Shown one piece after another: positions 1 through 64,000 of a stretch of 64,000 nucleotides of DNA. The notes beneath the pieces are model-generated. The model had not been told where the DNA came from. It saw nothing but the letters and a program-made list of their open reading frames with translations, and ran no database searches. Within the stretch, counting starts at the first letter, position 1. Every line of letters begins with the position of its first letter. The stretch lies in IMG/VR virus record IMGVR_UViG_3300044611_001420; one strand, written 5' to 3'. The DNA is from a virus. Position numbers and translations under genes: made by a program.

Positions 1-564
1 GACTTTGCTGATGTAAGAATCGCAAGAATGATTGCTTCTGGTGTTCCCAAAGAAGTTGCAATCGCAAAGGTTAAAGGAAAACCATATAATGAAGAGTTTG
101 AACTTGATGAAGCAACTGCAATGGCTAAGAGAGGCCACGATGAGACAGCAATCCGTAATAGAATTGCAAAATCAACAGGTGGTGGAGAGGCAGCAGATAG
201 AGCAACTGAATTAGAAAACAGACCAACTTATGGTCGAAGAGGTGTAAATCCAACAGCAAGACAAAATCTTGCTAGAGCACAAAGAGGTGATTTCCGTAGA
301 ACAACTTCTTCTGATTATGGTCTTCGTGGATATGCTCACAAGTCTGATGACCCTGCCGTAAAAGCAAAGCAGGCAGCAAGAGGAGCACAAAGAGGTGCTC
401 TGACTCCTAGAGAGAAAAAGCAACTCAATAGAGAGGCATATGAAGCATACGAATTTGTAGCATCATATCTTCTTGAAAACAACTTTGCTTCAACAGTTGA
501 AAACGCAAACGTAATCATCAGTAATATGAGTGAAGGTTGGTTTAATCAAATTATGGAAGGTTGA
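1..564 (+). CDS. Cassette-family basic protein, 5'-truncated by the window (putative head-internal protein)
   Basis: Frame is open from position 1. C-terminus YEFVASYLLENNFASTVENANVIISNMSEGWFNQIMEG aligns with the conserved C-termini of 25465..25836 and 32096..32506. Confidence 0.7.
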   Translation, partial: DFADVRIARMIASGVPKEVAIAKVKGKPYNEEFELDEATAMAKRGHDETAIRNRIAKSTGGGEAADRATELENRPTYGRRGVNPTARQNLARAQRGDFRRTTSSDYGLRGYAHKSDDPAVKAKQAARGAQRGALTPREKKQLNREAYEAYEFVASYLLENNFASTVENANVIISNMSEGWFNQIMEG

Positions 565-583
565 TATAATATTACAGTTCATT

Positions 584-620
584 AAAGCACCTTGACAGGT
601 GCTTTTTTTGTGACTATAAT
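584..620 (+). promoter_or_regulatory. Intrinsic terminator with embedded sigma70-type promoter
   Basis: Hairpin AAAGCACCT-TGAC-AGGTGCTTT plus T-run; TTGACA(592-597)-17 bp-TATAAT(615-620). Confidence 0.75.
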
Positions 621-651
621 CACTCTGTTGGGGTTGAAGATAAGTTATACC

Positions 652-659
652 TATAAATA
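652..659 (+). promoter_or_regulatory. T4-type late promoter TATAAATA
   Basis: Exact gp55 consensus 25 nt upstream of ATG 684. Other exact copies at 3851, 24772, 25438, 30340, 32069, 32554, 38198, 38494, 58231 and on the minus strand at 49121-49128. Confidence 0.75.
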
Positions 660-683
660 ACTTGAATATTATTAGGAACCCGA

Positions 684-1130
684 ATGAGTTATGAAAACCC
701 TTGGAGATATCAAGGAAGGATATTTGAATCAGAAGATATTCAAGATTATTTTGGGTTTGTTTATTTAATTGAATGTTCTCAAACTAACAGAAAATATTTG
801 GGTAGAAAATACTTTTGGTCTTTTAGAACTCCCAAAGGAAAGAAAAGAAAAGTAAAACAAGAATCAGATTGGAAAAATTATTATGGTTCTTGTCCTGAGT
901 TAAAAGAAGATATTAAAAAGATAGGAAAGGATAAGTTTCAAAGAACTATTTTATCACTTCATAAAACTGTTGGTAAAACCAACTATGAAGAAACAAGGCA
1001 ATTGTTCTTAAACAATGTCTTAACTGAGTCTCTTGACAATGGTACTCCTGTCTACTATAATTCAAATATACTTTCAAGATACTTTAGGAAGGATTACTTC
1101 AATGAAGATTCATGCCAAGAAAATGTGTAA
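684..1130 (+). CDS. denA: GIY-YIG endonuclease, T4 endonuclease II-like
   Basis: GFVYLI...YLGRK, W..YYGS and YYN.NI motifs; 148 aa. Confidence 0.7.
   Translation: MSYENPWRYQGRIFESEDIQDYFGFVYLIECSQTNRKYLGRKYFWSFRTPKGKKRKVKQESDWKNYYGSCPELKEDIKKIGKDKFQRTILSLHKTVGKTNYEETRQLFLNNVLTESLDNGTPVYYNSNILSRYFRKDYFNEDSCQENV
1033..1061 (+). promoter_or_regulatory. Sigma70-type early promoter inside denA
   Basis: TTGACA-17 bp-TATAAT, exact consensus. Confidence 0.6.
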
Positions 1131-1299
1131 TGATGTGATTGATAATCATATTAACCGTATGCATTTTTTGTGTGATGAAAAAAGAATTAGAGATGCTGAA
1201 AGTGTCTATAGTGAAATTCGTGATTGGGTAATTCAAAAAGAAAATCTTGAAGTGTTATCTTTAGAATATATCAGTGATTATTTTGTAGATTTTGAGTAA
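1102..1299 (+). CDS. Hypothetical protein
   Basis: ATG at 1102 downstream of the internal promoter; 65 aa. Confidence 0.55.
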   Translation: MKIHAKKMCNDVIDNHINRMHFLCDEKRIRDAESVYSEIRDWVIQKENLEVLSLEYISDYFVDFE

Positions 1300-1384
1300 A
1301 ATCTAAATAATCTGATATAATGAAAAAATCCTTAAGGATTCCTATTATGAGTAGGTTTTTATAAAATGAGTTTTTGACTGTGAA

Positions 1385-1456
1385 AATTAGAGCCGTGGAA
1401 GGTGCCTCCCGAGAGGGTTGGTGTACCCCCCTTCTATACGGATGTAGAGTTCAATT
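1385..1456 (+). ncRNA. Putative structured cis-regulatory RNA in the lysozyme leader
   Basis: GC-rich nested stems (CCGTGGAAGG / CCTTCTATACGG; CCC-GAGA-GGG with GNRA loop) in an AT-rich intergenic region. Confidence 0.4.
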
Positions 1457-1463
1457 AATTTAA

Positions 1464-2111
1464 ATGCAAAACATCTTTACTGTAGCCCTGCCTCTTCTGG
1501 CATCGGTTACAACCAGTACGGCATCACTGCCATTCGTCAACTACAAGATGAAAAGTCCTCCTCCCCCGTTGGAAGAGACAATTAAATTGAATCTTGTAGA
1601 TGAAAAGAAGACAGCAATCCGAGAGGTTGCTCCCGAAAAACCAAAAGAGAAAAGGCTAATTTGTAAAGGGTGTTCAGAACATGAACAACTTGCTGTGGAT
1701 TATTTCCAAGAGCAAGGAATTAAAGACAGAAACGCCCTTGCTACTATCCTGGGCAATATTAAGCAAGAATCTATGTTCGTGCCTAATATTTGTGAAGGTG
1801 GTAGTAGGACTCAGTACCATCACTGCGGTCGTGGTTATGGTCTGATCCAATGGACATCTGCCGATCGTTATTATGGATTGGGTGATTTTGCTAAGAGATT
1901 TGGTGGAAATCCATCATCTCTTCAAACGCAACTTGGTTATCTAACGACTGAGGTTCAGTGGAAACGAATTGCTGATAGGATGAAAACTCCTGGAAAATCT
2001 ATCAATCGTTACATGGACTATGCGTATAGTTGGATTGGTTGGGGCATTCATGGTGCTCGCACATCATATGCTCATGAATATGCTAACCGACTGATCACGG
2101 TAGAAGTTTGA
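1464..2111 (+). CDS. Phage tail-tip lysozyme-like (Phage_lysozyme2) protein with N-terminal signal-like segment
   Basis: ALATILGNIKQES, GYGLIQWT, QLGYL and R..YA motifs; hydrophobic N-terminus. Confidence 0.75.
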   Translation: MQNIFTVALPLLASVTTSTASLPFVNYKMKSPPPPLEETIKLNLVDEKKTAIREVAPEKPKEKRLICKGCSEHEQLAVDYFQEQGIKDRNALATILGNIKQESMFVPNICEGGSRTQYHHCGRGYGLIQWTSADRYYGLGDFAKRFGGNPSSLQTQLGYLTTEVQWKRIADRMKTPGKSINRYMDYAYSWIGWGIHGARTSYAHEYANRLITVEV

Positions 2112-2127
2112 CACAATAGAATAATAT

Positions 2128-2150
2128 GGGGGGTCAATATAAATCCCCCC
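2128..2150 (+). terminator. Hairpin, probable terminator
   Basis: GGGGGG...CCCCCC stem after the lysozyme stop. Confidence 0.45.
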
Positions 2151-2151
2151 T

Positions 2152-2224
2152 CTTAAACAAATTTTAATTGACATAATACCAAAGTTGATTTATGATGTTG
2201 GTCATCTTAAGATTTGCTTAAGAC
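2152..2224 (+). promoter_or_regulatory. Porin promoter with 11-bp-spaced YTTAA direct repeats (Pho-box-like)
   Basis: TTGACA(2168)-17 bp-TATGAT(2191); CTTAAACA/TTTAATTG at 2152/2163 and CTTAAGA twice at 2206/2217. Confidence 0.5.
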
Positions 2225-2293
2225 GCATAAATAACGAAGATTTGCTTTGTTGTAAATCTTCACAATGTCGTTTAGTACACAAAAAACATTTTT

Positions 2294-3793
2294 ATGAAAA
2301 TCAAACAACTGATGCTTGCACCTGTTGCTCTTGGTATGGTTGCTCCTGCTGTTGCGAATGCCGCAGATCTTAATATGGCAGCAGTCAATCAATATTCCAG
2401 TTCAGAACAAGTCTCAAGTATCACTCAATTGTCTGATGTAAAGCCTACTGATTGGGCATATCAGGCACTCAGCAATCTTGTCGAACGTTACGGTTGCGTT
2501 GCTGGTTATGAAAACGGAACTTACCTTGGTGGTAAGGCAATGACCCGGTTTGAGGCAGCAGCACTTCTGAATGCTTGTCTGGATCGTGTAACTGAAGTTA
2601 CCGATGAACTCAGTCGTCTTTCGAAAGAGTTTGCTGATGAACTACTTGTCATTCGTGGTCGTGTTGCCAAACTAGAAACACAGGTTGGTCAACTTCAGGC
2701 AACTCAGTTTTCTACTACTACCAAACTCAAAGGTGAAGCAACCTTTGTTCTTGGTGGTGTAGAAGGTGCTCGTCTTGCTAATGGAACCAATGTTGGAAAT
2801 ACTGCATTCAACTATGATGTTCGTCTAAACTTTGATACTTCCTTCACTGGTAAGGATTTGCTGAAGACTCGTCTGCGTTCTGGCAACTTCTCTTCACAAC
2901 CTTTTGGTTCTTCTTCTTCTCTGTTCAAACTGGACAAGGCAGAAAGTCTTGCAAATGCAGTGCAACTTGACCGTCTTTACTACAGTTTCCCCGCACTTGC
3001 TAAAGGTGTGACTCTGACTGCCGGTGCTCTGGTTCGTAACACTGAGATGGCATGGACTCCTAGTGCTTACAAGTCTGATATTCTGGACTTCTTTGCTGTT
3101 GCTGGTGCTCCTGGTGTCTATAACAAGGCAACTGGTTCTGGTTTTGGTATTCAGTATGCTCAACCTGGTAAGAAGGGTGGTATTGTTGCTGGTCTGAACT
3201 ATGTTGCTCAGAATGGTAATGATAGTTCCAAGGGTCAATTTGATGAGACTGGTGCTCTGAACACTCTTGCTCAGATTGGTTATCGTGCTCCTCAGTATGG
3301 TATTGCATTTGGTTATCGTTATGGAACCGAAGGCACTCGTGTTCGTACCTTCAATGCTATTAACGGTGGTTCTGGTGCTCTTGCTTCTGGTCAATCTTCC
3401 AACAGCTATGCTATCAATGCTTACTGGCAACCTAAGAAGTCTGGTATTGTACCTTCAATCTCAGGTGCTTATGGTTGGAATGATGTTAGCCTGAATTCTC
3501 TTGGTAAGACAACTCCTACTGGTGCTACCAACTCCCAGACCTGGTTTGCTGGTCTTCAGTGGAGTGATGTGTTTGCTAAGGGAAATGCTGCTGGTTTTGC
3601 CATCGGTGCTCCTGGTAATGCTGCTTCACTTACTGATAGTCAGAAGGCTCTGATGTGGGAAGCTTTCTATCGTTACAAAGTCAGCGATAACATTAGCATC
3701 ACTCCTGCTGTGTTTTATGTTTCCAACAATCAAGGACTCAAGAATGCTTCAGATAACTATGGTGGTGTGATTCAGACGACTTTTAGGTTTTGA
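2294..3793 (+). CDS. som: Cyanobacterial outer-membrane porin (SLH domain + OprB-type barrel, Som family)
   Basis: Signal peptide; SLH motif SDVKPTDWAYQAL..LVERYGC; QFSTTTKLKGEA; C-terminal TTFRF. Confidence 0.93.
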   Translation: MKIKQLMLAPVALGMVAPAVANAADLNMAAVNQYSSSEQVSSITQLSDVKPTDWAYQALSNLVERYGCVAGYENGTYLGGKAMTRFEAAALLNACLDRVTEVTDELSRLSKEFADELLVIRGRVAKLETQVGQLQATQFSTTTKLKGEATFVLGGVEGARLANGTNVGNTAFNYDVRLNFDTSFTGKDLLKTRLRSGNFSSQPFGSSSSLFKLDKAESLANAVQLDRLYYSFPALAKGVTLTAGALVRNTEMAWTPSAYKSDILDFFAVAGAPGVYNKATGSGFGIQYAQPGKKGGIVAGLNYVAQNGNDSSKGQFDETGALNTLAQIGYRAPQYGIAFGYRYGTEGTRVRTFNAINGGSGALASGQSSNSYAINAYWQPKKSGIVPSISGAYGWNDVSLNSLGKTTPTGATNSQTWFAGLQWSDVFAKGNAAGFAIGAPGNAASLTDSQKALMWEAFYRYKVSDNISITPAVFYVSNNQGLKNASDNYGGVIQTTFRF

Positions 3794-3815
3794 TAAGTAC
3801 TCATAAGATGATTGG

Positions 3816-3844
3816 AACCACCCCTTTCTGGGGTGGTTTTTTTT
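3816..3844 (+). terminator. Rho-independent terminator
   Basis: AACCACCCC-TTTCT-GGGGTGGTT plus T-run. Confidence 0.85.
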
Positions 3845-3895
3845 AACTAGTATAAATAAGTAAAATATTTTGAAATTTATTTATAGGATTGGAAT

Positions 3896-4153
3896 ATGGA
3901 AAATATAAAAATTAGATGTCGTTCTTGTGGAAAAGAATTGGAAGGGCATCCAATAAAAACTATAACTTGTGGTTGTCCAAATATGGCAACTATTCGTGGT
4001 GGAGTCATTACAGCATTAGATTTATCTAATATAGTAATGCTGAATTTTTTTCACACCAAAGAAAAAAATAATGTATTGACAAATGAAGACATTGCTTGGC
4101 AAGAAGCACGTCGTCAAAGGAAAGTAGGACGATTGGATTTTGAAGTTCGTTGA
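3896..4153 (+). CDS. Small Cys-rich (CxxC...CxC) hypothetical protein
   Basis: CRSC and CGC motifs; late promoter at 3851. Confidence 0.7.
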   Translation: MENIKIRCRSCGKELEGHPIKTITCGCPNMATIRGGVITALDLSNIVMLNFFHTKEKNNVLTNEDIAWQEARRQRKVGRLDFEVR

Positions 4154-4162
4154 TATAAGTTT

Positions 4163-4178
4163 TGTAAAATACTTTACA
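4163..4178. promoter_or_regulatory. Candidate NtcA box
   Basis: Exact TGTA-N8-TACA, intergenic, upstream of TTGACA at 4213. Confidence 0.3.
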
Positions 4179-4267
4179 TTTTTTTAATGTCTGTTTGGTA
4201 ATCAACACAAACTTGACAACCATAATGTGCTGCTTATTATAACTAATAATATTCAACTTAAAACCCT

Positions 4268-4417
4268 ATGGATCAGCACACCTATGATAATTGGGTGAAG
4301 ATTAAGGCAACTTTTGAATCTTCTGGCAATACTGACAATATGTTCTACAAGAGGGCAGTTGAAATTATAAAGACCAGAAGAGATCCTCTGGCAAAGTTTC
4401 TTGGTGATGAAAAATGA
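4268..4417 (+). CDS. Small hypothetical protein (MDQHTYDNWVKIK..., 49 aa)
   Basis: Translated by hand; stop overlaps next ATG. Confidence 0.65.
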   Translation: MDQHTYDNWVKIKATFESSGNTDNMFYKRAVEIIKTRRDPLAKFLGDEK

Positions 4418-4617
4418 TGTATGAGCAAGAAGAGTTTATTACACGCACAGAAGTTCAGGAGATGATCGATGCTTCTATACGAAGACACAACCGTAATGCT
4501 TCTATCATTAGTATGTGCGTCGGTTGGGTGGTTCTTGCTCTATTTGCTGAGGGACTTTTAAGGTTGGTTGAAGTTATTCCACCTTTACTTCCATTTCTTA
4601 AAATTACTCTAAACTAA
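4414..4617 (+). CDS. Small membrane protein
   Basis: One hydrophobic helix; coupled to the upstream ORF. Confidence 0.65.
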   Translation: MMYEQEEFITRTEVQEMIDASIRRHNRNASIISMCVGWVVLALFAEGLLRLVEVIPPLLPFLKITLN

Positions 4618-4626
4618 TCTTTTTAT

Positions 4627-4850
4627 ATGGAAAAAGAAAATATGAGTAGCACAATATTTTCAGCAATGATTATTTTTGGTATAATCGGACTATTCATTGT
4701 TTGGGCACTCAATCACGCATATCCACAATGATTTTTCATATCATAGAAGCACTTGCTGCAAGTCCAATATGGTTAGGACTTTGTGGAGCAGGTTTGACTA
4801 TTGCTCCGATTATTGGTATAATGATAATTCATAGATCACCTAAAAAGTAA
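4627..4850 (+). CDS. Two coupled membrane micro-ORFs (4627-4731, 34 aa; 4728-4850, 40 aa)
   Basis: Translated by hand; each has a hydrophobic stretch; ATGA overlap. Confidence 0.5.
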
Positions 4851-4860
4851 TATTTTTTTC

Positions 4861-5862
4861 ATGAAAATAGCATTAATCACTGGCATTACTGGGCAGGATG
4901 GTTCTTATCTTGCTGAATTACTTTTAGGAAAAGGATATGAAGTTCATGGCATTATTAGGAGGTCTTCTCTTATTAATACTCATAGAATTGATCATATTTA
5001 CAACAGCATTAAACTACATTACGGAGACCTCACCGACTCTACTAACTTAGTAAGAGTTATTCAGCAGGTTCAACCTGATGAAATTTACAATCTTGGTGCT
5101 CAGAGTCATGTAAAGGTTTCTTTTGAGATGCCTGAGTATACAGGACAAACAGATGCATTGGGAACACTCCGTGTTCTTGAAGCAGTTCGTTTGCTTGGAA
5201 TGGAAGGTAATGTTCGTATCTATCAAGCATCCACCTCAGAGATGTTTGGGATGGTTCAAGAGATTCCACAGAAAGAAACCACACCATTCTATCCTCGTTC
5301 TCCTTATGGGTGTGCTAAGGTTTATGGGTATTGGATTACTAAAAATTATCGTGAGGCATATGAAATGTATGCTTGCACGGGGATTCTTTTTAATCATGAA
5401 TCTCCTCGCAGGGGTGAGACATTTGTTACAAGAAAAATTGTAAAAGCATTATCTAAAATTTCTGTCGGACTTCAAGATTGTTTATATCTTGGTAATTTAA
5501 ATGCTAAAAGAGATTGGGGACATGCAAAAGATTTTGTGGAAGCAATGTGGTTAATGCTTCAGCAAGATAACCCTGATGATTATGTAATTGCAACAGGGAA
5601 ACAATATTCAGTTAAAGAATTTGTAAATGCTGCCGGTCCTTATTTTGGTCTTCATATTGAATGGAAAGGTGAAGGATTGGATGAAGTTGGAGTTGAAAAG
5701 TTTAGTGGAAAACCAATCATTCGTGTTGATTCTAAATATTTTAGACCGACTGAAGTAGAGACTTTATTGGGTGATGCTACAAAAGCAAAGGAAAAATTAG
5801 GTTGGGAACCTAAAATTTCTTTTGAGCAATTAGTTGAGGATATGTGTATTCATGGACAGTAA
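4861..5862 (+). CDS. gmd: GDP-mannose 4,6-dehydratase
   Basis: [25 protein letters not shown], YxxxK (YGCAK), [15 protein letters not shown]. Confidence 0.97.
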
Positions 5863-6649
5863 TTTTCCAAACATTTATTGTGCAAGTTTAAAAGAAAGCA
5901 AAGACCGTCAAGAAAATATCAAAAGACAATTTTTAGAAAATAATATTCAATCATTTCAATTTCTTTTATCAGATAGATTTGAAAATACAAATGATATAAT
6001 TGAAGGTTCTAAAGTATTTTATCTTGATGATGGAACAAAGGGAGCAATAACTTCACATCTTAGAATGATAAATTATTGGTATAATAATACTAATGAACCT
6101 TATGGTTTCTTTTGTGAAGATGATCTGAGTTTAGAAACTATTCAATATTGGAATTTTACTTGGGAAGAATTTATTGAAAATCTACCAAAAGATTGGGATT
6201 GTATTCAATTAATGTGTGCAAGTGAAAATTCTGATGATATTAGATTGAGAAGAAGAACTTGGGATGATTTTTCTGTTGGTGCTTATATTGTCACAAGAAG
6301 GTTTGCAAAAGTTTTAATTGATACTTTTATAAAAGAAGATAAATTTCTTTTGGAGTTTCCGAATAATAATGATTGGGTTCCTTTGGCAGAACATTTGATT
6401 TATTATTCACCAAAAAGTGTTGTAGATAGTCAAAATTTAGAATATAATGTTTATGTTCTTCCTTTATTCGTAGAAGAAATAAAATTTACTACTACGTTTT
6501 TTTATAGAAAATCAAAATATTGGGGAGAAGATACTGGACTATATAAAGAAACACATAAAGGTCATCATATTGATTCTTATCATAAAGTTTTAAATTGGTG
6601 GAAAAATGTGGGAAAAAATTTATCTTTGAATGAAATATTAAATAAATGA
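5852..6649 (+). CDS. Glycosyltransferase, GT25-like
   Basis: [30 protein letters not shown]. Confidence 0.7.
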
Positions 6650-7311
6650 AATTTTTAACATTCTTGAATAGTGGATGCATAGACATTTGCAAAAATATGT
6701 TAATTTCTGCAGAAAGAGTAGGAATTGATGTAAATGATTTTTATATTGCTTGCTTAGACAATAATGCATATGAAAATCTAAATGAATATAAAAATGCTTT
6801 TCTTTATGTTGACCAACCAGTAGTTGAATATCAAAATTGGACTTTTGATGAAAATAGTGGTTTTAGAAATATTGTAAAAAATAAATGGAGCATTATTCAA
6901 AAAATTTATCAAGAACACAAAAACTTATGTTGGGTTGATACTGATATTGTATTTGTTGAAAATCCGACTGAATATATCTCAGGACACGAAGAAGTTCTTT
7001 TTCAGGGAGATTCTCCTGGATCTACTTTGTGTTCTGGATTTATGGTTTTCAATGAAAGTAAAGAATGTGAACAGATGATAAACGATTGTGCTTCTTCTGA
7101 GGGGCAGGACGATCAACTAATTATTAATGATGTAGCAATTAACAAATATCCAGAAAATATTGCTATCCTAAATCGTGACTTGTTTCCAAATGGATATGCA
7201 TATTATACTGAAGGAAAAAAGAAAAATGCTTTTATTGTTCATAATAATTGGATGGTTGGTGTAGGCACTAAAATTGAAAAGTTTAAGGAGGAAAAATTAT
7301 GGTACTTATGA
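6646..7311 (+). CDS. Nucleotide-diphospho-sugar transferase (GT77-like)
   Basis: WVDTDIVF..NP, CSGFM, DDQ, FPNG, HNNW..G...K. Confidence 0.8.
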   Translation: MKFLTFLNSGCIDICKNMLISAERVGIDVNDFYIACLDNNAYENLNEYKNAFLYVDQPVVEYQNWTFDENSGFRNIVKNKWSIIQKIYQEHKNLCWVDTDIVFVENPTEYISGHEEVLFQGDSPGSTLCSGFMVFNESKECEQMINDCASSEGQDDQLIINDVAINKYPENIAILNRDLFPNGYAYYTEGKKKNAFIVHNNWMVGVGTKIEKFKEEKLWYL

Positions 7312-8162
7312 AAAATGATGCATTAAGACCTGCATCAATATCACCCACATATCCCCCTTATCATACTGGAGAATATCTTGAGGAATATTTCTTTAAAAGA
7401 TGGAATGAGGAAAATATTCAATCGGATAGAGAATATATTGATGTCTTCTGGACTAATAATTTCTGCAATTCAATGTTTGCAGGACAACAGTATAGAAATA
7501 TTCAAGAAGAGTTGGATAATGTGTTAGATTCGGATGGAAAATATTTCACGGTATCGCAATTTGATGATGGACCTTTTGAAAAATTTCCAAAAGATACTTT
7601 AATTTTCTCTGCTGGTGGGAATCGTGAAGGTGATAATATTATCCCAATTCCTTTGATTTGTAGTTCAATCCCAAAAGAATGGATTCCAAATAAAGAAAAA
7701 ACCATCTTTGCTTCTTTTGTTGGGTCACGAGATACTCATCCGATTCGTATGGATATGTGTAAGCATCTAAGTGGCAAAAATGGATATGAAATTACTGCAG
7801 GAAACTGGTCTACAACAGTCCCTATGGATAATTTCAAAAAGTTTATTGACATCACTTGTTCAAGTAAATTTGGACTTGCTCCAAGAGGGTATGGGAAAAG
7901 TAGTTTTAGACTTTATGAAATTCTTCAACTGGGAACTGTTCCTGTTTATGTTTCTAATGAACATTATATTCCTTGGTTGGATGAATTGGATTGGAATGAT
8001 TTTTGTATTCCTATAAATGAAGATGAGATTGAAGATATTGATACTATACTAAAATCAATAGATGATGTAGAATATAAAAAACTTCTTGAGAATGGTAAAA
8101 AAGTTTATGAGGAGTATTTTTCTTTAGAGGGAATGTTTCAAAATATTATAAAAAGATTATGA
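7299..8162 (+). CDS. Exostosin-family glycosyltransferase (GT47)
   Basis: SKFGLAPRGYG..SFRLYE.L.LG.VPV. Confidence 0.8.
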   Translation: MVLMKNDALRPASISPTYPPYHTGEYLEEYFFKRWNEENIQSDREYIDVFWTNNFCNSMFAGQQYRNIQEELDNVLDSDGKYFTVSQFDDGPFEKFPKDTLIFSAGGNREGDNIIPIPLICSSIPKEWIPNKEKTIFASFVGSRDTHPIRMDMCKHLSGKNGYEITAGNWSTTVPMDNFKKFIDITCSSKFGLAPRGYGKSSFRLYEILQLGTVPVYVSNEHYIPWLDELDWNDFCIPINEDEIEDIDTILKSIDDVEYKKLLENGKKVYEEYFSLEGMFQNIIKRL

Positions 8163-9541
8163 TACCTAAAAATATATTTCAATCATGGATAACTAAAGAT
8201 CTTCATCCAGAAATACAAAAAAAAGTTAATTTAATAAAAGAGTTGAATCCTGAATATAATTATCAACTCTATACTGATTCGGAAATTGATGAATTTGTAA
8301 ATACTTTTTATCCAGGAGAAGTATCAGAATGTTTTAATAGATTGAATATTTCCGTAGCAAAAGTTGATTTTTGGAGATATTTGGTTCTTTACAAATATGG
8401 TGGGATATATCTTGACTTGGATTCATCTATTAATGTTTCTTTGAATGAACTTATAAATGAAAATGATAGTGCGATTATCACAGCAGAAACTAATCCAAAT
8501 ACTTTCGTTCAGTGGGCTTTGATTTTTGATAGAGAGCATCCAATTTTAAATAAAGTTATTGAATTAATTCTTGATAATATTCAAAATAATTCATATCCAA
8601 ATGACATATTGCAAATGACAGGACCTCAAGTTTATTCTAAAGCAATATTTGAAGTTCATTATGAAGTATTTGGAAAAGAATTAAATTTTAAAGATATAAA
8701 CCAAACCACCGATATTACATTAGCTAAAAATTCTTGTTCTTATAGGATTTATGGAGTTGATTATAATAATAAATTTACTTTTAAGTTTCCAGAAAGTGAG
8801 TATCTTTATTTTGAAAAAGAACCTTGGAGAAATGAAATAGCAAAAAAAGAACTTTTACATCCAAAGTTAAATGTTGATAATGTTTATGTTTGTCATTATA
8901 AAAAATTAGAGGAAAGAAAAAAATCTATTCTAGAACAATTTAAAGAAGAAAAAATTTATAGATATGAATTCGTAGAAAATTTTGATAAAACTAAATGGGA
9001 TGTTAGAGAAATAGAAAGGGAATATCCCAAAGTGTTCAAAGATTGGAAAAAAGGATTAGATTCTTATGATGATGATGCTCAAAATTCTGAAAGATCATTA
9101 GCATTAAAACATGCATTTATTCTAAAAGATATATTTAAAAAACAGCATCAAACAACTTTAATTTTGGAAGATGATATTATTTTGTGTGATAATTTTGTAA
9201 ATTATTGCAATCATTTTATATCTCAACTTCCAGATGATTGGGATATTGCTTGGGTTGGATCTTGTTTAAATTTGCATGAACCGAGTGTTGATGGTAAATA
9301 TGTTTATAAAACAAATAGAGGATCTAGATGCACTCACGCATTTTTAGTCAGTGCATCTATGGTAAATAAGGTAATAGATTGTATATCTGATATTAATCTA
9401 CCTTCGGATCATTTTTATAATTATTTGATTAAAAAATTCAACTTAAATAATTATTGGTTTGAACCTTCTTTGGCTAACCAGAGTTTAGGATACAAATCGG
9501 AAATATCTGGAAATTATTGGAACGAATCTATTGTGGGGTAA
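8159..9541 (+). CDS. Fused GT32 (OCH1-like DXD) + GT25-like glycosyltransferase
   Basis: MIPKNIFQSW, DFWRYLVLYKYGGIYLDLD, TGP; second domain LILEDD, LPDDWDI. Confidence 0.85.
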   Translation: MIPKNIFQSWITKDLHPEIQKKVNLIKELNPEYNYQLYTDSEIDEFVNTFYPGEVSECFNRLNISVAKVDFWRYLVLYKYGGIYLDLDSSINVSLNELINENDSAIITAETNPNTFVQWALIFDREHPILNKVIELILDNIQNNSYPNDILQMTGPQVYSKAIFEVHYEVFGKELNFKDINQTTDITLAKNSCSYRIYGVDYNNKFTFKFPESEYLYFEKEPWRNEIAKKELLHPKLNVDNVYVCHYKKLEERKKSILEQFKEEKIYRYEFVENFDKTKWDVREIEREYPKVFKDWKKGLDSYDDDAQNSERSLALKHAFILKDIFKKQHQTTLILEDDIILCDNFVNYCNHFISQLPDDWDIAWVGSCLNLHEPSVDGKYVYKTNRGSRCTHAFLVSASMVNKVIDCISDINLPSDHFYNYLIKKFNLNNYWFEPSLANQSLGYKSEISGNYWNESIVG

Positions 9542-9543
9542 TT

Positions 9544-10395
9544 ATGGTGGTGACAAAAACTTTAATAGCAAATTTTGATAAAAAAAATAAAGAAAATATA
9601 GAGATACGAGAAAAAACCGAAATGCAAAATCATCCATTTGAATTGATGGAAACAAAACACGGAAACCTCATTATAAACAAATTTGATGAATTATCTCCTT
9701 TTTGGGGAGTTGGTAGTCAAATTATGAGAAGGGGATATTATGATATGCCAGAAATCAACCTTACAAAAGAAATATTGATACAATCAAGAAAAAAATATGG
9801 TGATGGTGTAATTGCTTTAGATTGTGGGGCAAATATTGGAGTCCATTCTGTTGAATGGGGAAAATTAATGAATGGGTGGGGATCGGTATATTCTTTTGAA
9901 GCTCAAACACCAATATATTATGCTTTATGTGGTTCTTTAGTTTTGAACAGTTGCTTTAATGTTACAGCAAAAAATATTGCTCTTGGTAAAACAAATGGAC
10001 ATATAGGAGTTCCAAATATTAATTATTTCAAAAATAGTTCTTTTGGTAGTGTTGAAATCAAAAAAAGAGAAAATACGGAATGGATTGGGCAAGAAATAAA
10101 TTACAATAATACTTATGAGATTCCTTTATCTACAATTGATTCTTTTAATTTTGAAAGAATTGATTTAATAAAAGTTGATGTTGAAGGAATGGAAGAGGAT
10201 GTTTTTGGTGGTTTTTTAACTACTATTGAAAAATTAAAACCAACAATATTTTTTGAACATTCTAAATCTAATAAAAATTGTTTAGAATTAATTTTAAAAA
10301 GTCGGGGATATGATATTCAGTATGAAGGAAACAATGCTCTTGCTACTCATAATGAATCTCAAATTACTATAAATTTATCTGATTTTACCTTATAA
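9544..10395 (+). CDS. FkbM-family methyltransferase
   Basis: LDCGANIG, SFEA, IKVDVEGME. Confidence 0.9.
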   Translation: MVVTKTLIANFDKKNKENIEIREKTEMQNHPFELMETKHGNLIINKFDELSPFWGVGSQIMRRGYYDMPEINLTKEILIQSRKKYGDGVIALDCGANIGVHSVEWGKLMNGWGSVYSFEAQTPIYYALCGSLVLNSCFNVTAKNIALGKTNGHIGVPNINYFKNSSFGSVEIKKRENTEWIGQEINYNNTYEIPLSTIDSFNFERIDLIKVDVEGMEEDVFGGFLTTIEKLKPTIFFEHSKSNKNCLELILKSRGYDIQYEGNNALATHNESQITINLSDFTL

Positions 10396-11240
10396 TGAAA
10401 ATATGCTTCTCTGATTTTTGGTCTCCTTTTGATCCAAATAATAATTTTTTCATTCACACTCTAAGAGAATTATTTGAAGATATTCAAATAGTAAATCCAG
10501 AAGATGCTGATGTAATGTTTTTCAGTGTCTTTGGGAATGAAAATAAATTGTATAAGAATTGTAAAAAAATATTTTTTACTGGAGAAAATATAAGACCAAA
10601 TTTTAAAACGTGTGATTATTCCTTAACTTTTGATTTTGAAAGTTATGATGGTAAAAATTTTAGACTGCCTCTTTGGTATCTTTATATTGACTGGTTTAAA
10701 GTAAAAACCTATGATAATCCTCAATGGTTAATTCCTGAGGATTATCTTTACGGTAAAAATGAATATTCACTAAAAGAAAAAAATAAGTTTTGTTCTATTG
10801 TTTATGGGAAACAAGTTGATTCTAGAATCAATGCAATTCAAAATATTTCCAGATATAAAAAAGTAGATATTTTTGGAAAAGCAAATCCAAATTATCATTT
10901 ACCTGATGGAGAAAAATATAAATTGGATTTAATTTCTAATTATAAATTTTCTCTTTGTTATGAAAATTCCGTAACTCCTGGTTATCATACTGAAAAACTT
11001 TTGCACGGAAAAGTAGCAGGAAATATTCCAATTTATTATGGTGACAAAACTGTTTGTAAAGATTTTAATTCAAAGTGTTTTGTTAATACAGTAAATATGT
11101 CTGATGAAGAATTGATTGAAACAATTAAACAAATTGATACAAATAAAGAATTGTATGATAGAATGAATTCTGAACCTTTATTTGAAAATAAAATTTCTCT
11201 TGAACCATTAATTAAAAATCTTTATAAAATTTTAAAATGA
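10395..11240 (+). CDS. Alpha-1,3-fucosyltransferase-like (GT10)
   Basis: FFTGEN.RP, YKFSLCYENS..PGY.TEK, IPIYYG. Confidence 0.88.
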   Translation: MKICFSDFWSPFDPNNNFFIHTLRELFEDIQIVNPEDADVMFFSVFGNENKLYKNCKKIFFTGENIRPNFKTCDYSLTFDFESYDGKNFRLPLWYLYIDWFKVKTYDNPQWLIPEDYLYGKNEYSLKEKNKFCSIVYGKQVDSRINAIQNISRYKKVDIFGKANPNYHLPDGEKYKLDLISNYKFSLCYENSVTPGYHTEKLLHGKVAGNIPIYYGDKTVCKDFNSKCFVNTVNMSDEELIETIKQIDTNKELYDRMNSEPLFENKISLEPLIKNLYKILK

Positions 11241-11962
11241 ATTTACATTTAATTTCGTTCTGTTCACCAGAAAAAAAATATGCTTTTACTAAGAATCGAT
11301 TTTATAATGAAGCATTGAATTTGGGAGTTTTTAAATCTATTAATTTGTTCTCTGAAAAAAATTGTTTTGATTATTGTAGTGAACTTTTAGAACATAAAAA
11401 TTTTATGGAATCCACAAGAGCATATGGATTTTGGATTTGGAAAATTTTTTTAATATCTGAATTAATGAAATCAATTCCAGAAGATGATGTTATTTGTTAT
11501 GCTGATATTGGATGTACTTTTAATATTAATGGAAAAAAAAGAATGTATGAGTATTATGACATTGTAATGGAAAATGGTTCTTTGTGCTTTGATACTTTAT
11601 ATCTAGAAATAGAATATACAAAATCAGATACATACTTTAAAATATTTCCAAATGATCAAAAATATTTGTATACAAATCATAAATGTGCAACTGCCTACTT
11701 TTTGAAAAATAATAAAAAAAATAGATTATTTATTGATGAATTTAAATCAATGAGCACAGAAAATAATTATCATTATATTGATGATTCGGCATCTACCTTA
11801 AAAAATAATATTTTATTCAAAGATCATAGATACGATCAATCTATTTTTTCACTTTTAAGCAAGAAATATAATTTTCATTGCATTCCAGATGAAACATATT
11901 GGCACCCAAACTGGAATGTAGATGGAAAACAATATCCAATATGGGCAACAAGAATACGATAA
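11237..11962 (+). CDS. Putative glycosyltransferase (GT-A-like)
   Basis: GFWIWK, YADIGC, HRYDQS motifs; island context. Confidence 0.55.
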   Translation: MNLHLISFCSPEKKYAFTKNRFYNEALNLGVFKSINLFSEKNCFDYCSELLEHKNFMESTRAYGFWIWKIFLISELMKSIPEDDVICYADIGCTFNINGKKRMYEYYDIVMENGSLCFDTLYLEIEYTKSDTYFKIFPNDQKYLYTNHKCATAYFLKNNKKNRLFIDEFKSMSTENNYHYIDDSASTLKNNILFKDHRYDQSIFSLLSKKYNFHCIPDETYWHPNWNVDGKQYPIWATRIR

Positions 11963-11971
11963 AGGAATTTT

Positions 11972-12760
11972 ATGATTTATATTACTGGGTCTAGTGGATT
12001 AATTGGAAAAAGATTTTTAGAATTGTCTAAATATCCAATTACCAAAGTTTCATATCGAGATGAACCTCAAGATGTATTTGATTCCCATGAAAATTCATGT
12101 CTCCTTCATTTGGCATGGTCTTCACTTGCAAGAAATACTTACGATGAATTTGAGAAATTTATAAAAAATGATGTAATTAATAGTAAAAAAATATTTGATT
12201 TTTATTCAAAGAAAAATCCAAATGGAAAAATTATTTTTATTTCTACTGCTGGTGGGTTATATGTAAATCATGAAAGAACAGTTGATGAAAATTCATTGGT
12301 AAATCCAAATACCCTTTATGGTGATCTTAAATTACAAGTTGAAAATATTTTAAAAACAGTTGAGTGTAATACACTTTCATTAAGAGTATCTAATGTGTGG
12401 GGAGGAAAATCACTACCATCAAATAGAATTAATGGTTTAGTTGATAAACTTCTTAGTAGTGTAAATACAGATAATGTCATAGATTTATATACAAATTTTG
12501 ATACTAGAATAGATATAATACATGTTGATGATTTAGTGGATTTAATTGAAAAGTGTATAGAAAAAAATTTTCATATCAAACATGATATGTTTGTAATTGG
12601 ATCTCAAAGCTTGACCATTAAACAACTTTTGGATATAGTTACTTCATCGGGATATTTAAATCTTAAACTTTCCAAAAAACAGGTTAAATCTTATCTTCAT
12701 GTAGAACCTCGTAGAGCATTAAATGTATTTGATTGGAAACCTAAAAATAAATTAATATAA
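11972..12760 (+). CDS. NAD-dependent epimerase/dehydratase
   Basis: ITGSSGLIG, YGDLK, LRVSNVWG, DIIHVDD. Confidence 0.85.
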   Translation: MIYITGSSGLIGKRFLELSKYPITKVSYRDEPQDVFDSHENSCLLHLAWSSLARNTYDEFEKFIKNDVINSKKIFDFYSKKNPNGKIIFISTAGGLYVNHERTVDENSLVNPNTLYGDLKLQVENILKTVECNTLSLRVSNVWGGKSLPSNRINGLVDKLLSSVNTDNVIDLYTNFDTRIDIIHVDDLVDLIEKCIEKNFHIKHDMFVIGSQSLTIKQLLDIVTSSGYLNLKLSKKQVKSYLHVEPRRALNVFDWKPKNKLI

Positions 12761-12795
12761 AATTTTGATAATTAAAAAAAAATCTGGAGATTAAA

Positions 12796-13479
12796 ATGGG
12801 ACTTGATATTCAAAATATTAGATTATTAAATCATTGCCATCAATATGGTGATTTTAAAGATACATTAACGATTGGCAGGCAAACAATTTTTGTACATGAG
12901 GAACAATTAAAATATCTTTTAGAAGATGACTCTTTAAGTGGGATTAAATGTGGTGAAAGTTATTGTGAGAATGTATTCATTAGTAATTATGGTTCTACTA
13001 AAGTAGATTCTATTGATTATTGTGATTATGAAGGGTGTACAATAGTTCATGACATGAACATTCCAATTCAAAATAGTATGCAAAAATATGACACAATTTT
13101 TGATGGTGGAAGTTTAGAACATATATTTAATATAAATCAAGCATTAAAAAATGTATCCTTAATGTGTAAACCTGGAGGGCAAATCATCCATTCGTTGCCA
13201 GCAAATAATCAATGTGGGCATGGATTTTGGCAATTTTCTCCCGAATTATTTTTATCATTGTACTCAGAAAAAAATGGTTATTCTGATACCGAAGTTTACA
13301 TTGCTAGTGTTCATAGGCATGATGATATATTGAAGGTAGAACCACATAATGCAAATGGTAGGATTGAAATAAACATAGAAGGTCCTTCTTATCTTTGGGT
13401 GAGAACGGTTTTAAAAAAAGATTCATTTAATCATGATGGTATCCAGCAGGTTGATTATGAAAGTAATTATTGGGTTTAA
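12796..13479 (+). CDS. Class I SAM-dependent methyltransferase-like protein
   Basis: YDTIFDGGSLEHIFN, KPGG, HGFWQFSPE. Confidence 0.7.
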   Translation: MGLDIQNIRLLNHCHQYGDFKDTLTIGRQTIFVHEEQLKYLLEDDSLSGIKCGESYCENVFISNYGSTKVDSIDYCDYEGCTIVHDMNIPIQNSMQKYDTIFDGGSLEHIFNINQALKNVSLMCKPGGQIIHSLPANNQCGHGFWQFSPELFLSLYSEKNGYSDTEVYIASVHRHDDILKVEPHNANGRIEINIEGPSYLWVRTVLKKDSFNHDGIQQVDYESNYWV

Positions 13480-13533
13480 AAATATTTAACTTGGTTAAAT
13501 GGATAAATTAATTAAAAATATAAGGAGTTTTTT

Positions 13534-14172
13534 GTGAATTATAAAAGACAATCGGAATTGCCATATCCACAACCTTGGGAATGGGTAAAAGATAATATTG
13601 ATTTTTATGGTGATGATTTATTTTTTGTCGATATTGGTGCTCATGATGGAATAGATTGTTCTAACACTGCTTTTTTTGAAATGAATTTGGGGTGGAATGG
13701 TATTTGTATTGAACCTCATCCAGATGTGTATTTGAAACTAGAAGAAAATAGAAAATGCATAAAATATAATTGTTGTATTTCCGATAAAGAAGGAGAATGT
13801 GATTTTCTTGTTATAAGTGGATATTCTGAAATGTTGAGTGGTATTTATTCTGAATATGATCAAAAACATATAGACAGGATAGAAAAAGAAATTAATTTGT
13901 ATGGTGGATCTAAAAAAAATGTAAAAATAAAATCTAGAAATTTAAATAATATTTTAAATGAAAATAATATTAAAAAAGTTGATTACTTGAGTGTAGATAC
14001 AGAAGGATCTGAATTTAACATTATTAAGTCTATTGATTTTAGTAAAACTGACATTAGTATTATTAGTGTGGAAAATAATGGATATAATAATTTTGTCAGG
14101 GAATATTTGGAAAATAATGGATATCAATTTTTAACTAAATGTTGTTGTGATGAAATATATTGCAAAAAATAA
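13534..14172 (+). CDS. FkbM-family methyltransferase
   Basis: FVDIGAHDG..SNT, GICIEP, LSVDTEGSE. Confidence 0.9.
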   Translation: MNYKRQSELPYPQPWEWVKDNIDFYGDDLFFVDIGAHDGIDCSNTAFFEMNLGWNGICIEPHPDVYLKLEENRKCIKYNCCISDKEGECDFLVISGYSEMLSGIYSEYDQKHIDRIEKEINLYGGSKKNVKIKSRNLNNILNENNIKKVDYLSVDTEGSEFNIIKSIDFSKTDISIISVENNGYNNFVREYLENNGYQFLTKCCCDEIYCKK

Positions 14173-14186
14173 AAATTTTTTGCTGC

Positions 14187-14215
14187 TTGACTATTAGTTA
14201 AACCCATAGTATTAT
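14187..14215 (+). promoter_or_regulatory. Sigma70-type promoter inside the glycan island
   Basis: TTGACT-17 bp-TATTAT in an intergenic gap. Confidence 0.5.
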
Positions 14216-14237
14216 TTCTTTGTATCTATTAAAATTT

Positions 14238-14843
14238 ATGTCCGAATATCCTAATTTTAAACACAATCATTTTCTTGATGATTATCTTGGCAATAAAGCA
14301 AAAATTAAACTTATTATACTTGATGTTGATGGTGTATTGACTGATGGGACAAAAGTTTATGATAGGGATCACAATCCCATCCACAAAAAATTTCGATGTA
14401 AAGATTTTACAGCAATCAAAAGATTTATTGCTGCTGGAGTTAAAATTATTATGCTTTCAGGAGATGCTTGGAATCGTGATATGGCACAAAAACGAAATAT
14501 TCCTTTCTACTGCACTCGTGGTAGTGATTTGAGCCTTGATAAGTCCAGATATATTCCTTACCTTGAGAGTAATTACGATGTGAAATCTGAAAACATGGCA
14601 TTCGTTGGTGATGATTATTTTGATCTATCTATGTTCAAAAAACTGTTCTGGTCTTTCTGTCCCTCAGATGCACCACAGATTATCAAGGATAACTCACACT
14701 ATGTTCTCAATGCAAAAGGTGGTGAAGGAGTTATTGTAGAACTCTATGATTTCCTTGTGATGAAAGGTATTGTTTCTGAATCTACAGAAGAAGAAGTTGT
14801 AGAACTTGATAAGAAAGAATCGTCCAGTGCAGATATGAAGTGA
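14238..14843 (+). CDS. HAD phosphatase, KdsC/YrbI-like
   Basis: LDVDGVLTDG, LSG, K, FVGDD..D, GGEGVI.E. Confidence 0.85.
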   Translation: MSEYPNFKHNHFLDDYLGNKAKIKLIILDVDGVLTDGTKVYDRDHNPIHKKFRCKDFTAIKRFIAAGVKIIMLSGDAWNRDMAQKRNIPFYCTRGSDLSLDKSRYIPYLESNYDVKSENMAFVGDDYFDLSMFKKLFWSFCPSDAPQIIKDNSHYVLNAKGGEGVIVELYDFLVMKGIVSESTEEEVVELDKKESSSADMK

Positions 14844-15520
14844 TGTGTAAAAGTATTACTTTGTACGGTCATCTGACTGTAGATCGAATATTGATTGATT
14901 TTAATGAAACTTTTTCTCTTGGTGGAATTGCTAATGTTTGGTCTGGTCTTGTTTCACTTGGTCATGGGTTGAATGTTAATATTGAACCCTTATCAATTGG
15001 TCATGCTCTTATCTTAGTTGATAGAAAAAATAATTATAGAGTTGGTAGAGGTTGTTTAAACATCAAAGAAAACAAAACAACTAATGTTGATTCTGATTGG
15101 CATCATATTTCATACATCAACCAACTTAAAGATACATTATTTTTATCTAAGTTAAATGGTGTAGTCTCTGTGGATATAACAAAAGAGCAACCAGAAAATT
15201 GTATCTCGGTGCTTCAATATATTGATTATCTTTTTATTGCGAAAGAAGATTTATTTATGGAAATTAAAGAATTGGGGTCTCTAGTAAAGAAATATGCAAT
15301 TATGCATCACCCAAGAGGTAGTGTTTTTTCTGATGGAAATACTGTACAAAAATATGATTTACCAGAAGAACTATATCTTTCTGATGTAAATGTTCTTGGT
15401 GCAGGAGATTATTTTGCTTCTGGATTTATTCATTCTATGACTAATGGGTGTGAAATAAAAGAGTCTATAGTTAATGCACATGAAGTTGCAAGTAAATTAA
15501 TTAAAAAAAATCTTTTATGA
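14840..15520 (+). CDS. PfkB-family carbohydrate kinase
   Basis: LGGIANV and V.GAGDYFASGFI signature. Confidence 0.8.
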   Translation: MMCKSITLYGHLTVDRILIDFNETFSLGGIANVWSGLVSLGHGLNVNIEPLSIGHALILVDRKNNYRVGRGCLNIKENKTTNVDSDWHHISYINQLKDTLFLSKLNGVVSVDITKEQPENCISVLQYIDYLFIAKEDLFMEIKELGSLVKKYAIMHHPRGSVFSDGNTVQKYDLPEELYLSDVNVLGAGDYFASGFIHSMTNGCEIKESIVNAHEVASKLIKKNLL

Positions 15521-16248
15521 AAAAATATAATTTACTTATTCCTATGGTTGGAAGAGGTCAAAGATTTCGTGATGCTGGATTTTCAATTCCTAAACAATTG
15601 ATTCAGGTTGGTCATCAACAAATGATTGACTGGAGTATGTCGTGCATTAAAAGAGAAGATTGTAATCAAATTTTTGTAATTCGTAGAGACACAGTTGATG
15701 TTAATGGGATGGATGCTGTTTTGAAAAGTAAGTTTGGTGATGATATAAAAATTGTTATTGCCGAAAATGAAACTAATGGAACAGTTTCTTCTTGTTTGCT
15801 TGCAGAAAACTATATCAATAATGAGTTGCCAATAACTATTACGACACTTGATATGTATTTTGAACCTCACTTTGATCCAAGTCAGGTTGCAAATTCTGAT
15901 GGTGTAGTTCTTACGTTTAATTCTGAAAATCCTGCATATAGTTATTCGCAAGTTGGTGATGATGGGTATGTAATTAGAACTGCGGAGAAAGAAGTAATTA
16001 GCAATCATGCACATGCTGGTCTTTATCATTTTGCAAAAGGATCAACTTTTGTAAGACTTGCAAAGGAAATGATCGAAAGAAATATTAGAGTTAAAAATGA
16101 GTTTTATGTAGCACCACTCTATAATCTTTTTATCGAAGAAGGTATGAAAATTTCCATTCAACCTATTGAACGATTGTGGTCCATGGGAACTCCTGATGAA
16201 AGAAAATATTTTTTGGATAATGAATATGAAAATCTTCAAAATCGATGA
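15517..16248 (+). CDS. Sugar nucleotidyltransferase (NTP_transferase)
   Basis: IPM.GRGQRF..AGF..PKQLI, AEK..IS, NEFYVAP.YN, GTP. Confidence 0.85.
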   Translation: MKKYNLLIPMVGRGQRFRDAGFSIPKQLIQVGHQQMIDWSMSCIKREDCNQIFVIRRDTVDVNGMDAVLKSKFGDDIKIVIAENETNGTVSSCLLAENYINNELPITITTLDMYFEPHFDPSQVANSDGVVLTFNSENPAYSYSQVGDDGYVIRTAEKEVISNHAHAGLYHFAKGSTFVRLAKEMIERNIRVKNEFYVAPLYNLFIEEGMKISIQPIERLWSMGTPDERKYFLDNEYENLQNR

Positions 16249-16543
16249 CATGAAAGGTGGATGGTTTGTTGGTGATTTTGAACCATCTACTTTTAAGAAT
16301 CCTTTTTTTGAGGTCGCACACCATCAACATAAGAAGGGTAGGGGTCAACCTCATGTCCATAAAGTCACCACTGAATTGACTTATATTATAGAAGGAGAAA
16401 TGTTAGTTTCTGGTCAACATCTTGAGAGTGGTGATATGTGGATCTATGATAAAAATGAAGTTGCTGATGTCGAGAATCTAACTAATGTCAGTCTTATTGT
16501 AGTTCGTTGGCCTTCTGTTCCTTCGGATAAGTATTTGGTATGA
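16226..16543 (+). CDS. Cupin-domain protein
   Basis: GGWFVGDFEP, H.HK..TE....G. Confidence 0.7.
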   Translation: MKIFKIDDMKGGWFVGDFEPSTFKNPFFEVAHHQHKKGRGQPHVHKVTTELTYIIEGEMLVSGQHLESGDMWIYDKNEVADVENLTNVSLIVVRWPSVPSDKYLV

Positions 16544-16995
16544 AATTCATAGCACATAGGGGAAATATCTCTGGACCAAATCCTTTAAAAGAAAATAAAC
16601 CAGAATATATTGATGCAGCAATTCAATCTGGATTTGATGTGGAAGTTGATGTTAGATTACTTAATAATAAATTTTACTTAGGTCATGATGAATCTCAATA
16701 TTATATTTCTACTACTTGGTTAAATGAAAGAATTAATTTACTTTGGATACATTGTAAAGATTTAAATACTCTTGAATTTTTTTCTAATAGTCGAAAAAGT
16801 TTTAATTATTTTTGGCATCAAAAAGATGATTTTGCGTTAACGAGTAAAAAATATATCTGGACTTATCCTGGAGAAGCATACACTTCAAAATCTGTTATTG
16901 TAATGCCAGAGTCTAATCCTAATATTGATTTTAATATTTTAAAGATGTATAATTGTTTTGGTATTTGTAGTGATTATGTGGAAAGTATAAAATGA
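16540..16995 (+). CDS. GDPD/PLC-like phosphodiesterase-fold protein
   Basis: IAHRG, EN, VEVDV, LGHD, WIHCK, GICSD. Confidence 0.75.
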   Translation: MKFIAHRGNISGPNPLKENKPEYIDAAIQSGFDVEVDVRLLNNKFYLGHDESQYYISTTWLNERINLLWIHCKDLNTLEFFSNSRKSFNYFWHQKDDFALTSKKYIWTYPGEAYTSKSVIVMPESNPNIDFNILKMYNCFGICSDYVESIK

Positions 16996-17711
16996 AAATT
17001 GCTCTTTGTTTGTCTGGCCGTCCTTCGTATTTAAAAAAAGGATATGAGTCTTTATATGATAAAATTTTATCAAAATATAATGTGGATTGTTTTGTGCATA
17101 CTTGGTGGGATCCAGGACAAGAAAATACTACGGCATATTTTGCTCCAAATTTATCATATGGAAGAAAGTATATTTGGGAACCTGATACTTTAGAGTTTAT
17201 TCAAAAAAAATATAATCCTAAAATATTTTTAAATGAACCTCAATTGATATTTGAACCTTATTCTGAAGTTAATTATGGAATGGGATCTTCACATCATATA
17301 CATAGTTTCATGTACTCTTTATACTACTCTAATCAATTAAAAAAATTTTATGAAGAAAAAAATAGTTTTAAATATGATTTAGTCATACGAAGTAGATTTG
17401 ATGTGATTTTAGAAAAATTTGATATTTGTTTAAATGAAATTGATTCAAATTATGTCTATTCTGGATCTGCTGCTCCAGACCCTAATATAAAAAAAATAAT
17501 AAAAAGTGATTTTTCTTTTGGGTCATCCAAATGTATGGATGTTTATTCTTCTATTTTTCCTAATTTTGATTATTGTTTTAAGAATATAGATAAACTGGGT
17601 GGTATATTTGTTCCTGAAAACTTAATATCTTTTATTTTGGATGAAAATAATATCCCAAAAAAATTTATTGATGAGTATGTGATAGATAAACTTATTTTGG
17701 ATAAAGAATGA
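16992..17711 (+). CDS. Putative glycan-modifying protein
   Basis: MKIALCLSG..R, FVHTW, YDLVIRSRFD; typical of polysaccharide loci. Confidence 0.55.
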   Translation: MKIALCLSGRPSYLKKGYESLYDKILSKYNVDCFVHTWWDPGQENTTAYFAPNLSYGRKYIWEPDTLEFIQKKYNPKIFLNEPQLIFEPYSEVNYGMGSSHHIHSFMYSLYYSNQLKKFYEEKNSFKYDLVIRSRFDVILEKFDICLNEIDSNYVYSGSAAPDPNIKKIIKSDFSFGSSKCMDVYSSIFPNFDYCFKNIDKLGGIFVPENLISFILDENNIPKKFIDEYVIDKLILDKE

Positions 17712-18658
17712 AAATAGCATTTCATGATAATTCTCTTTGTTTGAGAGGAACAACTGTAGTAATTTACGACTGGGCATATTGGACTAGGCATTATCTTAAT
17801 GTTGAACCAGTTATTATGTTCAATATAAAAAATAGTGTTAATGATAAACGTGTCATTAAAAAATTTGAAAAAGAATTTCCTGTTTTTGGATATGAAGATA
17901 AAAGTGAAATTGACAAAATCTTAGATAAAAATAAATGTGATTCTTTTTTTATGATAAAAGGAGGTGAACCTGATGGTGTTATTTCCTCAAGTGCTAAAAA
18001 TTTAATAAATTCAGTATCTGGATGGTGGAAACCAGAATGGATTCATGGTGATGTTTATGCTATGGGATCCAAATGGTTATCAAAAATAACTGATTATAAA
18101 ATACCTTATGTTCCTCATATAGTTCATCTTCCAGACCATAGTTTTGATATGAGAGATGAATTGGGAATTCCTAAAGATGCATTGGTTTTTGGAAGAAATG
18201 GTGGATGGGATACCTTTGATCTTCCATTTGTAAAGCAATCAATTGTAGAAACTTTAGAAAAAAGGAATGATATTTGGTTTGTTTTTCAATATACAGAACC
18301 TTTTTATAAACATGAACGAATAATATACCTCAATCCAACTGCCGATTTGAATGAAAAGGTAAGATTCATTAATACTTCAGATGTAATGATACACGCAAGA
18401 AATATTGGAGAATCTTTTGGATTATCTTGTGCAGAATTCTCAATTAGAAATAAACCTGTAATAACATATTATAATTCTCTTGAAAGAAATCATATAGATA
18501 CATTAGGAGAAAAAGGAATCTATTATGAAAATAAAAAAGATATAGATCACATTTTATTGAATATAGATAAAAATGAAATAAATCGATTGGAATGGAATTG
18601 CTATAAGGACCATTCTCCTGAAAATTTGGTACAAAAATTTAAAGAAATTTACTTATGA
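17708..18658 (+). CDS. GT-B (GT4-like) glycosyltransferase
   Basis: RGTTV..YD; HAR..GESFGLSCAEF....KPVI. Confidence 0.75.
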   Translation: MKIAFHDNSLCLRGTTVVIYDWAYWTRHYLNVEPVIMFNIKNSVNDKRVIKKFEKEFPVFGYEDKSEIDKILDKNKCDSFFMIKGGEPDGVISSSAKNLINSVSGWWKPEWIHGDVYAMGSKWLSKITDYKIPYVPHIVHLPDHSFDMRDELGIPKDALVFGRNGGWDTFDLPFVKQSIVETLEKRNDIWFVFQYTEPFYKHERIIYLNPTADLNEKVRFINTSDVMIHARNIGESFGLSCAEFSIRNKPVITYYNSLERNHIDTLGEKGIYYENKKDIDHILLNIDKNEINRLEWNCYKDHSPENLVQKFKEIYL

Positions 18659-19299
18659 ATATACAAGATTATTTAAGAGAATTGAGTAAAAATTATAAAC
18701 CTACTTCAATATTGGATATTGGAGCACATCACGGAGAATTTTCTAAATTTTGCAAGTCACTTTGGGAAGATGTGGACTTATTGATGTTGGAAGGTAATGA
18801 TGAATGCGAATTCGTTTTAGATCAATTGCCATTTGATCATTGTATTGTTCTTTTGAGCGATACTAATAAAGAAGTTACTTTATATTTGAATCCAAATAAC
18901 TTAAGTTGTACTGGAACTTCTTATTATAAAGAAAGAACAAGACATTATAAAAATAGTATAGAAGTTAAGAAAAATACATATACTCTAGATGAAGTTATAG
19001 AAGATATTAATAAAAAATATGATGTAATTAAGATTGATACTCAAGGATCTGAATTGGATATCATAAAAGGTGGATTGAAAACAGTTCAGAATTGTTCTTA
19101 TTTGATAATGGAAGTTCCTATTCTTCAATATAATGAAGGAAGTCCTTTGTTTGATGAAATAGTTGAATATATGAATAGTATTGGATTTTCTGATCATGAA
19201 ATTATTGAAGAACATATTTGGAAAGATCCAAATGAAGATGAATTTGAATGTGGTCAAATTTTTCAATTAGATGTTGTTTTTAAAAAATTAAAAAATTAA
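18655..19299 (+). CDS. FkbM-family methyltransferase
   Basis: LDIGAHHG, IKIDTQGSEL. Confidence 0.9.
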   Translation: MNIQDYLRELSKNYKPTSILDIGAHHGEFSKFCKSLWEDVDLLMLEGNDECEFVLDQLPFDHCIVLLSDTNKEVTLYLNPNNLSCTGTSYYKERTRHYKNSIEVKKNTYTLDEVIEDINKKYDVIKIDTQGSELDIIKGGLKTVQNCSYLIMEVPILQYNEGSPLFDEIVEYMNSIGFSDHEIIEEHIWKDPNEDEFECGQIFQLDVVFKKLKN

Positions 19300-19318
19300 A
19301 AATAAAAGGAGTTATTTT

Positions 19319-19990
19319 ATGCAATCTTATGGTTTAAATGAATTAGATTTAAAATTATTAAAGTATATTGATTATAAAAATGGATTTTTTATAGAAGCTG
19401 GTGCTAATGATGGGATTTCACAATCAAATACCGCTTTGTATGAGTTTCATTATGGTTGGAAAGGGTTATTGGTAGAACCAATTTATAACAAATATCTTGA
19501 TTGTAAAAAAAATAGAAAAAATTCTATAGTTGAACATTGCGATCTTGTCGGTAAAAATTATAATAAAAAAACTATAAGAGGAAATTTTGATGAAACTGGA
19601 TATGCTGAAAGTTTAACCGCATGTGTTTGTGATGATGGAGATTATAATGATGATAGGTTGGTGGAACTTAAACAAAATTTAATTGAGAATAATCAATGGG
19701 CAAAGGATAATGGATACCATCCAATTGTTGAAGTGCCTGCGATTACTATTGGAGAATTGCTAAAAAAACACAAAATAGAAAAAATAGACCTTTTTTCTTT
19801 GGATGTTGAAGGATATGAAATTTCAGCATTGAATGGACTTGACTTTTTGATAAATAGACCAAAGTATTTTTTGATTGAAATGACTTATGATGAAAGAAAA
19901 AAAGCAATTACAGAATATATGATGAGTAAAAATTATAAAATGGTCGAATATTTTACACAAAACGATTGTTTGTGGATTGATGGTAAATGA
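19319..19990 (+). CDS. FkbM-family methyltransferase
   Basis: FIEAGANDG..QSNT, GLLVEP, SLDVEGYE. Confidence 0.9.
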   Translation: MQSYGLNELDLKLLKYIDYKNGFFIEAGANDGISQSNTALYEFHYGWKGLLVEPIYNKYLDCKKNRKNSIVEHCDLVGKNYNKKTIRGNFDETGYAESLTACVCDDGDYNDDRLVELKQNLIENNQWAKDNGYHPIVEVPAITIGELLKKHKIEKIDLFSLDVEGYEISALNGLDFLINRPKYFLIEMTYDERKKAITEYMMSKNYKMVEYFTQNDCLWIDGK

Positions 19991-19996
19991 AATATT

Positions 19997-20683
19997 ATGA
20001 TAAAATTGTGTGATAGTGTAAAAAATGGAAGACTTGCAAATAAATTACTCCAGAATATTGGAATAAGTGTTCTTGCAAAGAAGTATAATTATTTTCCTGA
20101 ATATCATGATATTGAGGAAAATAAATTAATTGGACTTAATTTATTTTATGGTAAAGAAAAAAAATCAAACTTTGTTTGGTATGATGAGCATGAAAGTTTA
20201 AAAAAACTTTTAGATGGAGTAGATATAGATCATGGTATCATTTATCATGGGTACTTTCAACAAAGGTATTTTTTATTAAATTGTAAAAAATATTTAGATG
20301 ATGTAATTAAAAAAAAAGAAATAAAAAAATATAACAAAGTTTTTGTTCATGTTAGACTTGGTGATCAGACACATACAAATCCCGGTATTTTATATTACGA
20401 AAAAATATTAGATTCCATTTCGTTTAGTGGTGGAATGATTTCTAGTGATAGTTTAGAAAATCCAATGATAACAAATTTATCGGAAAAATATAATCTTAAA
20501 ATTTTTAATTCTTCTCCGATAGATACTATAATTGTTGGATCTGAGTATGAATATAGGGTTTTGAGTAATGGATCTTTTAGTTGGATGATTGGATATCTTG
20601 GAAATAATGACAAAGTTTTTTGTCCAACTACTTTGACTTATCATGGTGATATGTTTGTTTATCCTGAATGGAATTATTTTTAG
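19997..20683 (+). CDS. Alpha-1,2-fucosyltransferase-like (GT11)
   Basis: GRLAN, GYFQ, VHVRLGD, SNGSFSW. Confidence 0.82.
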   Translation: MIKLCDSVKNGRLANKLLQNIGISVLAKKYNYFPEYHDIEENKLIGLNLFYGKEKKSNFVWYDEHESLKKLLDGVDIDHGIIYHGYFQQRYFLLNCKKYLDDVIKKKEIKKYNKVFVHVRLGDQTHTNPGILYYEKILDSISFSGGMISSDSLENPMITNLSEKYNLKIFNSSPIDTIIVGSEYEYRVLSNGSFSWMIGYLGNNDKVFCPTTLTYHGDMFVYPEWNYF

Positions 20684-20690
20684 AGGTAAA

Positions 20691-21584
20691 ATGAAAAGTT
20701 TAGTTACAGGTGCAGCAGGATTTATTGGTTCAACTCTTGTTGATGAATTAATCAAACAGGGACACGAAGTTATTGCAATTGATAATGAGAGTGCAGAATC
20801 CAATGAAGAATTTTATTGGAATGATGAAGCACAAAATTATAAGTATGATATTTGTGATTACGAAAAAACCAGGTCTCTTTATGATGGGATTGATTATGTA
20901 TTTCATCTTGCTGCTGAGGCAAGGATTCAACCAGCAATTTTAAGTCCTATTGAAGCAGTTAGTATTAATTGTGTAGGTACTGTTACAGTCCTTCAGTGTG
21001 CCAGAGAAGCAGGAGTAAAGAAAGTGATTTATTCTTCTACATCTTCTGGTTATGGATTTAATGAAAAACCAAATCACGAAAATCAACGAGATGATTGTTT
21101 AAATCCATATTCGGTATCTAAAGTTGCTGGAGAAAAACTCTGCAAAATGTATAATGACTTATTCGGTCTTAAAACAATTTCCTTTAGGTATTTTAATGTT
21201 TATGGTGAAAGGCAACCTTTAAAAGGACAATATGCTCCAGTTATTGGTATTTTCTTACGTCAACGAAAGGATGGTGAACCTCTTACTATTGTTGGGGATG
21301 GGGAACAACGTAGAGACTTTACACACGTATCTGATGTAGTTCAAGCAAATATTCTTGCAGCAACAAAAGATATTGATGATGAATATTATGGTGAACTTTA
21401 TAATGTAGGTAATGGTGTGAATTACTCAATTAATGAAATTGCAAATGTTATATCTGATAATCAAATAAATATTCCAGCAAGAATTGGAGAATCACGAATT
21501 ACTCTTGCAAATAATGGAAAATTGAGAACCATTTTTGGATGGAGACCTCAAGTAAATTTAATGGATTGGATTAAAACTCAATGA
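20691..21584 (+). CDS. NAD-dependent nucleotide-sugar epimerase (WcaG/GalE-like)
   Basis: VTGAAGFIGS, FHLAA, YSVSK, RYFNVYG, RDFTHVSDV. Confidence 0.92.
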   Translation: MKSLVTGAAGFIGSTLVDELIKQGHEVIAIDNESAESNEEFYWNDEAQNYKYDICDYEKTRSLYDGIDYVFHLAAEARIQPAILSPIEAVSINCVGTVTVLQCAREAGVKKVIYSSTSSGYGFNEKPNHENQRDDCLNPYSVSKVAGEKLCKMYNDLFGLKTISFRYFNVYGERQPLKGQYAPVIGIFLRQRKDGEPLTIVGDGEQRRDFTHVSDVVQANILAATKDIDDEYYGELYNVGNGVNYSINEIANVISDNQINIPARIGESRITLANNGKLRTIFGWRPQVNLMDWIKTQ

Positions 21585-22285
21585 ATTTATTAATAGAATA
21601 TTTTAGATCCCCTGATTATCAGAGGCATAGTGAATATCTTACTTGTATTCACGAGAATTTGGAAAATGAGTACATTGATAAAGTTTATATTTTTATATCA
21701 GATGATGCAAAGTTAAATTTTCAATCTGATAAAATAGAAATTGTTCAAAGAGAAGAAAGGCCAACATATAAGGACCTTTTTGAATTTTGTAATGAAAATC
21801 TAAAAGATCAAATTTGTATTATTGCAAATGCTGATATTATTCTTGATGAAACTTTATCTGCAGTTAAAGAAACTAATTTAGATAATATTTTTGTTGCTTT
21901 AACACGATGGGAAGTATTTTGCCAAAATGGTGAGTGGTGTATTGCTCCATTTGATAATTCTTCTTCCCAAGATGTTTGGGTGTTTACTACACCAATTAAA
22001 ACAACTGAAGAAATGAATTTTACATTAGGAAAACCTGGATGTGATAATAAAATTGCTAAATTGATGGCAGAACAAGGATATACATTAAAAAATCCAGGAA
22101 AACAAATAGTATGTGCTCACTATCATATTTCTGGACATAGAAATTATAATAATGATGATAGAATTCCTGGTCCATATACTTGCTTAGTGCCAAATAATGA
22201 TATTAATACAGAGACACAACTTATTGAAATTGATGGTTTTGATGAACAAGGAAGAGCATATATTATACAGAAGGAAAATTTATAA
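21581..22285 (+). CDS. Putative glycosyltransferase (GT-A-like)
   Basis: IIANADI, ALTRW, SQDVW, GKPGCDN. Confidence 0.5.
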   Translation: MNLLIEYFRSPDYQRHSEYLTCIHENLENEYIDKVYIFISDDAKLNFQSDKIEIVQREERPTYKDLFEFCNENLKDQICIIANADIILDETLSAVKETNLDNIFVALTRWEVFCQNGEWCIAPFDNSSSQDVWVFTTPIKTTEEMNFTLGKPGCDNKIAKLMAEQGYTLKNPGKQIVCAHYHISGHRNYNNDDRIPGPYTCLVPNNDINTETQLIEIDGFDEQGRAYIIQKENL

Positions 22286-23085
22286 TGAAAATTGGAATAA
22301 TTGGAAATGGATTTGTTGGTAATGCTATATACCAAAATCTAAAAAATAAGATTCAAAATTTATTTGTTTTTGATGTTGATGAAAAAAGATCTTTAAATTC
22401 TTATGATGAAACTATAAATTCAGATATTGTTTTTGTTTGTCTTCCAACACCAATGAAAAATAAAATGGGTGGAGGATGCAATTTATCTTATATTGAATCA
22501 TTTTTTGAAGATCTTCCTAAAAATCTATCTGGGATTTTTGTTATAAAATCTACTGTTCCTATTGGAACTACCAAAGCATTAAGTGAAAAAAGATTAGATT
22601 TAAAAATAATTCATAATCCAGAATTCTTAACTGCCAGAAATTCTGTAGAAGATTTTAATAATGCTGATAGAAATATTATTGGTGGAGAAAAAGAATCATC
22701 TCAAAAATTAGAAAATTTTTATTTAAACTATTTTCCTCATATCAAAAATATTTTAGTTTCTTTTGAAGAATCTGAATCAATAAAATACTTTTCTAACACA
22801 TATCTTTCAATGAAAGTCACTTATTTTAATTTAATGTTTGATTTATGTGACAAACTTGGAATTGATTTTGAGAAAGTTAGAAGTGGTGTTTGTTTGGATA
22901 AAAGGATTGGTGAATCTCATAGTTTGGTTCCAGGCATTGATGGAGACAGGGGATTTGGTGGAACTTGTTTTCCGAAAGATTTAAATGCTCTTAATGAAAC
23001 TTTTAATGATAACGATTTGAATAGTTCTATATTTTCTGAGATTTGGAATTATAACATTAAGATTAGAAAAAATATTGATTGGTGA
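22285..23085 (+). CDS. ugd: UDP-glucose/GDP-mannose dehydrogenase, short form lacking the C-terminal UDP-binding domain
   Basis: GIIGNGFVG, CLPTP, IKSTVPIG, NPEFL, KYFSN, GFGGTCFPKD. Confidence 0.88.
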   Translation: MKIGIIGNGFVGNAIYQNLKNKIQNLFVFDVDEKRSLNSYDETINSDIVFVCLPTPMKNKMGGGCNLSYIESFFEDLPKNLSGIFVIKSTVPIGTTKALSEKRLDLKIIHNPEFLTARNSVEDFNNADRNIIGGEKESSQKLENFYLNYFPHIKNILVSFEESESIKYFSNTYLSMKVTYFNLMFDLCDKLGIDFEKVRSGVCLDKRIGESHSLVPGIDGDRGFGGTCFPKDLNALNETFNDNDLNSSIFSEIWNYNIKIRKNIDW

Positions 23086-23130
23086 ATATAATTTAGCAAA
23101 TCCTAACACAATTAGGTATAAATTACTACT

Positions 23131-23167
23131 AGAGGGGCTTGACCCCTCTTTATTTTTGCTATATAAT
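23131..23167 (+). promoter_or_regulatory. Terminator hairpin with embedded sigma70-type promoter for hli
   Basis: AGAGGGG-CTTGA-CCCCTCT; TTGACC(23139)-17 bp-TATAAT(23162). Confidence 0.7.
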
Positions 23168-23194
23168 TCTGTAATGTTTCTTAACAAAACTTAT

Positions 23195-23404
23195 ATGACT
23201 GTAACCAAAAATGAATTTGGGCAAATGAATATGTGGGCAAAAGAACCTTCTATGTATATGACTAAGGAAGATCTTGAGCGTTATGGTATTGAACCTTATG
23301 CCGAAAAGGCGGAGAAAATGAATGGACGCTGGGCAATGGTCGGTTTTATTGCTGCTATCATTTCTTATGTTGGCACTGGTAAACTCTTCTTCGGTATCTT
23401 CTGA
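23195..23404 (+). CDS. hli: High-light inducible protein
   Basis: AEKMNGRWAMVGF chlorophyll-binding motif. Confidence 0.93.
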   Translation: MTVTKNEFGQMNMWAKEPSMYMTKEDLERYGIEPYAEKAEKMNGRWAMVGFIAAIISYVGTGKLFFGIF

Positions 23405-23654
23405 TGACTGAATTAATTTTCACCATTACCTCAGTTGCATTTTTTGTGACTTTGGGTTATGCTGTAGAGAAACTTGCCGAAACTTATTGATGAGTGCTAA
23501 TATGCTTGGGCAACTTTCTGTTGCTCTTCAAGAACTGGTTGAATCTGGTGCCTGGAATAATAATGACAAACTTAAAGTCTGTATCGCAGGTACTCTACCA
23601 AAAGACAAATTTATTGTAATTCAAAACACTACTAAAAGAGGAGAAACAAAATGA
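23404..23654 (+). CDS. Two coupled micro-ORFs (23404-23490, 28 aa membrane peptide; 23490-23654, 54 aa)
   Basis: Translated by hand; TGATG/ATGA overlaps link them to both hli genes. Confidence 0.55.
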
Positions 23655-23770
23655 AATTCGGATGGACTGAACAAGCAGAATTGCTAAATGGAAGATTGGC
23701 AATGCTAGGATTTGTTGTTGCTGTAGGCACTTATCTCACTACCGGACAAATTATTCCTGGAATTTTTTGA
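23651..23770 (+). CDS. hli: High-light inducible protein (39 aa, absent from ORF track)
   Basis: MKFGWTEQAELLNGRLAMLGFVVAVGTYLTTGQIIPGIF. Confidence 0.93.
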   Translation: MKFGWTEQAELLNGRLAMLGFVVAVGTYLTTGQIIPGIF

Positions 23771-23789
23771 TAATACTTAATATTTTTTT

Positions 23790-23822
23790 ACTCTGTTGCT
23801 AAATAAGCAGCAGAGTTTTTTT
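23790..23822 (+). terminator. Terminator with TAAATA in the loop
   Basis: ACTCTGTTGC-TAAATAA-GCAGCAGAGT plus T-run. Confidence 0.7.
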
Positions 23823-23827
23823 GTATT

Positions 23828-23992
23828 ATGCCACGAGGACAACTGACTAAAGATATTATCAAGTGTGAAGTTCTTAAAATAAAATCAAACCTGGATAAAG
23901 AGTGGATGGATAAATCTGGATATGACCCAAAATGGTTAGCACATCAATACCTAAATAAAGTTCTTGATAAAATAGAAGAGTATAGGTATTAA
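23828..23992 (+). CDS. Small hypothetical protein (54 aa)
   Basis: Translated by hand: MPRGQLTKDIIK...LDKIEEYRY. Confidence 0.6.
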   Translation: MPRGQLTKDIIKCEVLKIKSNLDKEWMDKSGYDPKWLAHQYLNKVLDKIEEYRY

Positions 23993-24030
23993 AATAAATA
24001 AATACCTTCAGTGTCTGTAAATATAAAAAA

Positions 24031-24702
24031 ATGACATTAGATCTTCATAACTTTTTTAAGTATTATGATGATGGAAATTCGAATCATGTGGCAGCAGTGC
24101 AATGGTTAGAGGATAACCTTCCTGCTGAATTCATGGATGACTCAGAAACAGAATGGATTGGAATCTTTAGAACTAAACCACCTACACCAGCAGTTCTTGA
24201 TGTTCCATATTTTAATCAAGTAGATAATTATAGAGATGCACATAGAACTTGTAACAGTTCATCATGTGCTATGTGTCTTGCTTTCCTCAAACCAGGAAGC
24301 ATTAAAGGTGATGATGAATATGTTAAGAAAGTATTTGCGATTGGTGACACGACAGACCATGCGGTTCAGACAAAGGTTCTCGCAGGTTATGGTATTAAGT
24401 CTCACTTTAGTTATAATCTTTCTTTTGCTGACATTGATAAGAGCCTTGATAGGGGAAAACCAGTTGTCATTGGAATTCTTCATCGTGGTTCTCTAACTTC
24501 CCCTACTGGTGGACACATGTGCGTAGTCATCGGTAAGACACCTGATGGTAAAGGATACTATGTAAATGATCCTTATGGTTCTCTAAACGATAACTATACT
24601 GGTCCAGTTACAAATGGTAAGAAGACCATTTATACCAAAGCAGTTCTTAAGCACCGTTGGGCACCTACCGGAGGGGACGGATGGGGTCGTATCTTTGATT
24701 GA
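24031..24702 (+). CDS. Peptidase C39-like protein with N-terminal domain shared with the endolysin
   Basis: VPYFNQ.D, C.SSSCAM (catalytic Cys), GHMCVVIG, VNDPYG. Confidence 0.85.
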   Translation: MTLDLHNFFKYYDDGNSNHVAAVQWLEDNLPAEFMDDSETEWIGIFRTKPPTPAVLDVPYFNQVDNYRDAHRTCNSSSCAMCLAFLKPGSIKGDDEYVKKVFAIGDTTDHAVQTKVLAGYGIKSHFSYNLSFADIDKSLDRGKPVVIGILHRGSLTSPTGGHMCVVIGKTPDGKGYYVNDPYGSLNDNYTGPVTNGKKTIYTKAVLKHRWAPTGGDGWGRIFD

Positions 24703-24715
24703 TAAATAATAATGC

Positions 24716-24799
24716 CTTAATTGGTTCGCATCTTTAAGGTAGAGGGGGGAGCAGAAATGCTCCTTTTCTTGTATAAATACTATTGCGAACCAATTTAAG
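24716..24799 (+). promoter_or_regulatory. Leader of homing endonuclease: long-range inverted repeat enclosing a terminator and late promoter
   Basis: AATTGGTTCGCA (24719-24730) pairs with TGCGAACCAATT (24784-24795); inner GGAGCA-GAAA-TGCTCC plus T-run; TATAAATA at 24772. Confidence 0.65.
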
Positions 24800-24806
24800 A
24801 GTAGAA

Positions 24807-25442
24807 ATGGTAAATCCTAACAGGTTTTATACCTATGCCTATTTACGTGAGGATAGAACTCCTTATTACATAGGTAAGGGAGTAAGATATAGATTATTTG
24901 AAGGTAGTGGAAAACCTTGTCCTGTTCCAAAAGATAAAAATAGAATAATCTTTCTCAAACAAAATCTTATAGAAGAGGAAGCATTTAAACACGAAACTTA
25001 TATGATAAGTGTGTTCGGCAGAAAGATTGATGGTGGAATTCTTTTGAATAAAACTTTTGGTGGTGAAGGTGCTTCTGGTAGAGTAGTCAAAGATTCCACC
25101 AGAGTAATTCTTAAAGAGAAATGTAGTGGGTGGAAACACACACCAGAAGCAATAGAAAAAATAAGACAAAGTTCTTTGAGTAGGATATATTCCCCAAAAA
25201 GTGAGGAAACAAAAAGAAAAATAAGTAATACTCTAAAAGGAAGAAAATTATCAAAAGAGTTGGTAGATAAAAGAACTCAATCTGTCTGTAAAAATACTTA
25301 TGTCATAATATCACCAGATGGGGTTAAATATAATACCAATAATTTAAAAGAATTCCAAAGACAAAATAATTTAAAACATCTTTATGATGTGGTTTCTGGT
25401 AAAAGGAAACAAGAGAAAGGTTGGACTGCTTTTAAAATATAA
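24807..25442 (+). mobile_element. Free-standing homing endonuclease (GIY-YIG variant with NUMOD3-like repeats)
   Basis: YTYAYLRED.TPYYIGKG; LLNKTFGGEG; HTPEAIEKIR and KSEETKRKIS repeats. Confidence 0.8.
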
Positions 25443-25464
25443 ATAACTAAAAAGTATTTGTAAA

Positions 25465-25836
25465 ATGGACGCACAAGAACTTCGTGCCCTTCAAGAAGCT
25501 TATAATCAAGTTTATCAGGTTGATGAAGAACTTACTGGTGCTCGCAAACAAAAAGCATCTGATTTACTTAATAGAAAACTAAGAGATGTTGAAACTCTTA
25601 GAAAACTTAGTGCTCGTAAAAGACAAAAACCAGAAGATGTTGGTTCTGGTAATAAAGCAAGAAGAAGAGCAGGTAAAGAAGTAAAGGATAGTCGTATTGC
25701 TGTATCTGATAGTTATGACTATTACGACATCATCCTCTCACACTTACTTGATGAAGGATATGCTGAAACTCCAGAAGCAGCAGAAGCAATTATGGTGAAT
25801 ATGAGTGAAGATTGGAGAGAGAGTATTATTGGTTAA
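25465..25836 (+). CDS. Cassette-family basic protein (putative head-internal protein)
   Basis: Late promoter at 25438; conserved N-term MDAQELRALQEAY and C-term YDIILSHLLDEGYAETPEAAEAIMVNMSEDWRESIIG. Confidence 0.8.
   Translation: MDAQELRALQEAYNQVYQVDEELTGARKQKASDLLNRKLRDVETLRKLSARKRQKPEDVGSGNKARRRAGKEVKDSRIAVSDSYDYYDIILSHLLDEGYAETPEAAEAIMVNMSEDWRESIIG
25723..25836 (+). repeat. Dispersed repeat, copy A (3' end of cassette gene)
   Basis: 104/114 nt identical to 32393-32506 by hand alignment. Confidence 0.9.
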
Positions 25837-25842
25837 ATACTT

Positions 25843-25989
25843 ATGGAGAATGAAAACTCCTCGATTAATTTCAAGAGAAAGATCTTACAAAGAATTAAAG
25901 ATCTTACAAATCACGGAAAGCACTTAGAAGCTTCCAAACTTTTCAACAAATACTTTGGAGACGACAATGGCAAGAATCGATTTACATAA
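25843..25989 (+). CDS. Small hypothetical protein (48 aa)
   Basis: Translated by hand; fills the gap before the lysozyme. Confidence 0.45.
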   Translation: MENENSSINFKRKILQRIKDLTNHGKHLEASKLFNKYFGDDNGKNRFT

Positions 25990-26638
25990 CTTCTTCAAGT
26001 TCTATGACGAGAAGAACCCTAATCATGTGAAAGCAGTTCAATGGTTAGAAGATAACCTACCAGTCAAGTATCTGGAAGATAACGTAGATTGGGCGGAGAT
26101 CTACAGAGGAAAAAAGGGTAATGCGGCACCAGCATCAGCACCAACTGCTGCCGCTCCTGTAGTTGGTGGTGACGATATGCCTATGATAGGCCTTAAATTA
26201 ATCAAAGAGTTTGAAGGATGTCATCTAAAGGCATATCCCGATCCTCTATCTGGTGGACTTCCAATCACAATTGGTTGGGGTTCAACTCGTAAGAAAGATG
26301 GATCTGCATTCCATATGGGTGATACTCTCACACAAACAGAAGCAGATGAACTTTTGATTGAACAATGTAAGAGAGAGTTTCTTCCTTCACTTCGTAAAAT
26401 TCCACACTGGAATGAAATGTCTGACGGCAAAAGAGGTGCCCTACTTTCTTTTGCTTATAATCTCGGTGCTGGTTTTTATGGTTCTGGTGATTTTAATACT
26501 ATCACTAAGAGACTGAAGAATAAAGAATGGGACTTAGTTCCAGATGCTTTATATCTCTACAGAAATCCTGGTTCAAATGTAGAAGCAGGTCTTGCTCGTA
26601 GAAGAAAAGCAGAAGGTGAATCTTGGAAAAAAGGTTAA
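25967..26638 (+). CDS. Endolysin, GH24 lysozyme with shared N-terminal domain
   Basis: LIKEFEGC.LKAYPD, TIGWGST, ALLSFAYNLG, GLARRRKAE. Confidence 0.92.
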   Translation: MARIDLHNFFKFYDEKNPNHVKAVQWLEDNLPVKYLEDNVDWAEIYRGKKGNAAPASAPTAAAPVVGGDDMPMIGLKLIKEFEGCHLKAYPDPLSGGLPITIGWGSTRKKDGSAFHMGDTLTQTEADELLIEQCKREFLPSLRKIPHWNEMSDGKRGALLSFAYNLGAGFYGSGDFNTITKRLKNKEWDLVPDALYLYRNPGSNVEAGLARRRKAEGESWKKG

Positions 26639-26656
26639 CCCTATTCACAAAGGAAA

Positions 26657-27013
26657 ATGACTACTAAGAAAAACGAAAATGCTATGGGACAATTAATTCG
26701 TATATGTATCTTGGGTTGGTCTGCTGCTCTTCTTACTGCAAGTTATGCGGGCACTCTATCTAAGATGGACCCAACTTTTATCGCTACAGTCTTCACAGCA
26801 TCTGCTGCTACTTTTGGTATTAATACGATGAAGAAAGGTGGAGATGATGAAGATGAAAAAAAGCAAGAACCTAAAAGAGAAGAGTTTGTAGAAACTCCAC
26901 CAGAACCACCTGCCCCTGAAGCACCACCAGAAACTCTTGAAGCAAGAGTTGAAGCACTGGAAACTAAAGTAGAAGATGGTGAAGGATTCGTTCAACCACG
27001 CACAGGAGCATAA
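26657..27013 (+). CDS. Two-TM membrane protein with acidic/Pro-rich tail (holin candidate)
   Basis: Two hydrophobic helices; directly after the endolysin. Confidence 0.5.
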   Translation: MTTKKNENAMGQLIRICILGWSAALLTASYAGTLSKMDPTFIATVFTASAATFGINTMKKGGDDEDEKKQEPKREEFVETPPEPPAPEAPPETLEARVEALETKVEDGEGFVQPRTGA

Positions 27014-27126
27014 TGGCAAAATCAGCAAACAAAGGTAAGAAGGGTTCTGCTGGAGGTAAAAATTCTAAGCAGAATCAAGGTAATGCTACTGCAAAGAAAG
27101 CAAAGAACGGTGGTAAGAAAAAATAA
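27013..27126 (+). CDS. Highly basic 37-aa K/G-rich peptide
   Basis: MAKSANKGKKGSAGGKNSKQNQGNATAKKAKNGGKKK; AGGAG RBS; TAATG coupling. Confidence 0.65.
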   Translation: MAKSANKGKKGSAGGKNSKQNQGNATAKKAKNGGKKK

Positions 27127-27135
27127 TGAGGTTTT

Positions 27136-27336
27136 ATGCCAAGAGAGTGGAATACTCCCAAGCGTCAATGTTGGAACGCCCCAATTCACCAAATTCTTAA
27201 AGCAATAGATAATCACACCCGCCTTCATATGGAGACGGGTGATTTTTGGCATGAAGAACAAGCACAAATATTAAGAAAATATGTAAAAGATTTAAAGATA
27301 TGGATTCATAAGCAAGAAGGTGTTTGGGATGAATGA
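27136..27336 (+). CDS. Hypothetical protein
   Basis: GAGG RBS; 66 aa. Confidence 0.65.
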   Translation: MPREWNTPKRQCWNAPIHQILKAIDNHTRLHMETGDFWHEEQAQILRKYVKDLKIWIHKQEGVWDE

Positions 27337-27434
27337 ATTTCCTTGGGGTGTAGTTATAATTCTTTGTTCTGGTTTGGTATTTACTGCTTATGTAATTTAC
27401 TACATATTAAAGTTAGCATCCGAGGAGATGAAAG

Positions 27435-27647
27435 ATGAAACATCTGAGTCTAATTCTATCAATCACAAGTCTAAGCATTAGTGGTGCTCTTTGCGTAGGA
27501 GCATACATTACTTATCAAAAAGCACAGAAGATTCTAGATAATCCGGAAGCATTTGTTGGTGCTGTTGTAGAGAAACAGGTATCAAAAGCATTTGAAAAAT
27601 TACCTATTCCTAAACTAAATACTGAGAAGTTTAAATTACCATTCTAA
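27435..27647 (+). CDS. Small membrane protein
   Basis: N-terminal hydrophobic helix; GAGGAG RBS. Confidence 0.65.
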   Translation: MKHLSLILSITSLSISGALCVGAYITYQKAQKILDNPEAFVGAVVEKQVSKAFEKLPIPKLNTEKFKLPF

Positions 27648-28051
27648 TGGATAAAGACCCATATATCTACAGAGTAAAACAAGTATTGAGAGTAGTTGAT
27701 GGTGACACAATCGATGCGGATATTGATCTTGGCTTCGATATTTCTCTTACTAAGCGAGTACGCCTTAGTGGTGTTGATACTCCGGAAAGTCGTACAACCG
27801 ATCTCAAAGAAAAAGCACTTGGATTAGAAGTCAAAGAATGGTTGAAAAAAAATCTTGATGGTAAAAAAAATATTCTCATTAAAACGGAACTTCCAGACTC
27901 AACTGAAAAGTATGGAAGAATTCTTGGAAGGTTATATGTTGATGATGTATGTCTTAATGATCGTATGATCTCTGAAGGATATGCTTGGGAATACTCAGGA
28001 GGAACAAAGAAAAAGGATTTTGCTGAACTTGACGCAAAGCGTAAGAAGTGA
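27647..28051 (+). CDS. Thermonuclease (SNase-like)
   Basis: RVVDGDTI, RVRLSGVDTPE, KYGRILG, EGYAW.Y. Confidence 0.9.
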   Translation: MDKDPYIYRVKQVLRVVDGDTIDADIDLGFDISLTKRVRLSGVDTPESRTTDLKEKALGLEVKEWLKKNLDGKKNILIKTELPDSTEKYGRILGRLYVDDVCLNDRMISEGYAWEYSGGTKKKDFAELDAKRKK

Positions 28052-28251
28052 TTTACTTTAATATTGTAAGACTATTCTTAATCATTTGGAGTGCTTTAAT
28101 GATTTCTGCTGTTGAATCTGTTGCGATTCGCACAGAAGGACAAGTGGAACTTGATAATGCTAGTAGAGATGCTTATACTAAAGTTCTTGTACTTGCTGTA
28201 GGTTCTTTTCTTGGTGATGTTGCATTTAAAATAAAGAATAAATCAAAATAA
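28048..28251 (+). CDS. Small membrane protein
   Basis: Two hydrophobic segments. Confidence 0.5.
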   Translation: MIYFNIVRLFLIIWSALMISAVESVAIRTEGQVELDNASRDAYTKVLVLAVGSFLGDVAFKIKNKSK

Positions 28252-28935
28252 TTACTTTGAGTGAAACTTCTTATATTGTTCTTTCTTTTCGTTCTTCCCT
28301 TCTTTTTTGAGTAACTTATTGACTTTTTTCATAGAAGAAGTTTTTTCAAAAGCAAAATAAACCTGAAGTTCATAAGGAGTAAGATCTCTATTCAAGAGTT
28401 TCTTACCCCTTATGAATATCTGCTGAACAATAGGTTTCATTTTACCTACCATCCATTCCACCAAAGATTTGCCAACAATAGCCGCAGCAACAGAAGCAGT
28501 AGCAGTGGTGCCAGCAAGCATAACCTGTTCTTTCGGAGGAACTGGAACTTCCCCGATGATTGGTACTTCAATGACGGGTACTCCTAAATTACTAGTTTGT
28601 ATTGGTTGATCGGAATATTTCCGATCATCTGGGGGGGTTTGAACAACTGGGGGCAGTTGAGGGGTAGGGGTAGTATCTGGAAGTCCTCTGGATTTTTCTT
28701 CTTTTTCTTCTTCTTTCTTTTTTTGCTCTGCTCTTACGGCAGCATCAAACTCTTCTTGAGTTGGAACATCGATCACTGGATACTTTATAGTGGTATCTGG
28801 CATATTAATAATTGGCATATCAACACTTGGTATCACAGATCGTTCTGCTTTCCTAATTACGGGAGGTTCTATTGTTGGAATAATTGATGGAGCATCAATC
28901 CTAGAAGAATTAATTTTTATTGGTTTTATTTCCAT
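28252..28935 (-). CDS. Pro-rich protein with C-terminal membrane/amphipathic segment
   Basis: Last gene of the minus-strand operon; 227 aa. Confidence 0.7.
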   Translation of the reverse strand: MEIKPIKINSSRIDAPSIIPTIEPPVIRKAERSVIPSVDMPIINMPDTTIKYPVIDVPTQEEFDAAVRAEQKKKEEEKEEKSRGLPDTTPTPQLPPVVQTPPDDRKYSDQPIQTSNLGVPVIEVPIIGEVPVPPKEQVMLAGTTATASVAAAIVGKSLVEWMVGKMKPIVQQIFIRGKKLLNRDLTPYELQVYFAFEKTSSMKKVNKLLKKEGKNEKKEQYKKFHSK

Positions 28936-29515
28936 TTGCTACATCCTGTACTCTTGGATACTTCACAATAATATCAGCACAAATTTTTGCATAGGGACTT
29001 TGTGGATGAAATGAAATTCCATTCTTTAATGCTTCACCACACTTCAAAAGTCTCACAAGTTCAAAGTCAAGTCTTGCCTTATCCGATTCTGCTTGTTGTC
29101 TTGAAATTTCTACACGAGCTCTTGCCTTACAAAGTTCTTGTAATGAACCATCTAGAGGAAAATTAAAACCCAAACTTACTCCAAAGTTTCCACTATGAGA
29201 TTGGTATGATGTTGGGTCTTGATTTCCATTGAAACTTCCCAAAGCAAATGGAGCAACACTCATTGTAGGACCCTGACATGAAACTCCATTACCAAATGTA
29301 TTCAAGGCATAAGGACCTTGAAGCACCTGAACTGCCTGATTCACAACACTACCTGTTGCTGAAGCACTTGGACCTGCAATATTCGTATTACTTGGTGCTT
29401 GTTGTGCTTTACTTCTTGTGGAATCTGCAAGTGCTAATAATAATATTCCTGTTACTGTGTAAAGACCGATATTGAGTTTGTTACTGAATCTTCGGTAGTT
29501 TTGCGATCTATCCAT
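28910..29515 (-). CDS. Secreted Cys-containing hypothetical protein
   Basis: N-terminal hydrophobic segment; beta-like GVSLGFNFPLD; 4 Cys. Confidence 0.7.
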   Translation of the reverse strand: MDRSQNYRRFSNKLNIGLYTVTGILLLALADSTRSKAQQAPSNTNIAGPSASATGSVVNQAVQVLQGPYALNTFGNGVSCQGPTMSVAPFALGSFNGNQDPTSYQSHSGNFGVSLGFNFPLDGSLQELCKARARVEISRQQAESDKARLDFELVRLLKCGEALKNGISFHPQSPYAKICADIIVKYPRVQDVANGNKTNKN

Positions 29516-29814
29516 GTTTCCTTTGCCACTCCAGGAGTCAGATATGTCTCACTAAATTGGAATGGAGCACCTTGAGTTTGAATTGTGTAATTCATACCAG
29601 GAGCAGGAGTTCCTGGTATATTAATGTTGGTGCCAGTGACTGTATAAGATGTTCCAGTAGTATATTCTATTTGCCTGATAGTCTCAATAACTTCAGTGCG
29701 TGTTTTAGTCTCAGATGTAATAGTCCCACTGGTGAAGTTGGGAGTTACGGGTCCAGCGTATGAAGGACTTATAACTCCCAGAACTGTAACCAGTCCGAGA
29801 GTTATGTGTCTCAC
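29452..29814 (-). CDS. Secreted Thr-rich protein (paralogue of 29811..30272)
   Basis: Signal peptide ending SYA; SYTVTGTNIN and FQFSET motifs. Confidence 0.75.
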   Translation of the reverse strand: MRHITLGLVTVLGVISPSYAGPVTPNFTSGTITSETKTRTEVIETIRQIEYTTGTSYTVTGTNINIPGTPAPGMNYTIQTQGAPFQFSETYLTPGVAKETWIDRKTTEDSVTNSISVFTQ

Positions 29815-30272
29815 TTAAATACGCTCAATTCAACGCTACGTTGTGCTGTTCCAGTTGTTCCTGAACCACCAGCAGTGATTGTTGGAACACCAGTTCCGCT
29901 TAAAGTACCAGCAAGAGAACCCTTATCTCCACCTAATTGAGTAGTAGAGTTGCTATAAAGGTTGGGAGAAGCAATTGTTCCAGAAGCTGCCGACTGAGAG
30001 GTAACATCAACATCTGCAGTAATTGATGTTTCAGAGAAACTAAATGCTTGTCCGTTTGTATTGATACCATAAGAACCTGCTCCACCAACTCCTCCAAGAG
30101 TTGTTACATTAATATTGGTGCCTGAAACTGCATATGAGGCACCGACTCTTTCTGATTGTACCGCAGCACCCTGAACATTTAATTGAATTGAGTCAGTGAT
30201 TTTTGATGTGATTTCACCAGCAAAAGCAGGAGTAGTGAAGAATAACGAAAAGATAAGTGCTAATCTTTTCAT
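29811..30272 (-). CDS. Secreted Ser/Thr/Gly-rich protein
   Basis: Signal peptide ending AFA; SYAVSGTNIN and FSFSET motifs. Confidence 0.75.
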   Translation of the reverse strand: MKRLALIFSLFFTTPAFAGEITSKITDSIQLNVQGAAVQSERVGASYAVSGTNINVTTLGGVGGAGSYGINTNGQAFSFSETSITADVDVTSQSAASGTIASPNLYSNSTTQLGGDKGSLAGTLSGTGVPTITAGGSGTTGTAQRSVELSVFK

Positions 30273-30367
30273 TTTTCTAAAAGTAATGTTTGTAACTATT
30301 TATTGATGTTATTTTGTTATTTGTCTTTATGTATTATACTATAAATAAATTGAGTTTATTTAATTTT

Positions 30368-30586
30368 ATGACTGAACAACAGGAACATCTTGCGAATCTT
30401 GTAAAGCAAGCACAAGACCTATCCCTTGAATTGGAAGGACTTCAAACTAAGGCCACAACAAAAAGAGAACTTTTTTTGAAGGTTCAAGGTGCGATTGAGT
30501 ATCTTACACAAATAGGTGTGACTCTTCCACAACCAGAACCACAACCAGAAGAAATTCCACTCCCAGAAACAGAAGTAGCAGAATGA
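30368..30586 (+). CDS. Coiled-coil hypothetical protein
   Basis: Late promoter at 30340; KVQGAIEYL. Confidence 0.7.
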   Translation: MTEQQEHLANLVKQAQDLSLELEGLQTKATTKRELFLKVQGAIEYLTQIGVTLPQPEPQPEEIPLPETEVAE

Positions 30587-30592
30587 TTTACG

Positions 30593-30653
30593 GTCCCCGA
30601 AAGGGGACTTTTTTATGCCTTGACACCATCGGCACCCAGTGCTATGATAAATA
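30593..30653 (+). promoter_or_regulatory. Terminator followed by psbA promoter
   Basis: GTCCCC-GAAA-GGGGAC plus T-run; TTGACA(30620)-17 bp-TATGAT(30643) overlapping ATAAATA. Confidence 0.75.
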
Positions 30654-30694
30654 AGTCAGGAAACAAAGACAAATCTTTACGTTCCGTAACCTTC

Positions 30695-30800
30695 TGCAAC
30701 CGAGACCATCAGAAGTAAAGCGTCTCTCATATCCACGATGGAGGGTGTCGTGGGGAATACTTGTACCGTTCAGTCCCCCCTGAATTTTTACTTACCCTTT
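30695..30800 (+). ncRNA. PhotoRC-II-like RNA motif in the psbA leader
   Basis: ACCGAGAC...GTCTCTCATA, stem CCACGAT..GAGGG..GTCGTGG, GAATA, CCC tract and CTTAC before psbA; matches my recollection of the cyanophage motif. Confidence 0.65.
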
Positions 30801-30807
30801 TTAACAA

Positions 30808-31890
30808 ATGACTGCTACAATTGCTTCACGCCGTTCTGGCGAAAACCTCTGGGAATCTTTTTGCCAGTGGGTTACTTCTACCGACAACCGTCTTTATGTT
30901 GGTTGGTTTGGTGTATTATGTATTCCAACTTTATTGGTTGCTACTATTTGTTTCATCATCGCATTTGTCGGTGCTCCCCCTGTGGACATTGACGGCATTC
31001 GTGAACCAGTTGCTGGTTCTCTAATGTATGGAAACAACATCATCTCTGGTGCCGTTGTTCCATCTTCTAATGCGATTGGTCTTCACTTCTATCCTATCTG
31101 GGAAGCAGCAAGTCTTGATGAATGGCTCTATAATGGTGGTCCTTACCAGTTGGTAGTCTTCCACTTCCTCATTGGTGTTTTCTGCTATATGGGTCGTGAG
31201 TGGGAACTTTCTTACCGTCTTGGTATGCGTCCTTGGATTATGGTTGCTTACAGTGCTCCTGTTGCTGCTGCGACTGCCGTATTCTTGGTCTATCCTTTCG
31301 GTCAAGGTTCTTTCTCTGATGGTATGCCTCTTGGTATCTCTGGTACGTTCAACTACATGCTTGTGTTCCAGGCAGAGCACAACATCCTGATGCACCCCTT
31401 CCATATGCTTGGAGTTGCTGGTGTCTTCGGTGGTTCTCTGTTCAGTGCTATGCACGGTTCTCTGGTTACTTCCTCACTGGTTCGTGAAACCACTGAAACT
31501 GAATCGCAAAACTATGGTTACAAGTTCGGTCAAGAAGAAGAGACTTATAACATCGTTGCTGCTCATGGATACTTCGGTCGTCTGATCTTCCAGTATGCAT
31601 CGTTCAACAACTCTCGTTCACTTCACTTCTTCCTTGCTGCTTGGCCTGTTGTAGGCATCTGGTTCACTGCTCTTGGTGTTTCTACGATGGCCTTCAATTT
31701 GAATGGCTTCAACTTTAATCAGAGCATCGTTGATAGTCAGAACCGTGTAGTTAATACCTGGGCTGATGTCCTGAACCGTGCTGGACTGGGCATGGAGGTG
31801 ATGCACGAAAGGAACGCACACAACTTCCCTCTTGACCTTGCTGCTGCTGAGAACACTCCTGTTGCTCTCACTGCACCTTCTATTGGTTGA
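30808..31890 (+). CDS. psbA: Photosystem II D1 protein, uninterrupted
   Basis: Full 360-aa D1 sequence; Glu130 form; [14 protein letters not shown]. Confidence 0.99.
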
Positions 31891-31916
31891 TATAAAACTG
31901 AATAACTGATATAATT

Positions 31917-31942
31917 AAGAGGGTATAACAACCCTCTTTTTT
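31917..31942 (+). terminator. Rho-independent terminator
   Basis: AAGAGGGT...ACCCTCTT plus T-run. Confidence 0.75.
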
Positions 31943-32062
31943 ATGTCTCACAATACTGAATACGAAAAGATGCCAAACTGGGTGATCTGGGCTGGTGTAG
32001 GAATTATGGTATTCACAATACTCTGCTTTGTCTTACTGACTGTTGGAATGATTTATGAATGA
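31943..32062 (+). CDS. Membrane micro-protein (39 aa)
   Basis: Translated by hand; single TM. Confidence 0.5.
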   Translation: MSHNTEYEKMPNWVIWAGVGIMVFTILCFVLLTVGMIYE

Positions 32063-32095
32063 TAAAAATATAAATACTTAAAAGGTATTTGTACT

Positions 32096-32506
32096 ATGGA
32101 CGCACAAGAATTTCGTAGTCTTCAAGAAGCATATATGGAAGTTGTTATTGGTGAAGGAACTAATGATAAAGAATATGATGTTCACGGAAGAAGAAAAAAA
32201 TTAATGCCAAAAAGAAATCCTGAAAAAGTGGGGCAGGAAAAACCAACAGTAAGAAAAGCAAAACAAAATCCCTCATTTTTCAGTAATCAAAAATATGGAA
32301 TGTTAGGTACTACAAATTTTGGTAGTATGTCTGGAAAAATGACTAAAAGTGAAAGAAATATGAAAAGAACTCAAAAAGAACAAGTAGATATTTACGACAT
32401 CATTCTTTCACATTTACTTGATGAAGGATATGCTGAAACACCAGAAGCAGCAGAATCTATTATGGTGAATATGAGTGAAGAGTGGAGACAAAGTATTATT
32501 GGTTGA
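32096..32506 (+). CDS. Cassette-family basic protein (putative head-internal protein)
   Basis: Late promoter at 32069; N-term MDAQEFRSLQEAY; conserved 37-aa C-term. Confidence 0.8.
   Translation: MDAQEFRSLQEAYMEVVIGEGTNDKEYDVHGRRKKLMPKRNPEKVGQEKPTVRKAKQNPSFFSNQKYGMLGTTNFGSMSGKMTKSERNMKRTQKEQVDIYDIILSHLLDEGYAETPEAAESIMVNMSEEWRQSIIG
32393..32506 (+). repeat. Dispersed repeat, copy B (3' end of cassette gene)
   Basis: 104/114 nt identical to 25723-25836. Confidence 0.9.
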
Positions 32507-32590
32507 GTATAATGTGATATGATACGGAGGAGACCTGTGAAGGTCTCTTTTTTTATAAATAATAATGTAGTAGAGACAGCAACAGTAAGA

Positions 32591-33169
32591 ATGAAACATA
32601 AACATCATATTGTTCCAAGACATATGGGTGGAACTGACGACTCATCAAATCTTATTGAACTGACTGTGGAAGAACACGCAGAGGCACACAGAAAGTTGTG
32701 GGAGCAATATGGTAATATCAAAGATTATTGTGCTTGGAAAGGTTTAGAAGGAACTATTGGTAAAGAAGAGATTGTAAGGTTGCTGATGGACCCAACTGGA
32801 AGAGTTCATACAGAAGAAACAAAACAAAAAATCAGTCAATCACATAAAGGTAAGTTGAAGCATACAGAAGAGAGTAAAGAAAAGTTGAGACAGTTTAGAA
32901 CTGGTATGAAGTTGAGTGAGGAGCATAAGGCAAAAATCTCAAAGAGTTTAGAAGGTAATACTCGTATGGTTGGTAAAAAGTTGAGTGAAGAAACAAAACA
33001 AAAGTTGAGTGAGGCAGGTAAAGGTAATAAGAATGCTTCTAAAAATCCAAATATTAGTGAAGAAGAAAGAGAGAGAAGAAGTGAAGCAACAAAAGAGAGA
33101 TGGAGGAAATATAGAGAGGCAAAGGGACTTGACCCAGATAAACCGATTGATAAAAGATACGGTAAGTAG
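32591..33169 (+). mobile_element. Free-standing HNH homing endonuclease with NUMOD3-like repeats
   Basis: HHIVPRHMGGTD..SNL..LT..EH..AH; repeated (H/L)(T/S)EE(T/S/H)K.K(I/L); terminator and TATAAATA (32554) upstream. Confidence 0.85.
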
Positions 33170-33178
33170 AAATCTCTA

Positions 33179-33207
33179 TTGACCTATTTTGTGAAGTATT
33201 GTAAACT
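33179..33207 (+). promoter_or_regulatory. psbD promoter with HLR1-like (RpaB) site
   Basis: TTGACC-17 bp-TAAACT; minus strand 33188-33205 reads TTTACAAT-AC-TTCACAAA. Confidence 0.5.
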
Positions 33208-33236
33208 AAATATGAGAAATACTAAAAGGAGGATTG

Positions 33237-34298
33237 ATGGTATCTTCATCACTTTCATTACCAAACCAACAACGAAGTTGGTTTGATTTACTTGATGATT
33301 GGTTGAAAAGAGATAGGTTTGTGTTTATTGGATGGAGTGGTTTACTTTTTATGCCTTGTGCTTACCTAGCATTAGGTGGATGGTTTACTGGAATTACATT
33401 CGTCACGAGTTTTTATACACACGGTTTAGCATCCTCATTTCTAGAAGGTTGTAATGCGTTGACCGCTGCGGTAAGCACCCCAGCAGACGCTATGGGTCAT
33501 TCTCTTCTTCTACTTTGGGGTCCTGAGTCTCAGGGAGATTTCGTCCGCTGGGTCCAACTTGGGGGACTCTGGCCTTTTGTGGCACTCCACGGTGCCTTTG
33601 CTCTCATAGGTTTCATGCTTCGTCAGTTTGAAATTGCACGTTTAGTAGGAATTAGACCGTACAATGCTATTGCGTTTTCTGGGCCTATCGCTGTTTTTGT
33701 CAGTGTGTTTCTCATGTATCCACTCGGACAGTCATCTTGGTTCTTTGCGCCGTCGTTTGGTGTTGCTGCGATTTTTAGGTTCCTCCTATTCTTACAAGGT
33801 TTCCATAACTGGACGCTCAACCCCTTTCATATGATGGGAGTTGCTGGTATACTGGGAGGAGCACTGCTCTGTGCAATTCACGGAGCAACTGTAGAAAACA
33901 CTCTATTTGAAGATGGAAATCAAGCAAACACGTTCAAAGCATTTGAACCTACGCAAGAGGAAGAGACTTATTCAATGGTTACTGCAAACCGATTCTGGTC
34001 GCAGATTTTTGGAATTGCTTTTTCCAATAAGCGTTGGTTACATTTTTTCATGCTTTTTGTTCCCGTTATGGGTCTCTGGACTAGTTCTATTGGTATTATT
34101 GGTTTGGCTCTCAATCTTCGTGCTTATGATTTTGTAAGTCAGGAGATTCGTGCTGCAGAAGACCCTGAGTTTGAAACGTTCTACACGAAGAACATTCTTT
34201 TGAATGAAGGATTACGTGCTTGGATGGCACCAGTAGACCAACCAGGGGAACGGTTCGTATTTCCAGAGGAAGTTCTCCCGAGGGGCAATGCACTCTAA
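33237..34298 (+). CDS. psbD: Photosystem II D2 protein
   Basis: [16 protein letters not shown]...[12 protein letters not shown]. Confidence 0.99.
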
Positions 34299-34305
34299 AA
34301 TAAAT

Positions 34306-34333
34306 AAGGGAGTTCTACAAGAACTCCTTTTTT
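34306..34333 (+). terminator. Rho-independent terminator
   Basis: GGAGTTCT-ACA-AGAACTCC plus T-run. Confidence 0.8.
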
Positions 34334-34439
34334 ATGGCATTTCTTCTAATACTTTTTCTCTTTGAACTTTTCGGTGTTATTATGTTCATATTATCAGTCG
34401 CACAAGATTTCTAATACATACAACAGTTACCTTTTAACT

Positions 34440-34601
34440 ATGAAAACTATAACCTTCACAGAAGACCAAATCAAACTTCTGGCAGATGCTGTATGGATGC
34501 GTCAACGTCGTTTTATTGCAGGAGATAAACGATTCAAAGAATATGGAGCAATGTTAGACACACTCCTAGAAGGAATGGACTATACTCCAAAAAGGTTTTG
34601 A
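34440..34601 (+). CDS. Small hypothetical protein
   Basis: ATG at 34440; 53 aa. Confidence 0.55.
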   Translation: MKTITFTEDQIKLLADAVWMRQRRFIAGDKRFKEYGAMLDTLLEGMDYTPKRF

Positions 34602-34605
34602 AACA

Positions 34606-35310
34606 ATGTTTGATGCCGTCTTCGTCAGTGATGTTCATCTAGGAACCCCTCGTTGTAATACTCAAAAGTTTTTAAAGTTTCTTAAAAACTTAAAAACCAA
34701 AAAGTTAGTATTGGTTGGTGATATTATTGATATTCACTGTATGGAAAAATATAATACTCGTTGGGCAAAAGAACATACAAAATGTGTTCATCAGATTCTA
34801 AACCTGGCAAAGAAAGGAACAGAGGTCATTTATATTCTCGGAAATCACGAAGCAGAAATTCGTCGTTATACTAATTTTGAACACAAGAACTTCCGAATGG
34901 TAGACGAATATACTCATAAAGATTCAAAAGGTAATAAGTTTTTGTGTATTCACGGAGATAAGTATTCTGAGTATTCTTCTGGGTCTTGGAAGCAGTTGAT
35001 GTTCAATAAAGGATATGAGATTATTACACCATTAAGTTTTTGGTTGGAAAGATTCTTTCGGTTCTCTTTGGTTTATGCTTTGAAGAATACGGTGAGGGGA
35101 AAGAATTATATTAATCAATATGAGACTGATATTGCATCATATTGTATTCAAAGAGATAAGAAATATGATGGTGTAATTTGTGGGCATATTCATCACGGAA
35201 ATGTGAGATACTTTAATAAACTTTTGTATATGTGCTGTGGTGATTGGTGTGATACTTGCTCTGCGATTGTGGAGAAAAATGGAATTTATGCTCTTGAAAA
35301 ATATAAATGA
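34606..35310 (+). CDS. Metallophosphoesterase, LpxH-like
   Basis: SDVHLG, LVGDIID, GNHE, IHGD, GHIH, GDW. Confidence 0.88.
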   Translation: MFDAVFVSDVHLGTPRCNTQKFLKFLKNLKTKKLVLVGDIIDIHCMEKYNTRWAKEHTKCVHQILNLAKKGTEVIYILGNHEAEIRRYTNFEHKNFRMVDEYTHKDSKGNKFLCIHGDKYSEYSSGSWKQLMFNKGYEIITPLSFWLERFFRFSLVYALKNTVRGKNYINQYETDIASYCIQRDKKYDGVICGHIHHGNVRYFNKLLYMCCGDWCDTCSAIVEKNGIYALEKYK

Positions 35311-35429
35311 TTAGTTCGGAGACACCATACAAACTTGCAGAGATTATCAGGAATACCTGGCCTGGTCTTTACAGAAAACCAGAATCATCTTATAATGAAG
35401 AAAAGGAATTGAAAAATGAAAAAGTATAA
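35307..35429 (+). CDS. Micro-ORF (40 aa, MISSETPYKLAEIIRNTWP...)
   Basis: Translated by hand; ATGA overlap. Confidence 0.5.
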   Translation: MISSETPYKLAEIIRNTWPGLYRKPESSYNEEKELKNEKV

Positions 35430-35706
35430 TGAAGAATATTTTTCAGTCATTGACACCAAGACTGGAAGAAAGATTGTTGATTGTGGTGATGAATTGGATG
35501 CACTTGCGATGGTTTCCTTTGACCCACAAAATCGAACGATTACAAGAAATAAGATTCTGATGAGTCCTGTGATTGATATTGAGATTCCAAAAGCACTTCC
35601 TACATCTAATGTTGTTATGTCTAATGTTCAAGAGAATGTTCGTCATCAGGAACAACTTGGGCAAATCAAATTGCCAGAAGGTCAAGGAGAACCTGTGGTG
35701 GTATGA
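35416..35706 (+). CDS. Hypothetical protein
   Basis: ORF track; operonic spacing. Confidence 0.65.
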   Translation: MKKYNEEYFSVIDTKTGRKIVDCGDELDALAMVSFDPQNRTITRNKILMSPVIDIEIPKALPTSNVVMSNVQENVRHQEQLGQIKLPEGQGEPVVV

Positions 35707-35906
35707 ACCATCGTAAACATAAACAAGCAGAGAATCTCAAAAAGAAAAAGATGTATACACTTGAGGGTTACGTTGGAGACCCCCCAGATGCTAAATGTCC
35801 ACACTGCGGGGAATCTGGGAAATCTTGTTCTCACGTAAATAGTCTAAGTCGTGCTTGGGCAAGAGATGCTTGTGCCCATAAATACAAGAAAACTAATAAT
35901 AGTTAA
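35703..35906 (+). CDS. Small Cys-containing hypothetical protein
   Basis: CPHC motif; coupled. Confidence 0.55.
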   Translation: MNHRKHKQAENLKKKKMYTLEGYVGDPPDAKCPHCGESGKSCSHVNSLSRAWARDACAHKYKKTNNS

Positions 35907-37838
35907 ATGGGAAGATATATTAAGACAAGAATTGTTACTGATGGATTGATTTATCTGAATGATGCTGGAAATAGCAAGTCATATTCTGGTGTAGGAACAG
36001 CAATCAAGAATTTAGTGGGTTATGGTGCCACAAATACATCATTCAATCAAACATTCGTATCCTCAGGAACAACAAGTCATTTTATATCTACATCTACTTT
36101 ATCTTATATAAGCAATACAAACGTAAGTGTAAGTGCTTCAACAGGTAGTGGTTTTACTATTTGTATGATGATTAAACCACAAACTTTGACTAGTTCTACT
36201 TGGAATTATTTTTTTCAACAATATCAATCATCTAGTAATTCATTAATAGAGATTGGTCGTTATGGAACTACGCAAGGATTTTCACTAAAAGATACTACTA
36301 AGAATGAAAATAGTATTTTGTTTGAAACTTCTTCTGTTAATAGTGATTATTTTGAATGGTATTCAAAAGTACCTGGTTATAATGGTAGTATAACAAATCA
36401 AAAAATTCAATATTGTGTTGATAATTCTCTTAGTTCAGCTGCATGTGAGACTCATTTACAAAACTCTTCCAATTATTTGTATTCAAGTGGATTTGGTACA
36501 TATACAACACCATCATCTTCGGGAATAATAACTGCAAATTATCAAACTACTTGGGTAGTTCCTGTTGGTGTAACTTCTATTACTGCTGTTTGTGTTGGGG
36601 GTGGAGGTGGATCTGGAGGTAATGATTCTGGTAATGGTCAAGGAGCAGGAGGTGGTGGAGGAGGACTTTCGTATGGAACTTTTGCTGTAACTCCAGGTGA
36701 AACTCTTTATATTCAATCTGGTGCTGGAGGAAAGGGTGGAAATGTAGAAATTTTAAATTACTATCAAGACAATAATACTACTAATAGACCTAAAACTGAT
36801 GGTACAAATGGTGGAGATAGTTATATAAAAAGGGTTGGTTATGATGCAACTGGAACAGATATTTTAATCTTATCTGGTGGAGGAAGTGGAGGAAGTGCTG
36901 GGTCAAGTAGTTCATCCGATTCTACTGGGGGAACAGGTGGAATTGGAGGACAGGGGTCAGCATCTAGTGGTGGTGGAAATGGTGGAAATGGTGGAAATGG
37001 TTATACTACCTTTGGTGGAGGTGGTGGTGGAGGAGCAGGAGGATATACAGGAGCTGGTGGAACTGGTGGATATGGATATGTTAGCCAAACAGCTGCCCAA
37101 AGAGCAGGTGGCACTGGACAGGGAGGTGGAGGAGGTGGAGGTGGAAGTTTGAATGTAGATAGTGGATCTTCTGGAAATTTTAATAGTGGTGGAGGAGTAG
37201 GAATTTATAATGCAACCAGAACAACAGGAGCTGGAGGAACTTCAACTACTGCCAGTGGAAGTGACACTAGTTCAAAGTCTGGATTGTCTGGTTCTAGTGG
37301 AACTGCACCAACAGGAAGTAGTGGAAGATATGGCATACCGAACACCTTTACTAATTATTCAACAAGAGCTGTTGGTGGAATATATGGAGGTGGTGGTGGG
37401 GCAAGTTATCAGGCAGATAGTTCTAATAGTTGGAGAGAACCTGCAAATGGTGGCAGAGGATGTGTTAGAATTGTGTGGGGAACAGGGAGAACCTTTTCAA
37501 CTTCATCTACAGTTGCTCAGGATGTTTTGTCGCAAAGATCTGCTTCTTTTTCTGATTGGACTTTTGTTGTTTGTGGTGTTACGACAGATTATAAGAGTTT
37601 TTTATCAACTAATGGAAGTTCTAAATCTGTGGGAGTTTCAACTGATTGGATGACAACAGGAGAAATCAATTTAGATAAAATTTTTGGAACAGGTTCTGAT
37701 TCTGCTGCAGGTATTACTACAGGAACAAATTCTAATTATAAATGTCATTGGAACAATTGTATGATTTATAATCGTGAATTGACAAATGAAGAAATCCAAA
37801 TAAACTTTGAAGCATTTAGACGTAAGTTTAATCTCTAA
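35907..37838 (+). CDS. LamG/concanavalin-like protein with inserted glycine-rich domain (putative adhesin)
   Basis: IVTDGLIYLNDAGN.KSY at N-term, IYNRELT.EEI..NF at C-term; central VP.GVTSI.AVCVGGGG...GCVRIVWG. Confidence 0.7.
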   Translation: MGRYIKTRIVTDGLIYLNDAGNSKSYSGVGTAIKNLVGYGATNTSFNQTFVSSGTTSHFISTSTLSYISNTNVSVSASTGSGFTICMMIKPQTLTSSTWNYFFQQYQSSSNSLIEIGRYGTTQGFSLKDTTKNENSILFETSSVNSDYFEWYSKVPGYNGSITNQKIQYCVDNSLSSAACETHLQNSSNYLYSSGFGTYTTPSSSGIITANYQTTWVVPVGVTSITAVCVGGGGGSGGNDSGNGQGAGGGGGGLSYGTFAVTPGETLYIQSGAGGKGGNVEILNYYQDNNTTNRPKTDGTNGGDSYIKRVGYDATGTDILILSGGGSGGSAGSSSSSDSTGGTGGIGGQGSASSGGGNGGNGGNGYTTFGGGGGGGAGGYTGAGGTGGYGYVSQTAAQRAGGTGQGGGGGGGGSLNVDSGSSGNFNSGGGVGIYNATRTTGAGGTSTTASGSDTSSKSGLSGSSGTAPTGSSGRYGIPNTFTNYSTRAVGGIYGGGGGASYQADSSNSWREPANGGRGCVRIVWGTGRTFSTSSTVAQDVLSQRSASFSDWTFVVCGVTTDYKSFLSTNGSSKSVGVSTDWMTTGEINLDKIFGTGSDSAAGITTGTNSNYKCHWNNCMIYNRELTNEEIQINFEAFRRKFNL

Positions 37839-37861
37839 ATAATCATAAGTTGCAAAAACTT

Positions 37862-38233
37862 ATGACTCCTTTTCATTCGTCTGAAGAATATTTGTTCAAT
37901 CTTTACACAACAAGTTCTGGAGAAGCAAGACGAATATGGAGACAGCACATTAAAGAAAATTGGAATCATAAGTGTGCTTACTGTGGTTCTGAAGAAAAAT
38001 TAACTATTGATCATATAGTTCCAAGATCAAAAGGTGGAACGGATTTCACAAACAATGTTGTCTGTTGCTGCCAAGAATGCAATCATGATAAAGGACACAC
38101 AGATTGGGAAGATTGGTTCTCAAAGCAAATCTTTTTTACAGAAGAAAAAAGAAGTGCTATAATAAAATGGATGCACAATAAGCAAGAGCAAGTGCTCTAT
38201 AAATACCCTCAAAGACAAAATAAAGTTTTATAG
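37862..38233 (+). CDS. HNH endonuclease (McrA-like)
   Basis: CAYCG...LTIDHIVPRSKGG...N...C..CN..K. Confidence 0.9.
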   Translation: MTPFHSSEEYLFNLYTTSSGEARRIWRQHIKENWNHKCAYCGSEEKLTIDHIVPRSKGGTDFTNNVVCCCQECNHDKGHTDWEDWFSKQIFFTEEKRSAIIKWMHNKQEQVLYKYPQRQNKVL

Positions 38234-38237
38234 TATT

Positions 38238-38486
38238 ATGAATTTTACAATTTATTCAAAACAAGGTTGCCCTTATTGCGATAAGGTAAAGACAATTTTA
38301 AATCTTCTGAGTGAATCAAAGGGATATAAAATCACTTCATATGAACTCAATACTGATTTTAATAGAGAGCAATTCTATTCCGAATTTGGGGAAGGTTCAA
38401 CATTTCCTCAGGTAATTTTAAATGATTTGCATCTTGGTGGATGTACTGATACGATCTCGTATTTGAAAGAAAATAATATGCTCTGA
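38238..38486 (+). CDS. nrdC: Glutaredoxin
   Basis: CPYC, TFPQV, LGGCTD. Confidence 0.93.
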   Translation: MNFTIYSKQGCPYCDKVKTILNLLSESKGYKITSYELNTDFNREQFYSEFGEGSTFPQVILNDLHLGGCTDTISYLKENNML

Positions 38487-38488
38487 TC

Positions 38489-38674
38489 GTGTCTATAAAT
38501 AATTTTGGAAATTATGGCATTAATCGTGGTTTTGAGTTAATGCTTAGAAAAAAAGGAGGAGAGAAAAAGGAAACAAAATTGACATTAAGAACTTTCAATT
38601 TTGAAAAAGTATTTTCTTTCCTTAAAAGAGAGATATATTTCAAAATTGAATTAGATATAATGAAAAAAAAGTAG
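38489..38674 (+). CDS. Hypothetical protein
   Basis: ORF track. Confidence 0.45.
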   Translation: MSINNFGNYGINRGFELMLRKKGGEKKETKLTLRTFNFEKVFSFLKREIYFKIELDIMKKK

Positions 38675-38691
38675 TCTCTCGGAGAAGATCA

Positions 38692-38928
38692 ATGACAGCA
38701 ACGTATTTAGTATTTGGTTCTTTTTTATTTGTTTTGTTTTTTATGGTGGGACTTTTTATCGGATGGAGTGCCAGAGAATATATGATGAACTATCAAGAAG
38801 GACCAAAACAAATTGCTTATCATCCAGAGTTTTACAATAAAAATGGTGAGTTAATTGATCAAGAAATTGTTTCAGTAAGATTTGATCCTGATTATTTTAT
38901 TGATGAAGATGATAGTGATAATGATTGA
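38692..38928 (+). CDS. Small membrane protein
   Basis: N-terminal TM; HPEF motif. Confidence 0.65.
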   Translation: MTATYLVFGSFLFVLFFMVGLFIGWSAREYMMNYQEGPKQIAYHPEFYNKNGELIDQEIVSVRFDPDYFIDEDDSDND

Positions 38929-38965
38929 TAAATAAATTTAATTAATTTAATTCTGCATTAATTTT

Positions 38966-39556
38966 ATGACAATGACAGTAAAAGAAAAAACAACGACTAA
39001 AAGAACCACTTCAAAAGCAAAAGAAGTTGTAAATGAAAATATAGATCTTCCTGCAAATCCTTTTGCTTTTGAAGTTTTAAATCTTGCTAGTTCACAAAGA
39101 ACTAATGTAAAAAAAGTCGAAGTGCTTAAAAAATATGAGCACGATTCATTAAAAGCAATTTTTATATGGAATTTTGATGAATCGGTAATATCCGTTTTAC
39201 CAGAAGGTGATGTTCCCTTTTTTGGGGATAATACGATGAAGACGACAACAATGTCTGAAAGAATTGAAGAAGCAGTTAAACAATTGAGTGATTCTTCAAT
39301 CGGAGCAATTGACCAAAAGTATTCTACAATACGTAAGGAATATGATAAATTTTATAACTTTGTAAAGGGTGGTAATGATTCTTTAAATGGTATTCGTAGA
39401 GAAAATATTTTTGTAAATCTGTTGGAAGGTTTACATCCATTAGAAGCAGAGATTCTTTGTTTGTGTAAAGATAAAAAATTACAAACAAGATATAAAATTA
39501 CTAAAGAAATAGTTTCTGAAGCATACCCAGATATTACTTGGGGAAATAGAAGTTAA
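38966..39556 (+). CDS. Conserved T4-like cyanophage hypothetical protein
   Basis: WNFDES..S.LP.G.VP; RRE..F..LLEGLHP.EAE. Confidence 0.75.
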   Translation: MTMTVKEKTTTKRTTSKAKEVVNENIDLPANPFAFEVLNLASSQRTNVKKVEVLKKYEHDSLKAIFIWNFDESVISVLPEGDVPFFGDNTMKTTTMSERIEEAVKQLSDSSIGAIDQKYSTIRKEYDKFYNFVKGGNDSLNGIRRENIFVNLLEGLHPLEAEILCLCKDKKLQTRYKITKEIVSEAYPDITWGNRS

Positions 39557-39558
39557 TT

Positions 39559-39816
39559 ATGCTAATAATACATAAAAATTGTGATCCTTCTGTATCAAAT
39601 AATAAAAGTTTACCCAGGAACTCTTATTTAATTACATATCTTGAAGATGATCAAACAAAATATGATATTGTTCAAGCAGGTTCGTTTGTAGAAGTATTTG
39701 ATAATTACTACGACCAATATGGTAAAGGCAATATCTTAAAGATTAAATGGACAGAAGGAACTGTAAATCCAAAATCATATAACTATCAAGTTAAAGATAA
39801 AAAAACAAAAAAATAA
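39559..39816 (+). CDS. Hypothetical protein
   Basis: ORF track. Confidence 0.65.
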   Translation: MLIIHKNCDPSVSNNKSLPRNSYLITYLEDDQTKYDIVQAGSFVEVFDNYYDQYGKGNILKIKWTEGTVNPKSYNYQVKDKKTKK

Positions 39817-39820
39817 GATA

Positions 39821-39858
39821 AAGGGGGGATTGTCTTCTCCCTTTTTTTGTGTTAACAT
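39821..39858 (+). promoter_or_regulatory. Terminator hairpin with embedded sigma70-like promoter
   Basis: AAGGGGGGA-TTG-TCTTCTCCCTT plus T-run; TTGTCT(39830)-17 bp-TAACAT(39853). Confidence 0.5.
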
Positions 39859-39879
39859 AAAGTGAGAAGAAAACATTCT

Positions 39880-40204
39880 ATGGATAAAGAAAAACTAAAA
39901 CTTATTGTCCGTAATTTGGAACTTTTAGTTGATTCTCTAAAGGCAGAAATTTATTCTGATGTTTCTGCTTACACTCCTATGAAACCGATGGGAAAAAGAC
40001 CAATTTTAGATTACGACGAAATCTTTGAGGATGATAATGACTAATAGAGCACGAGAACTAGTAAAGTTGCTTGAAAGATTGACAAAACAAGAACACCTAT
40101 ATTCTTCTGAGCAACTGATTGATATGAAAAAACAACTGCGAGTAGTAAAACAAGAACTTGCAGAACTTGAAGCAAAAACAACAAAAGGATTTGGAAAGAA
40201 ATGA
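39880..40204 (+). CDS. Two small hypothetical proteins (39880-40044; 40037-40204)
   Basis: MDKEKLKLIVRNLELLVDSLK...; MTNRARELVK...TKGFGKK (by hand), coupled to thyX. Confidence 0.65.
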
Positions 40205-40953
40205 AACCTATTAAAGCAAAAGACCTTCTTGAACTGGATAAAAGACTTGAAGTTGTAAAACTTCAGGGTTATCCAATCCCAGAACAAGTTATTTGGCAAG
40301 CAGGAAAGGGCGATTATTCTGAAGTTCCGATTCATAACGTTCCAGTTCCTAACCATCACGAATGTGGTCAGTGGATTGTTGAACAATTGCTTGCTAATGA
40401 GAGAGGGCATTGGGGTCCAATTGAGCACCCTGGCATTACTTTTTCTTGTGCTGGATTTGTTCATAATGTTATCGTTCAGGCAAGAACTCATCGTATCGGA
40501 ACTAGTTGGGATGTTCAATCTCAGCGTTATACTGGAAAGCGTGTAGTTAAGGTTGCTAAAAAGGAACTTGATGTTGAAGAGGTCTTCTATGTGCGCCCTG
40601 TGGGATTCTACACCAATCGTAAGGGTAAGAAGTATGAATGGACCGAAGAGCACCGACAACGCAAGTTAGATCGCATTTTGAGTGAGTGTGAGGAGTATGT
40701 TGATTACTATGAGCAGGGTATGTGTGAAGAGCATATTCGGGATTATCTTCCTCAGGCAATTCGTCAGAACTTTGTGGTTTCTTTCAATCTAAGGTCTGTT
40801 CTTCACTTTATGGATCTTCGTTCAAAACTTGATGCTCAACTTGAAATTCAAGCACTTTGTGATGCAATTGCTCCCGAACTGAAACTATGGGCACCAAATG
40901 TTTGGAACTACTATGAAGAGAAGAGACTGCATAGAGCACGTCTGAGTCCCTAA
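40201..40953 (+). CDS. thyX: Flavin-dependent thymidylate synthase
   Basis: H.GPIEH, THR...SWDVQSQRY, R.YLPQ, NLRS..HF.DLR...AQ.EI. Confidence 0.93.
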   Translation: MKPIKAKDLLELDKRLEVVKLQGYPIPEQVIWQAGKGDYSEVPIHNVPVPNHHECGQWIVEQLLANERGHWGPIEHPGITFSCAGFVHNVIVQARTHRIGTSWDVQSQRYTGKRVVKVAKKELDVEEVFYVRPVGFYTNRKGKKYEWTEEHRQRKLDRILSECEEYVDYYEQGMCEEHIRDYLPQAIRQNFVVSFNLRSVLHFMDLRSKLDAQLEIQALCDAIAPELKLWAPNVWNYYEEKRLHRARLSP

Positions 40954-40980
40954 ATATTTTTGTGTTGATTTTGTAATTTT

Positions 40981-41532
40981 ATGGAGTATTATACTTACGC
41001 TTATTTACGAGAAGATAAAACTCCATGGTATATTGGTAAAGGTAAAGGTAGAAGAGCATATCAAAAACATGATTTCTTTTCTCCTCCACCAAAAGACAGA
41101 ATACTCATTCTTAAAAATAATCTTACAGAAGATGCTGCATATAAACATGAAATTTATATGATTAATGTTTTTGGTAGAAAAGATTTGGGAACTGGAATTC
41201 TTCGCAATAAATCAAATGGTGGAGATGCTCCTCCTATCTTTACTGGACATACTGAAAAAAGTAAAGAAAAGATACGAAATTCCTGCAAGGGTAGAGTATT
41301 GGGTCCAGGTATGAGTGAAGATGCGAAAAATCGTCTTTCTAAACGAAATAAAGATATGGGAATAAAACCTCCCTTACATGTTAAATCGTTTAAATTGATG
41401 TCTCCAAAGGGGGAAATATATAATGGTGACAATATTAATGAATTTTGTGAACTACACAATTTAAAACCCTCTTGCATATATGATTTGCGTAGAGGAAGAC
41501 AACAACAACATAAAGGATGGAGATTGGTTTAA
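40981..41532 (+). mobile_element. Free-standing homing endonuclease (same GIY-YIG-variant family as 24807..25442)
   Basis: YTYAYLREDKTPWYIGKG, FGRKD.G.GILRN.S.GG, HTEKSKEKIR, C-terminal HKGW. Confidence 0.8.
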
Positions 41533-41774
41533 TGGCAATATATCCAGTTTATAATCCGGAAACGGGTGAAAAAAAAGTTATTGAAATGAGTGTCCATGAT
41601 ATTATGGATTGGTATGAAAATAATAAACCTTGGTCCCGTGATTGGTCACAAGGATGTGCCACACCAGGAGAGATTGGTGATATGCTAAGTAAGCACGTCA
41701 GCAGAAATCCTGGATGGAATGAGGTACTTTCTAAAGTTTCAAAGGTTCCTGGGGCAAACGTAAAACCGATTTAA
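41532..41774 (+). CDS. Conserved hypothetical protein (FmdB-like) upstream of phoH
   Basis: MAIYPVYNPETGE...GWNEVL.KV...PGA. Confidence 0.65.
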   Translation: MAIYPVYNPETGEKKVIEMSVHDIMDWYENNKPWSRDWSQGCATPGEIGDMLSKHVSRNPGWNEVLSKVSKVPGANVKPI

Positions 41775-41776
41775 CT

Positions 41777-42535
41777 ATGGCAAGAAAAAGAAGAAACAAT
41801 GACAATCAACCAATTGGTGTTGGTTACACATCCAAACAGATGAAGAGGAGAAAACCAATCAGTGCTGATTATCTCATTGATGTTGAACCTTTAACAGAGA
41901 ATCAAAGAAAACTTTTTGAATCATATAAAAACGGAAAACATTTGGTTGCTTATGGTTGTGCTGGTACTGGTAAAACATTTATCAGTCTCTATAATGCACT
42001 TAAAGATGTATTAGATGAGACAACACCATACGAACAAATCTATGTGGTTCGTTCTCTTGTAGCAACTCGTGAGATTGGTTTTCTTCCAGGAGACCACGAT
42101 GATAAGTCTGCTCTTTATCAAATTCCTTATAAGAATATGGTAAAGTATATGTTCCAAATGCCCAGTGATGCTGATTTTGAGATGCTTTATGGTAATCTCA
42201 AATCTCAGGAAACTGTAAAGTTTTGGAGCACATCTTTTATTCGTGGTACAACACTTGATAATTCAATCATTATTGTTGATGAATATCAGAACCTTAATTT
42301 TCACGAATTGGATTCTATCATTACTCGTGTCGGTGAAAATAGCAGAATTATTTTTTGTGGAGATGCCACACAATCTGATTTGGTTAAAACAAATGAAAGA
42401 AACGGCATTAGTGATTTTATGAATATTCTAAGAAAGATGGAATCTTTTGATATTATTGAATTTGGAGTAGATGATATTTGTAGGTCTGGACTTGTTAAGG
42501 AATATATTGTTGCAAAAATGGAAGCAGGTTATTAA
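41777..42535 (+). CDS. phoH: PhoH-like ATPase
   Basis: GCAGTGKT, REIGFLPG, RGTTL, DE.QN, GD..QSDL, RSGLV. Confidence 0.95.
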   Translation: MARKRRNNDNQPIGVGYTSKQMKRRKPISADYLIDVEPLTENQRKLFESYKNGKHLVAYGCAGTGKTFISLYNALKDVLDETTPYEQIYVVRSLVATREIGFLPGDHDDKSALYQIPYKNMVKYMFQMPSDADFEMLYGNLKSQETVKFWSTSFIRGTTLDNSIIIVDEYQNLNFHELDSIITRVGENSRIIFCGDATQSDLVKTNERNGISDFMNILRKMESFDIIEFGVDDICRSGLVKEYIVAKMEAGY

Positions 42536-43272
42536 TGTCTAATCCTTTAATTGAAAAATATAATGAATTATATGGTGAAAAACAAATAAAAAGTAATCTT
42601 TTCACTCATATTGATATTAATCTTCCAAAACTTGAAAGGGAAACCATAGATGGTGTTCGTTATTACACAATACCAGAAGAAGATAAACCAATTAAACTTG
42701 TTTCAATTACCTCTGTAACCAGTCATAAGAACCGTCAGTTCTTTGCTGATTGGAGAAAAAAAGTTGGGGAAAAGCAAGCAGATAAAATTACTAAACAAGC
42801 AACCAGTCGTGGAACTGATATGCATACACTGGTGGAAAATTATCTTTACAATAAAGACCTTCCACCAGTCCAACCTTTATCTGATTTTCTCTTCAAAATT
42901 GCAAAACCAGAATTAAATTGTATAAATAATATTCATGCTCTTGAAGGTTCTCTTTACAGTAAAGTTCTTGGTATTGCAGGAACTGTAGATTGTATCGGAG
43001 AGTATAATGGTGAGTTAGCAATAATCGACTTTAAAACTTCTAAAAAACCAAAACCAAGAGAGTGGATTGAACACTATTTTGTTCAGTGTATGGCATATGG
43101 TTGTATGTTATACGAGATTACTGGTATAATGGTAAAGAAATTAGTCATCATTATGGCTTGTGAAAATGGAGAATGCATTGTTTATGAAGAATATGACAAA
43201 CAAAAATACATTAAATTACTCACCGAATATATTAGAGAATTTGTTAGAGATAAACTTCACCAATATGAATGA
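42535..43272 (+). CDS. PD-(D/E)XK exonuclease (Cas4-like)
   Basis: SITSV, RGT.MH, AGTVDC, IIDFKTS, Q..AY. Confidence 0.85.
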   Translation: MSNPLIEKYNELYGEKQIKSNLFTHIDINLPKLERETIDGVRYYTIPEEDKPIKLVSITSVTSHKNRQFFADWRKKVGEKQADKITKQATSRGTDMHTLVENYLYNKDLPPVQPLSDFLFKIAKPELNCINNIHALEGSLYSKVLGIAGTVDCIGEYNGELAIIDFKTSKKPKPREWIEHYFVQCMAYGCMLYEITGIMVKKLVIIMACENGECIVYEEYDKQKYIKLLTEYIREFVRDKLHQYE

Positions 43273-43519
43273 TAAAGTAAAGGACGAATTAAATAGTAAG
43301 TTTTTATGTCCTCAAAGGTTTGCACAGGATATAGAAAATATTGTAAAAAATTCTAAAATTAATTATATTGATGCAATCGTTACTTATTGTGAAGAGAATA
43401 GCATTGAAATTGAAACGGTTTCTAAACTAATTTCAAAACCATTAAAGGAAAAAATTAAAAATGATGCTATTGAATTGAATTTTTTGAAAAAAACTACTCG
43501 TGCTAAATTGCCGTTGTGA
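43265..43519 (+). CDS. 33: Late-promoter co-activator gp33
   Basis: YIDAIV.YCEEN.IE.E...KLISKPLKEK....A..LNFL; synteny 33-59-32. Confidence 0.9.
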   Translation: MNDKVKDELNSKFLCPQRFAQDIENIVKNSKINYIDAIVTYCEENSIEIETVSKLISKPLKEKIKNDAIELNFLKKTTRAKLPL

Positions 43520-44106
43520 CTCCATTTGATGTATATAAAACCTATCTTGCAATAAAAAATCATTTTAATAAACCATCATACGATTACTTTAAGTATTGTG
43601 GAAAGTCCAGAGCATCTCTGGACTCTTTTCATAAGAGGAAAGATAGATTTTTCTTTGAACGAACTTCTAGACAGAAGAGTGATGATGAAATCAAAGCATA
43701 TTTTGTTGCAAATTTTGTTGAATGTAATGACCCACAATCACTTTGGATTGGTGAAATTATTCGTAGTGGGGAAGAAACATATACTAATTGGTTGAAAAAA
43801 TCTCAGAGTCTTTTTTATTTGTTTAAAACTGAATGTGAAATTTTTATCCAAAAGGATAATTTTGAAAAATTGTTTGAGATAAAAAACAATCAACATCCAG
43901 AAATTCTTAAAAAGTATTTTCAAAAAGCAGTCAGTTTAGAAACAATGGTGATATTGGATATGATATTGGGTTATGTTAAAAAATTTGATAAAAAAATAAC
44001 AGACCCAGTATGGGAAACCGTTAGGTTAAGAATTATAAAATACAAACCATTTCTAAATATTGATGTAGCAAAGTACAAGAAAGTTCTTCAGGAGATTGTG
44101 TTATGA
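43516..44106 (+). CDS. 59: Helicase loader gp59
   Basis: Y..YLAIKNHF...YDYFKY.GK, RKDRFFF, SLET. Confidence 0.9.
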   Translation: MTPFDVYKTYLAIKNHFNKPSYDYFKYCGKSRASLDSFHKRKDRFFFERTSRQKSDDEIKAYFVANFVECNDPQSLWIGEIIRSGEETYTNWLKKSQSLFYLFKTECEIFIQKDNFEKLFEIKNNQHPEILKKYFQKAVSLETMVILDMILGYVKKFDKKITDPVWETVRLRIIKYKPFLNIDVAKYKKVLQEIVL

Positions 44107-44435
44107 GTAGATTTTTTGATTCGGAACAAGTCAGAGAATCTTTACTTGAATTGGAAGAACTTCAGCAGAGTATTTTTGATGAATTGTTTTCTCTTCCTTT
44201 CTTTGACTCAAAACAAAAAAAGGAACATCTTGATAAGATGAAACTTTTTTTAGAAAAACAAAAAAATTTTGTTTTTAGATTATCATTGTCTGATGACCCA
44301 GAAGCAATTGAAATGAAAAATAGAATTCTGGATTCTGCCAAAATTTTTGGATTGAAACCAGGAGATAATTTGAATGCTTTCTTTGAAAAACTGGAAGAGT
44401 CAATCCAAAACCTTGAAGAAACACTTGACAAATAA
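44103..44435 (+). CDS. DUF1825-like protein
   Basis: FFDSE.V, EKQK....RLSLSDDPEA. Confidence 0.75.
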   Translation: MSRFFDSEQVRESLLELEELQQSIFDELFSLPFFDSKQKKEHLDKMKLFLEKQKNFVFRLSLSDDPEAIEMKNRILDSAKIFGLKPGDNLNAFFEKLEESIQNLEETLDK

Positions 44436-44453
44436 CTTCATTACTGCTACAAT
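44425..44453 (+). promoter_or_regulatory. Early promoter for gene 32
   Basis: TTGACA-17 bp-TACAAT. Confidence 0.7.
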
Positions 44454-44498
44454 TAATATGTACAATACGTCTCAATACAACTAATATGGAGAATACAA

Positions 44499-45398
44499 AT
44501 GTCATTTGCTGATTTGAAGAAGCAATCAAAGCTGGGTTCTTTGACCGAAAAACTCATCAAACAAGTTGAGAAACTTAACGACAGTGGTTCCAAAGATGAT
44601 GATCGTTTTTGGAAACCTGTAATGGATAAGGGTGGTACTGGTTCCGCAATCATTCGATTTCTTCCTGCACCAGAGGGTTGTGATCTGCCTTGGGTTCAAG
44701 TTTGGTCTCACGCATTTCAATCAAATGGAAAATGGATGATTGATAATTGCCTCACTACTTTGGGACAAAACTGTCCTGTATGTGAAGCAAACCGTGAACT
44801 TTGGAATACTGGCAGTAAGGACAATCAAAATATTGTTCGTGATCGTAAGCGTAAACTTTCTTATTTTGCAAACATTTATGTTGTAAAAGACCCTGCAAAT
44901 CCATCAAACGAAGGAAAAGTTTTTCTTTATAAGTTTGGTAAGAAAATCTTTGATAAGATTATGGCTTCTATGCAACCAGAGTTTGATGATGAAGAACCAA
45001 TCAATCCTTTTGATTTCTGGAAGGGTGCTAACTTCAAACTGAAGTTGGTAAAGAAAGATGGTTATTGGAACTACGATAAGTCCGAGTTCGCACCATCTTC
45101 TGTTCTTCTTGAAGACGATGATGAACTGGAAACAATCTATAAGACACTCAACAACTTGAATGACTTTGTTGCTCCAGGTGAGTTCAAGTCTTATGAAGAT
45201 TTGAAGAAACGTCTTGATTATACACTTGGTCTCAAAGGAACTCCTAAGTATCAAGACCCCGAGACGATTGATGAGGAGGAAGAAGTTGAAGTTTCACGTC
45301 CTGCGAAAGAAACTACTTCAGTTCGTTCTTCTGTTTCTAATGATGATGAAGATGAAGATGACGCACTTTCATACTTTCAAAAGTTGGCATCAGACTGA
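44499..45398 (+). CDS. 32: ssDNA-binding protein gp32
   Basis: DDRFWK, IRFLP, CLTT...CPVC, GKKIFDKI, acidic tail ending YFQKLA. Confidence 0.97.
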   Translation: MSFADLKKQSKLGSLTEKLIKQVEKLNDSGSKDDDRFWKPVMDKGGTGSAIIRFLPAPEGCDLPWVQVWSHAFQSNGKWMIDNCLTTLGQNCPVCEANRELWNTGSKDNQNIVRDRKRKLSYFANIYVVKDPANPSNEGKVFLYKFGKKIFDKIMASMQPEFDDEEPINPFDFWKGANFKLKLVKKDGYWNYDKSEFAPSSVLLEDDDELETIYKTLNNLNDFVAPGEFKSYEDLKKRLDYTLGLKGTPKYQDPETIDEEEEVEVSRPAKETTSVRSSVSNDDEDEDDALSYFQKLASD

Positions 45399-45425
45399 TT
45401 TCAAAATCAACTTTTAAATCCATTT

Positions 45426-45456
45426 TACCCCCGAAAAAAATCGGGGGTATTTTTTT
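45426..45456. terminator. Terminator between convergent genes 32 and 53
   Basis: TACCCCCGA...TCGGGGGTA plus T-run. Confidence 0.8.
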
Positions 45457-45467
45457 GTCTGTAGGGT

Positions 45468-45761
45468 TCATACCCCAGTTGTTTTTGGATTATAACCACG
45501 TTTAGTTGTTTGATTAATGTATTGAGAAGACTCATCATATTTCATAATGTTCTTCATATCACTTATGAATACTGAAAGAAATTCTGGTTTTAGAATTAAA
45601 ATAAGTCTTTTTTTTTCGTTTTGGTCAACCTCATATTCATAATTTGAAACTGCTTTAAAACTATTTTTTGTTGATACTACGTTTCCTGCTGGTGCAGTGA
45701 TTTTGGTATCTTGTTTTTCTGTAGATATTTTTATTTTTACGCCAGGTAATGGAGTTGCCAT
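45468..45761 (-). CDS. C-terminal part of baseplate wedge gp53, as a separate ORF
   Basis: VSNYEYE...NEKKR.I.ILKPEFL..F..DM..IM.Y..SSQY is the usual cyanophage gp53 C-terminus. Confidence 0.7.
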   Translation of the reverse strand: MATPLPGVKIKISTEKQDTKITAPAGNVVSTKNSFKAVSNYEYEVDQNEKKRLILILKPEFLSVFISDMKNIMKYDESSQYINQTTKRGYNPKTTGV

Positions 45762-45774
45762 TTTTTATTTTTAT

Positions 45775-46617
45775 TTAGGATTGAGGTAGGAATTTAAATA
45801 CTGGAACAACCTTTCCGTCTTGAATTTCTCCGACAATTTCATACAGTGTTGGGTCTAATGCAACATCATTATCAAAGACAACATCACCGACTTGTATAGT
45901 TGTAGATATACTGTTTCTTCCAACTACTGAAAAACTTCCACCCCAACTATTAGGCCAATTTGATAAAGTGTTTATAATTGAAATTGGTGTGTTTGTATCT
46001 CGTGCTTTTACTTGTAGGAAGGATTTATTAGTTTCAATATCTTTTACAATGGCATCAGTATTTTCGTTAGATATATAATTTCCAAAAACACGAACAAATT
46101 GATTTAAATTAATTGTGATTACATTGTCGGCATCAGCACTTGGAAACTCAGATAGATTATATTCAGTATCTGTTGTGTTTGTTGTGACTGATATTGTTTT
46201 TTGTGGATCAACTTGCAAACCACCAGGAAGAATCAATCTATCAAAACTATCTCTAACTTCTATCGTTTCGTAGTGATGGACTTGTGCTATTGTTTCGTCA
46301 TCACCATACTTATCCAAAAGATACTTATAAAGACTATTATTATCTAAAGGCCATTGGTCATTTAGATTTGTAACGTTATTTGAGATTAGAATAACCCAAT
46401 CAAGAGATGAATCATTATAAACTTTTTGTGCTACTTGGTCTGGTCTCTCATTATCTATTATTTGGTAATATTCAAAGGCAGAAACTGCATTTGCAATATC
46501 ATCTCTAAGTTTTGCTCTTTTAAATAGATTTTTTGTTACAGTATAATCATCATTAAAACTTTGATTTGGAAAATTTGAGACGTACTCAAAGTTGGGAAGT
46601 TCTCTGAAGTATGACAT
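45775..46617 (-). CDS. 53: Baseplate wedge gp53, N-terminal part plus extra domain
   Basis: YFRELPN, NLFKRAKLR, ERPDQVA..VY....LDWVIL..N, QWP, HHYET. Confidence 0.88.
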   Translation of the reverse strand: MSYFRELPNFEYVSNFPNQSFNDDYTVTKNLFKRAKLRDDIANAVSAFEYYQIIDNERPDQVAQKVYNDSSLDWVILISNNVTNLNDQWPLDNNSLYKYLLDKYGDDETIAQVHHYETIEVRDSFDRLILPGGLQVDPQKTISVTTNTTDTEYNLSEFPSADADNVITINLNQFVRVFGNYISNENTDAIVKDIETNKSFLQVKARDTNTPISIINTLSNWPNSWGGSFSVVGRNSISTTIQVGDVVFDNDVALDPTLYEIVGEIQDGKVVPVFKFLPQS

Positions 46618-46618
46618 A

Positions 46619-48139
46619 TTAGTATCCTATATCGTTTTCTGTGATTTCATTATAATCACCAGATAGACCATCAAATATTGTATCTTGATAATCACTTTCG
46701 TATATGGGTTCAATTTCTTGAAATCCTAAAGACATTGTGTAAGAAACTGGTTGTCCTTCTTTATATGCTGACCATTGACCATCAGGAGCATAATTTACGG
46801 ATACTCCTTGAAGAGCACATATTTTAAATTTATTTACACCTGCGATTGATTTTCCTCCTACAGTTTTATATTCCAACTTAAACACATTAGGAGAACCAAG
46901 AAATACTGAACCATAACCAGCACCTTTTGTTGCATTAAGTTTTCTTGCAGCACTTCCTTGCTTGAAGAATCTGATGATTCTTCTTACATCTGCTGCCTCT
47001 GGTTCACTTCTTGGACTAAAACGATATGCGAATTGAAATTGACGGAGAGTTGGACCTCTGAATAAGAGTTCAAGATTTGAATTTGGAACCAATCCAGCAC
47101 CCCTTGCCAAAATACTTTCGGGGGAAACTTCAAATCCAGCATTTTTCAATACCATTGACATTAATGCTGTTTTTATCTCTGGCATATTTAAGTCAGCACC
47201 TGCACCCTTTAATAATGCTGCTTGATTTATTGCTCCTGATGGCAGATTTAATCCCCCCTTTTGTTGTGCAATGGCAGCAGCAAGTGCAACAAGAGATTGT
47301 TGAATTCCAGTTCCAAGCAAATTTTTACCTACATATCCAGTAGCTGCTATTGACATGTTGTTCATTCTATCATCCCCCCATTCCACATTGTTGGAATCCG
47401 AGATTCCAGATGGGATTGGTAGAATGACTGTTCCGATTGGATCTTTTAATGCACTATTTCTTTGAACTCCTTCAGTGAATATAGATTTTATATCTATTGC
47501 TTTGCCTGGTGCTGGATCAAATAATTCTTCAAGAGGTGGTTTATAATTAAACATTGTAATGTGAAGAGTATCTTGTTGATTCTCAAGAATATCTTTTGGG
47601 TACTTTAAAAGACCTTTGAATAATTCTTTTTCATTTTTACTTTGGAAATTTTTATAATTTCCTAAATTAAGTCCAGGGTCAAAAAAGTTTCCTTGTCCTG
47701 GTGGGGCAGTGAGTGATGTTCCTCCCAATCCAGGCAATGAAGGTGGTGGTCCTGCTCCAGCAGGGGCATTGTAGACAATAAATCTTCCTTGATTCTGTGG
47801 TTGCGCTGCCGCATTAATCTTATTGCCTTTTGCGCTTCCTCCTCTCGTCTGAAAAGCAGCATAAGATACTTTATTGATGTTTTCTGAATATTGTTTTGCT
47901 AGTTGTGTGGGTTTATTTGGATCCCCATCCTGAAATAATTTTGGATCTTTTATAGCATCACTAGTCCAACTACCATTTAGAAAAAATACAGAAGGGGAAA
48001 TTACATTATGTGGTGGTTGCTCTTTAAGTTGATAATCTCCTGTTTTATAGTTGTATTCAATTCCAAGTCTAATTGAAGTTGGCGCACCACTTGGTTGTGA
48101 TGTGTAATAATTGTCGTTTAGTATTATCCAGTCAGACAT
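46619..48139 (-). CDS. 48: Baseplate tail-tube cap gp48-like
   Basis: LPIP..ISDSN.V.W, N.ELLFRGP.LR.F.F...F.PRS..E...V..II..FK, C.L....VNY.P. Confidence 0.85.
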   Translation of the reverse strand: MSDWIILNDNYYTSQPSGAPTSIRLGIEYNYKTGDYQLKEQPPHNVISPSVFFLNGSWTSDAIKDPKLFQDGDPNKPTQLAKQYSENINKVSYAAFQTRGGSAKGNKINAAAQPQNQGRFIVYNAPAGAGPPPSLPGLGGTSLTAPPGQGNFFDPGLNLGNYKNFQSKNEKELFKGLLKYPKDILENQQDTLHITMFNYKPPLEELFDPAPGKAIDIKSIFTEGVQRNSALKDPIGTVILPIPSGISDSNNVEWGDDRMNNMSIAATGYVGKNLLGTGIQQSLVALAAAIAQQKGGLNLPSGAINQAALLKGAGADLNMPEIKTALMSMVLKNAGFEVSPESILARGAGLVPNSNLELLFRGPTLRQFQFAYRFSPRSEPEAADVRRIIRFFKQGSAARKLNATKGAGYGSVFLGSPNVFKLEYKTVGGKSIAGVNKFKICALQGVSVNYAPDGQWSAYKEGQPVSYTMSLGFQEIEPIYESDYQDTIFDGLSGDYNEITENDIGY

Positions 48140-48637
48140 TTATGGTGCGTCCCAAACTTTGGTTTTAAATACTGGTTGTCCTCGTCTATCCACAAATTTC
48201 TCTGTTGGAAGTAAAGATACTCCTGCCCATTCTCCTTCAGGCACTTTAAAGAAATCACTCATTACTCCAGAGAAGAGATATTTATGTAAAGTTTTCTTGG
48301 GTGCATTTACAATACCTGATTTATTTAGATAAGAATTTGCAACTGCTTCACGATACTTTGGTGTTAGATAGTGAAGATTTGAACCAAAAAAAGAACCTTC
48401 TCTTGGATTTACTTCAATGATATAAGATAGTGGATGCATATCCCAATAATCATATCTTTGAGGATACTTGGCATTGTACATAAAAAATACTAAATCACCA
48501 GGAATTATAAATCCAGTATCTAATTGATTGATATCTTTTTTGTTGTATTCTAATAAAGAATTCATCAATGAATTGACATACCAACTGGTGCTTTTATATT
48601 TTCCTCCCGTTTCTTTTATAATTTCTTCTGCTATCAT
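48140..48637 (-). CDS. 2: DNA end protector gp2-like
   Basis: FF.Y.AK......WD.HPL, F.G.NLHYL, LP.E.F; adjacent to gene 4. Confidence 0.65.
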   Translation of the reverse strand: MIAEEIIKETGGKYKSTSWYVNSLMNSLLEYNKKDINQLDTGFIIPGDLVFFMYNAKYPQRYDYWDMHPLSYIIEVNPREGSFFGSNLHYLTPKYREAVANSYLNKSGIVNAPKKTLHKYLFSGVMSDFFKVPEGEWAGVSLLPTEKFVDRRGQPVFKTKVWDAP

Positions 48638-49098
48638 AATTTGATACCTAATTCTTTTTCTGTCAGAACACGAAACTCATAATTTCTGTCTGCACAATAT
48701 TCCTTTGCTGCTTCCCATTTTGCTTGATTTACTGCCCAAGTTTTAACAGCATATGCCCAAGATTTTGTTTTTCTTTTTGGATTTGTTTCTGGCATTTTTA
48801 AATCTTTTTGTGGTTTAATTTCTACAACCAGATGTCTGTTATTTCCATTTTTGTCTTTATATTTAACGAAGAAGTCTGGGAAATATCTGTGAATTTTATT
48901 ATCAATTGGAGAACGATAAGGAATCCAAAATTCTTCAGATTTCCAACCATTTACACTTTCAGTTAGGTCACAATATTGCATAAACTTCAATTCATATGAT
49001 GACCTATAAACTATGTTTGTTGGGTCACCATTATATTTTTCTGGGTTTTGTGGTCTATATTTTCCTTGCCTATACTTACTATCTTCGTTACGAGGCAT
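48634..49098 (-). CDS. 4: Head completion protein gp4
   Basis: P.NPEKY.GD...IVYRSS.E, HRYFPDF, EIKP, NQAKWEAA. Confidence 0.92.
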   Translation of the reverse strand: MPRNEDSKYRQGKYRPQNPEKYNGDPTNIVYRSSYELKFMQYCDLTESVNGWKSEEFWIPYRSPIDNKIHRYFPDFFVKYKDKNGNNRHLVVEIKPQKDLKMPETNPKRKTKSWAYAVKTWAVNQAKWEAAKEYCADRNYEFRVLTEKELGIKL

Positions 49099-49129
49099 AC
49101 ATATTATATAATCTTAATCGTATTTATAA

Positions 49130-49834
49130 ATGGCATCAAGAGGACCAGGAGCAGGACAACCTGAAGTTGGTTTTTTGTATAAGACAACAGATGAAGCATT
49201 AGAAATCTTTGGTAAATTATCCCTTACAAGTCAATTTAAGGTATCATTGCACTTGACTAATCGTGGTGATGGTGATTTATTGATGAATTGGTTGGCAGAT
49301 GCAGGAATTACAAGTGATGGAGAATTTTCAAAATTTGACTTTTATTGTGCGGAGACTTCACTTCCTGGCGCAACCTTTGATGTCACGGAAGAGATTGGGT
49401 CACGTCAAGGAGTGATAGAGAGGTTTCCAACTAAAAGAGTTTATCCAGATGTTACAATGACATTTTATGTTGATTATGATTATAAACTCATTCGTCTTTT
49501 TGAAGAATGGATGAATTATATCAATCCTGTTTATACAGATGCTGGAGAAGTTAAAGCAAATTCAAGGGGACAGGGAGACGCAAAAAATCGTCCAGATTTC
49601 TTTAGACTTAAATATCCCGACACATATAAGAGAATTATATCAATTGTAAAATTTGAAAGAGATTTGAATAGAACTAATGATGTGCCAAGAATAACTTATC
49701 GTTTGATTGATGCTTTCCCTACAAACATAGCAGCAATGCCAGTGACTTATGAAGGAAGTACAATCACTAAAACAATAGTTACCTTTAGTTACTCCCGTTA
49801 TGTAATTGAAAAACATAAAACGAGGAGTAAATAA
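49130..49834 (+). CDS. Tail-tube-fold baseplate protein (gp54/gp19-like)
   Basis: C.ETSLPG, TFYVD, FEEW..YI, AFP..I.AM...Y, VTFSY. Confidence 0.7.
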   Translation: MASRGPGAGQPEVGFLYKTTDEALEIFGKLSLTSQFKVSLHLTNRGDGDLLMNWLADAGITSDGEFSKFDFYCAETSLPGATFDVTEEIGSRQGVIERFPTKRVYPDVTMTFYVDYDYKLIRLFEEWMNYINPVYTDAGEVKANSRGQGDAKNRPDFFRLKYPDTYKRIISIVKFERDLNRTNDVPRITYRLIDAFPTNIAAMPVTYEGSTITKTIVTFSYSRYVIEKHKTRSK

Positions 49835-49858
49835 ATAAAAGCACTGAACTATTGAATT

Positions 49859-50587
49859 ATGCCATTACCTAAGATTTCTACACCAACGTATGAATTGGTT
49901 TTGCCATCAACTGGGAAAACAATTAAATACAGACCATTTCTAGTCAAAGAAGAAAAGATATTAATTCTTGCTCTTGAAAGTCAAGATACAAAAGAAATTA
50001 CAAATGCAATCAAGCAAGTATTAAAAGATTGTATTTTAACAAAAGCAATTAAAGTAGAAGAACTTCCAACTTTTGATATTGAATATTTGTTCTTAAACCT
50101 TCGTTCAAAATCTGTTGGTGAGTCTATTGAATTAATTATTACTTGTGGTGATGATATGGAAACTCAAGTTCCAGTCACAATTTATATTGATGAGATTCAA
50201 GTTCAAAAAGAAGAAAATCATAGCACGGATATTAAACTTGATAGTTCTTTAGTTTTAAGAATGAAGTATCCATCTTTAGACCAGTTTATTAAAAATAATT
50301 TTGATTTTAACACAGAGCAAAGTACATCAAATATTGAAAAATCTTTAGATATTATTGCTTCTTGTATTGATATGATCTTTAATGAAGAAGAAAGTTGGGC
50401 AGCATCTGATTGTACTAAAAAAGAATTAGTTTCTTGGATTGAAACACTTGATTCAAATCAATTCAAACAGGTTGAAAACTTTTTTAATACAATGCCAAAA
50501 CTTGCACACAAAGTAAAAGTTAAGAATCCAAAGACTGGAGTGGAAAGTGAAGTTACGTTGGAGGGGTTAACATCTTTTTTCGGTTGA
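49859..50587 (+). CDS. 26: Baseplate hub subunit gp26
   Basis: MPLPKI.TPTYEL.LPS, YRPFLVKEEKIL, FF.TMPKL, LEGL.SFF. Confidence 0.92.
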   Translation: MPLPKISTPTYELVLPSTGKTIKYRPFLVKEEKILILALESQDTKEITNAIKQVLKDCILTKAIKVEELPTFDIEYLFLNLRSKSVGESIELIITCGDDMETQVPVTIYIDEIQVQKEENHSTDIKLDSSLVLRMKYPSLDQFIKNNFDFNTEQSTSNIEKSLDIIASCIDMIFNEEESWAASDCTKKELVSWIETLDSNQFKQVENFFNTMPKLAHKVKVKNPKTGVESEVTLEGLTSFFG

Positions 50588-50589
50588 GT

Positions 50590-50763
50590 ATGGCTTATAT
50601 GGAATTGGAGTCATACTTTAGAATTAATTTTGCATTACTTCAATTTCATAAATGGCCGATTAGGGATGTTGAAAATATGATGCCTTGGGAAAGAGATATT
50701 TACTTAGCACTTCTCCAACAACATATTGAAGATGAGAAACTAAAACAACAAAATGCTCAATAA
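50590..50763 (+). CDS. 51: Baseplate hub assembly protein gp51 (absent from ORF track)
   Basis: Translated by hand: YFRINFALLQFHKW....VENMMPWERDIY..LL. Confidence 0.88.
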   Translation: MAYMELESYFRINFALLQFHKWPIRDVENMMPWERDIYLALLQQHIEDEKLKQQNAQ

Positions 50764-50787
50764 ATAATTCTAAAATAAGAAAGCAAG

Positions 50788-52563
50788 ATGGTAATAGGTT
50801 CGGTTCTGAACCCAGAAAGAATAGTAGGTAAGCAGAATACAAACCAACAACTCGCCAAAAATTTTATTTCTGGTGGTTCTTTTCTTGGAACATCTTCAAT
50901 TGCTTCTGCTGCAAATAAAATAGTAGGATTTCAAAGAGGGACTGCAAAACCAGTCCCATCTTCAGTAGATTCAATCGTAAGTACTATTTCTACAAATATT
51001 ACAAACAATATAACAAGCACTTTAAATAATACTCTTCAAAGTTTCACTACAGATTATAAGAAAAGAGTATCTGATGTTGATTCTGCGAAACCAACCGGCA
51101 TTCTAAGTAAGTTTTTAAGTACCTATAAGAGTGTAATACAATTCATTCAGTTTTTTGGCAACAAAAAATTTGTGAATAGAATAAGTGACAATTTAAAAAA
51201 TCTTTCTAAATCATTTACAGAAAGTTTTGAAGTTGCAAAATTGATTCGTCAGGTCATTGTAAAAATAGTACAACAATTATCAAATCTTCCAAAAGCATCT
51301 CCAGGTGGTGGAGGTGGAATTGACATTGATGTTGATGTTCCCATGGGTGGTGTCAGAAAGAGCGCACCACGAGGACTTGGTAATATGTTCAAGGGAAGAG
51401 GCAAAATGCTTGCCCTTGGTGCTGGTGCTCTTGGATTGGGTGCTGTTGGTGCTGGCACAGTGAATGCTCTTTCTAATGTTGATGAAATTAGAGCAGGAAT
51501 GCTTCAACCTGGAGATGGTGGAGACATCATATCAACGTTTAGTTCTGCAATAGAAAGATTTATTACAGCAATTAATACAATGATTGGTATTGGAAAGGGT
51601 CCTTCCAAACCTCCTGGTGGTGGTGCAGGAGGTGGTGGGGGAAGTCCTGGAGGTCCTGGTCCTGGAGGTCCTGGTCCTGGATCTCCAGTGGATTATAGTA
51701 ATTTGAAAAGTGGTGATATATCTACTATGGCAGGCAAATCAGCAGTTTTATATGATGAATATAGAAATCTTGGATATACTGATGAGGGAGCAAAAAGATT
51801 AATTGCTGAAATTGGCAGAGAAGGTGGGATGGACAATAAAAACTTGTTTGGAACTCATACTGATCCTTCTGCAAAAATTCCTAATACTGGTATGTTTAGT
51901 TGGAATCAAGATAGAAGAACTGCTTTAATCGATCAGGCCAAAAAGGCTGGGGTTTGGGATGAGACCAAAGGTCAAATAAAAGAAACTGCTGAGGGATTGA
52001 GATTCCAAGCAAGATTTTCTGCAAATGAAATTAAGACGAGAGGTGCTGGAGTTCCTGAAGCATTAACCACTCAAGGTTATTCTGGTGCTAAAATATCACA
52101 ATTACTTAGAGATAAGTATATTGTTTATAGAACTGATCGTGGTTATTCTGGGGGTCCTGATCCAGAATATGGATCAGTTAAAACTGGAGAATGGTATAAA
52201 AAATTGACTCCAGGATTGGAAAAAACATATAAACCAAAACCAGGAATAGGAGGTAGTTATGAGGAATTGCCTAAAGAATATGCTGCAGCATATAAGGCTG
52301 GAAAATTAAAATTAGAAGAATACAACAACTTAGCAACAGGTGTTTCTCAAGTTGCTCAAACAGCAGCACAATCACAAACAAATATTGTACCAATAGATTT
52401 GTCTGGTGCAATGCCTCAACAATCTCAAGGTGGTGGAGGAGGTATTTCTGCACCACCATCAACTCAAAAAAATGGTCCATCAGTTCCATTATTACCTTCT
52501 GCAAACACTGATAATTTTTTAGTTTTATATTCAAGAATGGTTTATAATATAGTAGACGGATAA
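50788..52563 (+). CDS. Baseplate hub/tape-measure-like protein with lysozyme-like domain
   Basis: Position after 26-51; A..LIAEIGRE, GMFSWN..RR, Q..F motifs of tail lysozyme type. Confidence 0.6.
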   Translation: MVIGSVLNPERIVGKQNTNQQLAKNFISGGSFLGTSSIASAANKIVGFQRGTAKPVPSSVDSIVSTISTNITNNITSTLNNTLQSFTTDYKKRVSDVDSAKPTGILSKFLSTYKSVIQFIQFFGNKKFVNRISDNLKNLSKSFTESFEVAKLIRQVIVKIVQQLSNLPKASPGGGGGIDIDVDVPMGGVRKSAPRGLGNMFKGRGKMLALGAGALGLGAVGAGTVNALSNVDEIRAGMLQPGDGGDIISTFSSAIERFITAINTMIGIGKGPSKPPGGGAGGGGGSPGGPGPGGPGPGSPVDYSNLKSGDISTMAGKSAVLYDEYRNLGYTDEGAKRLIAEIGREGGMDNKNLFGTHTDPSAKIPNTGMFSWNQDRRTALIDQAKKAGVWDETKGQIKETAEGLRFQARFSANEIKTRGAGVPEALTTQGYSGAKISQLLRDKYIVYRTDRGYSGGPDPEYGSVKTGEWYKKLTPGLEKTYKPKPGIGGSYEELPKEYAAAYKAGKLKLEEYNNLATGVSQVAQTAAQSQTNIVPIDLSGAMPQQSQGGGGGISAPPSTQKNGPSVPLLPSANTDNFLVLYSRMVYNIVDG

Positions 52564-54659
52564 TGAAAAAAGTACTTTCTTCTCCTTTAGTTTCTGCTTC
52601 CAATAACATAGTTTCTTTTAGTGGAGATTCCTCAAGAAGACTAAAAGGAATTCAGAGAGATGTTGTTGATTTCTCTAAGTTTTTAAACACTCAAAATAAA
52701 GAAATTAATAGAATAAAATTACCTGAAAAAAGAAAAATTAAAGAACTTGCGAACTTAAACATTGCTTCAAGTTTTGGTTCTCCTGGAAATTTATTATCAT
52801 CTTTACTTGGAGGGGCACTTGATGTTGCTGGTTTTCTTGGTAATATGTTCCCTCCAAGAGGAAAAATGGGTGCTCCTCAAAATACAAGAGGATTGAGACC
52901 ACCAAAACCAATAGTTTCTGGTTCTAAGTTACAATTTGGAGGACTCAAATCTGTAGGTATTTTGAATGCAGTTTTTTCTGGATTGGATTTTGCTCAGGGA
53001 TTGGCAGAGGGAGAAAGCACAGGTCAAGCAGCATCGGGAGCAGTGGGCAATCTTGCTGGTTCATTACTTGGTGGTGCCATTGGGCAAGCACTAATTCCAA
53101 TACCTGGGCTTGGTTTTGTAATTGGAAGTATGGCAGGTGGATTTTTGGGTGGTTACACCGCAGATAGAGCATATGAACTTGCAACTGGTGGTGCTGGAGG
53201 TGTGTCTGGAAAAGTTGAAGAAAAACTAAAGGCACAAGAACAACAACAAAAGGCATCAGTTCAAGAAAGTGGATTTGGTGATGTAATAAACAGATTTAGT
53301 GACTCTGTAGGAAAGTTTGAAAACTTTGTCTATAAGTCATTTGCTTCTGTGGTAAATGGTGCCGCAGCTGCTGCTGGTTCTGATGAAATGATGTTGGATT
53401 ACGGTTTAGACCCAGATGCAATTCCAGATGCTCCTGAAATTCCAGGAGAACTTCCAGATATGACTGCTGAAGGTGGTCAAATGCCCAGCAAATATACTTC
53501 ATCTCCTTATGGTTGGAGATGGGGAAGAATTCATAGTGGTGTTGATTATGCTATTACGGAAGGAACACCAGTAAGTGTGATTCAACCTGGTCAAGTAACA
53601 TACGCACAATTTAATGATGGTGGGTATGGATATGCTGTACAAATTGCACATCCTGGTGGTTCTAGTAGTTTTTATGGGCACTTAAGTAAAATATCAGTCA
53701 AAGAAGGACAACAAATAGAACCTGGAACTGTAATTGGAAATGTAGGAAGCACAGGAAATTCTACGGGACCTCACGTTCATTTTGAAGTTAGACAAGGAAG
53801 TAAAAAATTAGAAATACCTACAAGTGAGGGAGATAAGTATTTTAGATTCGGTGGCAATGTAAAAGTCAAACCAAAGGCAGGAGTTTCGGGAGCAGGTTCT
53901 AATCCTTTTGTTTTAGAATTACACGCAGACCCAAATGCAAAAGGACAAAAGACAGGATTAATCCCAAGCAATACCAGTCCAGATACTGCTGTTTCTCAAG
54001 CACTTGTTTCTAGTTTCGGGACTTATGGTAAAAATTTTAGAGGAGGATTGGGTGTTACAAATAGAGGTGGAAATATTCTAGAGTCAGATATGGCATTAGG
54101 TGCTGAAGCAAATGCAAAAAGAATAGTTGAAGCAATGATGAAAGACCCTAAACGTGCATATCATATTTTTGCAGGACACGCTGATGTAACAAAAGGTGAA
54201 ACTGGTGCTCCTGGAGAAAAGGAATATAATTTAAAAACTGCTGAATTGGTTGAAAAATTAGCAAAAGCACAGAAATTAAATGTAATGTACCATAAATCTA
54301 TTATTGCAAATGAAGCAAGTGATCCAAATTCAAATCTTTCCAGAATTAAAGCAATAATGGATGCTTCAAAGAGACCTGGAATAGGAGGTCCAGATTTAAC
54401 TCCAGAGGCAATTGCTGCATATCAATCTGGAATGATTCAAAATCTCCAACAATACCCTTCTTATAATCAACTACAACAGGTTACAACAATTATACCAATG
54501 ATGATGAGTCCTCAAGGTGGAGGAGGACAACAAAAACCAGTCTTTATTCCAGTTGGAGGTGGTGGTGGAGGAACTGTAATTCTTCCTGGTCCAGATGAAG
54601 GACAACTGGTAAATAGTCTTATGAAGACTATGTTACTTACTAATCTGTCAGCAAGCTAA
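52563..54659 (+). CDS. Baseplate hub/tape-measure-like protein with M23 peptidase and permuted amidase domains
   Basis: HSGVD...YGHL...GSTGNSTGPHVHFE (M23); LELHAD...ILE followed by AGHAD...EK.YNL. Confidence 0.8.
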   Translation: MKKVLSSPLVSASNNIVSFSGDSSRRLKGIQRDVVDFSKFLNTQNKEINRIKLPEKRKIKELANLNIASSFGSPGNLLSSLLGGALDVAGFLGNMFPPRGKMGAPQNTRGLRPPKPIVSGSKLQFGGLKSVGILNAVFSGLDFAQGLAEGESTGQAASGAVGNLAGSLLGGAIGQALIPIPGLGFVIGSMAGGFLGGYTADRAYELATGGAGGVSGKVEEKLKAQEQQQKASVQESGFGDVINRFSDSVGKFENFVYKSFASVVNGAAAAAGSDEMMLDYGLDPDAIPDAPEIPGELPDMTAEGGQMPSKYTSSPYGWRWGRIHSGVDYAITEGTPVSVIQPGQVTYAQFNDGGYGYAVQIAHPGGSSSFYGHLSKISVKEGQQIEPGTVIGNVGSTGNSTGPHVHFEVRQGSKKLEIPTSEGDKYFRFGGNVKVKPKAGVSGAGSNPFVLELHADPNAKGQKTGLIPSNTSPDTAVSQALVSSFGTYGKNFRGGLGVTNRGGNILESDMALGAEANAKRIVEAMMKDPKRAYHIFAGHADVTKGETGAPGEKEYNLKTAELVEKLAKAQKLNVMYHKSIIANEASDPNSNLSRIKAIMDASKRPGIGGPDLTPEAIAAYQSGMIQNLQQYPSYNQLQQVTTIIPMMMSPQGGGGQQKPVFIPVGGGGGGTVILPGPDEGQLVNSLMKTMLLTNLSAS

Positions 54660-55972
54660 TGTCACAATCTGTAGCAGCATTTAAACCAAATTATTTTATC
54701 ATACAATCATTAGATGGTAGCAAAAAAATTGATATTACCAATTCATTATTGTTTTTTGATTACTTTGAGGATATTTTATCTCCTTGTATAACTGCTACTG
54801 CACAAATAGTTAATAGTACAAGTTTGTTTAATCTTTTACCAATTCGTGGTGGAGAAAAAGTTTCCATTAGTGTTGATACTGCATTTGGTGAATTTTTATT
54901 TGACGGTGATACTGCTTTTTATGTTTATAAGGTTAGCAATCTTGATGCACAAAAGTCAAGTGAAATGTTCACTTTACACTTAGTTTCTCGTGAAGGTTTG
55001 ACGAATGATACTGTCAGATGTGAAAGAAAATATACAGGTAATATTCAAACTACAGTAACTAAAATTTTAAAGGATGTATTAAAAACTAAAAAGTTTAAAA
55101 GTGAAAATATAGAATCAACATCAAACGAATTTTCTTTTATTGGAAATAATAGAAAACCATTTCACGTTTTGACTTGGTTAGGTCCAAAAGCAGTTCCTGC
55201 AAATGGGCAAAATTCGGGAACATCTGGAGGTGAAAATAGTGGAATAGCAAAGGGAACTGCTGGATTTTTATTTTATGAGAATAAAGACGGTTTTAATTTT
55301 AGAAGTATTGACAGTTTAGTATCAAGCACTCAAATACAAAATAATAGTGCCGATAAGGAGTCAATATATAGTTATCAGTATGCTCCAATCATTGAGAGTA
55401 ATAATGTAGAAACAAATTTTAGAATTTTAAATTATAAGTATGAAAAGAATATTGACTTGATGAAAGCATTGAGAGTTGGTATGTATGCAAATAAAACATA
55501 TTATTTTGATTTGTATTCAAGTACTTTAGATATTTACAAATACACAGTGAAAGATCAAGTCAAGAATAAATTAGGTGCTTCTAAAAGTATTGCTGTATCT
55601 GAAGAATTTGGAGATAGTATTAGTAGAATTATGTTTAAAGCTTCCGATAGAGGAAACTTAAATAATGATGGAACGATAAGTGGTAAGTCTAGAAGTGGTG
55701 CTGATATGTCAATGTCTTATTCTAGATATAATTTATTGTTCACTCAAGCACTAAATATGGTTATACCTTGTAACATAAGATTGAAAGTTGGAGATATTAT
55801 AAAGGCACAGTTTCCAAGAATCACAAGAACAGACAATAAAGAAGCAGATGACGAACAGAGTGGAAACTACTTGATTAAAGAATTAAGACATCATTTTGAA
55901 GGAAACCAAATGGTTACAAGTGTAAAACTAATTCGTGATAGTTACGGTCTTTATGGTCCTCAAAACGAGTAA
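54659..55972 (+). CDS. Baseplate hub protein (gp27-like)
   Basis: YFEDILSP, LPIRGGE, FLFYE..DGFNFRSID, SG.YLI..L.H. Confidence 0.65.
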   Translation: MSQSVAAFKPNYFIIQSLDGSKKIDITNSLLFFDYFEDILSPCITATAQIVNSTSLFNLLPIRGGEKVSISVDTAFGEFLFDGDTAFYVYKVSNLDAQKSSEMFTLHLVSREGLTNDTVRCERKYTGNIQTTVTKILKDVLKTKKFKSENIESTSNEFSFIGNNRKPFHVLTWLGPKAVPANGQNSGTSGGENSGIAKGTAGFLFYENKDGFNFRSIDSLVSSTQIQNNSADKESIYSYQYAPIIESNNVETNFRILNYKYEKNIDLMKALRVGMYANKTYYFDLYSSTLDIYKYTVKDQVKNKLGASKSIAVSEEFGDSISRIMFKASDRGNLNNDGTISGKSRSGADMSMSYSRYNLLFTQALNMVIPCNIRLKVGDIIKAQFPRITRTDNKEADDEQSGNYLIKELRHHFEGNQMVTSVKLIRDSYGLYGPQNE

Positions 55973-55977
55973 GAAAA

Positions 55978-56187
55978 ATGGATTTACAACAATTCATACA
56001 TAATATAAATGATGAATTGGGAAATTCATCATTAAATAAACAAAGAAAAAGATACTTAGAAGCACATTTGGAAGAACTTTTGGAATATCAAAAGAATAAT
56101 CCAAATAATACTTTAATACCAAATGCATTAGAATTATTTTGCGATTTAAACCCAAACGCACTGGAGTGTAGAATTTACGATGATTGA
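55978..56187 (+). CDS. cp12: Calvin-cycle inhibitor CP12
   Basis: C-terminal LELFCDLNPNALECRIYDD; 69 aa. Confidence 0.85.
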   Translation: MDLQQFIHNINDELGNSSLNKQRKRYLEAHLEELLEYQKNNPNNTLIPNALELFCDLNPNALECRIYDD

Positions 56188-58360
56188 AGAAGCTTTATTG
56201 AAATCCAATTACATTGGTAAAGATGGTTTTTATTGGTGGATTGGACAAGTAGCAAATCAAAACTCTTGGAAAAGCAAATCTCAGTTTTCGGAGGAAAAGG
56301 GTTCTGACGGTAAAGTGTGGGCAGCAAGATGTAAGGTAAGAATTGTTGGTCATCATACTTTTGATGGTAATGTTCTTCCTGATGATGATTTGCCTTGGGC
56401 ACAGATTATGATGGACCCTGCTTTTGGAAGTGGTCAAGGTGGTATGGGAGCAACAATAAATTTAAAGGGTGGTGAGACTTGCTTTGGATTTTTTATTGAC
56501 GGAGATGATGCACAACAACCAGTCATAATGGGTCTTCTTCATCGTAGTGATGGTGTTAAGAATTTAATCTCAGAAGAGGTAATAGCAAAAGAAAAAAGTT
56601 CTCAATTCAAACCATTTACTGGACATCCTGGAAATAATATCCCAGCAACTCAAAGAAGTGCAAGAAAAGAAAAAGAAATTATTCCTGAAAATCCTCAAAC
56701 AGAAACTTCTCCACTATCAACAAAAGACAAAGTAGATATTGCTTTTAATTCAAATGTTGGATTTTACACTGGGACTACTCGTGTATTTCCTCAGTATGGA
56801 GATAGACTTCAATTTGATGCATCATCTATATGGCAAGTTGCGAAAAAAGCAGATGTAGAAATTACAATACCTAATGGTTGTCAGAATGGATTAATCGGAG
56901 ATATTTCACAAGCTCTTCAGAGCTTTATGGCAATTACAAATGGATTAGACCGATATTTAAATGTTTATGTAGATACTGTATTAAATGAAATTGTAGATAT
57001 AGGAAATCAAATTCGTAATACTGCTAGGTCTATACTTAGTATCGTAAAACTCATTATCAATAATTTAAGAAATACAATTTTTAAATGTATTACTTGGGCA
57101 TTTAGAAAATTAGTCGGTCTTGTTGTTCCACAACCCCAACAAAAGATTGTTTTGGAATCAATGAAGAAAATTCTTGATGGAATTTTTTGTATTCTAGAAA
57201 AACTTCCATCAAGTCTTTTGGATTTTATTACAAATGCTTTACAGGATTTAGTAGATAGAACAGTAAATGTCCCTCTTTGTGCAGCAGAAGAATGGACTGC
57301 TGGAATTCTTGCTAAACTAATGAATGCGATTGAAGATGCATTATCTGATATAATGTCTGGTATTAGTTGGTTGACTGGTGGATTAGGAACAATTTCTGGA
57401 ATTTTAAATCAAGCAAGTTCTTTGGCATCTCAAATTTTTAGCTTTCTTGAATGCACTGGACTTGCTTGCAAGAAACCACATACTTGGGCAGCAAAATTTG
57501 GACCAAGTGAAAAAGAAGCAGATGATTGGAAAAAAATGGTTAGTAATGTTAATGTGTTTAAAACTGCTGCTAAAGCAGGAAGTTCAATAGAAGTTTCTCT
57601 TCGTAATACTCCTTTATATTCTGCAACTGATACTTTTGGGTCTGGATTTGGTGGTTTGATTGATAGAGCACTTAATAATGCATCTTGTGTGTCTAAAGTT
57701 CTTAATCCACAGAATCAGGATGATTTAATGAGAATGCCAATTGGAAGCAGATGGAAAACGTGCATACCACCACAAGTTTATATCACAGGTGACGGAGTTG
57801 GTGCTAAAGCAATTCCAATAGTTGGTGATAATGGTAAGATTTTCTCTGTTCAAATTGCCAACAGGGGAGTTGGTTATACAAATGGAACAACAGATGTAAG
57901 AATTGTTGATAAAAGTAATTATGGTTTAGGTGCAACTGCAAGAGTTGAGGTGAATGAAAAAGATGGTGGTATTGATAAAGTTATAATTCTAAATTCTGGT
58001 GATGGATATTGTAAAGGCAATGTTACAGCACCAGGAATAAGTTCTTCTATAACTGGCACAGTTACTGATGTTGTGGTAGATAAACCAGGATATGGATATA
58101 CAACTGGGGATAAAATTACTGATGGTAAAAATACTTATGAACCAATTATTTCTCCTGGAAGTGGAGCAATTGTAGATGTTAAGTTGCCAACAAATATTAT
58201 AGGAGAATTTAAAACCATTCCCACACTAACTATAAATACCAACACAGGAGTAGGAGCAGAACTCATTCCAGTTATGCAATTTACTCCAAATTATTCTTCA
58301 ACAACTGGTGTTCCAGCAGTCTCTGGAATCGCAGTAACCTCAGTGATAGATTGTGTATGA
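56180..58360 (+). CDS. 5: Baseplate hub gp5 (N-terminal OB-fold; no T4-lysozyme domain seen)
   Basis: G.DGFYWWIGQV, RCKVRIVG.H, LPWA, GFF.DG..AQQPVIMG. Confidence 0.85.
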   Translation: MIEEALLKSNYIGKDGFYWWIGQVANQNSWKSKSQFSEEKGSDGKVWAARCKVRIVGHHTFDGNVLPDDDLPWAQIMMDPAFGSGQGGMGATINLKGGETCFGFFIDGDDAQQPVIMGLLHRSDGVKNLISEEVIAKEKSSQFKPFTGHPGNNIPATQRSARKEKEIIPENPQTETSPLSTKDKVDIAFNSNVGFYTGTTRVFPQYGDRLQFDASSIWQVAKKADVEITIPNGCQNGLIGDISQALQSFMAITNGLDRYLNVYVDTVLNEIVDIGNQIRNTARSILSIVKLIINNLRNTIFKCITWAFRKLVGLVVPQPQQKIVLESMKKILDGIFCILEKLPSSLLDFITNALQDLVDRTVNVPLCAAEEWTAGILAKLMNAIEDALSDIMSGISWLTGGLGTISGILNQASSLASQIFSFLECTGLACKKPHTWAAKFGPSEKEADDWKKMVSNVNVFKTAAKAGSSIEVSLRNTPLYSATDTFGSGFGGLIDRALNNASCVSKVLNPQNQDDLMRMPIGSRWKTCIPPQVYITGDGVGAKAIPIVGDNGKIFSVQIANRGVGYTNGTTDVRIVDKSNYGLGATARVEVNEKDGGIDKVIILNSGDGYCKGNVTAPGISSSITGTVTDVVVDKPGYGYTTGDKITDGKNTYEPIISPGSGAIVDVKLPTNIIGEFKTIPTLTINTNTGVGAELIPVMQFTPNYSSTTGVPAVSGIAVTSVIDCV

Positions 58361-58941
58361 CAACTCCAGACCCACATTTAAGACAGACTGACCATTTTAT
58401 AGAAGCTTGTGGAGTAGAAAGTCCTCATAATGGGAAGATAGACTATTCTTGCACAACAAAAAAAGGTCAAGGATTTATCTATTATGAAAATGGTGATTTA
58501 GATATTGTTGCCGATAAAACATCAAAAGAAGTTGTCGGAAGAAAAATTACCAATGAATCTGAACCAGCAAAAATTATTCGTGCGGAAAATGGAGGAATAG
58601 TTCTATCTGCACCCTATGGAACTGTTACAATTGTTGCAGCAAACATTCGGTTTGTTGCTCTTGATGGGACAGGAGGAGGAGAGATTACATTTCAAGCATC
58701 CAAATTAATTCATCAAGACGCTCCAACGGTCACTACACAAGGAACAAATACAACAACTGCAGCAGCAAATAATGCTTCAGTAACTGGAAGCACTGCATCT
58801 TTAAGTGCGAATACACAAGCAGAAGTTCAATCAGGAATAGACTCCGATAAGTCTTCTGTTTTGGGCAAAATATTAGATGCAATTACTAGGTTTAAAAATT
58901 TCTTTGCTTCCATTTGCTCTGATAATCCTGGAGGCAAATAA
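58357..58941 (+). CDS. Beta-rich spike-like structural protein
   Basis: I.AENGGIVLSA..G.V.I.A.NI; follows gene 5. Confidence 0.55.
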   Translation: MTTPDPHLRQTDHFIEACGVESPHNGKIDYSCTTKKGQGFIYYENGDLDIVADKTSKEVVGRKITNESEPAKIIRAENGGIVLSAPYGTVTIVAANIRFVALDGTGGGEITFQASKLIHQDAPTVTTQGTNTTTAAANNASVTGSTASLSANTQAEVQSGIDSDKSSVLGKILDAITRFKNFFASICSDNPGGK

Positions 58942-59765
58942 TGGCAGATTTTACAGTTGCTAACATTGGAGAAAAACTAATTGTAGGTCAATTGGATATG
59001 TCCTTTTTGACTGCTACTGCAGAAATTACTCCGGGAACAGCAGTTATTAATGGTCCTTGTTATATTGGTTTGACCCCACAGATTGGAGTTGCAAGAGCAA
59101 CTTGTATGATTGGACCACCAGTGCCAGGTCTTACTGTTCCTGCTTCTCTTGAAGTTTCTGGAATCGCAAATTTTGTTGGAGATACAAATACAATAGGAAT
59201 TTCTAAATTTTTGGGTCTTGCTATGAAATTAGCAGCAGATATATCTTCTGCTATAAAAGTCAATTCGGGAGCACACATTTCCACTGCAAACAAAGTAATT
59301 ACTGGAAATCTCAATGTTACTGAAAATGTAACCGCAGTTCGATATTTTGGAGATATTAGTGCTTGTGTCGGAAAAAAAAATTTTGATATTCCACATCCAT
59401 CAAAACCAGGATGGAGACTAAGGCACGTTTGTATTGAAGGTCCAACTGCTGATGTTTTTGTGAGAGGGCAACTTGATAATAAAAATGTTATTGAACTTCC
59501 ATATTATTGGAAAAATTTAGTTGATGTTGAGACCATTACTGTTCATCTTACACCAATTGAAATGCATCAAGAATTATTTGTAGATAAAATTGAGTGGGGA
59601 AATAAAATTTATATTAAAAATAATTCTGGTTCAGCAATTAAGTGTTATTATACTGTTTATGGTGAAAGAAAGGATACATCTAAAAATATTCCAGAATACG
59701 AAGGTACTTATGACGATTATCCAGGTGATAATCGTGAATATGTTTTAAGTGCAATAAGGAGTTGA
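58941..59765 (+). CDS. Virion structural protein
   Basis: K.FDIPHP....RLRH.C.EGP...V..RG and IELP.YW..LV motif seen in phage tail proteins. Confidence 0.6.
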   Translation: MADFTVANIGEKLIVGQLDMSFLTATAEITPGTAVINGPCYIGLTPQIGVARATCMIGPPVPGLTVPASLEVSGIANFVGDTNTIGISKFLGLAMKLAADISSAIKVNSGAHISTANKVITGNLNVTENVTAVRYFGDISACVGKKNFDIPHPSKPGWRLRHVCIEGPTADVFVRGQLDNKNVIELPYYWKNLVDVETITVHLTPIEMHQELFVDKIEWGNKIYIKNNSGSAIKCYYTVYGERKDTSKNIPEYEGTYDDYPGDNREYVLSAIRS

Positions 59766-59768
59766 TAT

Positions 59769-60821
59769 ATGCCAGTACAGGAAATTATTGATGAATATAA
59801 ATCAGAAATTGTTTCACTGGATAATCAAGTAAGTTCTTTGGGTACTTTGGTAGATCCATTGCAATTGAAGATTAATCGTTTTATTAACCCTGTAGCACAA
59901 CTTGATTTGGAAGTTTGCAATTTAACCGTAAAAATTAATCAAAAGATTTATGATATTGGAATTGTTGCAAACAATGCAAATGCTTGCGGATGTGGTTCAA
60001 CTGCAACTCGTACAGAGGTCATTTATGATAGTGTTGGTGCTATAGTCGGAGTTACAACAACAACTTACACTATTGGTAATTATTATTATTACGAACAAGT
60101 TAAAGCACATCGTATTAATGCAGAAAATACTTCATATACTGGAACTGATCCCTATGGACCATATTTTGGAACTGACGGTTCTACAACTTTTACGACTGGA
60201 ATAGGTTATGCTACCACTGTAAATGGAATTGACAATGATTCCATTACAAGTTTAACAATCACAAATCCTGGTTATGGATACACACCAGGAACTTATTATC
60301 GTCAAGAATTAACTGGTGAAATAGGAACTGGTGGACTTGTTGATATTATAGTAGGAAGTGGAGGGACAATAATTACTTCAGTGATTGTGAATAATGGTGG
60401 AACTGGATATCAAACTAATCAAAGTGTTGGTGTTCTTTCATTTCCTGGTGCATCTTTTAACATTTCCCGTGTAGGTTCTCCTATTCTTGGTGTTGGTACA
60501 GATACTTATATTGTTGCAAGTTCTGGTGTAGGAAGTGTTTTTGTTCCCACCGTATCCTCTGGAAATGTGAGTATTTGTTCCACATCTTGTGCGACATATT
60601 CATCTCAATTTACAATATTAAGTAATGATTTGTCATCTCTTCGTGCGAAACGAGATAGTTTATTATCTGGAACCAATCATCTTAAAACAGAATCCAAAAA
60701 AATGTATGTACAAAGATATGGATTCGTTTTTGCACAAGGTGATTTAAATTCAAGAAAAAGTACGGTAAATAGTATTATAGGTACTTTATCTGATTCTACT
60801 TACGGCGATTATTTTGTATGA
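59769..60821 (+). CDS. Virion structural protein
   Basis: Coiled-coil ends around I.NPG.GY repeats. Confidence 0.6.
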   Translation: MPVQEIIDEYKSEIVSLDNQVSSLGTLVDPLQLKINRFINPVAQLDLEVCNLTVKINQKIYDIGIVANNANACGCGSTATRTEVIYDSVGAIVGVTTTTYTIGNYYYYEQVKAHRINAENTSYTGTDPYGPYFGTDGSTTFTTGIGYATTVNGIDNDSITSLTITNPGYGYTPGTYYRQELTGEIGTGGLVDIIVGSGGTIITSVIVNNGGTGYQTNQSVGVLSFPGASFNISRVGSPILGVGTDTYIVASSGVGSVFVPTVSSGNVSICSTSCATYSSQFTILSNDLSSLRAKRDSLLSGTNHLKTESKKMYVQRYGFVFAQGDLNSRKSTVNSIIGTLSDSTYGDYFV

Positions 60822-63562
60822 GTATACTTTTAAGGGATACGAGAACTGGTCTTATAACATCAACCGATTTAATTGAACCTTGGCTTGGATTGTATCTTCG
60901 TGAAAATCCAGATATTGTAAAAGTTGGAATTGCATTAAATGAAAATAAAAATTATTATCCATATTTAAACGATAGTGCTATTGATAGCAACGATCCCGGT
61001 GTGAGTCTCGGATTAGTTTATAATCCTGGTTTGAATAGATTGGGAATAAACACAACAAATCCACAAGCAACACTTGATGTTTTTGGTAATTTAAATGTAA
61101 GTGGTGTTGGAACAATTACAAAAAGATTTGACGTTGGGTATGGTGGGACAGTTTTTACTGTACTTAATAGTGGAGACTCAAATATTGTTGGACTCGGTTC
61201 AACTTATTCTGGAAATGTTGGTATTGGCAGCAACATACCAACACAAAAACTTGATATTGCAGGAAGTATAAAAGTAGATGAAAATATATATGATTCTGTA
61301 AATTATTCTGGAGTTACTGGATATTATCTTTCCCGAGACATTAATGGAATTAGATGGGTTGAAATAACCCCTGCCAGTGCTGCTGGAATTCTTGTTTATA
61401 ATGACTTGTCTTTAATTGGAACTGGACAGTCTTTTTTTGGAATAAATTTTAACACAGGACGAGGTGCTGGTGTTAACACTGATCCAGTTCAGGCATTTGT
61501 AAATTCAAGTAATTCAAACATTGCAGATGTTTATGTTTATGATTATTGGGATTATGTAAATGGAAGTACATCAATCTACAGAAATTCTAATGTTGGAATT
61601 AACAATTCAAATCCTTCTTTTTCTCTGGATGTTGTCGGAACAGCAAGTGTTACTCAGACATTTCAAGTTGGAATTTCAGGCACAGTATTTACCACGACTG
61701 GAATTGGTTCGGTTGGAGTTGGAACCAATTTACCAATTAAAGATGTAGATATTGTAAAGGAGGTTTTATTTCAAAATACAGTAGAACTTAATTCTTCATT
61801 GATTGATATAAACAACAGCACTGCTACTGGAAAATTTGATTATCGTCTTTCTTCTGTAGGAACCGGAGTATCTTGGAGACCTTCTGGTGTTCAAACTCAA
61901 AATATCATATATGTAACCAAAGATGGTAATGATGCAAACAGTGGATTACTTGAAGGTGATGCAAAAGCAACTGTAGGAGCAGCAGCATCAATTGCACAAG
62001 ATGGTGATACAATTTATATACGTCCTGGTGTTTATTTTGAAAATAATCCTATCGGTTTGAGAACTGATGTAACAGTATCAGGACAAGATTTGAGATTAGT
62101 CACAATCGTTCCACAAAATCGCACAAAAGATGTATTTCACGTTCGTAGAGGTTGCTTAATAGAAAATTTAAATTTTGCTGGTGGAGCACCAGGAGATCCA
62201 AATGCAGTTTCAATTGCTCATACTGGATGTGCAGCAGTTGCATTTCCTCCAATAGATATTGCCGACCGTGCAAATACTGGATATATTGCTGCAGGACCAA
62301 CATTAGAAGGTCCATCTGGAAGATGGAGAAGTCCATACATTAGAAATTGTACCAACTTTATGACAAAAAGTATTGGTATGAAGATTGATGGAAATCACGC
62401 AAGTGTTTCAGATCCTATTAATAATATTGGAAATAATCTCAAGTGTATGGTTTGTGATTCATTTACTCAATATAATGAAAATGGTATTGGTGTTTCCATT
62501 ACAAACAATGGTTATGCTCAATTAGTATCTATTTTTACAATTAATTGTGATAAAGGAATTTATTGTGATAGTGGAGGATCTTGCGACCTTACAAACTCCA
62601 ACTCTTCATTTGGTAATTATGGATTGTATGCAGTTGGATTGGGTTCTACAGAATTTACTGGAAAGGTTAATCCTGTTCCTCAAAATTTTGGACCAGTTAT
62701 AACAAGAGTAACTCCTGGTGTGAATGCAAATAGTGATAAAGTTGAACTTACAAATGTAAAGGATGTATATAATGTACCACGAAGACCTTATGATGGTCAG
62801 GCTTTATTTTTCCAGATTAGTAATTTGGATGGGAGATATCCAGATGCAGCAAGTTTCCCAACTTTAACTTTACCGATGGTTAGAGTACAAGAAATTAAAA
62901 TAATAGATGCTGGATCTGGATATAGTGCTTCATCTCCACCTAATGTCCGCATTATTGATAGTAACGATAATACACAACAACCAAAAGGACCTCAAAGTAT
63001 TATAGCACAATTAAGTCCCACAGTAGATACAAATGATGGGAGTATCCTTTCAGTTGATGTTATAAGTAGTGGGAGAAATTATCTACCTACTCAAAATTTA
63101 ATAGTTCAAATTGATTCACCAATTGGTATAGGTACTACTGCAACGGCAATAGTTATTACACAACCAATTTATTATACAGTTGATGTTGCCACTCAAGTTT
63201 CTGTTGGTGGCACAACAACAGTTACATTCAATGAAAGAATTCCTTATGAGTTATATGGTGATGAAGATGTTTCATTAAAAAGAATTAGCAGAATTCTTAC
63301 GAGTTCTCACTCTTTTGAATATATTGGTACTGGCACAAGTATAAATACTTCCACACCTTTTCAGGGGGCAGTTCCTATAAAAGCAAATGAAATTGTTGCT
63401 TTAGATGGGGCACAAGTGCCATTCACAAGTACAGACCAAAAAGGTAATTTTGATATCGGAGAAGGTCTTCAGATTAATCAACCGACAAGAACAATTAGAG
63501 GGAGAGATTTTAGTAGAGCAATTCAGGCAGAAGTTACACCACTGATTTTAGCATTAAGATAG
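60818..63562 (+). CDS. Tail fibre protein with pectin-lyase-like beta-helix
   Basis: VGI.T..P...LDV repeats; YVTKDGND.N.G, PGVY.E..P, SPYIRNCT, DSFTQYN. Confidence 0.75.
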   Translation: MSILLRDTRTGLITSTDLIEPWLGLYLRENPDIVKVGIALNENKNYYPYLNDSAIDSNDPGVSLGLVYNPGLNRLGINTTNPQATLDVFGNLNVSGVGTITKRFDVGYGGTVFTVLNSGDSNIVGLGSTYSGNVGIGSNIPTQKLDIAGSIKVDENIYDSVNYSGVTGYYLSRDINGIRWVEITPASAAGILVYNDLSLIGTGQSFFGINFNTGRGAGVNTDPVQAFVNSSNSNIADVYVYDYWDYVNGSTSIYRNSNVGINNSNPSFSLDVVGTASVTQTFQVGISGTVFTTTGIGSVGVGTNLPIKDVDIVKEVLFQNTVELNSSLIDINNSTATGKFDYRLSSVGTGVSWRPSGVQTQNIIYVTKDGNDANSGLLEGDAKATVGAAASIAQDGDTIYIRPGVYFENNPIGLRTDVTVSGQDLRLVTIVPQNRTKDVFHVRRGCLIENLNFAGGAPGDPNAVSIAHTGCAAVAFPPIDIADRANTGYIAAGPTLEGPSGRWRSPYIRNCTNFMTKSIGMKIDGNHASVSDPINNIGNNLKCMVCDSFTQYNENGIGVSITNNGYAQLVSIFTINCDKGIYCDSGGSCDLTNSNSSFGNYGLYAVGLGSTEFTGKVNPVPQNFGPVITRVTPGVNANSDKVELTNVKDVYNVPRRPYDGQALFFQISNLDGRYPDAASFPTLTLPMVRVQEIKIIDAGSGYSASSPPNVRIIDSNDNTQQPKGPQSIIAQLSPTVDTNDGSILSVDVISSGRNYLPTQNLIVQIDSPIGIGTTATAIVITQPIYYTVDVATQVSVGGTTTVTFNERIPYELYGDEDVSLKRISRILTSSHSFEYIGTGTSINTSTPFQGAVPIKANEIVALDGAQVPFTSTDQKGNFDIGEGLQINQPTRTIRGRDFSRAIQAEVTPLILALR

Positions 63563-63566
63563 TAAT

Positions 63567-64000
63567 ATGGCAGTTTCACCACTTAATACATATTTGACCA
63601 TAGCAGTTCCTGTCGCACCAGGAGAGCAGACTGTTTATACAGTCCCCACTGGACAATCTTCTATTTTGTTATATGCTCAAGTTGCGAATGTTGGAGTCAA
63701 CACTTATCCAATAGTTACACTTACACATAGAAGAACAAGTAGTTCTCAAAGAACAGTAGGGAATACAAGGAATACAAGGATTGCGAAAAATATAGAAGTT
63801 CCTCCAAATGATGTTGCTATTTTGATTGATGGTCGTCTGGTTTTGGAAAAGAGTGCAATTATCACTGACTCAATCGTTCTTTCCGGGATACAATCCGGGA
63901 TTGTTTCAATTTCTACTTGCACTTATGATAATCAAACAGGAATTACAACTGTCACAACAGTAACTCCTCATAATTTTGTAGCAGGTGATGAAGTCACAAT
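63567..64000 (+). CDS. Structural protein, 3'-truncated by the window
   Basis: Reads open from ATG 63567 (MAVSPLNTYLT...) to the window end. Confidence 0.6.
   Translation, partial: MAVSPLNTYLTIAVPVAPGEQTVYTVPTGQSSILLYAQVANVGVNTYPIVTLTHRRTSSSQRTVGNTRNTRIAKNIEVPPNDVAILIDGRLVLEKSAIITDSIVLSGIQSGIVSISTCTYDNQTGITTVTTVTPHNFVAGDEVT

Follow-up and report, generated by a model that had tools for sequence, protein, structure and literature searches.

The locus and its genes

The window, a stretch of 64,000 nt of viral DNA (IMG/VR record IMGVR_UViG_3300044611_001420), carries two small genes, here named A and B, which share their ends and differ in their middles, together with part of a larger relative and three homing endonuclease genes. 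The features are as follows.

1-564, + strand: 3' part of a large diverged family member; whole gene about 700 aa, C-module at 439-555
684-1130, + strand: SegE-like GIY-YIG homing endonuclease gene (PF19835, E 1.9e-53), just 3' of the large member
24783-25442, + strand: free-standing homing endonuclease gene, GIY-YIG-like motif and NUMOD3 (NUMOD3 E 3e-4; phrog_314 homing endonuclease E 2.7e-9), directly 5' of gene A
25438-25464, + strand: predicted T4-type late promoter and leader of gene A, with TATAAATA at 25438-25445, then a conserved 19-nt leader
25465-25836, + strand: gene A, 123 aa; N-tag 25465-25515, basic middle ~25531-25713, C-module 25714-25830
32069-32095, + strand: predicted late promoter and leader of gene B, with TATAAATA at 32069-32076
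32096-32506, + strand: gene B, 136 aa; N-tag 32096-32146, basic middle unrelated to that of gene A, C-module 32384-32500
32519-33169, + strand: HNH/NUMOD3 homing endonuclease gene (NUMOD3 E 3.4e-16, HNH E 6e-4; phrog_655 E 2e-19), directly 3' of gene B

The promoter and leader of gene A overlap the stop codon of the endonuclease gene upstream, and gene B is placed between psbA and the HNH endonuclease gene. An earlier note on this DNA had reported that A and B share a leader, their first 13 codons and their last 38 codons, and its counts were reproduced exactly (26/31, 34/39 and 104/114 nt identical, respectively). By blastn the two genes matched over 113 nt at 92% identity (E 2e-42) and over 79 nt at 83.5% (E 1e-18). 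Their middles, described in the same note as unrelated and rich in Lys and Arg, are indeed so; they could not be aligned (nucleotide global score z = -0.1 against shuffles, amino acid local score equalled by 7% of shuffles), and both are basic (K+R 19 vs D+E 7-8). The ends are acidic, with net charges in A and B of -5 and -4 over the first 22 residues and of -9 and -8 over the last 39. AF2 predicted helices at residues 3-22, 26-53, 82-97, 103-112 and 115-122 of the gene A product, with a pLDDT of ~88-90 in the C-module. Neither locus had a megablast match among 50,697 phage records.

The large ORF at the window start was also correctly recognized as ending in a diverged C-terminal module (HMM 34 bits, tblastn E 1e-7). 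Its full-length relative, found in a 171-kb contig (G002), has 709 aa, begins with an N-tag variant and is followed by a SegE-like gene, the same order as in the window.

A very large late-gene family of T4-like cyanophages

Genes A and B and the large ORF are members of a very large, undescribed late-gene family of T4-like cyanophages. At 90% identity the family includes 2,263 near-length and 1,631 longer clusters, ~3,900 together, and members are also present in cultured phages. With clustering at 50% identity, the C-module was found in some 3,400 clusters, 2,439 of these at E<=1e-10. No Pfam family covers these genes, PHROG matches were only to families of unknown function (3708, 22522, 8176), and an ESM Atlas feature search returned nothing but unnamed viral clusters.

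The genes follow a common plan: a late promoter, a leader, a 17-aa acidic amphipathic N-tag and then one to three units, each formed by a basic disordered segment and an acidic module of 39 aa with three helices; a basic tail frequently follows. The claim of a fixed late promoter was borne out by 60 distinct upstream regions of the family, where NATAAATA occurs at -26 to -30 in 56 and TATAAATA, which starts 27 nt upstream of the ATG in both A and B, in 45; from this sequence the members are predicted to be transcribed late. Of 96 N-tags, 87 begin at residue 1; M1, L9, E11 and Y13 are invariant and Q10 and A12 near-invariant. The conserved ends have 24 invariant columns in 57 sequences, and same-residue codons are identical at fractions of up to 0.76 in the C-module and up to 0.86 in the N-tag, vs 0.55-0.58 expected from the codon usage of the window, an excess that counts in favour of the exchange described below. 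Concerted evolution within a genome was rejected, since copies in one locus share a mean of 79% of nucleotides vs 81% between loci.

The view of the conserved C-terminus as a terminal tag had to be abandoned. Architectures of 148 representatives, written as successions of N-tags (N) and C-modules (C), were NC in 60, NCC in 36, CC in 34, C in 16 and CCC in 2; two or three module copies occur in 72, the chain runs on beyond a C-module in 102, and in P-SSM2 the module alone constitutes a 51-aa protein.

The description of conserved ends around unrelated basic cores applies to the family as a whole. Among 433 variable segments, which sort into 137-188 unrelated classes, 95% are net positive, with 22% K+R and 18% hydrophobic residues. 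These cores are disordered basic segments, unlike folded effectors such as T4 IPI. A Pfam domain of any kind was found in two of the 120 best long relatives, and enzymatic cargo fused to the tags was ruled out for those 120 and for 10 long representatives.

Hypervariable cores set between conserved ends, sometimes several cores in one chain, also recall the leader, variable core and follower in precursors of ribosomal peptides that are processed or secreted, such as those of cyanobactins or prochlorosins, and one long relative has a precomputed PF14407 match. That the family encodes such precursors is scarcely credible, however, as the cores span 60-200 aa and are Lys/Arg-rich and Cys-poor, genes for modifying enzymes or transporters do not consistently adjoin, and signal peptides are lacking.

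Exchange of cores between phages

Three sets of contigs are identical to the window around gene A and have unrelated middles of different length. In comparisons of L027, L065 and L038 with the window, identity is 20/20 per 20-nt bin up to ~25440-25500 and again from ~25740-25760, and between those points it matches random expectation (5-13 of 20). The breakpoints fall within the leader or N-tag on one side and within the C-module on the other. The reciprocal arrangement is provided by L005, a 249-kb phage genome, in which a copy of the gene A middle sits in an unrelated region with no further match within 20 kb; dS between this copy and the window is 0.022 in the middle, 0.59 in the N-tag and 0.82 in the C-module. 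The same middle was found following a C-module in L008 and in P0021-24. Metagenome contigs may be chimeric at repeats; key arrangements, however, were seen again in independent samples, as in L038-L040, where three samples have an identical arrangement.

The basic segments are thus traded between phages by homologous recombination, with crossovers inside the conserved leader/N-tag and the C-module. Cores and ends have separate histories and the exchange points lie inside the ends, as expected if the ends act as recombination handles, which the earlier note had proposed. Ordinary fast divergence of paralogues, with constrained ends and disordered middles that drifted past recognition with no cassette exchange, has in its favour that disordered regions change fast and that the middles have sub-motifs in common (GNKAxRR, for instance, in 77 of 268 proteins). 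This explanation is nevertheless very improbable: middles are unrelated and of different length where every flanking base is identical, the middle shared with L005 has diverged much less than the ends around it, and one middle occupies different places in the architecture. Unless the contigs are chimeric, the identical-flank and L005 comparisons contradict it.

Homing endonucleases beside family members

Free-standing homing endonuclease genes are frequent neighbours of members, and the two are gained or lost together. All three members in the window adjoin such a gene, and an endonuclease lies within 300 nt of 28 of 111 family ORFs vs 8.8% of random segments, an enrichment that is overstated because the loci are not independent. 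The block formed by the endonuclease gene at 24783-25442 and gene A is missing from L017 and L072, and the HNH gene 3' of gene B is missing in L021, where window position 32566 is joined to 33178. Endonuclease-plus-member blocks behave as indel units, inserted at three different intergenic sites. This link was absent from the earlier note.

It might be argued from these blocks that the family consists of passenger or selfish genes, spread by riding with endonucleases or because the conserved ends are endonuclease targets or landing sites, with middles under little constraint; the dN/dS of 0.45-0.85 in the gene A type of middle, from few substitutions, agrees with this. We consider it improbable, given that for 75% of members no such gene lies as close as 300 nt and that the ends are very strongly conserved at the protein level. 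The basic, disordered composition is also kept across hundreds of unrelated core classes, a constancy that argues for a selected function.

The C-module

Modelled alone, the module forms three helices (pLDDT 92.8). On its helices 1-2 it resembles LisH in the pattern hydrophobic-x-x-[YH]-L-[LI]-x-E-G-[YF]-x-x-T-x-x-A, mostly below threshold; the Pfam LisH profile (PF08513, cut-off 21.6) matched P0156 and P0153 at 27 bits. LisH was the sole recurrent weak match (5 of 26 modules, the lowest E being 0.009), and the modules of the window itself gave none at E<=1. LisH is a two-helix motif that pairs into a homodimeric four-helix bundle; the module differs from it in its third helix, with an invariant N-M-S-E-x-W, and searching the literature for LisH in phages turned up only noise. 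A profile search of PDB sequences found no match. Foldseek of the full-length model found nothing in PDB at E<3 and only uncharacterised cyanophage proteins in BFVD, and the module alone gave nothing specific (Foldseek PDB E>1.7; VIA wide search best Z 4.9). The fold matches obtained were to common three-helix arrangements, a segment of RNA polymerase beta-prime and HMG boxes, and no meaning was attached to them.

The module is near-invariant, internal, repeated and, in P-SSM2, stand-alone, as would be expected less of a propeptide to be discarded than of a domain that binds or dimerises and has a function in its own right. The products could then be late cytoplasmic proteins that are never packaged, in which a LisH-like dimerising or docking module is joined to nucleic-acid-binding segments, the one to three modules of each chain making it a multivalent cross-linker that condenses or organises DNA or RNA of the phage or the host late in infection, for instance at about the time of packaging or lysis. 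Such a role is possible, if appreciably short of probable. Confident folding of the isolated module and uniformly basic, disordered cores with no enzyme domains suit it, along with the LisH likeness; the fact that this likeness is not found in the window's modules, nor any specific match by the PDB-sequence profile search and three fold searches, speaks against it. It also leaves unexplained an N-tag at residue 1 with L-x-E-A and the LQE near the N-terminus of the scaffold (see below), and it is compatible with packaging.

Possible capsid loading and processing

By analogy with the internal proteins of T4, it is plausible that the products are packaged in the capsid; cleavage by the prohead protease, injection and any anti-nuclease role are suggested by the same analogy. 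The capsid targeting sequence of T4 is a propeptide of 10-19 aa that is removed by gp21, and T4 Alt is cleaved at both ends (PMC9026906). The form of the N-tag resembles MKTYQEFIAE-A, a likeness limited to ~6 positions in 11-13 residues. The LQE of the N-tag recurs near the N-terminus of the scaffold protein, where gp22 of G001 and those of 36 relatives have an invariant L7-Q8-E9. G001 encodes gp21 (PF03420, E 3e-39), gp22 and gp23, G002 encodes gp23, and the annotation of S-CRM01 includes gp21 and gp22; no head genes occur within the window. Gene 211 of P-SSM2, which adjoins a family-like gene, encodes 573 aa with 119 K+R and begins MKSLSQFIIE.

The earlier placing of L/V-x-E motifs at the borders of the middles needs correction for LDE, which lies 11 residues within the C-module and not at the border of the middle; at the site of VDE in gene A, gene B reads IGE. 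Within acidic helices (L/I/V)-x-E is a low-information motif. Pfam and PHROG searches revealed no homology to IPI, IPII, IPIII or known internal-protein families. No proteomic record of any member was found in the literature, including the S-SRM01 paper, and virion notes are absent from the RefSeq annotation of S-CRM01. Sullivan 2010 has the relatives in P-SSM2 as singletons, and this phage is not one of the three whose virion proteomes were determined.

The best explanation of the whole joins the swapped late family to scaffold docking, gp21 cutting, injection and endonuclease-driven exchange, and we give it slightly less than an even chance. The precursor would dock to the prohead scaffolding core by its acidic ends, as T4 internal proteins do by their capsid targeting sequence, and a gp21-type prohead protease would cut after LQE and perhaps at other (L/I/V)-x-E sites. 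The basic peptides (~+11 each) would remain with the packaged DNA and reach the next host along with it. Core swapping may be driven by double-strand breaks that the endonucleases nearby introduce and for which any other member of the family serves as repair template. A broader and rather unlikely picture is that freshwater T4-like cyanophages hold a pool of thousands of basic cores on a common chassis of late promoter, N-terminal tag for targeting and cleavage, and acidic docking module, a combinatorial system spanning the population, with endonuclease breaks shuffling cores between co-infecting phages; capsids would take up the cores as polyproteins, from which the prohead protease would excise them for injection with the DNA as a variable first line against host defences.

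T4-like cyanophages are among the most abundant viruses of lakes and oceans, and to our knowledge internal or ejected proteins have not so far been identified in them. The family supplies concrete candidates in the cultured S-CRM01 and S-SRM01 and accounts for thousands of 'hypothetical' metagenomic proteins. Whatever its function, it is among the clearest natural cases of within-gene exchange with coding ends as recombination sites, tied to homing endonucleases. The T4 targeting sequence has already been used for loading proteins into capsids; should the N-tag or the C-module be a capsid-loading signal, it could be used in the same way for cyanophage capsids.

Comparison with known systems

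Like IPI, IPII and IPIII of T4, the family members are small basic late proteins (PMC9026906; PMC3012670). T4 ipII and ipIII have identical first 32 nt, which encode MKTYQEFIAE, and a similar leader, so that the DNA of these paralogues, like that of A and B, is alike in the leader and the initial codons. The N-terminal peptide ending in (L/I)-x-E-A and a gp21-type protease in relatives are further likenesses, and unrelated mature parts behind a common tag, variable among related phages, are known from the polymorphic IP loci of T-even phages (PMC9026906; PMC3012670). The family differs from T4 internal proteins by the lack of detectable homology, by a size orders of magnitude larger, by the second, near-invariant acidic three-helix module with multi-module, polyprotein-like forms, and by cores that are disordered where those of T4 are folded inhibitors.

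The free-standing homing endonucleases of T4 are the seg and mob genes, associated with co-conversion of neighbouring markers. As with these, late-promoter GIY-YIG and HNH genes lie here between conserved genes, and neighbours are gained and lost with them. The difference is the recurrent pairing of endonucleases with one gene family, a partnership of which we know no earlier description.

The promoter of PeSL cassettes is an early promoter. A terminator-like site adjoining A or B on the + strand was found only after psbA. As in PeSL cassettes, short conserved flanks recombine and swap gene content among T4-like phages; PeSLs are non-coding promoter-terminator composites (PMC2839356; PMC4122927), whereas in the family described here the exchange takes place within the gene, one handle being formed by the late promoter, the leader and the codons of the N-tag, and the second by a module that is itself coding.

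Genes A and B in the window

The window is T4-like cyanophage DNA with a G+C content of 33.5%, and contains baseplate and tail genes of T4 type, lysis enzymes, a sugar-biosynthesis cluster and four homing endonuclease genes. It also carries two short members of one late-gene family, here called gene A and gene B, and part of a large member.

Family members, homing endonuclease genes and psb genes in the window
1-564: ORF 1..564, the 3' portion of the large member (about 700 aa)
684-1130: SegE-like GIY-YIG gene (PF19835, E 2e-53), after the large ORF 1..564
24783-25442: GIY-YIG-like/NUMOD3 gene, preceding gene A
25465-25836: gene A, 123 aa
30808-31890: psbA
32096-32506: gene B, 136 aa
32519-33169: HNH/NUMOD3 gene, after gene B
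33234-34298: psbD
40981-41532: homing-endonuclease-like gene, the fourth of its kind; its GIY-YIG-like start resembles that of 24783-25442, and it has weak NUMOD matches

Genes A and B have a 31-nt leader in common (26/31 identical), inside which TATAAATA starts 27 nt before the ATG. This motif is the T4 late promoter consensus; it occurs 14 times in the window against 8 expected, 12 of them on the + strand. Among 60 distinct regions upstream of family genes encoding the conserved 17-aa N-terminus (N-tag), TATAAATA was found in 45 and NATAAATA at -26 to -30 in 56, and the start codon was ATG in every case.

The earlier note had counted 34/39 identical nt in the first 13 codons of the two genes and 104/114 in the last 114 nt, and both counts are exact; blastn recovers two common blocks (E 2e-42 and 1e-18). 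As the note had also claimed, the middles are unrelated and K/R-rich: they could not be aligned as DNA (z = -0.1) or protein (p ~0.07), and carry net charges of +11 and +12 in genes A and B, respectively. The ends are acidic (-5/-4 in the first 22 residues, -9/-8 in the last 39). ORF 1..564 was likewise found to end with a diverged copy of the conserved 39-aa acidic module (C-module), and its relative in the 171-kb contig G002 is a 709-aa protein starting with an N-tag variant and having a long low-complexity centre. A DNA-level megablast search with the gene A and gene B loci gave no matches among 50,697 phage records.

Other genes of the window deserve mention. The Peptidase_C39-like gene (24031-24702) and the phage lysozyme gene (25955-26638) have a common N-terminal module, roughly 55 aa long, and PHROG 3617 (405 positions) spans both; a staphylococcal-nuclease-like gene (PF00565, E 3e-15) lies in the same lysis/late region at 27647-28051. 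The phage also carries a 499-aa ORF (2294-3793) that combines an SLH domain (E 1e-7) with an OprB-family porin domain (E 6e-17) and resembles the outer-membrane porins of cyanobacteria. A run of + strand genes of about 19 kb (4861-23404), including GDP-mannose 4,6-dehydratase (E 7e-154) and glycosyltransferases, is a polysaccharide or LPS-type biosynthesis cluster within the phage.

Size and architecture of the family

At 90% identity, a word-indexed search returned 2,263 clusters of comparable length plus a further 1,631 of greater length; every one is annotated as hypothetical. Among 1.84 billion representatives (50% identity), the 39-residue C-module profile matched 3,400 proteins at E<=1e-3, of which 2,439 reach E<=1e-10. 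No Pfam family matches gene A or gene B, and PHROGs 3708 and 22522, which do match, are both of unknown function.

The 57 aligned single-module members have 24 invariant columns, confined to residues 1-16 and the C-terminal 37; in the N-tag, L9 and E11 never vary, and Q10 and A12 hardly do. When N-tags (N) and C-modules (C) were ordered along 148 representatives, the architectures were NC (60), NCC (36), CC (34), C (16) and CCC (2), and 87 of 96 N-tags began at residue 1. The acidic module had been described in the earlier note as a C-terminus; this did not hold, because in 102 of the 148 proteins the chain runs on past the last copy (median tail 61 aa), and in the Prochlorococcus phage P-SSM2 the module stands alone. 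It is a portable internal module. The P-SSM2 copy, gene 140 (3992-4147 of its locus), encodes 51 aa between uvsY and uvsW and is the singleton gene cluster T4-GC 136 (Sullivan et al., 2010).

The variable segments (433, drawn from 268 proteins) are net positive in 95% of cases, with a median charge of +7, 22% K+R and only 18% hydrophobic residues, and sort into 137-188 unrelated classes. Since a Pfam domain of any kind occurs in only 2 of the 120 best long relatives, and ten long representatives have no match except LisH, the proposed "cargo" is not enzymes; it is basic disordered polypeptide. AlphaFold2 predicts the C-module as three helices (pLDDT 92.8 alone, about 88-90 within gene A) and the N-tag as helical, with no compact fold for the whole gene A chain (pTM 0.34).

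Family members are present in large T4-like cyanophage genomes, with three each in G001 (248,835 bp, 100% complete by CheckV, carrying gp21 and gp23) and G002 (carrying gp23). Among cultured phages, S-CRM01, S-SRM01, S-SCSM2R, B3/B23, DSL-LC02/03, S-WAM1 and P-SSM2/5 have diverged members; those of S-CRM01 include g291, g292 and g93-95, and those of S-SRM01 include gp229, gp231 and genes near 175.9 and 178.9 kb. In S-CRM01, three abutting frames follow psbA behind TATAAATA: g95 (N-tag plus core), g94 and g93 (each module plus core; 3436-4330 of its locus). They read like one multi-module member broken by frame changes, and the split could reflect sequencing error, a pseudogene or programmed frameshifting.

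Exchange of cores

Around gene A, three contigs (L027, L065 and L038) run collinear with the window. Scored in 20-nt bins, they are identical to it (20/20) until about 25440-25500, drop to 5-13 of 20 as far as about 25720 and are at 20/20 again from about 25740-25760, and their middles differ in length from that of the window. These breakpoints place crossover points in the leader/N-tag and in the C-module. The L038 arrangement was found in three different samples (L038-L040) and that of L027 also in L021, which argues against assembly chimeras.

The reverse situation occurs in the complete genome G001, where the sole match in 20 kb is gene A with its leader (25438-25831 of the window, 92%). 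Here the middle has a dS of only 0.022, against 0.59 for the N-tag and 0.82 for the C-module. The A-type middle was also found behind a C-module in locus L008 and in the family proteins P0021-P0024 and P0026. Middles thus have a history apart from that of their flanks, which bears on a check suggested in the earlier note, and core swapping is seen directly, beyond inference. Divergence by drift only is contradicted by identical flanks around unrelated middles, and by a middle less diverged than its ends.

Where two copies encode the same residue, the share of identical codons reaches 0.86 for the N-tag and 0.76 for the C-module, with 0.55-0.58 expected from codon usage. Copies from one locus are no more similar than copies from different loci, which points to conserved ends probably drawn from a shared pool and not to within-genome concerted evolution.

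Association with homing endonucleases

An endonuclease gene abuts all three family members in the window; the fourth such gene (40981-41532) adjoins none. Of 111 family ORFs in the retrieved loci, 28 have an endonuclease ORF within 300 nt, compared with 8.8% of random segments from the same loci, a rough figure as these loci are not independent. Endonuclease and family member are gained and lost jointly. The 1.2-kb block of endonuclease and gene A is missing from L017 and L072/L073, in which the peptidase gene directly adjoins the lysozyme gene; in these contigs an HNH gene plus a family member is inserted just after the SNase-like gene, where the window has nothing. In L021 the homologue of gene B lies between psbA and psbD, and the HNH gene is absent. 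Breaks made by the endonuclease could be repaired on any family member via the conserved ends, which would both spread members and swap cores. That the products are chiefly endonuclease passengers seems quite improbable.

Possible functions of the products

In T4, ipII and ipIII have a similar leader and an identical first 32 nt (encoding MKTYQEFIAE), followed by unrelated basic proteins. These 10 residues direct proteins to the scaffolding core and are cut off by gp21; positions 4 and 7 are important in targeting, positions 8 and 10 in processing, and Alt is processed at both ends (PMC9026906). Behind similar tags, T-even phages encode a variety of basic proteins (PMC9026906; PMC3012670). An invariant L7-Q8-E9 stands at the N-terminus of the scaffold protein gp22 in G001 and 36 relatives, and the G001 major capsid protein has FLGE-AS near residue 54. 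By analogy, and with the conserved L9-Q10-E11-A12 of the N-tag also in favour, the family products may be targeted to the prohead and processed, a reading that has real though indirect support and that we hold tentatively. Against it, the cleavage-like motif of the N-tag is of low information, the family lacks homology to T4 internal proteins, and the C-module, near-invariant, internal, repeated and sometimes alone, resembles a binding or dimerising domain. The products might instead be non-packaged late cross-linkers that bind nucleic acid, which we consider rather unlikely. LisH is the only recurrent Pfam match on the C-module (above cut-off in two relatives, weak in 5 of 26), and structure and PDB sequence searches gave nothing specific.

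P-SSM2 gene 211 (238-1959 of its locus; 573 aa, K+R 119 vs D+E 43) starts with MKSLSQFIIE, which is similar to MKTYQEFIAE, the capsid targeting sequence of T4. A late-promoter-like ATAAATA lies upstream, and the neighbouring gene, which is family-like, has the same leader motif. Gene 211 is a candidate for an internal protein in a marine cyanophage and lends further indirect support to capsid loading.

Comparison with known systems

The nearest known parallel is in T-even phages, whose polymorphic internal-protein loci have a targeting sequence in common, and the nearest known exchange mechanism is PeSL-mediated shuffling (PMC2839356, PMC4122927). New in the present family are the second conserved coding handle, the polyprotein-like forms with several modules, the scale of thousands of cores, and the recurrent pairing with homing endonucleases.
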